The notes below the pieces were generated by a model. The model saw nothing but the letters and a program-made list of their open reading frames with translations, searched no databases and was not told where the DNA came from. Positions 1 to 61,621 of a stretch of DNA of 61,621 bases are shown piece by piece; within the stretch, counting starts at the first letter, position 1, and each line of letters opens with the position of its first letter. The stretch comes from a virus (Duplodnaviria; Caudoviricetes), in IMG/VR virus record IMGVR_UViG_3300048930_000318, positions 1 through 61,621 of that record; one strand, 5' to 3'. Both the position numbers and the translations under genes were made by a program.

Positions 1-9187: not shown

Positions 9188-9745
9188 CTATAGGGCGTTC
9201 TGCCAGTTGATTGCGTCCCGATCTTCTTTTGCTTTTTTGGTTAAGATTGTGATCTTATGATCAAGCAGTGTAACAAACCACCCCTTTTCGTTGAGGCGTT
9301 TATTTGCCCCTTGAATTGCAGATCGGAGGCGGGGTGCATCCCAATCCCCAATCTGAGGGATTGCCGTGTTCAACGATATACCGCCCGCGTTCTTTACGCA
9401 AGCGACCATGTGCTTTTTCACAAATTCGATCAAGATTGCAACATCACCTTGGATGGATTCTTGATACTCTTCCTCGATCTGCTCAACTGTGGGGATCTCG
9501 TCGTCTTGTGGGTACAGTGCGTTGCCGTGCGTCTGCACAGCGGTAACAACTCGCCAGATCATCTTGACTAGATCCGCGTAGATCGTTTCTTGTGTCCACT
9601 TATCTGATTCGGTTGGTCTTATTGCGCCAACGTAATTATCAACAAAGCCAAATACTTCTTGGTGGATCGAAGGTGGTACACCATCTGGTAGGCTGTACTT
9701 GTCGGCCAAGTATGCTTGAAAGTCCAAAACATCTTGTCGAGACAT
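9188..9745 (-). CDS. Hypothetical protein
   Basis: 185-aa ORF with AAGGAG RBS, packed in the operon. Confidence 0.6.
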   Translation of the reverse strand: MSRQDVLDFQAYLADKYSLPDGVPPSIHQEVFGFVDNYVGAIRPTESDKWTQETIYADLVKMIWRVVTAVQTHGNALYPQDDEIPTVEQIEEEYQESIQGDVAILIEFVKKHMVACVKNAGGISLNTAIPQIGDWDAPRLRSAIQGANKRLNEKGWFVTLLDHKITILTKKAKEDRDAINWQNAL

Positions 9746-9749
9746 GGTT

Positions 9750-10025
9750 TTACTCCTTTTCCTCTATGTAGTTTTTGCCCCTTTCAGTGAGGCGGAGATA
9801 ACGAAACATATCAAAATATGATCCAGTCTTCTCAAGATAACCACGACGCATAAGGCTATTGGCTGTCTTTGTGCAAAGAAGATCTCCACCCACTTCTCTG
9901 AGTTGTATGAAGTCACGCGCACCTTGTACTCGAAAGTCTGAGTAACTTTGGCACTGTACGCCGTCATGGATTCGTTGAAGTAGATACACTTGCTGAGGTG
10001 TGAGTTTTTCCCTTTTAGCCTTCAT
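9750..10025 (-). CDS. Small winged-helix-like protein
   Basis: LTPQQVYLL...TANSLMRRGYLE...LRLTERGK pattern. Confidence 0.6.
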   Translation of the reverse strand: MKAKREKLTPQQVYLLQRIHDGVQCQSYSDFRVQGARDFIQLREVGGDLLCTKTANSLMRRGYLEKTGSYFDMFRYLRLTERGKNYIEEKE

Positions 10026-10066
10026 CGCTTCACCTTTTTTGGTTATATGTTATTGGTGTAGAGTCG

Positions 10067-10141
10067 CGGCCATGGACGGACTCGAACCGCCGCTTTGCAG
10101 ATTTGGAGTCTGCTTGTGCTTCCCATTACGACTACATGACC
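10067..10141 (-). tRNA. tRNA-Trp (CCA)
   Basis: Acceptor GGTCATG/CATGGCC with G discriminator; anticodon arm GCAGA-CTCCAAA-TCTGC; T-arm GGCGG-TTCGAGT-CCGTC; imperfect D-stem; 3' CCA not encoded. Confidence 0.85.
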
Positions 10142-10190
10142 AGACGTGACGACAACCCCGTCACAGTGGGCTTGGATGTGTGGCTTAGGA

Positions 10191-10559
10191 TTAGACGAGT
10201 TTGCGAACGCCCTTGAAGTTGAAAACGAAATTTCCGTTTTCGTCACGCTCACGCTCTGTCACCACCTCATAGCAGTCCCAACCGTTCACTTCGGCCACTT
10301 GGTAGGCGGCGATAGTAGAAGAGGTAAGACCGCCGAGAAGGAAGGCAAAATCATCGGTGTCAAAGTTGAAGCCGTTTTTCTCTTCCGCGACAAGCTGTGA
10401 AGCAACCTTTTCTTTCACATCTTGGAAGGTCATGTCAGTCGGAACATTGAAGCCGAGGGGCTTGGTGGCGATCTCGAATCCTGCCTCTTCAAACTGTTGG
10501 AGGTAGTTCTTCTGGTCGTGGGAGGTCATGTTCACGAGTTTGATCTTGTTGTTGGTCAT
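10191..10559 (-). CDS. Csx20-like small protein, candidate cyclic-oligoadenylate ring nuclease
   Basis: LVNMTSH, FNVP, FLLGG and CYEVVTER...FNFKGVRKL follow the Csx20-like motif order; 122 aa; AAGGA RBS. Confidence 0.5.
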   Translation of the reverse strand: MTNNKIKLVNMTSHDQKNYLQQFEEAGFEIATKPLGFNVPTDMTFQDVKEKVASQLVAEEKNGFNFDTDDFAFLLGGLTSSTIAAYQVAEVNGWDCYEVVTERERDENGNFVFNFKGVRKLV

Positions 10560-10977
10560 GGCTTTCTTCCTTTTTTGTTTCGCCTTCTTGGGCTTCTTGT
10601 GGAAAATACATCTTCTCGTAATTTGCAAGGGAGGCTTCTGCGATCTGAAAGAATCTTCCCTTTACACGGGCCATCAACTCGGCCTTGATTGTTTTATACT
10701 CGAAGGGTTGATCGTTGTCAAGAGTTTTTTTTGCCTCTTGCATTTCTTTTTCGATCAGACCCTCAACGATCAAACGGTAGCCTTCTCGCGCAAGAGAGGG
10801 TGGAAAGACAAGTTGATGGCTACCATCCTCGAACAATACCATCTGCGTCTCTTTAGAGACGATCTCTTTCAATCGTTTCTTGAACACCGCCAGTTCTTGT
10901 TGGCGGCGGTTGTGTTCTTGACGTTGTTGCTTGGTCTCTTGCTGTTGCTTCATGGTTACGATCTTCTTCTGGTTCAT
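10489..10977 (-). CDS. Hypothetical protein
   Basis: 162-aa ORF in the operon. Confidence 0.55.
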   Translation of the reverse strand: MNQKKIVTMKQQQETKQQRQEHNRRQQELAVFKKRLKEIVSKETQMVLFEDGSHQLVFPPSLAREGYRLIVEGLIEKEMQEAKKTLDNDQPFEYKTIKAELMARVKGRFFQIAEASLANYEKMYFPQEAQEGETKKEESHDQQQDQTREHDLPRPEELPPTV

Positions 10978-11007
10978 GTCTTTATCTTTCTCTTCTGGTT
11001 CATGTCG

Positions 11008-11385
11008 TTATCTTTCGTTCTCGTTCGGCCCCATCTCAAGAAAGAGACGGTGGCCGTGTTTGTTGGCAATGAACTTCGCAAGGTAGGCGATGTTCGAGAA
11101 AGTCTGTCCGTCTTTGCCCCAAGCCACACCTCTTGTAGCGTCTGGGACATAGACGATTGCGGTGAAGTGTTGGGCATCTGTGCGCGATACGGACACTTCA
11201 ACCTCATCTTCAAACTCGTAGTCCACAACGGCTCTCATGTTGGAGAGTACATTACCACGGATACGGGCGATCAGATCTTCGTCTGCGATGATAACGGGGT
11301 TGTGGGCCTTGCGGCGTTTGGTTCGCACAGGAACATCTTGCAGGGTGTGGTGTGTCATGGGGGAGTAGTTGCTCATGGTCTTCAT
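11008..11385 (-). CDS. KhpA-like single KH-domain RNA-binding protein
   Basis: VVDYEFEDEVEV...VYVPDATRGVAWGKDGQTFSNI, with GxxG loop GKDG. Confidence 0.7.
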   Translation of the reverse strand: MKTMSNYSPMTHHTLQDVPVRTKRRKAHNPVIIADEDLIARIRGNVLSNMRAVVDYEFEDEVEVSVSRTDAQHFTAIVYVPDATRGVAWGKDGQTFSNIAYLAKFIANKHGHRLFLEMGPNENER

Positions 11386-12248
11386 CCTTCGTTGGTTTCA
11401 ATGACGGCGTACTCACCGTCGTTTTTTGTTGTAAAAGGCTCTCTCCAGTATCCGTCTGGGTAAGCCCCGCTTTCCTTTAGAGACTTGGTGTTTCCGAAAT
11501 CCACACCGTACGCCAAACCGAGATCGCTGAGTGTTGTGTACGCGACCAAGAAGGCGTCAGCTAAGTCGTAACCGTATCTCTTCTTCCCATCATACTTCAA
11601 GGCGATGTCCAAGTCAAGAGAAAAGATTTCTTTTGTGGCTGCGACGGAGGCTTCCTTTGGATCTCGCCCACCTACACCACACACGCCCTTAACAAGCGTT
11701 GGGCTGTATAGTTTGAATGGAAGACCCGCTTGCCAGAGTCCGACCTTAACGAGACCGCCTAACTCGTGAATTTCAGATACGCGGTGACTTTGTTGCGAGA
11801 AAGCATAGTCTTCAATACCAACATAGTTGTGACGATCTTCAAGTGTGTGTTTGTCAATATAATCAAGTACATACTGAGAGACAACGTGGAGACGGTGCAT
11901 ACGGTGATCATAGAGATCGGTATAGCGACAATCAAAGACAACAAAGTGATCTCGGTGTTTACCATCTAACATCTTCTTGGCAGGTGTGAACGCTTTGTAG
12001 TCCACAATCTCAAACTTCTTTTGAAAGGGACAGGCATCGATCACAGCAATAGCTGATCCCGTCAAAGAGAGATCAAGTCCAAAGATACGAACATAATCAG
12101 ACCGTTTGAAGGCTTCTGGTTCACGTTTCTTGAGTACCTTCTGGCGGATCTCCTTCTGTGTCTCTTTTGATTTCGTCGTCTTCTTCTCTGTCATATCGTC
12201 CGTCTTCTGGTTCTTCCCCTGTGTTGTCGAGGTCTTCTGTGCTTTCAT
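11382..12248 (-). CDS. RuvC-like Holliday junction resolvase
   Basis: GLDLSLTGSAIA, VGIEDYAFS, ELGGLVK, SPTLVK and DLADA motifs. Confidence 0.8.
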   Translation of the reverse strand: MKAQKTSTTQGKNQKTDDMTEKKTTKSKETQKEIRQKVLKKREPEAFKRSDYVRIFGLDLSLTGSAIAVIDACPFQKKFEIVDYKAFTPAKKMLDGKHRDHFVVFDCRYTDLYDHRMHRLHVVSQYVLDYIDKHTLEDRHNYVGIEDYAFSQQSHRVSEIHELGGLVKVGLWQAGLPFKLYSPTLVKGVCGVGGRDPKEASVAATKEIFSLDLDIALKYDGKKRYGYDLADAFLVAYTTLSDLGLAYGVDFGNTKSLKESGAYPDGYWREPFTTKNDGEYAVIETNEG

Positions 12249-13548
12249 TGTCTTCCATCCTTCGGATCAAAGTGGAGATCCTGTTTTTTGCATAGGCAAA
12301 CCGTGTGGGATCGGATTCGATGCCTATCACTTTTCTGTTTAGCTTTGTTGCTTCATATACCGTAAAGCCTACATTTGCAAAGGGATCAAGGATCGTGTGG
12401 TATGCCGCACTCATATCCTTGATAATATCGCGCAGGTATGCTGTAGGTGGGCATCTTGGATGTACTACACCGTCAACCCAACCTTTTGAGCGGTACTGCC
12501 CGTGATTGGGTAGGTTCTGCGATGGGTTGTAGGTATAGTTGTAGTGCTGACACCCACGCACCATGTAGATCATACTGTTTTTGTAGTCTTTACGGGCTTT
12601 TTTTCTTCCGAGGTTCTTGAACTCAAGACAGGCATGGAAGCCCTCTCGAATAAATAGCCCCGCTTTCTGCATAGCCGCCTTGTACTCGTAGGCGGTATCA
12701 ATATGATCACACAACACAACAACCGTACCCCTTACGGCAAGGTATGGTACGATCTTCTCGATCCAGTCTGTTTTGATGTCAGGCGTGGGGTAGGTGAGAA
12801 CAAGCCCCACCGATCTCTCAGGTAGATGGGTCTTGAGGATCTGTGTGTACTCTCCGTTATACACCCTTGTCATTTCACTGCGCTTCACGAGATCCTTACC
12901 TGATCCAACTGTGCGTTGGATGCGTTTCTTCTCATATTGAAACTGCGCCTTTTTCTCTTTGACAAGGCGGATAGCCTCGCGCACAAGGTAGTTTCTCTCT
13001 GCGGTAGAGACAGGTTGACGTTTGATCTTCTCTCTGATCTCGTCTGGGAGGTTCGCAGGTTCCATAAGGCGCTTGATTGTGTTAGGTGATACGTCACGCG
13101 CCTTTGCCATAGCTTGCACAAACTGAGGTACGAGACCTGCTTCGATGGAGTCCTTGTTCTCTTCCTCGTAAGCCTTCTTGCGTAGGGCTAGGGCTTCTGC
13201 GAGTTCGAGGGTATCAAAGTCCTTACGAAAGACGTTCTCAGCGATCTGTAGATCGAGAAGGTGTGTCTTGTCGTCAGGCTCTACAACCAAGCATTTGACC
13301 TTGATACCAAGTTGCTTACAGGCTAGGCGGCGTCTGCGGCCCGTCACGACGATATACATAGTGCGATCTTGGACTTTTCGTTGCATGACTGTGATCGGTT
13401 GGATCTGTCCATCTTTTTTGATGGACTCTTTCAGCCCCTCAATATCGCCGTAGTCTGTGCGGTCATGTGTTCCCCTGATCGTGACGATCTCGTCGGGGTC
13501 TAGGTCAAGGACGACACTATCTTTGGGGATTAGGTTCTGCCGTGTCAT
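12121..13548 (-). CDS. ParB/Srx N-terminal domain fused to a degenerate DNA methyltransferase fold
   Basis: IEGLKESIKKDGQIQPI, VTGRRRRLA, AENVFRKD; C-terminal SVGLVLTYP...ILDPFANVGFT...IGIESD. Confidence 0.8.
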   Translation of the reverse strand: MTRQNLIPKDSVVLDLDPDEIVTIRGTHDRTDYGDIEGLKESIKKDGQIQPITVMQRKVQDRTMYIVVTGRRRRLACKQLGIKVKCLVVEPDDKTHLLDLQIAENVFRKDFDTLELAEALALRKKAYEEENKDSIEAGLVPQFVQAMAKARDVSPNTIKRLMEPANLPDEIREKIKRQPVSTAERNYLVREAIRLVKEKKAQFQYEKKRIQRTVGSGKDLVKRSEMTRVYNGEYTQILKTHLPERSVGLVLTYPTPDIKTDWIEKIVPYLAVRGTVVVLCDHIDTAYEYKAAMQKAGLFIREGFHACLEFKNLGRKKARKDYKNSMIYMVRGCQHYNYTYNPSQNLPNHGQYRSKGWVDGVVHPRCPPTAYLRDIIKDMSAAYHTILDPFANVGFTVYEATKLNRKVIGIESDPTRFAYAKNRISTLIRRMEDNESTEDLDNTGEEPEDGRYDREEDDEIKRDTEGDPPEGTQET

Positions 13549-13553
13549 TCTCC

Positions 13554-15287
13554 CTACCTTTCTTGGATCTCAGAGTGGCCCGTTGTGTTTCGATCTACCG
13601 TGATCGTGCGTGAGATCGTGGAGAGAATATCGGAGTGATGGGAGATAAGAAAGATCTGTTTGTATCCGATCTTGGGTAGTTTCTCGGTGACAAGGTGAAG
13701 TAGGCGTTGTCGGTTCGTGGCGTCAAGCATCGCAAAGGTCTCGTCCAAGATGATGAAGTTGGATTGAAAGCCTGTCATACTCGACACAAGATAGGCGCAA
13801 GCAAGGCGCACAGCAAAGGAGATCAAGACTTTTTCACCGCCAGACTCTAACTCAAAGATACGGGTAGATCGACCATCTAGGATCTCAAGACTTGGTTGGT
13901 ACTTTCTCTTCTTTGGTCTGTCTGTACCACAACCGCTACAGCGGCCACCTGACCACTCCGAACCACCACAAACAGGGCAGACTTTCTCGTATGTACCAAG
14001 TTCTTGGTACGGTGTGAATTGGATTCTCTTGTTGGACTCCAAAGTTTCAAGGATCTCGTTGCAGATATTCGAGACTTGGTGGAGTTCTTGGATAAGTATG
14101 GAGAGAGGTACGCCCTTATCAGAACAAGCGTGAGCGAGACGGGCAAGGTGTAAGCCTCGCACTTCAAGCGGTGCGATCTGGGATTCGAGATCCAAGAGGG
14201 TCTGTTCATACTCGGTGATCTCTCGTAGCCGATCTTCGTGGATCGCTATGTTCTTGGTATGGTTAGAGATCGCAGTCTCGTAGTTGTGGACAACGTGTTT
14301 TCCCTTCTCAATACGAATTTGAAGATCTTGTAATGGGTTGTATGCGACTTCTTGGACATCACCTAAAGAAGAGATCTCCTTGGTGAGTGTATTGATCTGC
14401 TCTTGTGTTTTACTCTTGGCTTGTGCTTGAGAGACTTGGAGTAGATCACAGTGGATTGAGAGTGTTGGGCAGATGCCTTCTTGGATGCGTTTCAGTTCAT
14501 TTTGAAGCGAGTCTAACTGAGACTGATACCTAGACCTCAATCTAAGTCTCTCAGCGTCCTTAGCCGCGTTCTGCCACGTTTCCTTGTGGTGCTGATCAAC
14601 TTGGAGTTGAAGGCTATGCAGGAGTTCGTCTGCTTTCTTTTTTCTCTCGGATACCTCGGAGATTTGGGTATGCAGAAATTCCAAGATATTCTGGTAGTCC
14701 CGCTTATTTGAGATCCTACCTTTGAGATCTTGGATCTTGTACTTGAGGATGTGGATCTGGTCTGTTACTTCTTGTCGCTTTTCTTTGATGATTGCGGAGT
14801 AGCGCGTCCACACCTGTAGTCCACTTGTCCATCTTGCGAAATAGTCCGTCTTATCCCCCAAGAGAAACAGGTGAATATCCTCCTGCACAAAGTAGGTCAG
14901 GCTGATAAAGTCGAGGTAGGTGCAGTTGAGCATCTTTGCCAGACCTACTTGGATCTCCGAGACCTTACCCGATAAGCCTGTCACTTCCATAACGGGCTGA
15001 TTGTCGCGGGTACGACCACGCTTGATCGTGATCTCTTGGTCGTTGAGGATGATCGTAACCTCGACAAACATCTGACCAACAAGTGTTTCTGTGTTGATCA
15101 GATCTGTCTCGGTAGTTCTTGGTGTAGATGGGATCTTACCAAAGAGGGCGTAGGTGAGTGCTTTGAAGATTGAGGATTTACCCGATCCGTTATGACCGAT
15201 GATCGCTAGAGTCTCGTTCGGGTTGAACGAGATCGTTTGATCCTTGTAACTCAAGAAGTTCTTTAATCTTATAGTCTTTAGCTGCAT
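13554..15287 (-). CDS. sbcC: SbcC/Rad50-like SMC ATPase
   Basis: LKNFLSY, Walker A GHNGSGKS, Q-loop, coiled coil, signature SGGEK, Walker B ILDE, ISH. Confidence 0.9.
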   Translation of the reverse strand: MQLKTIRLKNFLSYKDQTISFNPNETLAIIGHNGSGKSSIFKALTYALFGKIPSTPRTTETDLINTETLVGQMFVEVTIILNDQEITIKRGRTRDNQPVMEVTGLSGKVSEIQVGLAKMLNCTYLDFISLTYFVQEDIHLFLLGDKTDYFARWTSGLQVWTRYSAIIKEKRQEVTDQIHILKYKIQDLKGRISNKRDYQNILEFLHTQISEVSERKKKADELLHSLQLQVDQHHKETWQNAAKDAERLRLRSRYQSQLDSLQNELKRIQEGICPTLSIHCDLLQVSQAQAKSKTQEQINTLTKEISSLGDVQEVAYNPLQDLQIRIEKGKHVVHNYETAISNHTKNIAIHEDRLREITEYEQTLLDLESQIAPLEVRGLHLARLAHACSDKGVPLSILIQELHQVSNICNEILETLESNKRIQFTPYQELGTYEKVCPVCGGSEWSGGRCSGCGTDRPKKRKYQPSLEILDGRSTRIFELESGGEKVLISFAVRLACAYLVSSMTGFQSNFIILDETFAMLDATNRQRLLHLVTEKLPKIGYKQIFLISHHSDILSTISRTITVDRNTTGHSEIQER

Positions 15288-15837
15288 CTTTTTTCCTTTT
15301 TAGCCTTAACTCAGCATACCAGCGATCTCGGTTTGGATGATCTACATGGTGAAAAGCGCCATAGTAGAGGATCGCGTTGAACATCGCCTTATGTACCCGT
15401 AAGGTACGGCGTATATCGGACTTACGTAAAGTAAAGATGTACTCCCAGATCTTATAGACGGTTTCGTCTGTAACGCGGATAGGCTCAGCCTCTTCGAGTT
15501 TTGACGCCCTCTTTGCCGCTTCGTTTCGATGTTGGTAGTACAGGTTCTCCACCCTACAATTTGTAACATCTCCGTCTTTGTATCGGACGTAGTGATCCCA
15601 AGGGCGAGGCCCGATAAAGGCATCTGCCACAAGGTTTGAGAGCAGGTAGGTTCGACTCTCCTGTATCACTCGAACACGCAGGTAGCCATCTAAACCGCTT
15701 GAGGGCTTGCGTAGTTTACCCGTCAGGAGTGACTTTACCCTCCCCATATTCGAGACTTCTAGGTATTTGGAGATCGCAGACTCTCTCCACTCTTCATTAG
15801 GGAGATTTCGGTAGGTTCTCTTGGGTGTCTTCTTCAT
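15190..15837 (-). CDS. NUMOD4-HNH endonuclease, probably degenerate
   Basis: EEWR...YLEVSNMGRVKS; LVADAFIGPRP...KDGDVTNCRVENL; usual His residues replaced. Confidence 0.75.
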   Translation of the reverse strand: MKKTPKRTYRNLPNEEWRESAISKYLEVSNMGRVKSLLTGKLRKPSSGLDGYLRVRVIQESRTYLLSNLVADAFIGPRPWDHYVRYKDGDVTNCRVENLYYQHRNEAAKRASKLEEAEPIRVTDETVYKIWEYIFTLRKSDIRRTLRVHKAMFNAILYYGAFHHVDHPNRDRWYAELRLKRKKDAAKDYKIKELLELQGSNDLVQPERDSSDHRS

Positions 15838-16123
15838 CGTCTTCCAACCTCAAAGCAGCGATCACAAGGTTCTGTTTGTATAGGCGACCAACCCCTAGAG
15901 GTTTCCAGTTCTCGCCTGTGACGAAGGCTTCTCGTATCTCAACCCACCATTGATCCACACCTTTTGTAGAGGGGTTGGCCAAGTAGGACAGTACGATCTC
16001 ACCTCCATCTAGGATCGCGTGTGTAGGTATTGCGCCTTTTGGTAGTGATACGGTCTCACCCGCATAACACGAGATCAGACTGAGGTTTTGATTTCTTCCC
16101 ATAGTGGCTCGATCTCCTTCCAA
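15797..16123 (-). CDS. Hypothetical phage protein
   Basis: Fills the gap between sbcD and HNH; LPKGA..L pattern common in small phage proteins. Confidence 0.5.
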   Translation of the reverse strand: MEGDRATMGRNQNLSLISCYAGETVSLPKGAIPTHAILDGGEIVLSYLANPSTKGVDQWWVEIREAFVTGENWKPLGVGRLYKQNLVIAALRLEDDEEDTQENLPKSP

Positions 16124-17250
16124 ACCTTCTCGCCTTGTTGTGTTGACGAGGTTATGTATTTTTCAAGTAGGGTGTCTGGGTTGGATAGCTGTTCGGGTGT
16201 GGGCGCTATATCAAATTCTCTCTGCTTGTTTTGCTTGTGGATCGGTGAGAGTTTGACAGCCAAAGCACCGAGGTTCTTCAACCAAGAGACAAAGGCAGAC
16301 CAGTCGATCTCTGCATCGGTAAGGCGGATCACACGGACGATCTTACCGTAGGTTAGAAACTGTGTGCAATTTTGATAGGTTCGAGCATACTCAAGGAGAT
16401 CTTCGGTTGTCTGGATCTCTGCGGGGATCTCTACCGTTTTGAACAGTCGAGGTTGTAACGTGGTTTGGATCAGGTGTTCCCCGTAGGCGTTTCGAGAATA
16501 GATAACAGAGGGGTTAGCCTCTTCGCCGAACGAGAGGGGCATACAAGATCCGAGGCACAGGTGATCGTGTTCTTTGATGTACTGAAACTTGTGGATATGA
16601 CCGCTGATTGCGGGGTACGGCCAGTCATACACAAAGTCAGCCCCCTTGTATGGGAGTTCTTGCCCGTTGATGTTTGCACCTTTTGGGTTAAGGTGCGTGA
16701 AGGCGATAGAAACAGGTAGATCGTCGTTGAATGCGGTGTTTGTAAGGTATCCACCTGAGTCCAGTTCGGACTGGACATCGCAGACGTACTCGTCCCAAGA
16801 CTTATAGATACTCGGTGACGGGTGAGGTAAGAACAGGCAAGAGTCGATCAGTCTTGGTCGTTCGAGGATCTTCACTTTTTTGAAGGGGTACGCCGCATAT
16901 AGGCTCAAGGCTGAGTGTTCTCTTGATGTTTTGCCGTAAGCAAATGCGTCGTGGTTCCCTACCAAGATATACAAGGGGATACCTACGGACTCCCAAGCCA
17001 CAAGGAAGTCCAAGAAGATCAGTTGATCTGCTACTTCTGGCTCTGGTGTATCGAACACGTCTCCAAGATGGACAGCGAAGTGATAGCCGCCGCCTTGTGC
17101 TTGGAATAGGAACTCGTACAGCCTCTCTTCGATATGCTTGGACAGACTATACCCCGCAGACTTCTTGCCGAGGTGTGTATCTCCGATGCAGATGAAATTG
17201 GGTGAAGTTGTAGGCTTTCTCGGTGAAGGTGTGGATGTTGCGACTCTCAT
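16075..17250 (-). CDS. sbcD: SbcD/Mre11-like metallophosphoesterase nuclease
   Basis: GDTHLG, GDVFD, GNHD, FTH and SGHIH motifs. Confidence 0.9.
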   Translation of the reverse strand: MRVATSTPSPRKPTTSPNFICIGDTHLGKKSAGYSLSKHIEERLYEFLFQAQGGGYHFAVHLGDVFDTPEPEVADQLIFLDFLVAWESVGIPLYILVGNHDAFAYGKTSREHSALSLYAAYPFKKVKILERPRLIDSCLFLPHPSPSIYKSWDEYVCDVQSELDSGGYLTNTAFNDDLPVSIAFTHLNPKGANINGQELPYKGADFVYDWPYPAISGHIHKFQYIKEHDHLCLGSCMPLSFGEEANPSVIYSRNAYGEHLIQTTLQPRLFKTVEIPAEIQTTEDLLEYARTYQNCTQFLTYGKIVRVIRLTDAEIDWSAFVSWLKNLGALAVKLSPIHKQNKQREFDIAPTPEQLSNPDTLLEKYITSSTQQGEKVWKEIEPLWEEIKTSV

Positions 17251-18164
17251 TCATCCACCTCTTCGGCTTCTGTCTTGGAGGATGCGGATCGCAAACCTTT
17301 CTCAAAGTCGATGATCAGATCACAAGACCCAAATGGTGTATTGAGTCTGTTCTTCTCTGCGGTGACGCGAACTTTGAGACCTGCAACATACTTCTTTTTG
17401 TCCTTGGTGCGGTACACCTTACCGAGATGTTCAACACGCAGACGGAGAGAGGCATAGAATCCGATACGCTTACCGCCTACAGGCTTCGCCTTGGACTTGA
17501 AGCCTTGGGGTGAGACCTCACCCTCGTTCACTTGGTTGATAAGGTACAGAAGGTGGGGTGAACGTGGGATTAGTGCGCCAATGATCCGTAAAGCCTTGGA
17601 GATCAGTTGTGCGCGCATTTGCGCTTGGCGATCTTGGTCGAAAGTGGCGTTTGCGACCTCTGCATTTGTGGAGAGACCCGCTACCGAGTCCACCACGATC
17701 ACCATCGGGATCTCTTTGTTTGCCTCGATCAGTTTGTGCATCGTCTCGAAGACTTCCTCAACGATGTTCGAGTCCACGACCAGTAGGTTATCCGTGTTGA
17801 TCCCATAGGAGAGTGCGAGTGTACGAGAAAACTCACCTTCTGCGGTGAAGAGTACACCCATACCACCGCGCTCTTGCACCTTGGCAATAGCGTTGTAGGC
17901 AAGTGTCGTTTTACCCGTCTGAGACTCCCCAAACACTTCGATGATGCGACCCATAGGGTATCCGCGTTTGTGAGCCTCAAGAACTTCGTCAAGTTCTTCG
18001 ATACCTGTAGGTAGAAAGTGTTGAGGCTCACCTAGATCGCTTTCTGTACCTGAGAATACAGCCTCGTTTGAGAGAGCCTTTCTTGCGACTGCGGCTAGGC
18101 TTTGGATTGCGTTCTTTGTGTCGAAAGTGGCGGCTGTATTGGTCTTCTTAGCCATTATCTTCAT
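17247..18164 (-). CDS. recA: RecA/UvsX recombinase
   Basis: GYPMGRIIEVFGESQTGKT, VVDSVA, LINQV, GGKRIGFYASLR, KNRL. Confidence 0.92.
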   Translation of the reverse strand: MKIMAKKTNTAATFDTKNAIQSLAAVARKALSNEAVFSGTESDLGEPQHFLPTGIEELDEVLEAHKRGYPMGRIIEVFGESQTGKTTLAYNAIAKVQERGGMGVLFTAEGEFSRTLALSYGINTDNLLVVDSNIVEEVFETMHKLIEANKEIPMVIVVDSVAGLSTNAEVANATFDQDRQAQMRAQLISKALRIIGALIPRSPHLLYLINQVNEGEVSPQGFKSKAKPVGGKRIGFYASLRLRVEHLGKVYRTKDKKKYVAGLKVRVTAEKNRLNTPFGSCDLIIDFEKGLRSASSKTEAEEVDE

Positions 18165-19134
18165 CCTTGTTTTCTCGAAAGAATTTGTCGAGTATATCCT
18201 CGTTGGCGGAGTCGTGGATCTGCTTCTCTTCTGCTACCTGCTCCATCATCTGAGCAAAAAGACCAAGGCGCTCCATCTTTTTGATAAGGTCTTGGGTCTT
18301 TGTGCTTTTCTGGTTCCAAGAGAGCGCGCGATCCAAAACACCCATCTTTTTTAGGTGACTGGAAAGATGTTCGCTTGCCATCATTTTTGAGATCAGGACT
18401 GTTTCATCGAAGGAAAGTTTGAGAGCCTTGAGGGTGTGGTTCTCGAAAGCGGCCCAAGTGTAGGGAACCCAGAGACGGACGATCTCTTTGATGGCTTCGG
18501 CGTAGTCTCGGATCTCCTTCTGGGCGTGTGAGTCGAGGCGTTGTTGAAGGAAGCCAAGAAGGTTACGGAGATCCATCTTCCACACGATCTCGGTGTAGTT
18601 GGAGACGGGGAGTACCATACGGGCCATCTCTCTCGCGGTATCGTAGTGCAGAAGATCGTTGTAGGCGTTATGGGAGGCTTCCAGAGACTCGCTATAGGTA
18701 AGGTCTTGCTTCTCTCTCAGTTCGTCTCCTGCGTAGTGGGAGACCTGTTTATTTGGACTTGTGTTAACCCTCCACTCTTCTGGGTGGTAGTAGAGATCCA
18801 CAGCCTCGGAGTAGCGCAAGGACATCTCATTCAGTTTTGCCGTGCGATGCCGAACCCACTGGCGCATAATGAAGATCGGCAGTCGGATGTTGAACTTGAT
18901 ACTACACATCTCAAAAGGAGATGCGTGACCATTCCGCCAGAGGTAGTCAATCAAAGCCCCCGTGTCTTGGCGTTTGGTCGTACCCTTTCCGTAGGACATA
19001 CGGGCGGCATCCTCGATGTCCCGATCCTCACCCATCCAATCCAATAAACGGATATAGCCTACATCGTGGATCTTGATCTCCACGCCACGTAAGGCTTCAA
19101 GTGTATGTTCTTTGATCTGTTCGACTCGGATCAT
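18148..19134 (-). CDS. thyX: Flavin-dependent thymidylate synthase
   Basis: AARMSY, HASPFE, RHRTAKLNEMSLRY signature, AREMAR, HAQKEIR. Confidence 0.95.
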   Translation of the reverse strand: MIRVEQIKEHTLEALRGVEIKIHDVGYIRLLDWMGEDRDIEDAARMSYGKGTTKRQDTGALIDYLWRNGHASPFEMCSIKFNIRLPIFIMRQWVRHRTAKLNEMSLRYSEAVDLYYHPEEWRVNTSPNKQVSHYAGDELREKQDLTYSESLEASHNAYNDLLHYDTAREMARMVLPVSNYTEIVWKMDLRNLLGFLQQRLDSHAQKEIRDYAEAIKEIVRLWVPYTWAAFENHTLKALKLSFDETVLISKMMASEHLSSHLKKMGVLDRALSWNQKSTKTQDLIKKMERLGLFAQMMEQVAEEKQIHDSANEDILDKFFRENKDEDNG

Positions 19135-20006
19135 TTCTTCAATAACTCCATAGTTCTGATTTCTTCTGGTGTAAGGTGTGAAACTTCACAAGCTGAAACA
19201 ACATCCCAAGAACGGCGATCCCATTGGTGGGCGACACTTTGGATGATACCGTCCTTTTCCTCTTCTGATAGAAGGATGGGAGGTGTCAGGCGCATAAGGA
19301 TGTTGTTGCGTTCAAGGATCTCTACTGTCTCTTCTCGGCTGTTTTTGCCGAGTCCATCTGCGGTATAGACGTAATCAAAGAGATCGGTGAAGGTGTCGTA
19401 GTGGATAGCGATCTTCTCTGCGCTCTTGGGGCCAACACCTGCGATACCTTTGATGTTGTCTGATGGATCTCCTGTGAGGATCTTCATCATAAGAAACTGC
19501 TCAGGCGTACAAGCATAGCGCAGAAGATCGCCTTTGAATGTGGTCACGTCTGTCTTTGTGTTTGTGAGTTGGTAGAGATCCCGATCACCAGAGACAACGA
19601 TCACGTTGCCTTTGATCTTCTCACAGATCGCAGCTACAGCATCATCAGCCTCCATACCATTTTCATAGATAACGATATAGGGTGAGTGATGTAGGATCTC
19701 TCGTGATCGCCTTGCAACCTCTACCACGGTCTCTTTGAGATCAGATTCTTTGCGTTGTGCTTTGTATTCTGGGTAGATGGCTTTGCGTCGGTCTTTACCA
19801 TTTGGGCCATCGAAGACGCAGATAATACGGTTTGCGTAGAAAGGGGGGCGATTGAGGTACTGCAAGATGCTAGTAACAGAAGCCTCAACAGGTGCAGGTG
19901 CGTTACGGTAGGCGTGGGCCTTGATATAGATAAGGCCGCTCATATCAACAATAGCGTATGTTTTGGTATTGTGGGGCTGCGTTTGTGTGTTTGCGGCGGT
20001 TTGCAT
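19131..20006 (-). CDS. 5'-3' exonuclease / flap endonuclease
   Basis: VFDG, YPEYKAQR, MEADD, SGDRDL, GDPSDNIKGIAGVGPK; start set at MQTAAN. Confidence 0.9.
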   Translation of the reverse strand: MQTAANTQTQPHNTKTYAIVDMSGLIYIKAHAYRNAPAPVEASVTSILQYLNRPPFYANRIICVFDGPNGKDRRKAIYPEYKAQRKESDLKETVVEVARRSREILHHSPYIVIYENGMEADDAVAAICEKIKGNVIVVSGDRDLYQLTNTKTDVTTFKGDLLRYACTPEQFLMMKILTGDPSDNIKGIAGVGPKSAEKIAIHYDTFTDLFDYVYTADGLGKNSREETVEILERNNILMRLTPPILLSEEEKDGIIQSVAHQWDRRSWDVVSACEVSHLTPEEIRTMELLKK

Positions 20007-20038
20007 CTTTGTGTACCTTTTGCGTTTGATGTTGTGTG

Positions 20039-20311
20039 CTATTGGGGTTTGAATACTTTGGCGAGGTTTTCCTTGTGGGTGAGCATATACATGATAGATG
20101 TACCGAACAAGTGGGCCAAGGTTTGAAGGCGATTGATGCCGATGTCCTTGAATTCTCCACGTTCGATCTTCATGTATGTTTGCCACTGTAGCCCAATGGA
20201 CTCTGCGGCCCGTTTTGATGGTACTTTTGCGGCTTGTCGAAAGTGTCGGATCACCATACCCCAATGCGGGTTGGTGTCTTTATCTTTTGTCTCTTCTTGG
20301 TTCTCTGTCAT
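20039..20311 (-). CDS. XRE-family HTH regulator
   Basis: IRHFRQ...AAESIGLQWQTYMKIERG...LAHLFG. Confidence 0.8.
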   Translation of the reverse strand: MTENQEETKDKDTNPHWGMVIRHFRQAAKVPSKRAAESIGLQWQTYMKIERGEFKDIGINRLQTLAHLFGTSIMYMLTHKENLAKVFKPQ

Positions 20312-20392
20312 GTTTTTACCTATGGGGGTTAAAAGTTGGGGAGGGTGGGGCATCCTTGCCCCGTCTTTGCTTCCTTGCTTGGATGTAGGAGA

Positions 20393-21139
20393 TCAGAAAG
20401 GTATATCCGTATCTGTGTCGGGTGTGGTATCCTCGAAGCCATCATGACTACCGCCAGAACCGCCGCCCGTATAAGAGCCGTTGCCTTCTTTTGGCTTCTT
20501 AGCGAAGGGGTCTTCGTTGTTGACGATAGCAGTACGGATAGCAGCATTATCGGAGGAACGAAGTTCGGGATGTTCGTTAAGGTCTCCGATCTGGTTCAAG
20601 AAGTCCATAGTGAAGAGGCTGGAAAGATCGCGTTCTTCACCAAAAGAGATCCCGTAGCGAATACCTTTGGGGGTGTCGCGTTTTGTGATGCAGAGGGGAC
20701 GCATAGCCGAGGGTTGGGACGGGTCAAACTGATCATTCATCATGTCTTCAATGATGGAATTGTATGCTCCGCTTGGGACTTGAAGGATCTTGAGATCGTC
20801 TTCGATGGAGAGTTCTGTACGACCCTTGATCGCATCACGAGACACGACCCAAAAGTAACCCACTGTCTTGCTACGCCACTTGTCTTCTGTGACCTTATCG
20901 TTTTTGCGCTGGGCTTCGGCCACAGCTTGACAGCCGTAGCAAGGCTTACCTTCCGTCTTCTTGGGGCAGATGTATTTTCCGTGACGGGCGCGGTCTGCGG
21001 AGATACCGAGGTTAGGATTACGAACGAGATAGAACCAGTTGGAGCCTTTGACCAGTCGTGCGAATAGACCTGCGCGGTCTTGTTCGAGTTTTGCTTTGGT
21101 TTGTTTGAGATCACCGAAGATACTTTTCATCTCAGTCAT
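20393..21139 (-). CDS. Single-stranded DNA-binding protein (gp32-like)
   Basis: Zn-ligand-like H..CP...CYGC core and acidic tail ending DTDIPF; recombination gene context. Confidence 0.7.
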   Translation of the reverse strand: MTEMKSIFGDLKQTKAKLEQDRAGLFARLVKGSNWFYLVRNPNLGISADRARHGKYICPKKTEGKPCYGCQAVAEAQRKNDKVTEDKWRSKTVGYFWVVSRDAIKGRTELSIEDDLKILQVPSGAYNSIIEDMMNDQFDPSQPSAMRPLCITKRDTPKGIRYGISFGEERDLSSLFTMDFLNQIGDLNEHPELRSSDNAAIRTAIVNNEDPFAKKPKEGNGSYTGGGSGGSHDGFEDTTPDTDTDIPF

Positions 21140-21623
21140 TGTCTTCTTCGCTTTCTTTTGTTACAAATGCGTTCACGTCTTCCGTTGTGAACTTTGGCTT
21201 GCGTGGTCTTTGGTGAGGTATCGCTGGTGTCTTTGTTAGGTAGTTGCCTAACTCGTTTCGCCGCATAGGGCCGAGTTGTTGTAGCATTTCCTTCTTAACG
21301 ACTAGCGCCTCTTTTGCCACAGATAAGATGTCCTTGTCGCGTTTTGCTTCGTTGAGTTGTTTTAAGACCTCTTCGTGTCTTTCCTGTAGGCGGATATAGG
21401 CTTTGGCTTCCGCCTCTTTGCATGATGCTCCAATCTCCTTCTTGGCTTCAAAGTACAACTGGCTGTACTCTAATTCATATACGGCTTCTGCGTGTCGTAA
21501 CGTGTCACACGCCCTAGCATATTGGTAGGCTAGTCGTGCGTAGGATGCGGCCATCTGCTCGAACTCTGATTCAAGATCCGAGGTGACGATCAGCATCTCT
21601 TGGATGTCTGCTTCTGTGATCAT
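21132..21623 (-). CDS. UvsY-like recombination mediator
   Basis: Helical 163-aa protein next to SSB; EAEAKAYI...EALVVKKEMLQQL pattern. Confidence 0.5.
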   Translation of the reverse strand: MITEADIQEMLIVTSDLESEFEQMAASYARLAYQYARACDTLRHAEAVYELEYSQLYFEAKKEIGASCKEAEAKAYIRLQERHEEVLKQLNEAKRDKDILSVAKEALVVKKEMLQQLGPMRRNELGNYLTKTPAIPHQRPRKPKFTTEDVNAFVTKESEEDND

Positions 21624-22216
21624 TAAAAGTGTCCATCGTCGTTTAGGCGAGACGTGCGGTTTGGGTCTCGACCGCCGCTAAGGTGTGTCTCTGTTGAGCG
21701 TTCGTATGGTGTATCAACCAACCGCACATCATCAGGCCCGTAGTTACGGGCGAAAACCATACAGTTACCGTTACGCAATCTTCGCGCAAAAAACAGCCCA
21801 ACGTGACCTAGACACCCGTTCTTACCGAACCACTCCCCGCCCCAGAACAGTTTGGGGAGTTCCTTGATCTCTTCTTCGGTAAGAGGGCGATCTTTCATCG
21901 AAGCGATCTTCTCGTTACGGGCATCTTCCTCTTCTTTTGCCTTGCGTCCAGCTTCTGTTTCTTCCTCTTGCACCTTCGCAATAGCCACAGAAGAGATAGC
22001 CTTCACCTTTTCACCGTCTCGCCACACCTTACAACCATGTTTTGCTGCAAAGTAGTGTGCCTCAGATGTAGTCTCCACGACTGTCTGTTCTTGCGCTACA
22101 CCAGACTCGTAGCGAATAGATACCCAATACCCACCATAGTAACGCTCGACGATTGTGGCGTATGGGTAGCTAAATTCAAGTTCTGGCTTTTGGTTCTTCT
22201 TGTTTTTCTTGCTCAT
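21623..22216 (-). CDS. Hypothetical protein
   Basis: Start MSKKN after the leader AAACCAGAAAGGGTAAAACC. Confidence 0.6.
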   Translation of the reverse strand: MSKKNKKNQKPELEFSYPYATIVERYYGGYWVSIRYESGVAQEQTVVETTSEAHYFAAKHGCKVWRDGEKVKAISSVAIAKVQEEETEAGRKAKEEEDARNEKIASMKDRPLTEEEIKELPKLFWGGEWFGKNGCLGHVGLFFARRLRNGNCMVFARNYGPDDVRLVDTPYERSTETHLSGGRDPNRTSRLNDDGHF

Positions 22217-22220
22217 GGTT

Positions 22221-22871
22221 TTACCCTTTCTGGTTTGTTGCTTCACGGTAGGCGATCATACCAAGGATAATACTCCTATACAATTCGATTTCTGTATCAG
22301 ATAGTCCCTCTTCTTTTGCGATTTTTTCTCCATGCTCTTTCCACACCTCAAAGGTGTGAACTTGACACCCCACAGAGATATGAGAGTCAGAGCAGGTGAT
22401 GATATAGCGGTACAAATTAGCATACATAACAGACTCGGTACACAACATATCACCAAAGACACAAGCATTATCATAGACACGAGCCTTACCAGAGACACGG
22501 GCATTATCACATACACTGGCATCACCATAAACACAGGCATTATCATAGACACTGGCATTATCACATACACGAGCCTTACCAAAGACACAGGCATAACCAA
22601 AGACACGAGCATTACCAAAAACAAGCCCATCATCATAGACATAGGCATTATCATAGACACAGGCATCACCAAAGACACGAGCAGCACCAAAGACACGGGC
22701 ATCACCATAGACACAGGCATTATCAAAGATAAAGCAATTGCCATCATGTGAGAGGTTATATTCTTTCTCGATCCAACCTCCCACAAGACCGTCTGAGATT
22801 CGGCGGACTCTCTTTAGAGTCCTATCGAAGATTTGCTTCTCTTCACCTGTAAATTCATATTTTCGTGTCAC
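22221..22871 (-). CDS. Hexapeptide-repeat (left-handed beta-helix) protein, paralog 1
   Basis: GGWIEKE.NLS then tandem A[RC]V[FY][GD][DN] repeats; paralog of 42072-42719; GTG start. Confidence 0.85.
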   Translation of the reverse strand: MTRKYEFTGEEKQIFDRTLKRVRRISDGLVGGWIEKEYNLSHDGNCFIFDNACVYGDARVFGAARVFGDACVYDNAYVYDDGLVFGNARVFGYACVFGKARVCDNASVYDNACVYGDASVCDNARVSGKARVYDNACVFGDMLCTESVMYANLYRYIITCSDSHISVGCQVHTFEVWKEHGEKIAKEEGLSDTEIELYRSIILGMIAYREATNQKG

Positions 22872-22893
22872 GGTTTTACCCTTTCTGGTTTGC

Positions 22894-22953
22894 GTGATCT
22901 TCTTGATCACCGAGGATGTTTTATGTTCTACACCAAGAAAGAGATCCTGTCAA
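22894..22953 (-). promoter_or_regulatory. Sigma70-like promoter with GTGATC-N5-GATCAC dyad
   Basis: TTGACA-17-TAGAAC; nearly identical to 41990-42048. Confidence 0.7.
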
Positions 22954-22962
22954 CAACTATCT

Positions 22963-23220
22963 TCAATCATCATCTTCTTCTTGATGGATGCACATAGCAA
23001 CAGAAGACCAGAAGCCTTTACCGCGATCTTGATAGTGGGAGATACATGCCGAGGATCGGTTGTAGTCCAAATAGAAACCAAACACGAGAAGGACTACAAT
23101 TGCGATGGATAGGATCACCGCAGTCATATACAGGATAACGGCATCCAACCAGACTCGAAATCGGCTCTTACGCATTTTTCTCACCCTATTCTGCTTTGTA
23201 TGTCTTGTCACCGTCACCAA
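22963..23220 (-). CDS. Small membrane protein
   Basis: One long hydrophobic segment; start uncertain. Confidence 0.5.
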   Translation of the reverse strand: MVTVTRHTKQNRVRKMRKSRFRVWLDAVILYMTAVILSIAIVVLLVFGFYLDYNRSSACISHYQDRGKGFWSSVAMCIHQEEDDD

Positions 23221-24433
23221 AGCGCAGAGGCATAATAAGGGCTTTGATGTTTAGACAAGAACACAGCATAGGGCCAAAGGGATAGGCGGGTAGGTCGATA
23301 GTCACAACGTCTGTACGAGAGAGGCCCTTCAAGAAGGTTTGAAGTAAGCGTGGATCAAAAGCAAAAACAAGGTCTCCTCCTTTGCGGTATTCTTGCTCAA
23401 GAAGCGTAACAGGAACATCCACCTTGAATGAACGAGCCTTGTCCACATAGTTCACAAGAAATCGGGGGGGCTTTCCAACGGAGAGATCCAACCACACACC
23501 GTGATTTCTTGGGACTTGGCTACAGACGTGTGTGAGCGGTTCGAGAAGGGCAGACACAAGACCTTTGATACGAACGTGCGTATTGCCTCCCCTCGGCCAG
23601 ACGTGGTGTGTATCAAAGCCAGATCGTCGTTCTGTATCAAAGTGTGCAGAGATGGGGGCATTAGAGACTTGTACGGACAGACGTACAAGATCCTGCCCGT
23701 TGTCATTGGCAAGTCTGATATGGAAAATTGTTTCATCTTTCTTACTGAGAGTGCAGATTGCTTTGACGATCCTGTCAGAGATCGTTGGTCGGTAGCGCAA
23801 AACGTCCATCACCAGACCGATCTCTTTACCGTCAAGATAAGCGTCCGTGTCAGAGGATACTGCCGTTAAGGTCTTTGCATCCGTTGAGAGCGCAGCTACA
23901 CGGCAATTCAAAACATCCAAGATAACCCGATCCATGTTAGGCTTCATACCTAAAGTCGCAGGGAGGCTATCAAGAGCCTTGGACAGAGTACCTTCTTGGA
24001 ATCGGACAAGAATAGCTTCACCCTCTGGCTTCACGTTTGGGAAGAGATCGTAATCGTGTGTCAACCACTCTTCACAATGGACAGCGCCAGAGATTGCAAG
24101 ACGAAGTACAGAGTAGTCAAGCGTAAGAGAACCATCTGTGTGCGAGAAGGAGATCTCTTCTGTTGGTGTGAAGCCTGTGGAGAGTGTGCGGATCAGATCT
24201 TGGGTATAGATACCAAGGTCTTTTTGTAGTGGTGTTTGGATTGTAGCGTGGCAGGTTATGGTGATCTGTTCTTTGTCAGGCGTGTTGGCGTAGAACTCTA
24301 CGGTATCCTTGAGGGTTCGTATCCGCACCAGAAGGAAACGTACAGAGGTGGACTTCTTGACACAGAAGTCTTTGAGGGTAGCGAGTACCGTTTTGAGGTG
24401 ACTGTACTTGATGGAGAAGTTTGGGTAGAGCAT
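23186..24433 (-). CDS. Divergent DNA sliding clamp (DnaN beta-like)
   Basis: About 415 aa; YDLFPNV linker, STDAKTL, FAFDPRLLQTFLK, C-terminal LIMPLR. Confidence 0.65.
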   Translation of the reverse strand: MLYPNFSIKYSHLKTVLATLKDFCVKKSTSVRFLLVRIRTLKDTVEFYANTPDKEQITITCHATIQTPLQKDLGIYTQDLIRTLSTGFTPTEEISFSHTDGSLTLDYSVLRLAISGAVHCEEWLTHDYDLFPNVKPEGEAILVRFQEGTLSKALDSLPATLGMKPNMDRVILDVLNCRVAALSTDAKTLTAVSSDTDAYLDGKEIGLVMDVLRYRPTISDRIVKAICTLSKKDETIFHIRLANDNGQDLVRLSVQVSNAPISAHFDTERRSGFDTHHVWPRGGNTHVRIKGLVSALLEPLTHVCSQVPRNHGVWLDLSVGKPPRFLVNYVDKARSFKVDVPVTLLEQEYRKGGDLVFAFDPRLLQTFLKGLSRTDVVTIDLPAYPFGPMLCSCLNIKALIMPLRFGDGDKTYKAE

Positions 24434-24509
24434 TTTGTGTCCTTTGTCTATTGTGGGGTGAACAACGTGTATAGAATAGGTAGAGTGTTTGCTTTTGGGT
24501 TGTCAACAA

Positions 24510-25113
24510 GATCGTGTGTAGTTTTTATACTACACTTGAACATATTAGCAGTAGATCCAGATCGTCTTACTCTACCAAGGTCTTGCTGGATCTAGTGTAG
24601 TGTATAGTTTTTGCCACAACTGTTTCACCCCACTCTACCAAGGTCTTGCGATGCTCCACCCTCCCTATAATGATCCTATAGAAAGGGGTGGATCGTGTAA
24701 GATCCAAAACTTGTAGGAATAAGTATGATCGTTGTGTGTAGTTTAGCTGTTTCTACTTACAGCGCCAAGGTCATGCGGTGTGTAAGATAAGCAAAATGTA
24801 TTCAGCACTCTTGTATAACAACACGCCAGATCCAGATCCCCCTACTCTACCAAGGTCTTGCTGGAAATCTTATACAGGCATGAAAAGTACAACCTGTTTC
24901 ACCTTAGAGCGCCAAGGTCATGCGCCTTGTAGTCCATTTTCTTACAGGATCTTGTTTGTACCGTGATCCACCCTCTCTATAGGATCATTAAGGGGAGGGT
25001 GGAGCACCTCAAGACCTTGGTAGAGTAAGGTGATATGGATCTACTGCTAATCTATTCAGTCGTGGATCAGGGTTTTTGTCTCAAAGTGAGACGTACGTAT
25101 CATATTGAGACAA
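24510..25113. repeat. Putative replication origin: iteron array with two oppositely oriented hairpins
   Basis: 21-bp iterons with core CCAAGGTC(A/T)TGC at 24566, 24629, 24756, 24841, 24903 (+) and a variant at 25009-25029 (-); hairpins at 24656-24692 and 24967-25003; lies between the clamp and initiator genes. Confidence 0.8.
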
Positions 25114-25129
25114 CAAGATCACTAGATAC

Positions 25130-25165
25130 AAAAAAGGGTAGGCCCAACTTTCGCCAGACCTACCC
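25130..25165 (-). terminator. Minus-strand terminator upstream of the initiator gene
   Basis: GGGTAGGTCTGGC-GAAA-GTTGGGCCTACCC followed by T6; no minus-strand gene ends here. Confidence 0.8.
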
Positions 25166-25193
25166 TTCCACATAAAAAAACCAAACATACTTC

Positions 25194-25222
25194 TTGACTG
25201 TGCTGTCTGAATCATCTACTAT
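25194..25222 (+). promoter_or_regulatory. Sigma70-like promoter for the initiator gene
   Basis: TTGACT-17-TACTAT. Confidence 0.65.
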
Positions 25223-25237
25223 CTAGGAGAACAAAAG

Positions 25238-28200
25238 GTGTGCAAGAGACATACCGACGAAGAAATCCACCACCAACCAAAAAAAAAGCCCCAAAGTGTT
25301 GCGACACGGGGCTTTTTTGAGAGCTTACCGATGAAAAAAATAAGAGCCTACCGCCTACGTTGTCAAGAGATCGTTGCAAAAAAGTTTGTGCTATCCCCTC
25401 AAGGATACCCGCAAAAGACCGATAAAGCCCACCCCGCTACCTTTAACTTCTCTCCCCTGTTCTGGAATTCCATTGAAGGTCTCTTCGGTATCCTCTCCAC
25501 GTTACGCTGCGATCCACACTCCCTGATCATCCGTGGAAACCTCAAAGAAGGCTTCTCCCCAAACAATCAGTACCGACGCAAGATCGACAAGCCAGACAAG
25601 GCGGGTTATGTTGCTACCGTTGAAGAGGTAGATCGTGATTGGGTCTGCATTGACATCGACAACTACCGCTGCAAAACACAAGTCGATCCACACAACAAGG
25701 AAAGCCTCTTAGAAGCCGCTAGAGAGACCCTGTTTGCACACCTACCACAAGACCTTCACAACACTTCTTTTGTTGTCCAATGGTCTAATAGCGCCTTCCT
25801 AGACAGCCAGACCTACACTTTCGACCCACACAAAGCAAAAGCACACTTCTGGATCATGCTTGATCGTGAAGTCTGTGGTGAGTCTCTTCGCCCTTGGTTG
25901 AAGGCTATCGGGGCAGACTCCGCCCTCGCCGATACCATCCAACAGCACTACACCTCAGACCCCGTTTGTGAAGGCTTTACCCACCCACTACCATCAGAAC
26001 ACCGCGTCTTTCTTGTCAAAGGTGAACGTGACACACTCGACACCTCGAAGATCACCACACACGAGATCTTCACAACCGAACAGTACAAACAACGCCTCGA
26101 ACAAGAAGCCCAACGCAAGATACAAGAAGCAAAAGCACGTGAAGAGAGACACGTAAAGCAAGAGCAAGAGCAACGTATCACATACGGCGTAGAAGGCTCC
26201 TATACCTCACGCAAAGCCCTAGCAGAAAGCATCTTGAATACCGCAATCAAGAAGATCATGTCTGCGCGAGACGGCAACAGAGGCAAAACGATCTTTGGGC
26301 AGTCCAAGTGGATCGCTTCCATCGCCTCAGAACATCGCAATGGACTCCCGATCTCCTATGCCCAGACCATGCTAGAGAGCGCAGCCGTCAACCTCGCAGG
26401 TCAATCTGCCGCAGATCTACGCGACTACCGCGTATCCTACAAAAACGGCTGGTCGGAAGGTGAATCGTCACCCCAACTTCTCGATCTCAAAGTGGAAAAC
26501 AAACCACAGAAGATCACCAAAGCCCAAAAGTCCAAAGAGCAAAAGGAGAAAGCAGCACAAGAGAAGATCGCCAACTCTATCTTCTACCACTACGCAAACC
26601 TCTCCGCAGCCCAAGAACCTTGCGGATTCAGCCCCACACCGCACTACATGGCCCCTCTCCATGTTGCCGCAGGGATCACCGCAGTGCGCGCATCTCTTGG
26701 GACTGGAAAAACAGAGGTGGCCAAAGCCCTCTGCAAAAAGTACAACTCCGTCCTTTGGTTGGCCCACCGCGTAGCCCTCACACGCAATACCCAAGAACGC
26801 CTCAATGAAGGTGAAACCCAAGCCTTCTCGCTCTACCTCGACAAAGAAGGCAAACTCGTAGAGTCCAAGTTGATCGTATGTGTGGACTCGATCTCTCGCG
26901 TAGCTTCACAGCATGATCTTGTTGTGATTGACGAAGCAGATCAGGTGCTTCGCTCTGTGATCAAACGATCCAAGAACCGCCAAGCCAGTGATGCGATCTT
27001 CCATAAAATGATGGGTCTCACTATCGCAGGTGGTGGGGCAAAGCAGATCCTTCTACTCTCCGCCGATCTCTGTGATACCACACTCAAAGCCTACGAAATT
27101 CTGTTTGGTAAAGAAGTTACAAACCGTATCGATCACAACTGGCATCACCCTGACGAGACGTGGAATTTCCACGAGACAATTGACCTTTGGAGGCTCCAAC
27201 TCTCCGAGGATCTTGAGAACAACAAGAAGATCTTTGGCTTCTTTGCCTCGCAAGCCACACTGATCCAGTACGAAGCGTGGATCAAGCAACATTTCCCTAG
27301 CAAAAAGGTCGTAGCCATCCACCGAGAAGCCGAAGATGAAGACCGTGACACCCTCGAAAGCGTCAACAAACTCTGGAAAGATGCAGACGTGGTGTTCGTC
27401 ACAACATCGGCAGGTAGCGGCGTATCCTACGACGTAAAGGACGATTTCGATGCTGTCTATGTTAATGGCTATCATGCCCCTCTTGACTTCCCTGCAAGCG
27501 AGTATCTACAAGGCGCTTGCCGCGTTCGTCACCCTCGAAGCCGAACCATTCAAGCCTATATCATTGAGTCTGAAAGACCTCTCAAGTCTCTCGAAGCGAT
27601 GCACGGTGAGTTTGAACGCCGTGAAGGTGAAACGCTACGCATCCTCCGATCCATCGGTCAAGTTGAAGAGATCCGAGGTGCAGTCACAACAACCTCACAG
27701 ATCTTTGAGAACGCTTGGCTACTCTCGATGCTACAAGGGGAGGAAAGATCGCACTTTGCCGCAAAGTGGATCTGTGAAACACTCCTAGATCGCCAGATCA
27801 AGATCACCTACACAACAGGTACTGGCGACCCAAAAAAGAGCAAAAAGATCCAAGGTGAGATGCAGGTTGCGAAAGAGGCTGTATTCATCAAAGAGATCGG
27901 ACGCATCCTTGAGGCAAAGGATCTTACACCCGCAGAAGCCGAACCTCTCCGTGGTCAAGAACTCAAGAAGGCCCAACAACTTGAGATCAAAAAGCACGAA
28001 GCAGCGATGTTCTACAGTCAACACGAAGACAAACACACTGCACCAGAAGCACCTACCGAAGAGATCCTTGTGTGGGATAACAAAGGTAAGGGCCGCAAGA
28101 CAATCCGATCCCTTGTGACTTCCGCAGCTTTTCATTCTGCCCGTGACTACAATATCTTCCAAGATCAACACGATCTTGTCTTCGATACATCGGACAAAGA

Positions 28201-28948
28201 AGCCAAGGTGTACCCCAAAGTCCGTTCAAAGATGGATGCTTCGCACTACTACTTACGATCCAAGCAAGGATGCTTGTTGTTGGCGGTAGCGTGTAAGGAG
28301 ATCCCCGCCTTCCACAAACTTTTGCTTGAATTCTTTCCAAATGCACTACCTTCTGATCTAAGCCATGTCACAACAGAAGAGGTGATGAATTGCTACTTCC
28401 GTGATGTTCGGGCCTATGGAAAGGTATTTGGGACTCGCGTATCCGAACACAACAATTTCGCATCAAACCTCGGCCATATCTGCAAAGATTTCGGTATTGT
28501 CCGTACCTGTCTGCGTTCTGGCGGTGATGCCCGTGATTACATCTTTGAAGAGAAAGCGACACGATACGCCCTTGAGCAAGCGACCTACGAAAGAAACCGA
28601 TACATGACCACAATTGACAAATGGAAAAACGGACACGGACTCGTTGATACAAGCGAGTTTGACCGCGAAGAGGGCGAGACGCAAGAAGAACCGAAGCAAG
28701 TGCATCTGTTCGCGCAGTACCCCCAACAACCAGCCACACAACAAAAAGTGCAAGCAAACGTACAACCTACACAACAAGATGATCTTGCCCGTCATGTTGG
28801 GTTTTATATGTCAGTCTATATGAACGCTGGAAAACAGGGGCCATTTGACGCCTTTGTCTTCACCAAGAAAAAACTCAACATCCAAGACCTCGACTACGCT
28901 TGGGCCTTGGATTGCAAGGCTGCTTTTGACAACTCTTTCTGGGGATAA
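25238..28948 (+). CDS. Replication initiator: AEP-like primase + PriCT-like + UL9/origin-binding SF2 helicase
   Basis: WVCIDID, SNSA..KAHFW, QQHYTSDP (primase-like); ASLGTGKT, LAHRVAL, VIDEADQV, LSAD, SGVSYD, QGACRVR (UL9/CyRepA1-like helicase); alternative start ATG 25331. Confidence 0.8.
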   Translation: MCKRHTDEEIHHQPKKKPQSVATRGFFESLPMKKIRAYRLRCQEIVAKKFVLSPQGYPQKTDKAHPATFNFSPLFWNSIEGLFGILSTLRCDPHSLIIRGNLKEGFSPNNQYRRKIDKPDKAGYVATVEEVDRDWVCIDIDNYRCKTQVDPHNKESLLEAARETLFAHLPQDLHNTSFVVQWSNSAFLDSQTYTFDPHKAKAHFWIMLDREVCGESLRPWLKAIGADSALADTIQQHYTSDPVCEGFTHPLPSEHRVFLVKGERDTLDTSKITTHEIFTTEQYKQRLEQEAQRKIQEAKAREERHVKQEQEQRITYGVEGSYTSRKALAESILNTAIKKIMSARDGNRGKTIFGQSKWIASIASEHRNGLPISYAQTMLESAAVNLAGQSAADLRDYRVSYKNGWSEGESSPQLLDLKVENKPQKITKAQKSKEQKEKAAQEKIANSIFYHYANLSAAQEPCGFSPTPHYMAPLHVAAGITAVRASLGTGKTEVAKALCKKYNSVLWLAHRVALTRNTQERLNEGETQAFSLYLDKEGKLVESKLIVCVDSISRVASQHDLVVIDEADQVLRSVIKRSKNRQASDAIFHKMMGLTIAGGGAKQILLLSADLCDTTLKAYEILFGKEVTNRIDHNWHHPDETWNFHETIDLWRLQLSEDLENNKKIFGFFASQATLIQYEAWIKQHFPSKKVVAIHREAEDEDRDTLESVNKLWKDADVVFVTTSAGSGVSYDVKDDFDAVYVNGYHAPLDFPASEYLQGACRVRHPRSRTIQAYIIESERPLKSLEAMHGEFERREGETLRILRSIGQVEEIRGAVTTTSQIFENAWLLSMLQGEERSHFAAKWICETLLDRQIKITYTTGTGDPKKSKKIQGEMQVAKEAVFIKEIGRILEAKDLTPAEAEPLRGQELKKAQQLEIKKHEAAMFYSQHEDKHTAPEAPTEEILVWDNKGKGRKTIRSLVTSAAFHSARDYNIFQDQHDLVFDTSDKEAKVYPKVRSKMDASHYYLRSKQGCLLLAVACKEIPAFHKLLLEFFPNALPSDLSHVTTEEVMNCYFRDVRAYGKVFGTRVSEHNNFASNLGHICKDFGIVRTCLRSGGDARDYIFEEKATRYALEQATYERNRYMTTIDKWKNGHGLVDTSEFDREEGETQEEPKQVHLFAQYPQQPATQQKVQANVQPTQQDDLARHVGFYMSVYMNAGKQGPFDAFVFTKKKLNIQDLDYAWALDCKAAFDNSFWG
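25279..25318. terminator. Bidirectional terminator-like hairpin in the initiator leader
   Basis: A9-GCCCC-aaa-GTGT-TGCG-ACAC-GGGGC-T6. Confidence 0.7.
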
Positions 28949-28949
28949 T

Positions 28950-29714
28950 ATGCAAACGATAGAACTCTGCTTAGGTGATTGCTTTGACTATCTACCACAG
29001 ATCCCAAGTGGTTCGGTAGATATGATCCTCGCAGATCTTCCCTATGGTACAACCCGCTGCTCTTGGGACGTGGTACTACCCTTTGAAGATCTTTGGAGAG
29101 AGTACAACCGTGTTCTCAAAGAGAGCGGTGCGGTTGTACTCTTTGGTACAGAGCCGTTTTCGTCAGCCCTACGCCTCAGTAATATCAAAGACTACCGCTA
29201 TGATATTTACTGGCAGAAAGATCGGGGTGCTAACTTCCTCTTTGGTAATCGTATGCCCCTCAAGGTTATCGAAACGATCTCTGTGTTTTACAAGAAACAG
29301 CCAACATACAACCCCCAGAAGAGAGAAAACCCCAAGGGGCCGTCAAAAAGACACCTAAGCCGCTATGTGAAGCCCTCCGATAACGTAAAGGATGTCATGG
29401 GGGATTCTTGGAAATTGCAATCTTGGGAAGCGGGGCAGAAGTACGAACCAGATAAACTACTGCCCACCTCTATTGAGTATTGCGCGAGAGAGCAAAAAGG
29501 TAAGGTTCATCCAACGCAAAAGCCTGTGGCCCTGCTCGAACGCCTTATCCTTACCTACACAAACGAGGGTGAGACTGTCCTTGATAACTGTATGGGATCG
29601 GGGTCAACAGGTGTAGCCGCACTCAAGACAAAGAGATCCTTCATCGGTATGGAGAAGGAAGAAAAATACTACATGATCGCACAGGATCGCATCAACGGGG
29701 TAACACCTACATGA
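28950..29714 (+). CDS. DNA methyltransferase (N6-A/N4-C, beta class)
   Basis: DMILADLPYG, HPTQKP, VLDNCMGSGST. Confidence 0.92.
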   Translation: MQTIELCLGDCFDYLPQIPSGSVDMILADLPYGTTRCSWDVVLPFEDLWREYNRVLKESGAVVLFGTEPFSSALRLSNIKDYRYDIYWQKDRGANFLFGNRMPLKVIETISVFYKKQPTYNPQKRENPKGPSKRHLSRYVKPSDNVKDVMGDSWKLQSWEAGQKYEPDKLLPTSIEYCAREQKGKVHPTQKPVALLERLILTYTNEGETVLDNCMGSGSTGVAALKTKRSFIGMEKEEKYYMIAQDRINGVTPT

Positions 29715-30307
29715 AGCCTATCACTATCGAACAACAAAAATTTAAGTGCATAGTGGCTGATCCGCCTTGGGAGGTTAAGCGTGGATCGCCGCAGGGAAGA
29801 CCATTTGGCACACAAATGGCCAGTCAAAATTTACCGTACCCCACCATGTCTGTAGATGAAATTTGCCAATTGCCCGTCCAAGACCTCGCAGACAAAGACG
29901 CGCACCTCTATCTTTGGACTATAAATCGCTATATTGAAGATGCGTATCTTGTGGCCCGTGCTTGGGGTTTCAAGCCTAGTACGTTATTGGTGTGGGCCAA
30001 GACCCCTAAAGGTCTCGGCTTAGGTGGGACTTACGCCTTATCCTCCGAATTCTGCTTATTTTCAAGGCGCGGAACGCTACCCGCGAAGAGAAGAGAAGAA
30101 ACAAACTGGTGGCATTGGAAGAGAAGTAAGCATAGTCAAAAGCCCGAAGAATTCCAAGATATGATCGAGTCTGTCAGTCAAGGCCCGTATCTTGAACTTT
30201 TTGCAAGAAGAAAGCGAGAAGGTTGGTCTGTATGGGGAAACGAAGTTGAATGTGATGTCTTGTTAACCGAGGTGACACCTACATGAAGCCTATCACCATA
30301 GAACAAC
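29699..30307 (+). repeat. 37-bp direct repeats flanking the MT-A70 gene
   Basis: GGT[A/G]ACACCTACATGAAGCCTATCAC[T/C]AT[C/A]GAACAAC at 29699-29735 and 30271-30307. Confidence 0.9.
29711..30286 (+). CDS. MT-A70 family adenine methyltransferase
   Basis: IVADPPW, LYLWT, HSQKP, LELFARR. Confidence 0.92.
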   Translation: MKPITIEQQKFKCIVADPPWEVKRGSPQGRPFGTQMASQNLPYPTMSVDEICQLPVQDLADKDAHLYLWTINRYIEDAYLVARAWGFKPSTLLVWAKTPKGLGLGGTYALSSEFCLFSRRGTLPAKRREETNWWHWKRSKHSQKPEEFQDMIESVSQGPYLELFARRKREGWSVWGNEVECDVLLTEVTPT

Positions 30308-30906
30308 TCAAGGCGGGTGCTACAATCCTCGGTATCACCTTCGATCCAAGGGCTACACCTACGCAACTGGAATACGCTATCAACAAACACCTCAAAGAAG
30401 ATGAATCCTATGGGAAGTATGCCTGTCCAGCCTGTGAACGCAAGATCATAGATATTGTACCCGTTTGTCCCTTCTGTACGGTACAGCTTGCACCACTACC
30501 TCAATACCAAGACCCCGATTACGCTACCATCGGAACCATTGAGGATGAAGCCTTTGGAGAGATTGAGATCCAAAGTCTTGCTGTCAAAGATGCTCAATCT
30601 ATCCGAACAGAAGACCTTGAGCCTATCGTCACCAAGAAGGTGAGCAACAAGAAGACGAAGCAGAAGATCATGGACGTAGAGCGAGAACAAGACGCGATCA
30701 AGATCCTCGGTATGCTACCGATCAAGCGTTCTGCCCTCGAACAGATCAAACGAGAGAAATTACTACGCATTGCCGCTGTCCTTGAGGTACAAGACCGCAG
30801 TTTCTTTCACCTCAAAACACCAGCACTGATCGATCTTCTCCTACTGACACAGACTCAGAGGGGCTTCGATGTAACAGAAGACGCAGAAGATAAAGAAAGT
30901 GCTTGA
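30283..30906 (+). CDS. Hypothetical protein with Zn ribbon
   Basis: CPAC...CPFC; ATGA overlap. Confidence 0.65.
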   Translation: MKPITIEQLKAGATILGITFDPRATPTQLEYAINKHLKEDESYGKYACPACERKIIDIVPVCPFCTVQLAPLPQYQDPDYATIGTIEDEAFGEIEIQSLAVKDAQSIRTEDLEPIVTKKVSNKKTKQKIMDVEREQDAIKILGMLPIKRSALEQIKREKLLRIAAVLEVQDRSFFHLKTPALIDLLLLTQTQRGFDVTEDAEDKESA

Positions 30907-30931
30907 CATGGTAGGTCGTGTATGGTATATC
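30903..30931 (+). promoter_or_regulatory. Sigma70-like promoter
   Basis: TTGACA-17-TATATC. Confidence 0.55.
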
Positions 30932-30965
30932 CATCTTGGGTCTAAACAAAGAAAGGGTAAAGGCT

Positions 30966-31418
30966 ATGGAAAAAAGATACGTCACAGAGAGCGAAGGCAT
31001 TAAGGCAATTGTCGTTGAAGATACACTCACGTTTGACGATACGGACTATACTGCGTCCTACCGACTGTGGTACTACAGCAAACACCTGTGGCACGTCACG
31101 ATCTCCGACGAGGAAAATTGCCTTGTCGCTGAATGGGACACGATACTTGCTATCGAAGATCAGATCGTAGATCTTCACGAAAAAAACAAAGAAAAACCCC
31201 TCAAGGAAGGCGATGTCTATACCTGTCGTGCAGAGACCGACGAGGGAGACTTCACTATCAAGTTGGATGGTGACGGCTACTTCTTTGTGAAAGGTGATGA
31301 TGGTCAATCCTTGGAGATGTTCTATCCCCAACTCAACGAACTCCTTGCTATAATCCAAGAGAAGAAAGAAGAGTTGGACGCCGAGTATGCCAAACAACAG
31401 AAGGAGAAACAAGCGTGA
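30966..31418 (+). CDS. Acidic hypothetical protein
   Basis: Start MEKRY after AAAGGGTAAAGG. Confidence 0.6.
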   Translation: MEKRYVTESEGIKAIVVEDTLTFDDTDYTASYRLWYYSKHLWHVTISDEENCLVAEWDTILAIEDQIVDLHEKNKEKPLKEGDVYTCRAETDEGDFTIKLDGDGYFFVKGDDGQSLEMFYPQLNELLAIIQEKKEELDAEYAKQQKEKQA

Positions 31419-31771
31419 CAAACGAAAAAGAGACACTACCGCAATACAGATCTGCAAGATACCACAACGACGTAAAGCGTCGGTTTGTGGCTACACTCCA
31501 ACCTTGTCAACTCGTGACTTCTGGTGACGACTACGACAACAGAGAGCAAGCACAGGCGGCGGCTATCTACTTCTTTGGTGAAGATGCAAAAGCCTCTCTC
31601 CTGCGTGGATCTCACGACGATAAATCGTGGGTATGGAAGGTGACACCCAAGAACTTTCCACCTAACCCAAGGATTGCAGAGATCCAAATGCTCCAATCTC
31701 TTGTGAACCGTTTGACCGACCAGATCGACGCACTGTACTCCGAACTTGATAGCGATGGAGAGGGGCAGTAA
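31415..31771 (+). CDS. Hypothetical protein
   Basis: GTGA overlap and AGGAG RBS. Confidence 0.6.
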   Translation: MTNEKETLPQYRSARYHNDVKRRFVATLQPCQLVTSGDDYDNREQAQAAAIYFFGEDAKASLLRGSHDDKSWVWKVTPKNFPPNPRIAEIQMLQSLVNRLTDQIDALYSELDSDGEGQ

Positions 31772-31772
31772 G

Positions 31773-32924
31773 ATGATACTAGCAGACAATTTAGCCGCAC
31801 TAACAATTCACGGGGATTGTTTGGATGAGATGAAAACACTACCAGACCATAGCGTGGATGCTATCGTTACAGATCCACCTGCGGGTATTGGATTTATGGG
31901 TAAAAAATGGGATCTTGGTAGGGGTGGACGAGACAATTGGATCTCTTGGATGTGTCAGGTTGCATCTGAGTGTTACCGTGTTCTAAAGCACGGCGGTCAC
32001 GCTGTTGTTTGGGCATTACCTCGAAATTCACACTGGACGGCAACCGCTTGGGAAAACGCGGGGTTTGAGGTACGAGATCGTATTGCTCACGCCTTCTCAA
32101 CAGGTTTTCCAAAGTCACATTCTATACAGAAAGCCATCGAAAAAAAACAAGGAGAAGGTGCAGCACAAGAATTTGTGGGATGGGGTACTGCACTCAAACC
32201 TGCAATCGAAGACTGGTGGTTGTTGCGTAAGCCTATAGAGAGTGGGTTGACGGTTGCAGAGAATATGTTGAAATGGGGCGTTGGCGGTATCAACATAGAT
32301 GCTTGTCGAGTTGAAGGATCTTGGAACGGTTCGCCCACTCGCAAGCAGGGTAAGAAAAATGACGTTTTTGGTAAGATCGCGGTGGGCTTGGAGACAAAGC
32401 AAGAAGAGGGTGGGAGGTTTCCATCCAACTTTACCCACGATAATAGCGAAGATGTGGCCATGCTTCTCTCCCAAGATCAGAGAAAATTCTTCAAGTCTTT
32501 GGAGGATACACAAGAAGACAGGGGGCATATCGAATATATCACATCTATTCTTTATGTACCCAAAGCATCAACAGGTGACAAAGAATTGGGGTGTGGTGAC
32601 ATTGAGCCGCGAATAGGCGGCTCAATGTCAGGAAAGGAAACCAGAGACGGTAAGCCCACAAACCACCCCCTGCGCCAAAACTCGCATCCAACAGTGAAAT
32701 CTACAGCCCTTATGCGCTATCTTTGTCGCCTTGTAACGCCACCGCAAGGTATAGTGTTAGACCCTTTTATGGGGTCTGGATCAACAGGTGTGGCTTGTAT
32801 GCGAGAGGGTTTCCGATTCATTGGTATTGAGCAAGATGAACACTACTATAGTATTGCATCTTCTCGCATCAATCACAGCAAGAATATGTACCTGGAAGAG
32901 AAAGGTATAGCAACATGGCCGTAA
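31773..32924 (+). CDS. DNA methyltransferase (N6-A/N4-C, beta class)
   Basis: DAIVTDPPAG, GFPKS, HPTVKS, VLDPFMGSGSTG. Confidence 0.92.
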   Translation: MILADNLAALTIHGDCLDEMKTLPDHSVDAIVTDPPAGIGFMGKKWDLGRGGRDNWISWMCQVASECYRVLKHGGHAVVWALPRNSHWTATAWENAGFEVRDRIAHAFSTGFPKSHSIQKAIEKKQGEGAAQEFVGWGTALKPAIEDWWLLRKPIESGLTVAENMLKWGVGGINIDACRVEGSWNGSPTRKQGKKNDVFGKIAVGLETKQEEGGRFPSNFTHDNSEDVAMLLSQDQRKFFKSLEDTQEDRGHIEYITSILYVPKASTGDKELGCGDIEPRIGGSMSGKETRDGKPTNHPLRQNSHPTVKSTALMRYLCRLVTPPQGIVLDPFMGSGSTGVACMREGFRFIGIEQDEHYYSIASSRINHSKNMYLEEKGIATWP

Positions 32925-33259
32925 AAATGACAGGTGCAGAATGGAGAGACTTCTACACTGATAAAGCCTTCTGGACGGATATATCCCACGACGAAGAGGT
33001 TATTACTATCAACGGAAAGACCGACGATAGTGAAACGTATCTTGATGTAGAAGATACTGATGTTGTCCGTGTAGAGGGCGGTACGGTGTACGAACACGGG
33101 CCTACAGGCGACGAATACGAGCCTACCTGTAGCCTTGAAACGTACATCAAGCGTTGGCGAAAGGCGCAGAAGCAAACAACACTCACTATCAAGATTGACA
33201 AAGCCTCTGAGAAGGCTTTACGAGAGGTTGTCAAGACCCTCGGAGGTAAGATCCTCTAA
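32915..33259 (+). CDS. Hypothetical phage protein
   Basis: 114-aa ORF with AAAGG RBS. Confidence 0.6.
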   Translation: MAVKMTGAEWRDFYTDKAFWTDISHDEEVITINGKTDDSETYLDVEDTDVVRVEGGTVYEHGPTGDEYEPTCSLETYIKRWRKAQKQTTLTIKIDKASEKALREVVKTLGGKIL

Positions 33260-33277
33260 CCCCATAAAGGTTCAACC

Positions 33278-33481
33278 ATGCACAACCCACATCATACCGT
33301 ACTGCAAGTAGCCTCAGTTATCATCTTCTCGCTTACCTTCTTTTTTCTTGGTTACACATACCAAGAATACAAGATGGGAGTCGCTTCTTGGGTGTGGCTA
33401 CCTACCGTCGTTCTTGTTGGCATCGCTTCCTATATCCTCTCCCTCTTCTTTGTTATCCTCTACACCATCCTGCGAGACTAA
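33278..33481 (+). CDS. Small two-helix membrane protein
   Basis: Two hydrophobic segments. Confidence 0.55.
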   Translation: MHNPHHTVLQVASVIIFSLTFFFLGYTYQEYKMGVASWVWLPTVVLVGIASYILSLFFVILYTILRD

Positions 33482-33486
33482 CCCCC

Positions 33487-35241
33487 ATGAAACACATCGA
33501 ACTAGAGGTAAAACAGTACCTCACACTCAAGCGTTGGGAGTCAAAACTCAACGGTGAAGAGTACAAGATCAAGGTCTGCCCCTTCTGCCAGTCAGAAGAG
33601 TGGTCTTTCTATATGTCAGCAAAGACCTCTCAGTACCGCTGTATGAAAGCCTCTTGTGGTGAGACTGGAAACCTTACTACCCTCAAAAAACACCTTGGGG
33701 ATCTCACCGCCAAAGAAGAGAAGCAAGACTCAGGTAAATTCATCTCTGCGGATATGGTCGAGACTTGGCATAATCGACTACTCAACAAACCAGACTACCT
33801 ACAGAAAGTCCTTGATAGAGGCTTCACACAAGAGGCTATCAAGAAATTCCGACTCGGTATCCGCATCCTCGCAGAAGGTGGGCCTGTCTATCTCTGCATC
33901 CCACACCTTGAGAATGGTGTGTGTCGTAACGTCAAGTACCGTATCCTCGAAGATGAAGGGTCTTACTCACCCTCCGATAAGTGGCGCAGGGAAGAGGGAT
34001 ATAAGAGCATCTTGTTTAATGTGGACGCCTTGGATGAAGCAGAAGAGATCTACATCGCAGAGTCGGAACTAGATGCCGTATCTCTCTGGTGTGCAGGATA
34101 CAAAAACGTCGTAGGTCTTACCGTAGGTGCAGACACCTTCAAACCTGAGTGGTTTGACCTGTTCGCCAACCTCAAGAAGATCTATATCTGTCTTGATAGC
34201 GATAATGCAGGTCAGAAGGGCGCACAGGATCTAGCTAGGCGGCTAGGCTTTGCTAGGTGTGTCAATGTGATATGGCCCCTCAAAGACCCCAACAAAGTCC
34301 TAACAGATCTCGGTGAGGATCATCTTCACTTTGCAATCTCCCAAGCCTCCCCCTTCGAGGTTTCTGGTGTTGTCACTATCGAACAAGCCCTCTCAAGACG
34401 GCAAAACAACCTAGATAGTGATCGTCATGGTATTCTCTCCCCTTGGCCCTCTGTCAATCGCCTTCTTGGTAAAGGACTTCAACAGGGAGACCTCACGATC
34501 CTCTCTGCTCGATATAAAGTAGGGAAAAGCACCCTCTCCCTTCAATGGCTTACTTGGCTTGCCTCTCAGGGTATTCCTTCCCTTATGGTCAACCTTGAGA
34601 TGCCTGTACCTCGCCTTATTGACAAGATCGTCCAGTCTGTTCGTTGCAAGTCAGACGATATGATCGAGCCTTTGGACTACACACTCACACGCCAGTTTCT
34701 TCAAGACAAGCCATTCTACTTTCTTGAAGACGGTGAGGGCCGATTCTCCAACGCGGATCGCATCTTTGACGCTATGGAGGATGCCGTCAAACGCTACGGT
34801 ATCCGAGTCGTTGTATTCGACCACCTCCACTACCTCTGCCGATCCATGAATATCCGAGACGAGATCGGACACGTTATGCGCCGATTCAAAGCCTTTGCTA
34901 TGCAGTTTGGGATCTCCGTGATCTTGATTGCACAGCCCCGCAAACTCAACGGACAACGCCCAACATCCGACGATCTCAAAGACTCAGTATCCATCGCAAC
35001 AGACGCAGACTGGATCATCCTTCTCCATCGACTCTCTATGGCATCCGAGACAGACGAATTCGATAGTGAAGGTGATCCAGAAGAACCACAAGAGATTTTA
35101 TCCCCTATCACAGAAGTGATCTTTGATGCTACCCGCTTTCGTAGTGGTGGTCGTGTGAAGCTGTACTACGAAGGTGAAACCTCGACTTTCTTTGAGCAGG
35201 AACACGGACAGCCCCTCAGAAGTGTTGTCCACAAACTATAG
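33487..35241 (+). CDS. T7 gp4/Twinkle-like primase-helicase
   Basis: CPFC Zn finger, TOPRIM IAESELDA and LDSDNAG, KDPN, Walker A ARYKVGKS, FDHLH, IAQPRK. Confidence 0.9.
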   Translation: MKHIELEVKQYLTLKRWESKLNGEEYKIKVCPFCQSEEWSFYMSAKTSQYRCMKASCGETGNLTTLKKHLGDLTAKEEKQDSGKFISADMVETWHNRLLNKPDYLQKVLDRGFTQEAIKKFRLGIRILAEGGPVYLCIPHLENGVCRNVKYRILEDEGSYSPSDKWRREEGYKSILFNVDALDEAEEIYIAESELDAVSLWCAGYKNVVGLTVGADTFKPEWFDLFANLKKIYICLDSDNAGQKGAQDLARRLGFARCVNVIWPLKDPNKVLTDLGEDHLHFAISQASPFEVSGVVTIEQALSRRQNNLDSDRHGILSPWPSVNRLLGKGLQQGDLTILSARYKVGKSTLSLQWLTWLASQGIPSLMVNLEMPVPRLIDKIVQSVRCKSDDMIEPLDYTLTRQFLQDKPFYFLEDGEGRFSNADRIFDAMEDAVKRYGIRVVVFDHLHYLCRSMNIRDEIGHVMRRFKAFAMQFGISVILIAQPRKLNGQRPTSDDLKDSVSIATDADWIILLHRLSMASETDEFDSEGDPEEPQEILSPITEVIFDATRFRSGGRVKLYYEGETSTFFEQEHGQPLRSVVHKL

Positions 35242-35249
35242 GACAGACC

Positions 35250-35369
35250 ATGACAAAAAGAAAAGTTCCGCGATATGATCTCGATGATCTTCTTGAAGAT
35301 CTGACGCCAGAGGATGTTAGCCTTGATTTCGATTGGGGGGCAGATGTAGGCGAGGAGATTGTTGGGTGA
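35250..35369 (+). CDS. 39-aa MazE C-terminal-like peptide (candidate antitoxin mimic)
   Basis: MTKRKVPRYDLDDLLEDLTPEDVSLDFDWGADVGEEIVG; AGGA RBS; GTGA coupling to the next ORF; below the ORF-track length cutoff. Confidence 0.75.
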   Translation: MTKRKVPRYDLDDLLEDLTPEDVSLDFDWGADVGEEIVG

Positions 35370-35548
35370 GAAAGAATTTGATCCCACGCGAGAGTCTGTA
35401 TTGGAAGTACATGAAAATGCGAGAAGGTGCCTTGAATGAAAGAGATAACGCACAAACAGACGAAGAAAGAAAATCAGCAAGCATCGCCGCGTTTGAATTT
35501 AGACTCAAAGCAATAGAAGCGAGAAGGTCTGAGTTAAAAACCTCTTGA
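35366..35548 (+). CDS. Small hypothetical protein
   Basis: GTG start overlapping the previous stop codon. Confidence 0.45.
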   Translation: MRKNLIPRESLYWKYMKMREGALNERDNAQTDEERKSASIAAFEFRLKAIEARRSELKTS

Positions 35549-35599
35549 CATCGCACCTGTCCTTGTGTATAAGAACAAAGCGACGATCAAAGAGATCGT
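35545..35599 (+). promoter_or_regulatory. Sigma70-like promoter with ACGATC-N5-GATCGT dyad
   Basis: TTGACA-17-TATAAG; dyad at 35583-35599. Confidence 0.65.
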
Positions 35600-35622
35600 A
35601 AAATCAAGAAAAGGAGTAAGAT

Positions 35623-35976
35623 ATGTCAAACACTCTAAAGCCGTTCGAGCCTCTGCCAATCAGCGAAGCCCTTCACGCTTTCATCAAAGAGATGATGGAC
35701 AGAAAAAGATCTAACGTCGAAACAATTGAACAGTTAAGCCAAGCAAATACGGCGATTATGACCCATGTATGGGAACAGATTCAAGAGGCGTTTCCAGAAA
35801 CCAAAGGTCGAAATATGGTTTGCAACAGACGTGAGGATGGTTCATACATGGTCTCTTTGATGTATGACAAAAAAGAAATTCCATCTTCAAACGACCGTGT
35901 GCGCTTGCTTTTTGCTGGACTGGAGAGCGAGGGCGCGACTCTCTCTCAGATTCGCGGGATGTTGGAGCGTGAATGA
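35623..35976 (+). CDS. Hypothetical protein
   Basis: AAGGAG RBS downstream of the promoter. Confidence 0.65.
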   Translation: MSNTLKPFEPLPISEALHAFIKEMMDRKRSNVETIEQLSQANTAIMTHVWEQIQEAFPETKGRNMVCNRREDGSYMVSLMYDKKEIPSSNDRVRLLFAGLESEGATLSQIRGMLERE

Positions 35977-36134
35977 AACTCCGCACCGTAGGTATTTTTG
36001 TCAACTACTTTGGACTGTTGCTTGGGGTTATTGGCGTGATCACAGCACGCACAGCATCACAGCAAGTCACCCCTTTGACGGTTGTTTTCGTGAACGCTTT
36101 TCTTATTTGGCTTTGGCTCGTAAAGAAGGATTGA
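35973..36134 (+). CDS. 53-aa membrane protein
   Basis: MKLRTVGIFVNYFGLLLGVIG...FLIWLWLVKKD; ATGA overlap and GGAG RBS. Confidence 0.5.
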   Translation: MKLRTVGIFVNYFGLLLGVIGVITARTASQQVTPLTVVFVNAFLIWLWLVKKD

Positions 36135-36139
36135 AACCG

Positions 36140-36349
36140 ATGTTCGGACATAGAAAAGGGCCGCAGTTCGACCGCTTACGCAAGCTCCTGCGTGATAAGA
36201 CAATCACGACAATGGAGTATCGTCGGCTTGCTAACTGCGAAAGCAACTTTGCTGGCGTAATACAGCACTACGGTTGGCGCAAGACATTGAAGGCTATCTA
36301 TCAGGGATACTATGCAATTCAACACCTTTATTGGGAGATTGAGAGATGA
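36140..36349 (+). CDS. Small hypothetical protein
   Basis: ATG after AAGGA; 3' part of track ORF 35864..36349. Confidence 0.5.
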   Translation: MFGHRKGPQFDRLRKLLRDKTITTMEYRRLANCESNFAGVIQHYGWRKTLKAIYQGYYAIQHLYWEIER

Positions 36350-36389
36350 TGCCCGTCGCAATCATCCGAATCCTCTTGGAGAGCGAATA

Positions 36390-36734
36390 ATGCCAATCGC
36401 AATGGAAATCTTTGTCTGCGGTTTGTTCGGCCTCGCCCTTCTTGGTTCCCTCGGTGCGCTTGGCTGCTTCCTGCAAATGCGTGTATATCAGAACGAAGAT
36501 TGGGAACACGACCGCGAAGTAGGGTGGGCAAGCGCCCACCTCTCTGTACAGAGACAGATATACCAAGACGATCACAACCTGCGCGTGATCGTCGCCGAAT
36601 TTCACCGAGATAAGATCGGTGGACTGATTTGCCCCATCCACGGTCGAGAGGCATACAAAGATGGGGGGCAAGCGTACTTCAAAACACTACGCACATCTAC
36701 TATCTTGATAAAGGAACCTAAACCTGTGCGGTAG
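36390..36734 (+). CDS. Hypothetical protein with N-terminal membrane helix
   Basis: GGAG RBS; hydrophobic N-terminus. Confidence 0.5.
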   Translation: MPIAMEIFVCGLFGLALLGSLGALGCFLQMRVYQNEDWEHDREVGWASAHLSVQRQIYQDDHNLRVIVAEFHRDKIGGLICPIHGREAYKDGGQAYFKTLRTSTILIKEPKPVR

Positions 36735-36752
36735 GTGATATTCAAAAAATCC

Positions 36753-36781
36753 TTGACACGTCCGTCTCCGTAGTGTATAGA
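36753..36781 (+). promoter_or_regulatory. Sigma70-like promoter
   Basis: TTGACA-17-TATAGA, with GTG before the -10 as in the other phage promoters. Confidence 0.6.
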
Positions 36782-36825
36782 AAAGAAAAGCCACTATCGG
36801 CCTTCTCACAACGGAGACCTTCGGT

Positions 36826-39273
36826 ATGAAAGAGCAAATTTACAAAATAGTCAAAGCCCTCTCCAACCAATGCGACGGTGCAGTCAACCGTGATAACGTC
36901 GGATTCAACGCCACACACACACACCTCGGAAAACGCCTTGCCAACCTGCCCATTGAAGACTGGACAGACGAACACTTTTCCTACTGCGCCAACCACCTAC
37001 TCCCCACCTACAAGAATCAGATCGAGGCTATGGGGTTTGAACTGCCAACCTACAAGCAGGGAACATACACCCTACCCTCCGAGATCAACACTCTCTCCCA
37101 AGAAATCGAAAAGAAAAACCTACGGAAGACCACACATCTTCTGCTCTGGAAAGAGCAGCACAACCAATGGTTTCTCAAATTCCCATACAATGCAGAGATG
37201 CTAAAGGATATTCGCCTTATCACACCAAAGGGCGAATTCAACCGACACTTTGAGAAAGAGTGGGCCTTCTCTCGTGCAGCAAGCGAAGACATCCAAACCT
37301 TTTGTAAGAAGTGGGACATCTTCGTTACAACCGAAAATGATGTACGGTTTGACGTATTCATCGAAACCACCGCAAAACTACCCAAAGATGAAGAAAAGAA
37401 CCCCCACCGTATCGAAGAAAAAGACGGAACCTTCCACGTCTTCTTCCCCTACTCTGAGTATCTTGTAAGCGCGATCAAGCGCGTCTTTGGTGCTACGTTT
37501 CGCAACATCGGTGAGAAGTATTGGGTTGTCACACCTTCACCACGTTCTCTCAACGACCTATACAATTTCTGTCTCCATGCTCACCCCGATTTCCGAGACT
37601 ATGCGGGGCAAGTACAAAACGCACTCAAAGAGATCACCGTTGAAAAGGCTAAGATGGAAGCCCTCTCGAAAGCCGTGAACGCAGAAGTGGATCTAGACAC
37701 TTCACGTCTCCGCCTCGAACTCCGACCTTTCCAGAGAGTAGGTGTGCGCTTCTTGATTGATAACGGGTGTGTCTTGAACTCCGACGATCTTGGTGTAGGT
37801 AAGACATGCGAAGCCCTTGCAACTGTAGTGTGTGGCCCAAACCGTCTCCCTGTTCTCGTTGTCACACCCGCATCGCTCAAACTAAATTGGGCAAAAGAAG
37901 CAATCTCTTGGATCAAGGATGTCTCTGTCACAGTTCTTGATAGCAAAGCAAAAGACTTCACCGTCACAACCAAGCAAGGTGAACGTCATACTGTACCTTG
38001 CAACGATTTCAACGCAGAGATCGTTATCGTGAACTATGACATCCTTGACCGCTTCTCTGACCAGATCCTCAACACACCATTCAAAGCAATGGTGATCGAC
38101 GAGTCGCACAATATCAAGAATTACAAGGCAAAACGTACACAGACGGTATTGTCTATCGCCAAGAATATCCGATACAAGTACGCACTCTCTGGTACACCGA
38201 TCCTTAACCGCGCAGCCGAACTACTACCACAACTTGACTTCCTCGGAAGACTCCCCGCTGTTGGTGGCAAGACCAATTTCCTTCGTCGCTATTGTATCCC
38301 AAGCAATAGCGGGTGGGGCACAACCTACGACGGATCACAGAACCTTGACGAACTCCACAAGATCCTCCGTCAAGAGGGTGTCTATATCCGACGCACAAAG
38401 AAACAAGTCCTTACGGAACTCCCAGACAAGGAGCGTGTCACCGTCCCACTCGGATTCGATGCTTCATTCCAAGCCGAGTACAACAAAGCAGAAGCGGACT
38501 TCATCGAATTCCTACGCAAAGACGGGCTACTCAAAAAAGACTTCTTGGAGAGCATCAAACACCTCCCCAAAGAGCAACAAAAAGTAGAGATCCAACGGTT
38601 CCGAGAAGAGAAAGCAGCTAGAGCGCAAAGAGCCGAACACCTTGTCCGTATCCAAGGTCTCAAGTATCTCTGTGCAAAGGGCAAGATGGCTTCTTTCCTT
38701 GCTTGGTGTGAAGACTTCCTTGCCTCTGGTGAAAAGTTGATCGTCTGTGGTATCCACACCGATCTGATCGAGCAGGTGGTTGAGCATCTTTCCTCTTGGG
38801 GTGCGGTCTCGATCACAGGTCAAACACCTCACGTCAAACGGCAAGAGTATGTGGATCGGTTTCAAGTCTCTGAGTTTTGCCGTGTGATTGTTTGCAACTT
38901 GATCGCAGGTGGTGTGGGCCTTACCCTTACAGCATCTTCAAACGTCGCTACTTTCGAGTTTGGATGGGTAGCAGGTCTTCATACACAGATGGAAGATCGC
39001 TCGCTCCGTATGGGTCAGAAGAACGCCGTGACTTGCTGGTACTTCACAGCAAACGGTACGATTGAAGATTACCTGATCTCTATCGTTGAGTCTAAACGGG
39101 CTACAACCGACGCCCTGATCGATGGCACAACCGACAAGCCACAAGCGGGGGTGATCGGCGATCTTACCAAGTGGATGCTTTTGAAGGAAGAGAAGAAAAA
39201 AAGAGATGATGAAAAACGCAAAGAGATCCTAGACCTATATCAACAAGAAGGTATGGAAGTCCTTTTTGATTAG
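36826..39273 (+). CDS. SNF2 helicase with HARP-like domains (SMARCAL1-like annealing helicase)
   Basis: Two FPY..L...I[KR] HARP-like segments; DDLGVGKT, IDESH, SGTP, GVGLTLT, QMEDRSLRMGQ. Confidence 0.88.
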   Translation: MKEQIYKIVKALSNQCDGAVNRDNVGFNATHTHLGKRLANLPIEDWTDEHFSYCANHLLPTYKNQIEAMGFELPTYKQGTYTLPSEINTLSQEIEKKNLRKTTHLLLWKEQHNQWFLKFPYNAEMLKDIRLITPKGEFNRHFEKEWAFSRAASEDIQTFCKKWDIFVTTENDVRFDVFIETTAKLPKDEEKNPHRIEEKDGTFHVFFPYSEYLVSAIKRVFGATFRNIGEKYWVVTPSPRSLNDLYNFCLHAHPDFRDYAGQVQNALKEITVEKAKMEALSKAVNAEVDLDTSRLRLELRPFQRVGVRFLIDNGCVLNSDDLGVGKTCEALATVVCGPNRLPVLVVTPASLKLNWAKEAISWIKDVSVTVLDSKAKDFTVTTKQGERHTVPCNDFNAEIVIVNYDILDRFSDQILNTPFKAMVIDESHNIKNYKAKRTQTVLSIAKNIRYKYALSGTPILNRAAELLPQLDFLGRLPAVGGKTNFLRRYCIPSNSGWGTTYDGSQNLDELHKILRQEGVYIRRTKKQVLTELPDKERVTVPLGFDASFQAEYNKAEADFIEFLRKDGLLKKDFLESIKHLPKEQQKVEIQRFREEKAARAQRAEHLVRIQGLKYLCAKGKMASFLAWCEDFLASGEKLIVCGIHTDLIEQVVEHLSSWGAVSITGQTPHVKRQEYVDRFQVSEFCRVIVCNLIAGGVGLTLTASSNVATFEFGWVAGLHTQMEDRSLRMGQKNAVTCWYFTANGTIEDYLISIVESKRATTDALIDGTTDKPQAGVIGDLTKWMLLKEEKKKRDDEKRKEILDLYQQEGMEVLFD

Positions 39274-39300
39274 TGATCTCTTCTCCAACGCTCTACTAAG

Positions 39301-39331
39301 ATGGCTGGTAGTTTGACTATCGGCCATTTTT
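39301..39331 (+). terminator. Terminator after the SNF2 gene
   Basis: ATGGCTGGTAGT-TTG-ACTATCGGCCAT followed by a T run. Confidence 0.7.
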
Positions 39332-39374
39332 CATTTCGAGAACTTGTAGGGTACACCCCACATGGAGAGATCGG

Positions 39375-41981
39375 ATGGAGCCACGACAAAGAGATCGAAA
39401 CTGCTCACTATGCAGTTTAAGCCAGAATTGCTATACACCCTGCCTTTGGGGTGAGGGAGACAAAAGCAGCCCAATCATGCTTGTTGGGTTTGAGGTTGGT
39501 GAGGAAGATGATAAGGCACAAAGAGTCTTTATTGGGGATGCTGGACGTAAGTTCACATACTTACTAGGAAAAAGTGGACTCAAACGCAAAGATCTCTATC
39601 TCACCAACCTCGTCAAATGCTTTCCTGACAAAGAGACACCTAAGAAAAAGCCGCACATTGATGTCTGCAAGCCCTACATCTATCAGGAGATCCACGAAGT
39701 ACGCCCCAAGGTGATCGTTGTCTTTGGTGAACCTGCTACAAAAGCCTTGATCGGTAAGACTTCTAAATTCAAGCACCTTGTTGGATTTCCTGTTTATCAT
39801 ACATTCCATCTTGGGGATGAAGAGTTTGACTGTTGGGTTATACCCACGCACAGCCCCGCCGCAGCCCTTCGACAATGGGAGATCGACGCGCAGATTATCC
39901 GCGCACTTGAAGACGCTCAGGTCTATGCCAAGGGTGAGAAAGCGTACACGCTACCAGAAGCGCCTTACGTCACGATTAAGACCATAGAAGATGCAAGGCA
40001 ATACCTCGGTATGCTTTTGGAACAGAGCGTGATTGTAGTGGATACTGAGACCCTTGGTTTGCGTGTGGCCAAACACGCTATCCTTGACATCGGATTCTGT
40101 TATGACAAGAACCAACCCGCTATCATCCTGCCCCTCTTCGACAAAAAGAAAGGCAACCTCTGGGGCGACCACCTCCCTGAGATCAAACAACTTGTCAAAG
40201 CCGTCCTACTCAACAATAACGCAAAAGTGGGCGGTCACAACTTCAAGTTTGATATGCGCTTTCTCTCTTGGTGGTTAGGTGAAACCCTCTTCATCCCCAA
40301 CGTATTCGATACCCTCACCATGCACCACGTCCTTGACGAAAACAAACCCCACAACCTCACCTTCCTACTTGGCCACTTCTTCCATTGGGAACGCTATGAT
40401 TCGGCAATGGAGCCTTACAAGAAGACAGGAAAAGACTTCGGTGATGCCCCATCAAAAGTCCGTCACCAGTATCTTGCCTATGATGTTCTTGGTGAATTCC
40501 TGCTTTATGAAAAACTCTCACCACAGATCCCAGAAAAAGACCTTGAAACCGTCTATCAAACAGAAGTCGCACTCACCAACTACCTTCTCCCTGTTGAACT
40601 TACAGGTATCCGCTTCAACAAGGAAAAGATGGATGAACTGGTGATCCATAACCGAGACCGCGCAACAAAGGCTTTGACACGGTTACGCGAGATCGCTACT
40701 GACTTCGGTATAGGATCTAAAGAAAAGCCATTCAACCCAAACTCTTCCCAACAACTCGCAAAGTTACTCAAAGATGCGGGGGCTTTGCTTCTACATAAAA
40801 CAGATACGGGTGCAGACTCCACAGGCAAGAACGTACTCAAATACCTTGCCACACAACCCGATCAGCTTGTGGCTGAGATCTCCACTCTCGTCCAAGAACT
40901 CCGTAATGCCAACAAACTCCTGTCCACATACCTTGACGGTAAGCCTGTTGATTGCGGTCTTGACGATGTAGGCGACGTAAATGACAACGAAGATAGGGGC
41001 TTTTTCTTCTATGTGGACGAGGATCTGCGTTGTCGTCCATCCTACAATATCTCCCTCACCGCAACAGGTCGCCTATCCGCAACGGAACCCGCAGTACAGA
41101 CTGTTCCCCGCCTATGGGGTATCCGATCCCTTTTTGTCCCAGACAACGCAAATAGCGTGTTTCTCTCTTGCGACTATGGAAAGATCGAGTTGTGTGTCTT
41201 GGCATGGTGTGCAAACGATCCTGTGATGGCTGACGAGTTGAACCGAGGTATCGATCTCCATGCAAAGACAGCTATCACAAAGCGTCTCAAGAGAGCGCCC
41301 ACAGAGGAAGAGTTCGAGAAGATGCTTGCTGAGTTGGTGAAACTACCAACGTGGAAACAGGAACGCGCAGTAGCAAAGGCTGTGTCGTTTGGCACTCCCT
41401 ACAACATCTCTGCAAAAGGGATCGTAGATGGGAATCCTGACGCCTTTGATGCGGATATGCCCGTAGAGGATCGGATCGAGATCGCACAGGATATGATCGA
41501 TGCTTACTTTGAGCGGTACGAGAAAGTCAAAGAGTACCTTGATCGCCAGTTTGTCGCAGCCCAAAACATCGGATACCTGAGAACATACTTCACCAAGAGA
41601 GAGAGACGGTTCCATGACGCCGTTGCTTGGCTCAATACGGAATGGTCAAAGAATACAAGGCTCCATAACCTCGACAAAAACAACCTGCGTTCTCAAGCCT
41701 GTAACTTTGAGATCCAGTCCACCGCTTCCGATGAACTCACGAGAGCCACAAAGCGGGTATATGAAGGTCTCCAACAGTCCAATATCCCAGACTTCCGTAT
41801 CGTCTTCTCTCTCCACGACCAGTTCATGTTCAACGTCCACAAAGATCATGTAGAGGAAGCAAAGCCTCTTATCCGATCTTGGATGGAAACTACATTTCCA
41901 TCGGATGCTTTGCACAAATTCGAGATCCCATTCAAGATCGATATAGCCGTACAAAGATGGTGGGGTGATAACGAATACTAA
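39375..41981 (+). CDS. polA: Family A DNA polymerase with N-terminal uracil-DNA-glycosylase-like domain
   Basis: CSLC...TNLVKCFP...HSPAA (family 4 UDG-like); DTET and HNFKFD exonuclease; TGRLS, DYGKIEL, AKAVSFG, HDQ. Confidence 0.92.
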   Translation: MEPRQRDRNCSLCSLSQNCYTPCLWGEGDKSSPIMLVGFEVGEEDDKAQRVFIGDAGRKFTYLLGKSGLKRKDLYLTNLVKCFPDKETPKKKPHIDVCKPYIYQEIHEVRPKVIVVFGEPATKALIGKTSKFKHLVGFPVYHTFHLGDEEFDCWVIPTHSPAAALRQWEIDAQIIRALEDAQVYAKGEKAYTLPEAPYVTIKTIEDARQYLGMLLEQSVIVVDTETLGLRVAKHAILDIGFCYDKNQPAIILPLFDKKKGNLWGDHLPEIKQLVKAVLLNNNAKVGGHNFKFDMRFLSWWLGETLFIPNVFDTLTMHHVLDENKPHNLTFLLGHFFHWERYDSAMEPYKKTGKDFGDAPSKVRHQYLAYDVLGEFLLYEKLSPQIPEKDLETVYQTEVALTNYLLPVELTGIRFNKEKMDELVIHNRDRATKALTRLREIATDFGIGSKEKPFNPNSSQQLAKLLKDAGALLLHKTDTGADSTGKNVLKYLATQPDQLVAEISTLVQELRNANKLLSTYLDGKPVDCGLDDVGDVNDNEDRGFFFYVDEDLRCRPSYNISLTATGRLSATEPAVQTVPRLWGIRSLFVPDNANSVFLSCDYGKIELCVLAWCANDPVMADELNRGIDLHAKTAITKRLKRAPTEEEFEKMLAELVKLPTWKQERAVAKAVSFGTPYNISAKGIVDGNPDAFDADMPVEDRIEIAQDMIDAYFERYEKVKEYLDRQFVAAQNIGYLRTYFTKRERRFHDAVAWLNTEWSKNTRLHNLDKNNLRSQACNFEIQSTASDELTRATKRVYEGLQQSNIPDFRIVFSLHDQFMFNVHKDHVEEAKPLIRSWMETTFPSDALHKFEIPFKIDIAVQRWWGDNEY

Positions 41982-41989
41982 AATAGTGG

Positions 41990-42048
41990 TTGACAGGATC
42001 TCTTTCTTGGTGTAGAACATAAATATCATCGGTGATCAAGTAGATCAC
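41990..42048 (+). promoter_or_regulatory. Sigma70-like promoter with GTGATC-N5-GATCAC dyad
   Basis: TTGACA-17-TAGAAC; dyad at 42032-42048. Confidence 0.7.
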
Positions 42049-42071
42049 ACTAACCAAGAAAGGACAAAGCC

Positions 42072-42719
42072 ATGACACGAAAATATGAATTCACAGGTGA
42101 AGAGAAAGGCTTTAACGGTAGAATTCTCAAGAGAATCCGCAGGATCTCAGATGGTCGTGTTGGGGGGTGGATCGAAAAAGAAGAAAACCTCTCTCACCAC
42201 GGATCTTGCTTTGTATTTGCTAATGCTAGTGTCTTTGGTAATGCTGGTGTCTATGATAATGCTAGTGTCTATGATAATGCTAGTGTCTTTGGTAATGCTT
42301 ATGTCTATGCTAATGCTCGTGTCTATGATAATGCTAGTGTCTTTGGTAATGCTTATGTCTATGATAATGCTCATGTCTTTGGTGATGCTAGTGTCTTTGG
42401 TGATGCTAGTGTCTTTGGTGATGCTCATGTCTTTGGTGATGCTAGTGTCTTTGGTGATGCTAGTGTCTATGATAATGCTCGTGTCTTTGGTGGGATGGTC
42501 TGCACAAAAGATATTATGTATGCTAGACTGTATCGCTATATCATCACCTGCTCAGATTCACATATCTCTGTTGGGTGTCAATCTCACGCCTTTGATTTCT
42601 GGAAAGAACATGGGGAAAAACTTGCAAAAGAGAACAATCTATCAGATACAGAACTTGCCCTATATAAAAGTGTCGTCCTTGGCATGATCTCCTACCGTGA
42701 AGCAAACCAGAAAGGGTAA
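42072..42719 (+). CDS. Hexapeptide-repeat (left-handed beta-helix) protein, paralog 2
   Basis: 18-nt tandem units at about 42220-42490 encoding [ND]A[SYHR]V[FY][GD]; same N- and C-terminal domains as 22221-22871. Confidence 0.88.
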   Translation: MTRKYEFTGEEKGFNGRILKRIRRISDGRVGGWIEKEENLSHHGSCFVFANASVFGNAGVYDNASVYDNASVFGNAYVYANARVYDNASVFGNAYVYDNAHVFGDASVFGDASVFGDAHVFGDASVFGDASVYDNARVFGGMVCTKDIMYARLYRYIITCSDSHISVGCQSHAFDFWKEHGEKLAKENNLSDTELALYKSVVLGMISYREANQKG

Positions 42720-42723
42720 AACC

Positions 42724-42970
42724 ATGTCAAATAAACTTTCACCGCCCCGTCCACTTGTTCCTGCTTGCCCTGTTGGATATAAGCGAAGAGGCGGCGGAAA
42801 GGCTTGACCTCTTGAAAGAATCGACTATCGGAGGAAATCGTTCCGCTTGTATTAGACAACCTCTACAACTATTTGAATATGTTGTGGAAAGAACCGTGGA
42901 AGGAGATAGTCTTTTTGTTGGTAAAGATAAAGAGGCCGCTGTAGAACTGAAACTTCTCGGACTTGTATAG
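42724..42970 (+). pseudogene. Possibly frameshifted small gene
   Basis: ATG 42724 after a strong leader gives only 27 aa; a +1 shift at CCG-CCC-C would join it to ORF 42755..42970. Confidence 0.35.
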
Positions 42971-42981
42971 AGGCGAAAAAC

Positions 42982-43344
42982 ATGACCAGTCAAAAGAAAA
43001 CATTTGATCCACCACTTCGATTGTATGTTGCCTCTGTAGATCGTACACACCTCTTCGGTTCTCGTGTGATCTCGAAGTTGGCTACATCTGAAACGGATAT
43101 TATGTATATCTTCAAAGGTGCAGGTGGATACCAAGAGCGCACACACAAAGATCTTGACGGTAGGAGGATCTGCTTTCTTACCGAGAAAGAGGCATACGAG
43201 GCTCTTATCCGCTATGTGGAAGAGGATCTGGCGGAAGATAACAAGTTGGTGCATGAACGTCTTAATCTACTGCGCAGCCGAATTGCGAATAGTGAAGATG
43301 TAGATATAGTCTTGCACCAGACCTGTATGAAAGAGAGGAAGTAA
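42982..43344 (+). CDS. Hypothetical protein (paralog of the next gene)
   Basis: CFLTEKEAYEALIRYVE matches CFLTKAEAYKRLISHVE in 43350-43640. Confidence 0.65.
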   Translation: MTSQKKTFDPPLRLYVASVDRTHLFGSRVISKLATSETDIMYIFKGAGGYQERTHKDLDGRRICFLTEKEAYEALIRYVEEDLAEDNKLVHERLNLLRSRIANSEDVDIVLHQTCMKERK

Positions 43345-43349
43345 GGGCT

Positions 43350-43640
43350 ATGCAAGAAGTGAGGCGGCTACCTGAGCCAATTAAGGTGTACTTGATACAA
43401 GACTCTGCGCCTGACTTGTATGATCCGTGGGTTGTTGAGCAGATAGCTGTAGCGGAAACTGACCGCAGATACCATTTTTCAGGATTCAACGGTTCCGATG
43501 ACAAGTCTGCTTGCTTTCTAACAAAAGCAGAAGCGTATAAACGGCTTATCTCTCATGTAGAGGCAAAGGCGAAACGTACCCAAGACCTTATCTCTAAACT
43601 CAAATATACCCTGTCTTGCATAAAAGACGAGGGGCAGTAA
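43350..43640 (+). CDS. Hypothetical protein (paralog of the previous gene)
   Basis: Shared CFLT..EAY..LI..VE motif. Confidence 0.65.
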   Translation: MQEVRRLPEPIKVYLIQDSAPDLYDPWVVEQIAVAETDRRYHFSGFNGSDDKSACFLTKAEAYKRLISHVEAKAKRTQDLISKLKYTLSCIKDEGQ

Positions 43641-43653
43641 AAAGGAGAAAATA

Positions 43654-43920
43654 ATGGAAAAGCTGTCAAACTGGAAAAAAATGCTGACCCGCGCTCTAAC
43701 CGAAAACGGAGAATCATGGGACGATGTGGTATCAAGCACTATGACAGAAAAGGAGATGAAACGGTATTTTGATGCAGGGTATGGTGGGACGAAGGGTGTA
43801 GCCTTCACCGTCTGGACGCAGGACTCGGTCTATTTTCCTGTGTGCTACGATGGTGCAGAGTCGGTTGGTCGTGTTGCACGAAACCCAGACGGAAAGCCAA
43901 CCGAACACCAAGGCGGCTGA
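43654..43920 (+). CDS. Hypothetical phage protein
   Basis: AAGGAG RBS; FDAGYGG...FTVWT...VYFPVCYDG. Confidence 0.7.
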   Translation: MEKLSNWKKMLTRALTENGESWDDVVSSTMTEKEMKRYFDAGYGGTKGVAFTVWTQDSVYFPVCYDGAESVGRVARNPDGKPTEHQGG

Positions 43921-43921
43921 T

Positions 43922-44227
43922 ATGCCTCGAATAACCAACGTGCAAAGAGAAGGTTGGCGATCTGGCTTCTATGTTGGTAGAAAAAAGGATACACCTCACC
44001 ACTTCGGGAACCCATTTGAGGTGAGCATCTACGGTAGAAAGAGGGCTATCAAGATGTTTGAGGAGTGGATAGAGGGAACCGCGCACCAAGAGGTAGAGCC
44101 AGAACGCAGACAGTGGATTCTTGATAACCTTGAGATGCTTAGAGGAAAAGACCTCATGTGTTTCTGCGCCCCCGCTGGTTGTCACGCAGAAACCTACTTT
44201 AGACTGCTTGGACAAGAGATCTCTTAG
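43922..44227 (+). CDS. DUF4326 family protein
   Basis: YVGR, FGNPF, LRGKDLMCFCAP..CHAE. Confidence 0.8.
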   Translation: MPRITNVQREGWRSGFYVGRKKDTPHHFGNPFEVSIYGRKRAIKMFEEWIEGTAHQEVEPERRQWILDNLEMLRGKDLMCFCAPAGCHAETYFRLLGQEIS

Positions 44228-45951
44228 ACAGCCGCCCGAACATCCCCATCCAACTGAATCTCCCAAAAGTCAACAATCAACTCGTGATCGTTAGCAGATC
44301 CCGCCTCGCTCTCCACACGTCCACCCAAAGACAAGCCCCAATACGTCGGATCAGCATCAAGATCATCTTGTAGTGTCAGGCTCACAGGTGTTGTCATGCC
44401 TGTCACCCAAAACTCCGCAGTCACGTTGTCGGTACAAACAAACCAACCCTGCAAGATTGTATCATCTGCAAGTGTCGCAAGTGTCGCTGTGGATACCGTC
44501 GTACCCGCTTCTGCTTTGTAGTGACCAACCACCGCACCGTTAATAATACGAAATCCGATAAAGGGGCCATCCAACGCACCCGCCGTATCCCAAGCATCTG
44601 AGATCCCAATATACGCTGTATAGGTCGCCTCAACACCCTTGATCGCAAAACGAGAAAAGAAGCGAGGTCTTCTTGTATAACAGGAGAACTCCGCACCCTG
44701 TAGCCGTGAATTTGTTGCAAGGGCATCTGGACTCACAATACGAACAGCCCCCTTTACATTCTCCCAAATAGCGTGTGTGCTATCGGCCATACGCACAACA
44801 CCTGTACCGCCCTCTGTTGCAACATAGGCATCTGGCGCAGTTGCCGCAGATGTCCACTTACTTTGAGGATACATAAACTCGTCAGAGAAACGTGGGGTCA
44901 TTGCCATCCGACCATACTGCTCAATACGGATCTGCAAGGCATCGTCAGGGTCATACACATCAAAGACGTTCTTTTGGTTTGGACGGATAGATGGTGATGT
45001 CTGAAACGAGTTGAGCGTAACAGGCTTGCTTGCTACATCTACGTTGATCTCGTTACCCGCACCAGATCCTTGACCATCGTAAGCGTTGTCCAAAGTGATC
45101 AGAAACACCTTGACCTGCCCAACCATACTATATGTCGCAGAACTCCCCACACCCGCCCCTGTGATGCTACCAAGAAAGACGTAGTTGTCCTTGTCCGTTT
45201 TGATAGCGGTGTTGGTTCCCTTGAGGATAGAGGGGCCGAGAACGTGGACGCGATAGTCAGAAGCGGTTGTGGATGGTGCAGATGCCGATGTATCCTGTCC
45301 AAGAGGGCCAGAACCGCCTGAGTATGGGATCGCAAGGTAGTTTGCACCTGTACCACCATCGTAAGCAATCGTACCCTCGTAGAAAGCCACACTATCATCA
45401 CCGCTAACAGGTGTCTCCAACCAAGCCCTTGCAGTTCTACCCGCAAAAGTGTGGCTACCTGTAGGGTCTGTCAGATTGTTGATCCAAAGGCGGATCGACG
45501 TACCGAGATCCGTAACAGTAGCAGGTGCGCCAACCTCTCCAAAAACATCCTTCTTGGATCGGTACTCAGGGTAGCCGCGCTTTGGGTTGATACTCGCTTG
45601 ATCTGCACGTTGATTCCATCGGATACCCACCTCGTAGTTTGCACCCAAGGTATTCTCAAAGACGATCTCAGAAGTCTCACCAACAAGACTACCGTACAAA
45701 GTGATCACCTTGCCTGTTGCGACAGCTACCCGCTTGGGCGTGGTGAGGTCAAACAACTCGAAGTCTTCCGTAGTGGAGTCTTCCTGTAAAGTGATCTCGG
45801 TGGACTCAAAGACACCCGATTTACCCTGCAAGAAGGCTGCAACAGTTTCATCTGTCAAGTCTTCGATATATTCAAGAAAGTTATCCTTCATATCCTCTTT
45901 GGAGAGAAGGCGATTATCTGTGATCTCAATACGGTTTTGGTTTGTTGGCAT
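44224..45951 (-). CDS. Tail fibre / distal baseplate protein
   Basis: Last gene of the tail operon; G/S/T-rich, beta-strand composition. Confidence 0.55.
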   Translation of the reverse strand: MPTNQNRIEITDNRLLSKEDMKDNFLEYIEDLTDETVAAFLQGKSGVFESTEITLQEDSTTEDFELFDLTTPKRVAVATGKVITLYGSLVGETSEIVFENTLGANYEVGIRWNQRADQASINPKRGYPEYRSKKDVFGEVGAPATVTDLGTSIRLWINNLTDPTGSHTFAGRTARAWLETPVSGDDSVAFYEGTIAYDGGTGANYLAIPYSGGSGPLGQDTSASAPSTTASDYRVHVLGPSILKGTNTAIKTDKDNYVFLGSITGAGVGSSATYSMVGQVKVFLITLDNAYDGQGSGAGNEINVDVASKPVTLNSFQTSPSIRPNQKNVFDVYDPDDALQIRIEQYGRMAMTPRFSDEFMYPQSKWTSAATAPDAYVATEGGTGVVRMADSTHAIWENVKGAVRIVSPDALATNSRLQGAEFSCYTRRPRFFSRFAIKGVEATYTAYIGISDAWDTAGALDGPFIGFRIINGAVVGHYKAEAGTTVSTATLATLADDTILQGWFVCTDNVTAEFWVTGMTTPVSLTLQDDLDADPTYWGLSLGGRVESEAGSANDHELIVDFWEIQLDGDVRAAV

Positions 45952-45967
45952 CGTTCTTCTCTATTCG

Positions 45968-48127
45968 CTAGGGGTTAGGCCCAACACGATCTTGACTGGC
46001 AGGTAGTGTGATAACCTCTACGAGATCTGTGTAAGTGGACGATCCAGAAGAGGCGATACCGATCTTTCCTGCACCAAAGGGTACGGAGGCGTAAGTCTGT
46101 TCATAGACGAGAGACCCCGCACGATAGACCTTTATTTTTGCATCGGCCCCGCTGTTTGTGCGGATCATCACAAATCGGAATACATCACGGTACTCGTAGT
46201 CCACGCCCCAATAATCGGTGTAGTATAAGTGGGCTAGGGTTACAGCCGAACCGATGGCTGTAGTCACACCAGAGTTGACACGATTGACTGTCAAAGCCCC
46301 TGTAGTGTAGTTGATTGTTGCGTGGATGTTGTTGTTGGCATCATCGTATAGCAGATATATCTTTGCTACAGTTGAGGCTGTCTTTGCTCGAATACGAACA
46401 CTCAATTGACGTTCAAGATCCCAAGAGTTATAGGCGGTATCTGATACAAGGATCTCACCGCCAGACTCAACCTCGATCTTCTCACCATCAAGAGCATAAC
46501 CGCCCGTCGCATCCCATTGGGAGATGTACTTAGCATCCTCGAACTGATCAAGGAAAGCAAGATATACAATATCGACCCGCTCACCGTTTGGGCGTACAAC
46601 ATCGATCAGATACTTGAAGAGATCCCTATTGAGATCTCCTTTGTCCACGATGCGGATCTCTGTAACATACTCCGAGTTTGCACCCCATAGTCTCCACGTC
46701 CCACCATAGAAACCCGCAGGTGCTACCCAAGATGTATCAAGGTAACCGAGGTATGTTCCCTTGACTAGACTTGTGATGCGGTAGAAACCCTTTCTAGCAG
46801 GGTCAAGCGGTACGTCTAGGAGTTGGAGGTAGGCGTACTGGTTTTCCTTCTCAAATACACGGTTTGGAAAGAATGATGTAGGAAGATCGGTGATCGCGAA
46901 TTGTTGCGATAGCGGATAAGCAGATGCCGCTACACCGACGTTTTGCCAAAGAGACCCTTCGGGTGTAGGTGTATTGAAGTCCAAGGCAACAGGATCGTAG
47001 TCCAACAACATCTCTGTGATAAATGTCTGATCCACCTGCATACGGCGGTCAAACCAGTTTTGAATACGGTAGCGGCCATTGGAGACCATACGGCAAGCAA
47101 CCTCAAAGGAAGGCTCACTACCCTTGAGACTCCACAGGCTACCAGCTTTTGCGATAACCTCTCGTACTTCGGACTCGTCAGCACTCAAGTCCATGTTTTG
47201 TGTAAAACCAACGAGGCTTTTGAGCCAAGGCAAGAACTTTGCGGGGATCTGATAGGGGTCGTACAATTTAGAGAGATCAGAGCAACGATCATAGATCATC
47301 GTTCTTTGCAGATCATCGGGGCCGTCTGGCCCTGTTAGCAATCGCTCAAGAAGTGACGGGCTGTTCTTGTCGTGTTGACGGATACTGTGGCGTAGCATCT
47401 TGTATGTGGAGAATACGACGTTATCTGCTTGGATGTAAAACGACCAGTTGTAGTCCACATTCAAAGAGATCACGTTCTCGGCATAGATTCGGACTTCTAC
47501 AAGATCACCAAACTCAAACTCCACAGAAGGGATCAGAACGAAGTCGAAACCGTTTAGGCCGTTAGCCCGATCTAGCGAAGATGTCCACCCCTCAGCGTAG
47601 GTATCAGTCGATCCGTTGTAGATCTCTCGATCAGTTACATAGATCCGAACAGATGCCAACACCACATCATTTCTATCTCCGATGGATACAGAGATCTTCT
47701 GTAGTGGGTCTTGATCTACCGCGCTATCCGATGGAGAGTGGTAGTTGATATAGGGTGGTCGGATATAACCAACTTGAAAACTGTACGAGTCAGTGAAGGA
47801 CTCGTAAGAAGGCTCACCACTATCCGCCCAAACCTCAACATTTACGGTAGCCCTCTCCCCAAATGTGGTTGGAGGTGTGATCGTGAAAGTATAGCCGTCG
47901 CTAACCCTTACAGGCGTTACAGTGAATCCATTATGCGCCGCTTCACCGCTATATGCTTCTACACCATCAACTTCCACCACCACGCTTGACAAAACAATAT
48001 CATTCATATTGTCACGAAGGTCAAAGACAATATCCGCGTTGTAGTACACACCTGTTGCGGATGGTGCTGGTGTCTGGTTTGATAGTGCGGCGTAAGAATC
48101 ACCGCCGTATGATGGGTTGAAACTCAT
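45968..48127 (-). CDS. Baseplate wedge protein (P2 gpI-like domain) with accessory beta domains
   Basis: DPYQIPAKFLPWLKSLVG...LWSLKGS motif. Confidence 0.7.
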   Translation of the reverse strand: MSFNPSYGGDSYAALSNQTPAPSATGVYYNADIVFDLRDNMNDIVLSSVVVEVDGVEAYSGEAAHNGFTVTPVRVSDGYTFTITPPTTFGERATVNVEVWADSGEPSYESFTDSYSFQVGYIRPPYINYHSPSDSAVDQDPLQKISVSIGDRNDVVLASVRIYVTDREIYNGSTDTYAEGWTSSLDRANGLNGFDFVLIPSVEFEFGDLVEVRIYAENVISLNVDYNWSFYIQADNVVFSTYKMLRHSIRQHDKNSPSLLERLLTGPDGPDDLQRTMIYDRCSDLSKLYDPYQIPAKFLPWLKSLVGFTQNMDLSADESEVREVIAKAGSLWSLKGSEPSFEVACRMVSNGRYRIQNWFDRRMQVDQTFITEMLLDYDPVALDFNTPTPEGSLWQNVGVAASAYPLSQQFAITDLPTSFFPNRVFEKENQYAYLQLLDVPLDPARKGFYRITSLVKGTYLGYLDTSWVAPAGFYGGTWRLWGANSEYVTEIRIVDKGDLNRDLFKYLIDVVRPNGERVDIVYLAFLDQFEDAKYISQWDATGGYALDGEKIEVESGGEILVSDTAYNSWDLERQLSVRIRAKTASTVAKIYLLYDDANNNIHATINYTTGALTVNRVNSGVTTAIGSAVTLAHLYYTDYWGVDYEYRDVFRFVMIRTNSGADAKIKVYRAGSLVYEQTYASVPFGAGKIGIASSGSSTYTDLVEVITLPASQDRVGPNP

Positions 48128-48161
48128 TTTTCACCCTCCAAGGATGACGATACTTGCGGTA

Positions 48162-49346
48162 TTACACGCCGTAAAGTGCTGCGCTTTGCCAAGAGTACGG
48201 TGTAGCGGGTGCAGATGAACGGTAGCGAAAGAACATAAGGTTGGGAGACGCTGTAGCAATAATTCCCTCATCACCTACAACCGCAGGTGGTGTGAGTACG
48301 GCACTCTCGTAGAACAAGAAACCATTGATCCAACACCGCACGATCTCGTCCGTACCCCACTGTACGGTTATAGCCATCGTTCTAGGCATTGGTTGCCCGT
48401 AGTAGTAGTTGTTGATGGAGCAGATGGTTTGCCAACCCGCAGGTATCCACACTTGGATCGCACCTGTCCCTGTGAACAGAAATCCGCCCTTGATGTTTCC
48501 ACTACCCGTATTTGCAAGAAGGAAGGCGTATTGTGCGCCGTTGGTCTCAGGGGATTCGACCACACAGTCCACTGTCCAAGCCGTATTCCTGCGGATACTA
48601 GCTACACCATGTAACCGCCAAGATCCACCTGACACATAAGCCCCCATCTTTTCGTAAAAGAAAGATGGGACATAACGTAAAGTACCAACAGTGCTCGCGT
48701 GGTTTGCGTTACCACTCGCATCGTTAAACGGTGTAGAGACGTTTCCGAGTTCTGCGCGGTACTCTTCATCGGCTTCGATAGCGGGCCAAGAGGGGCGGGT
48801 ATATGTTGGGCCACTAGAAGTCTCGATCACGGCGTAGGACGGCAGTAAAGACACCTCACCTGCAAGATCACCGAAAACGGTACGCCGTGTGATCTTGAGA
48901 ATAAGGGTATAGGCTTTACTGGTGTCGATATCTGTAAAGAAACCCGCGATTGTTACGGTGTTTTCTTGCTCGTCGTAGGCTGCACCTGAGTAGGTTAGGT
49001 TTGACGAATTGTTACTACCTGTGACGGTAGCACCTGTAACATCCCCCGCAGGATCTCCGATGTCCAAAAGGTAGGCCGCAACTTCCCACCCAACATCTCC
49101 ACTTGCCACTGCCTTTGCTGTATAGCGAAGACGAACAACAAGATCATCACTATCTAACGTACCCATCTCTGTTTGTGGGGGGATAAGGAGACGCCAGACA
49201 GCCTTTGCGCTCGTACCTTCTGGAAAATCCAAAGAGACCAGCGCAGAGTTCACACCTGAGATTCTAGCCTTGTCTGGTCTATCTGCGGGTGTATCCGATG
49301 GTCGGATGATTGCGCCTTCTGGTAGTATAGCAAGGAGTAGCGGCAT
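48162..49346 (-). CDS. Virion-associated protein with possible LamG-like C-terminus
   Basis: Located in the tail operon; DASGNANH...WTVDCVV...CWINGFL pattern. Confidence 0.5.
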   Translation of the reverse strand: MPLLLAILPEGAIIRPSDTPADRPDKARISGVNSALVSLDFPEGTSAKAVWRLLIPPQTEMGTLDSDDLVVRLRYTAKAVASGDVGWEVAAYLLDIGDPAGDVTGATVTGSNNSSNLTYSGAAYDEQENTVTIAGFFTDIDTSKAYTLILKITRRTVFGDLAGEVSLLPSYAVIETSSGPTYTRPSWPAIEADEEYRAELGNVSTPFNDASGNANHASTVGTLRYVPSFFYEKMGAYVSGGSWRLHGVASIRRNTAWTVDCVVESPETNGAQYAFLLANTGSGNIKGGFLFTGTGAIQVWIPAGWQTICSINNYYYGQPMPRTMAITVQWGTDEIVRCWINGFLFYESAVLTPPAVVGDEGIIATASPNLMFFRYRSSAPATPYSWQSAALYGV

Positions 49347-49347
49347 C

Positions 49348-51834
49348 TTACGCCTCCAACAAAGTGATAAGGATCTTGGATGGGATGGTTACGGGCAGTT
49401 CATTCTCAGACAAGGTGACGGAAGCCGCCGTAGGCGTGGCCGTTCCCTTTGCGAGTTTCAAACTCGGTACGTCTCGGATGTTAGGTGAGATCTCGTGGAT
49501 CAAGTTGTGGATCTTGGAGTAAGACACCTGACCGCCAAAATTCCAAATATACGTTGTCTGATCTCCCTCAACAGCAAGCGGGTTGAGGTAGTTGGAGAGC
49601 GCAGTACGGATCTCTGCAATACTACCTCGCGGCCACACTACCGTTGCTTCGATAGTGATCGTCGCAGGTTCGTAATTCAAGGCGGTAAGCTGGTGGTTCA
49701 CAAGCAACTTACCCTTGATAGGTGGCCGCGCATAGCGATCTCCGTTGAAGAAGGCCTGTAAGTCGAGAAGTTCCGTATTGCTGAGAACCGCACCACCAAG
49801 GCCCACAACAAGGAGTTTTACAGTCTTTGGCCCGTATCCCTCTTCAACGACAACAGCCCTCTCGATCATCTTGATACCCGAAGAGTTTGTGTACTCTTCC
49901 ACAGCGATATACTCAATATCATCCGAACGAGTACCCACAGACCTTACTCGAAGTTGTGTTGGGCCTTGGTGACGAAGGCGCTCAAGATCGATCTCGTCAC
50001 CACCATCTTTGAGACGCCAACCTCTTGCGGGTCTTGGGTTTGTGATATTGACGATACCGCCGATGCCCGTAGCGTTTGATAGGATCTGATCAACGCCTAC
50101 GTTACCGTTCTCTTCACCGCCAACACGGATCGTTCCTCGGATGTTACCTGCGCCAACAGGGGGGATCTTTCCGTTTGTACCATCACCAAAGTAGATCACC
50201 ATCTGATCTTCATTGTTGATCTTGCGTGTGTAGTGTCGGTCAAGTGGGCCTGAGAACTTGAAAGAATCGACAAGCGTGTATTCTAGCCAAACACCCGTAC
50301 CTGCTTCGTCCACCTCAATAGTCTCTGTATCTTGTAGGTACGGGCCTTCTGTGAGGGTAAAGAACTGATTAGCCGAACCATCACTCGAACCAAAGATTGT
50401 AGGGCCAACGGTCTCCCCCTGTGTGACGGGGAAGAGGATGTACTGATCGTCTTGGTCGATCTGGATCGTGTCAATGGTTGGACGTGTGGCACCCAAGACG
50501 CCTGTATATCGAAATCTCCACCAGTAGCCTTCGATCAGATTCACCTCACCTTTTGACCAAGAGCGATCAATTGTCTGAGGTATATCAAAGATGATACGCC
50601 CTGTTTGCGCTAGGTCTGTACCGCTGAGATTACAGGTGTCGTCGAGGTTCGAGAAGGGAACCCACTCGGCTGTTACATAGTAATCAGAAGGATCTTCGCT
50701 TGGTGTAGTTTGCCCAAACAGACCCTCTGCCTTGACGTAGTTGACAGATCCGAGACCTGCTACAAGATAACTAGAGATCCGCTTCTCGCTTGCGCCTGTT
50801 TTCTTGAGGGAGATTGTGACGATAGCGCCACTACCAACGCGAGTACCCATCAAAGAGGTAATGTCGAAGTAAAGGTTTGTGGAGTCGTAGTAGATATTGT
50901 CAGGCTCGAAGATGCTGCGCTCTGAGTCATAGTATTCCCAAACACCAAAAAGCCCGTTGGTGGATGCGGATGTGATCGTAAAGTCGATACGGTTAGGCAT
51001 GACGTGTTTGTGACAACCATACAGACATTCACCGTCGTAGTTTGTTGCCCCAAAGGGCGTTACCGTACCCACACCGTATGTTACAGATGCCTGATCTGTA
51101 GAGTAGGTGAATGTTGACCACGCAATATCAGTCTCGGTTTGAAACTGGGGCGATCTTGCACTTGGGACTTGTACGACTCGAATCCTAGTGGCATCCAAAC
51201 GTGATACAACGCGAAAGAAACCAAGGTTAGGGGCAAGACTACCCTTTAGGTAGATCTCTTGCCCTACGATGCTTGTTGACCACGTTCCTGACGCCCTTGT
51301 CACTACGTCGCTATTCGTATCCACACTTGCCTTATCGGAACCACCAGAAGCCGAGGCTCTTGTTGTATAGAAGAGGGAGGTAAGGCGATCTGTACGGTCA
51401 AGGTCAAACGTCTCAAGGTTTTCGTAGGCAACGGGGGGTGTACCCTCTGTCTCAAAAAGAGAAAGTGAGGGTACATAGTCGAGTTGGTTGACGGAAGTAG
51501 ATGTGGAGAGTTTGGCTAGGATCTCAGCAACAGCGGGGGTCGCTGTCTTGAGTTCAATACCTTGTAGCCGTAGGAGTTCTTTAATAGACGATCTCAACTG
51601 TGCGCTATCAATAAACATCTCTGTGGCAATAGAGTCGAGGCGGGTATTATTCATGTGTCCTACAGCCGCAAAGGACGACAGCAATTGCGTGTGGACTTCA
51701 TAGTCGTTTTCGTCTGTAAGACCTAAACGATCTTTGTTGACTCGGAGATACTGCAAGAGAGATCTGTAGATCTCAGGGTAGTAGAACCCTGCGAAGTTTA
51801 GACCACCAACGGTAGTGATTACCCGTGTTGCCAT
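49348..51834 (-). CDS. Baseplate J-like wedge protein
   Basis: GSSDGSANQFF, YFGDGTNGKIPP, GGEENGNV, GGDEIDLE. Confidence 0.85.
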   Translation of the reverse strand: MATRVITTVGGLNFAGFYYPEIYRSLLQYLRVNKDRLGLTDENDYEVHTQLLSSFAAVGHMNNTRLDSIATEMFIDSAQLRSSIKELLRLQGIELKTATPAVAEILAKLSTSTSVNQLDYVPSLSLFETEGTPPVAYENLETFDLDRTDRLTSLFYTTRASASGGSDKASVDTNSDVVTRASGTWSTSIVGQEIYLKGSLAPNLGFFRVVSRLDATRIRVVQVPSARSPQFQTETDIAWSTFTYSTDQASVTYGVGTVTPFGATNYDGECLYGCHKHVMPNRIDFTITSASTNGLFGVWEYYDSERSIFEPDNIYYDSTNLYFDITSLMGTRVGSGAIVTISLKKTGASEKRISSYLVAGLGSVNYVKAEGLFGQTTPSEDPSDYYVTAEWVPFSNLDDTCNLSGTDLAQTGRIIFDIPQTIDRSWSKGEVNLIEGYWWRFRYTGVLGATRPTIDTIQIDQDDQYILFPVTQGETVGPTIFGSSDGSANQFFTLTEGPYLQDTETIEVDEAGTGVWLEYTLVDSFKFSGPLDRHYTRKINNEDQMVIYFGDGTNGKIPPVGAGNIRGTIRVGGEENGNVGVDQILSNATGIGGIVNITNPRPARGWRLKDGGDEIDLERLRHQGPTQLRVRSVGTRSDDIEYIAVEEYTNSSGIKMIERAVVVEEGYGPKTVKLLVVGLGGAVLSNTELLDLQAFFNGDRYARPPIKGKLLVNHQLTALNYEPATITIEATVVWPRGSIAEIRTALSNYLNPLAVEGDQTTYIWNFGGQVSYSKIHNLIHEISPNIRDVPSLKLAKGTATPTAASVTLSENELPVTIPSKILITLLEA

Positions 51835-52199
51835 TAGAATTGACCTCCGTTGATAGGTACGGATAGTTGTTGTCTTGCACCAGACTCAAGGTTTATGTAT
51901 TCGATAAGGGCGTTAAGTTCGCCGTCTATCGTCTCAAAAGAGATGTCTCGTAGTCTTGCAAGTTGATCTTGTTCGAGGGACTGGAATAGCCTCTGGATCA
52001 CAACACCCGCTGTAGAAGAGGTGGTATCGTCGTTGATACCAAAAATTAGGCTATCAAGGTCTTCTTGAGGTTGAAACGGATTCTCTGAATCGGCAGAACC
52101 TAACCCAACACGGATCAACTGCGCGATGTATTCATCACCGTCTAGCAAGGCGAAGCGTCCGTTGACGGCTTTGGATGGAAGTTTTATGCCTCTTGCCAT
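51834..52199 (-). CDS. gp25-like baseplate sheath-initiator protein
   Basis: Size and position between spike and J; GIKLP...LIFGIND. Confidence 0.65.
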   Translation of the reverse strand: MARGIKLPSKAVNGRFALLDGDEYIAQLIRVGLGSADSENPFQPQEDLDSLIFGINDDTTSSTAGVVIQRLFQSLEQDQLARLRDISFETIDGELNALIEYINLESGARQQLSVPINGGQF

Positions 52200-52207
52200 A
52201 GTCTAAC

Positions 52208-52810
52208 CTACTTCGTGAAGACGGTAGAGGAAGAGAGACCCGCGATGTTTGGGAGAAGTAACGTATCAACAGCCGTTGTCAATGCGGGATCTGTGGTTAC
52301 AACGGCGTGTGCCTTGAGTGCCGTACATAGGTTACCCAACCACGTTGCTAACTCTGTGCCTAGTACGAGAGGCTGGTTTGCGAGTTCCGATCCAAGGTGG
52401 ATTGTGTTCTTCTTGGCGTGGATCGGTACACCGTCTGCGGCCCCAATAGAAACGAACTCGTTGTCCTTTGTATCATCCAAGACGATGTAATTCCCCGCAG
52501 GTGTAACGATGCCTCTTGCCTTTGGGTAGGAGTACAGAAGTCGAGTAGGGGCTGTTGTCTCTTCAAAACGAATAACACCCAAGTAGTAGATTTCGTCTGC
52601 AAACTCAACGAAGTCACCGTCATCTTCTGGGATAAGAAGCATAACGGTATCCCCCACGTTTGGAGGAAAGAAGCAGTCACCGTTGAAGATGGGGGAGATC
52701 CATTCTGGGTAAGTGGCATCATCCAACTCAGCCATACGACAAAGGACACGACCCGCTTTGGCGGGATCATCCACAGATTCAACAAAGCCCTTGGTGTGTG
52801 CAAACAGCAT
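52208..52810 (-). CDS. Baseplate spike (gpV-like OB fold)
   Basis: GFVESVDDPAKAGRV, FFPPNVGDTV, PLVLG..L. Confidence 0.8.
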   Translation of the reverse strand: MLFAHTKGFVESVDDPAKAGRVLCRMAELDDATYPEWISPIFNGDCFFPPNVGDTVMLLIPEDDGDFVEFADEIYYLGVIRFEETTAPTRLLYSYPKARGIVTPAGNYIVLDDTKDNEFVSIGAADGVPIHAKKNTIHLGSELANQPLVLGTELATWLGNLCTALKAHAVVTTDPALTTAVDTLLLPNIAGLSSSTVFTK

Positions 52811-52811
52811 C

Positions 52812-54302
52812 TTATTTCTTTCCTACGGGTGGAATAGCTGGTGGAATACCAAGACCATCCTTTGCACCAAAGCGTTGAACACGATTCCATTTGGTGATCA
52901 AAATACCACCAGCACTACCTTTGCCTGTCTTCTTGGGGATAATCTCTGCGGTGAGTAGTTTGTAGCCTGTCACCTCACAGACGTAGATACCATCGGGTGA
53001 CATAGTATGTTTGCAGGTAGTGATCTTGTAGAAGCCATCCAAACGAGAGGAAAGCCCTTCTACGGCGTGGACTTGACGAGATCGCAAAGAGGGGACGCCT
53101 ACAACAGTCATGCGTAACATGATGAAGTCGCGTTCATTCTCTCGCAAGAATTTGTCAACAAAGTCCAAGGCATCTTGCTTGGAGTAGAATGGTTTGTCTG
53201 CGATAGCGGTGATAGATCTACCAAATGCTGTAAAGCGTACACGCGCACCGTGTAGGATCTCGTCTTTTGCTCTCAGACTGTTCGGGCCTACCTTTGGGCC
53301 ATCTAAACGCATAATCTCTGTCTTGGTTGTATCTTCGATGGTTGTTGACTTGATCTTGCGGGTAGAGCGGTCATAGTGTAGGACTTCAACGCCTGTAGGC
53401 TTGTCTTTGATAGAGAACTCAGGGGAGGCGTTGAGGATGGATGGATTATCACCGCCGTACTTGAAGAGATAACCGACCTCTTCTCCTGCTTCTCTTTTCT
53501 TTTTGAAGTGGACAACGTAAGCCCCACCCTCAATAGGTGCAGCGGGATCGTTGGACTTTTGGAAGTCAACCCAGAGATCGAAGTCTTGGATCTTGGCTAG
53601 GTGCATAAGGAAGTCCCAATCCGTTTGCCCTGCTTTTTGGATGCGGTTTGGGATCACGGTTTGAGGTGTAGTCTTTGGCTTTGTACCTACAGGTGATCCG
53701 ATGGGGGGTGCAATCACCTTTATGGTAGTCTTCTTATTGACCTCAGTGGGATCTACGTCTGCTTTGTATTGGTACTTTGCTGCGATTTTACGCACGATCT
53801 CTTCATCAGACAGACCCTTCCATACAGTCTGCCTCTTCTTGCGCCCTACGTTCTTGAAACGCGCCCTGTGGCTTGACTGCAAACGGTGACGGCCATCCTG
53901 CGCTTTGATAGTGAGAGTTTGACCGTCTGCATCAAAGTTTGGCATCCATTTAAGGATCTCGCATCTGTCCACGAACTCTCGAAGGTTTCCGTATCCAAGA
54001 TAGAGATCCACATAGTTACCTTCTTGAAAGGCTAGGCTTTCAAGGACGGCAGACCAGTCAGCAAACTTATCGGGTTGAGTATCTGCGCGGTTCTTGAGGT
54101 GCATAGTGAGAAGGGAAGACATCTTTACGTCGTCTTCATATTCGATAGAGACAAGCAGGTCAAGTAGTCGAGATCCGATGGGGGTGATCTTGGACATATC
54201 CTTGCCAGAGATGTAGATGTCAAAAGCGGGTGTGAGGTTATCTATTGGCTGCTTTTCTCTGGCCGCTTCAACGTGTCTTTTTTGCTCAATGATCGTTATC
54301 AT
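52812..54302 (-). CDS. Baseplate hub (gpD/late-control-D-like)
   Basis: YLGYG, QAGQTDWDFL-like motif, VGVPSLR, DGFYKITTCKH. Confidence 0.8.
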   Translation of the reverse strand: MITIIEQKRHVEAAREKQPIDNLTPAFDIYISGKDMSKITPIGSRLLDLLVSIEYEDDVKMSSLLTMHLKNRADTQPDKFADWSAVLESLAFQEGNYVDLYLGYGNLREFVDRCEILKWMPNFDADGQTLTIKAQDGRHRLQSSHRARFKNVGRKKRQTVWKGLSDEEIVRKIAAKYQYKADVDPTEVNKKTTIKVIAPPIGSPVGTKPKTTPQTVIPNRIQKAGQTDWDFLMHLAKIQDFDLWVDFQKSNDPAAPIEGGAYVVHFKKKREAGEEVGYLFKYGGDNPSILNASPEFSIKDKPTGVEVLHYDRSTRKIKSTTIEDTTKTEIMRLDGPKVGPNSLRAKDEILHGARVRFTAFGRSITAIADKPFYSKQDALDFVDKFLRENERDFIMLRMTVVGVPSLRSRQVHAVEGLSSRLDGFYKITTCKHTMSPDGIYVCEVTGYKLLTAEIIPKKTGKGSAGGILITKWNRVQRFGAKDGLGIPPAIPPVGKK

Positions 54303-54349
54303 CTTTTTGACCTTGCTTTTGTGTGCCTCTAAGTGTGATCTTTTATTCA

Positions 54350-54488
54350 GTAGTCCGTTTTCTTACAGGATCTTGTTTGTCTGCGATCCACCCTCTCTAT
54401 AGGATCATTATAGGGAGGGTGGAGCCTCGCAAGACCTTGGTAGAGTAGGGAGATCTGGATCTACTGCTAATCTATTCAGTCGTGGATC
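54350..54488. repeat. Dispersed origin-like element, copy 3 (lacks the left iteron)
   Basis: TCCACCCTCTCTATA-GGATCAT-TATAGGGAGGGTGGA hairpin, then GCAAGACCTTGGTAGAGTAGG and GATCTGGATCTACTGCTAATCTATTCAGTCGTGGATC as in the other copies. Confidence 0.9.
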
Positions 54489-54618
54489 GTGCCATCATTC
54501 TCTTTTTGCCCTAGACTATACTGTAAGAAAACATCTATGATCCACCATGACGAAAAGACTTGATCCACCATGACGATTTCCTACAACACATAGTGTAAGA
54601 AAAAATCTATACCACAGA

Positions 54619-55383
54619 TCAGACACTAAGCCTTGCTGTTCTCTTGTTTCTCTCGTCCAAAACGTACTGAAACGCAAGTTGAGCGTCTGGTTCGTCTGCA
54701 AATACATGGCAAGATGGTACTACAGATTCTCTCAAGATTACCGATCTAGGTGGTATATGAATCTTAGCACCAACAGGCGGCTTGTACGGGTACTCTGGGT
54801 GTCTTTTCCTCAGACGATCTCCTAACATCGGATCACCGTAGAACCTTCTAGCCAAAGCCTCCCACGATGCCTCCGCCCTACTTGCGACAAGATAGTAAGA
54901 CTCCTTCGGACGTCGAGATGGATCGATTGTGAACTGAGTGAAGGGTACATACTTCGTCAGTGTGATAGAGAGATCGATAGATCTGTACGTCCCATCCAAC
55001 AAAACATCCGTGAACTTTGGGTCAATCGCCTCGATCAGTACCGTCTCGGAGATATGCTTGCCAAAGACGAACAAACAGATCTTTGAACGACCCAACTTAT
55101 CGTCCTTGATAGCCATCTTCTCAAGGGTCTGGTAGGCTTTAAGGATCTCCTTGCCTTGGTCTCGGTCTGCCGCAAACAACTTGGTCTGAAACGTAAAGGT
55201 GCGCTCTTTCCCTTTTGTCCATTGGATGATCGGGTACTGTTGACCAAAACGATCAGCTTTGGATAGCGCACTACCTACGGAGATCTGTACCCCATCACTC
55301 AGAGGAAACTGAGGTTCCCAAACAACATTATCATCCAAGTCCTTGATATACCAGTCGGCTCGAATCTTTGGTTTGTAAATCAT
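54619..55383 (-). CDS. Tail tube initiator with LysM-like domain
   Basis: IQWTKG...TLTKY tube-like domain; SWEALARRFYGDP...GAKIHIP. Confidence 0.75.
   Translation of the reverse strand: MIYKPKIRADWYIKDLDDNVVWEPQFPLSDGVQISVGSALSKADRFGQQYPIIQWTKGKERTFTFQTKLFAADRDQGKEILKAYQTLEKMAIKDDKLGRSKICLFVFGKHISETVLIEAIDPKFTDVLLDGTYRSIDLSITLTKYVPFTQFTIDPSRRPKESYYLVASRAEASWEALARRFYGDPMLGDRLRKRHPEYPYKPPVGAKIHIPPRSVILRESVVPSCHVFADEPDAQLAFQYVLDERNKRTARLSV

Positions 55384-61621: not shown

Follow-up and report, generated by a model that had tools for sequence, protein, structure and literature searches.

A 39-aa peptide encoded directly behind the primase-helicase gene of a phage is, as judged from sequence comparisons, genuinely homologous to the C-terminal segment with which AbrB-type MazE binds MazF, and we consider it fairly probable that this peptide is a minimal phage-borne anti-MazF antitoxin against host MazF/PemK. 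The computational checks able to refute the anti-MazF reading were all passed, and sequence comparison and structural modelling both appear to support it.

Results

The phage record and the peptide gene

The DNA analysed here (referred to as the window) spans all 61,621 bp of an IMG/VR virus record, which is estimated to be 65% complete. Structural genes of the phage encode tape measure, tail, baseplate, and gpU-, gpV-, and gpI-like proteins, and its genes for DNA metabolism encode the primase-helicase, a SNF2 helicase, a family A polymerase fused to uracil-DNA glycosylase, a class II ribonucleotide reductase (RNR), ThyX, RecA, and SbcCD-like proteins. The best match of the DNA polymerase among GenBank phages was only 27.5% identical, and the phage is therefore distant from any cultured one. 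A blastn comparison of positions 33000-38000 with GenBank phages gave no match, the primase-helicase found no match in IMG/VR, and the single tRNA (tRNA-Trp) was uninformative on the host. Other features of the record were also seen. Five DNA methyltransferase genes are present (8629-9180, 12121-13548, 28845-29714, 29711-30286, and 31746-32924), two of the MT-A70 and three of the N6_N4_Mtase type, one of them with a ParB-N domain; this number suggests a heavy investment in restriction evasion. In the polymerase (39375-41981, + strand) the uracil-DNA glycosylase domain is N-terminal. YdcK beta-solenoid repeats occur in two proteins (22221-22910, - strand, and 42072-42719, + strand), the second of which matches PHROGs of unknown function.

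The peptide gene (35250..35369, + strand) encodes the acidic product MTKRKVPRYDLDDLLEDLTPEDVSLDFDWGADVGEEIVG, in which 4 residues are K/R and 12 are D/E. The initial annotation of this DNA had claimed a 39-aa ORF of this sequence, and the ORF is present with an ATG of its own; no in-frame start was present 5′ of the ATG at 35250. It had further claimed a ribosome-binding site and translational coupling. The first was found, in that an AGGA Shine-Dalgarno-like site (35240..35243, + strand), read from the sequence, lies 6 nt before the ATG. As to coupling, the upstream gene is closely stacked on the same strand at a spacing of 8 nt, and the two do not overlap. That upstream gene (33388..35241, + strand) encodes the primase-helicase, with Pfam matches to DnaB_C, Toprim_2, and Zn_ribbon_DnaG and a match to PHROG 239, DNA primase/helicase, at E 8.5e-71. 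Its TAG stop (35239-35241) lies under the ribosome-binding site of the peptide, and because the gene ends only 8 nt upstream, there is no space for an AbrB/SpoVT domain before the peptide. Among the listed sequencing runs, none is on record as RNA; one run (X3, see below) is labelled RNA-Seq but was rated probably DNA.

Likeness of the peptide to the MazE C-terminal segment

When the peptide was searched with phmmer against all PDB chains, four sequences were returned at E≤10, of which the top three (7d2n_E, 1mvf_D, and 1ub4_C) were of the MazE type, with E-values of 0.0041-0.0045. The MazE alignments were ungapped, placing peptide residues 4-36 on MazE residues 48-80 (of 82), and counting from the alignment gave 13 of 33 identical positions, among them RK.P, L..L..D.TPE, DWG, and E. 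In NCBIfam a single family was matched, the MazE equivalog NF007312 (E 7.8e-4), again over profile positions 48-80 of 82. The ungapped likeness to the E. coli MazE C-terminus, which the initial annotation had described, was reproduced in both searches at E-values of about 1e-3, and its statement that the likeness is confined to the toxin-binding half agrees with matches that span MazE positions 48-80 only. With 19.8 bits against a full-protein cutoff of 113 bits, the peptide misses the NF007312 cutoff for the whole protein; the score is this far below the cutoff because the tail alone is present. A Pfam search of the peptide gave 0 families at E≤10, as expected given that the Pfam MazE model covers the N-terminal domain, and a PHROGs search gave no significant match.

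We also built a C-half HMM from 16 full-length MazE proteins of other organisms, with the window sequence excluded, and searched it, as a control for multiple testing, against all 1721 six-frame stop-to-stop segments of at least 20 aa. The peptide frame was the sole match (E 3.1e-18, 61.8 bits) and the runner-up had an E-value of 2.2; these 16 proteins had scored highest of all against the peptide, and this score is therefore somewhat inflated, whereas the E. coli-based matches are independent of that choice. In a 23-row alignment of the family, all 11 invariant columns are kept in the peptide (P7, T19, P20, F27, D28, W29, G30, D32, V33, G34, and E36), as are the nearly invariant Y9, L11, L14, L15, and E21, at an overall identity of about 50%. 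The highest identity was 21 of 32 positions, to the C-halves of two MazE relatives, L039 and L107. One position counts against the anti-MazF reading: just before the last invariant E, the peptide has E35 where the family has R or K.

Absence of an AbrB half and of MazF from the window

The initial annotation had stated that the DNA-binding AbrB half of MazE is missing and that no MazF is recognisable in the window, and both statements were borne out. When the full record was searched with PF04014, the one match, within the ribonucleotide reductase gene, was a sub-threshold chance match of 11.8 bits, and an HMM of the subfamily N-half reached a best E of 2.3 against the 1721 segments of the window; neither search showed a remnant of the AbrB half, whether 5′ of the peptide gene or in the rest of the window. 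PF02452 (PemK) gave 0 candidates over the 61,621 bp (estimated 65% complete), and a subfamily MazF HMM reached a best E of 2.4 in all frames of the window. The initial annotation had named a decaying remnant of a full mazEF operon as the finding that would speak against an antitoxin mimic; the flanks were searched, and no trace of an AbrB half or of mazF was found.

By the usual definition, a MazE protein has an N-terminal AbrB/SpoVT domain and a cognate mazF immediately downstream. The peptide has no such domain, and no mazF follows it within the 65%-complete record. As judged from the sequence, and with its score below the family cutoff, the peptide is therefore outside the MazE family in the strict sense.

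Bacterial and metagenomic relatives

A search of 1.84 billion representative proteins returned five at E≤1e-3, all of 39-55 aa. That these short representatives form a family of stand-alone peptides was considered and rejected, as several of them trace back to full-length genes that are broken or were given a wrong start: P0003 corresponds to loci L053/L054, and P0002 resembles the full-length L039. In the 90% cluster of P0002, this 46-aa protein is grouped with P0008, a membrane-like protein of 412 aa to which it has no likeness; P0008 looks like a clustering oddity of the collection.

Pattern scans yielded further loci. In metagenomes 169 of 359 pattern matches were confirmed and 80 of the 169 were kept; in genomes 69 of 83 were confirmed, giving 65 loci. 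Canonical mazE-mazF pairs made up 127 of the 145 bacterial and metagenomic loci kept. Such a pair consists of an AbrB-type N-half (WGNSLG.RIPK) with a P.Y.L..LL...TPE.....FDWG.DVG.E tail, followed by the MazF gene, usually with a 4-nt overlap; Pfam PemK_toxin was found in all 13 downstream genes sampled and Pfam MazE_antitoxin in all four full-length relatives sampled. Of the remaining 18 loci, five had an AbrB half without MazF, eight had MazF without an AbrB half, and five had neither, several of them owing to cuts at contig ends or visibly broken N-halves. Truncated MazE C-halves in bacteria appear to be mostly relics, which was counted against the anti-MazF reading. The named genome loci were mainly from Alphaproteobacteria (for example Azospirillum, Nitrospirillum, and Stellaceae), although the search pattern, FDWG[APD]DV, biases this taxonomic list.

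These FDWG-type MazE-MazF pairs (L002-L145) are the closest sequence relatives of the peptide and have the motif P..Y.L..LL...TPE.....FDWG.DVG.E in common with it. Their MazE proteins are of about 80 aa, with an AbrB half, a mazF overlapping by 4 nt, a high-GC genome, and R/K at the position noted above; the phage peptide, in contrast, has E35 and neither the N-half nor the mate. GC content was 0.44 for the cassette that carries the peptide gene (described below), 0.48 for the window, and 0.64-0.69 for the most similar bacterial loci, and the cassette is therefore not a fresh capture from those high-GC lineages. There was one relative of low GC, L051 (0.43), which is identical to the peptide at 19 of 32 positions.

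Several unusual loci were observed in these scans. In L001 (1692-1859) and L081 (5001-5162), a 55-aa stand-alone MazE-tail ORF overlaps the grpE stop in an hrcA-grpE operon on an alphaproteobacterial chromosome; no AbrB half or MazF was present nearby, and its cluster has seven members, one of them on 15 contigs. This ORF may be a bacterial orphan mini-antitoxin. In two Capsulimonadaceae genomes (L138, 4995-5591, and L143, 5028-5612), a protein of about 195-199 aa carries the MazE-tail motif (FDWGPDVG) N-terminally, and Pfam gave no match for its other ~170 aa. In L053, L054, L076, L078, and L079, an upstream stop cuts the AbrB half and the downstream MazF looks intact; these loci are either natural N-truncated MazE proteins with MazF or fresh pseudogenes.

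A 296-bp cassette present in some relatives and missing from others

Contigs from four metagenome runs of four studies (X1-X4; labelled wastewater, biofilm, and anaerobic digester) were compared over positions 34700-36000. The comparison delimited an accessory cassette of 296 bp (35239..35534), with TA on both sides, that comprises the peptide gene and most of a second ORF (ORF2). Contigs bearing the cassette were found in X1 (record 6), X2 (record 16), and X3 (record 21), and in part in X4 (record 26). One X3 contig, from a relative that lacks the cassette, joins 35238 to 35535 with 296 bases skipped, and each of the runs X1-X4 has loose ends at 35240 that pass immediately into AAAAACTCTTGACA-type sequence. 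Across the 3′ end of the primase-helicase gene, the relatives differ mostly at third positions. Since close relatives exist without it, the cassette is dispensable. Presence and absence among close relatives in four runs of four studies is what accessory counter-defence genes typically display, and the comparison may be read in that way; a dispensable cassette could equally be junk DNA, which we counted against the anti-MazF reading.

Directly 3′ of the cassette, a promoter-like element (TTGACA, 17 nt, TATAAG; 35545..35573, + strand) was read from the sequence. The consensus of the loose ends has TTGACA in the cassette-less relatives as well, and in those phages the primase-helicase stop, which is TAA there, abuts the TTGACA-17 nt-TATAAG element. 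An automated promoter scan omitted the element at 35545-35573, as its second hexamer ends in G.

Among the variants listed for the peptide ORF were V6F (35265) and G39E (35365), both non-synonymous. Three protein variants are on record, namely that of the window, one with G39E, and one with G39E and L11R, which differ at one or two residues. The L11R change, carried by a related contig (P0007), falls on a nearly invariant position and was also counted against the anti-MazF reading.

ORF2 (35366..35548, + strand) has a GTG start and encodes 60 aa; an alternative form of 45 aa would start from the ATG at 35411. Both forms were reported by the gene caller, that of 60 aa on a related contig (P0016) and that of 45 aa on the present record (P0017). 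The GTG overlaps the TGA stop of the peptide gene (GTGA), so that the two are translationally coupled, and a GAGGAG Shine-Dalgarno-like site (35352..35357, + strand), also read from the sequence, lies 8 nt 5′ of the GTG at 35366. ORF2 had no Pfam match, and no relatives were found for it except near-identical copies. By eye, a P..L[IY]W motif pointed to a decayed mazF N-terminus; this candidate was rejected, as hhalign against a MazF profile gave a probability of 0.06% and Pfam gave no match.

Occurrence in other phages

N-truncated MazE homologues in phages, a search for which the initial annotation had proposed, were looked for in GenBank phages and in IMG/VR, and no second stand-alone peptide came to light. 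The peptide had no tblastn match at E≤1 in 50,697 GenBank phage records, five of which contain full-length MazE-like genes with 29-37% identity to the L039 MazE. In IMG/VR, the family patterns matched 217 stretches, none of which was confirmed, and a back-translated DFDWGADVGEE pattern gave 0 matches; the record of the window itself may be outside the range of the IMG/VR scans. A broad pattern (TPE-6-DWG) gave at least 80 IMG/VR loci, and six true MazE-like loci (E≤1e-7) were among the matches listed; of these, five are full-length and the sixth has a different N-half, so that a stand-alone tail was not among the six. The locus with the different N-half, L153 (viral contig, minus strand), combines a tail resembling that of MazE (tail profile, E 2.4e-11) with an N-half that by eye is Phd/YefM-like, which would be a case of antitoxin domain shuffling in a virus. 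A protein search for near relatives found only the cluster of the peptide itself, and in one for longer relatives none of the 25 candidates scored at E≤10, a result that says little for or against. The stand-alone MazE tail is thus rare among the phage sequences searched, and this rarity was counted against the anti-MazF reading.

Predicted complex with a MazF dimer

Structure prediction of the peptide bound to dimeric MazF was another check proposed in the initial annotation. For the model, which drew on alignments A2 and A3, the peptide was combined with a pair of MazF chains from L039, whose MazE is one of the two closest relatives of the peptide. The complex scored 0.68 (0.70, 0.68, and 0.66 in the individual runs) versus 0.11 for the best of three controls; the score mark is reached by 116 of 157 solved complexes and by 2 of 215 mismatched pairs. 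The runs agreed in at least 90% of contacts, with partner pLDDT of at least 69. In the models, the contacts with both MazF copies extend over peptide residues 6-20, 22-29, and 33-36 and are best defined at Y9, L11, L14, and L15. Because the modelled MazF is a stand-in from an unrelated bacterial contig, and because MazE-MazF complexes have already been solved and the pass may reflect memory of them, the prediction shows likeness to MazE-MazF rather than binding by the present copy.

Discussion

Proposed role of the peptide

In E. coli the MazE tail is described as wrapping around the MazF dimer (PMC3281143, citing Kamada et al. and Li et al.), and the same source, after Li et al., describes a peptide of 23 residues from the MazE C-terminus that on its own binds the dimer and inactivates both active sites. 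The phage peptide would be such a tail, that is, the MazF-binding part of an AbrB-type MazE minus its DNA-binding and dimerising head. Its expression, target, and biological role, as we infer them, would be the following. The peptide gene would be transcribed early, together with the replication genes. In the manner of the MazE C-terminus, the acidic peptide would then wrap across the interface between the two subunits of a host MazF/PemK endoribonuclease dimer and would block its RNA cleavage. A mazEF-type defence would be triggered when infection stops the resupply of the labile host antitoxin, and MazF blocked in this way would cut neither phage nor host RNA. Since the AbrB half is lacking, the peptide is expected to be monomeric, to leave the mazEF operator unbound, and to bridge no two MazF dimers, so that no MazF2-MazE2-MazF2 hexamer would be built.

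Comparison with known systems

The initial annotation had treated a stand-alone MazE tail as something new, which does not hold. AimX (51 aa) of Bacillus phage 3T and the C-domain of YosL are reported to be MazE C-terminal homologues without the N domain; on co-expression, either one neutralises MazF, both shield the phage against MazEF defence, and a lytic 3T mutant without both is restricted by MazEF (10.1101/2023.04.27.537455). These findings are restated in a later report (10.1101/2025.11.23.689978). On its sequence, the present peptide fits the definition of the AimX/YosL-C kind: it is phage-encoded, given the tail, baseplate, primase-helicase, DNA polymerase, RNR, and ThyX genes around it, and, like AimX/YosL-C of phages 3T and SPbeta, it has homology restricted to the MazF-binding C-part of MazE, with the N domain absent. 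Moreover, yosL is described as part of an operon of replication genes (10.1101/2023.04.27.537455), and the present gene directly follows that of the primase-helicase. The differences are in lineage, context, and evidence. AimX and YosL derive from B. subtilis MazE, whereas the present peptide derives from the AbrB-type (E. coli-like) lineage; AimX is linked to the arbitrium switch between lysis and lysogeny in a temperate phage, whereas the present gene has no such context and sits in a 296-bp indel cassette; and the activity of AimX/YosL was shown by experiment, whereas the present peptide is known from sequence and model. In the PDB search of the peptide, a B. subtilis MazE chain was absent even at E≤10. 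This result points to a MazE lineage other than that of B. subtilis, and the origin of the peptide is therefore probably independent of AimX/YosL, which would make it a separate invention of the same trick.

With E. coli MazE (PDB 1UB4 and 1MVF; NF007312), the peptide aligns without gaps over positions 48-80 and has the TPE, DWG, and hydrophobic positions in common; unlike E. coli MazE, it is without an AbrB/SpoVT N-domain and an adjacent mazF, and it belongs with the FDWG.DVG.E subfamily and not with the E. coli C-terminus. Other phages are also described as carrying only the antidote half of a host toxin-antitoxin defence, as with the DarG-like NADAR proteins of T-even phages, which are presented as orphan antitoxins (PMC11825919), and the annotated MazE, YefM, and TacA genes of cyanophage S-CREM1 (PMC9964418). 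Those antitoxins are whole proteins or enzymes, whereas the present peptide is the toxin-binding segment alone. Within the literature searched, from which subscription-only papers were outside the scope, no AbrB-type MazE tail was found as a stand-alone phage gene.

Alternative explanations

The anti-MazF reading was weighed against other explanations. It has in its favour the ATG and AGGA of the peptide gene, the strand and position of the gene behind the primase-helicase, and flanks free of any remnant. Unlikely, in our estimation, although it deserves the most attention, is that the ORF is an inert relic: a mazEF fragment acquired by illegitimate recombination and trimmed to the 3′ half of mazE, which would be a dispensable insert and useless even if translated. 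The absence of the 296-bp cassette from close relatives fits a relic of this kind, as does L11R in P0007, and no similar peptide appeared in the 50,697 GenBank phage records or in the IMG/VR scans. Truncated C-halves in bacteria and metagenomes also look relic-like (broken N-halves in L053/L054 and L076/78/79; odd upstream sequence in L114 and L117), and one or both partners are missing from 18 of 145 loci, in some cases owing to contig ends. A relic, however, would hardly be expected to be trimmed exactly to the functional segment and provided with a start codon and ribosome-binding site of its own, with nothing recognisable of the AbrB half or mazF alongside; nor would it be expected to keep all invariant positions of the family at about 50% identity and a GC content that matches the phage and not the high-GC relatives. 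Intact copies, furthermore, are present in contigs of four studies, with three protein variants one or two residues apart.

A second explanation, to which we assign a lower probability still, is that the peptide is functional and has another target, being part of a two-gene module with ORF2, or acting on a MazF/PemK domain within a larger defence protein, or serving as a decoy for the MazE protease. The arrangement of the two ORFs lends itself to a module: the GTGA at the junction is a 4-nt overlap as in most mazE-mazF relatives, the peptide is acidic and ORF2 is basic (14 K/R, 10 D/E), the two travel together in the cassette, and one variant among those listed, 35392 G>A, is synonymous in the ORF2 frame (codon read by eye). 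Yet ORF2 has no family, no MazF likeness, and no distant relatives, and nothing ties it to toxins, whereas the conserved residues of the peptide are those of the MazF-binding segment and are predicted by the model to be used at the interface.

Somewhat less probable again is that the 296-bp unit is a mobile two-gene counter-defence cassette, or a toxin-antitoxin-like module of a new, miniature type for which a MazE tail has been reused. As a two-gene cassette, its peptide may disarm nucleases with MazF domains, fused ones included, and its ORF2 may hit a second step. If this were true, trimmed antitoxin tails would be a general, overlooked class of phage anti-defence proteins below 50 aa, having arisen independently in the MazE lineages of the Gram-positive (AimX) and the Gram-negative type.

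Last, a chance open frame with a coincidental likeness to MazE might be suspected from the very short ORF, from runs of which none is on record as RNA, and from Pfam and PHROGs searches that gave no significant match, but it is highly improbable and effectively refuted by the family profile, which singled out this one frame, by the independent E. coli MazE model matches, which align to the same 33 positions, and by the start codon and ribosome-binding site in place.

Significance

The anti-MazF reading therefore is the one we carry forward. If the peptide is active as such, phages would have reduced a type II antitoxin to the tail that binds the toxin for a second time and independently in evolution, this time from the AbrB-type MazE lineage and in an uncultured wastewater or biofilm phage. 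This would suggest that the strategy of AimX is a general one and not peculiar to Bacillus, would support the view that mazEF is a real barrier to phages in other bacteria too, and would mean that anti-defence genes can hide under the usual length of gene calling. The natural 39-aa sequence is a ready-made candidate MazF inhibitor, and relatives with and without the cassette constitute a natural experiment on the benefit that the cassette brings to the phage.
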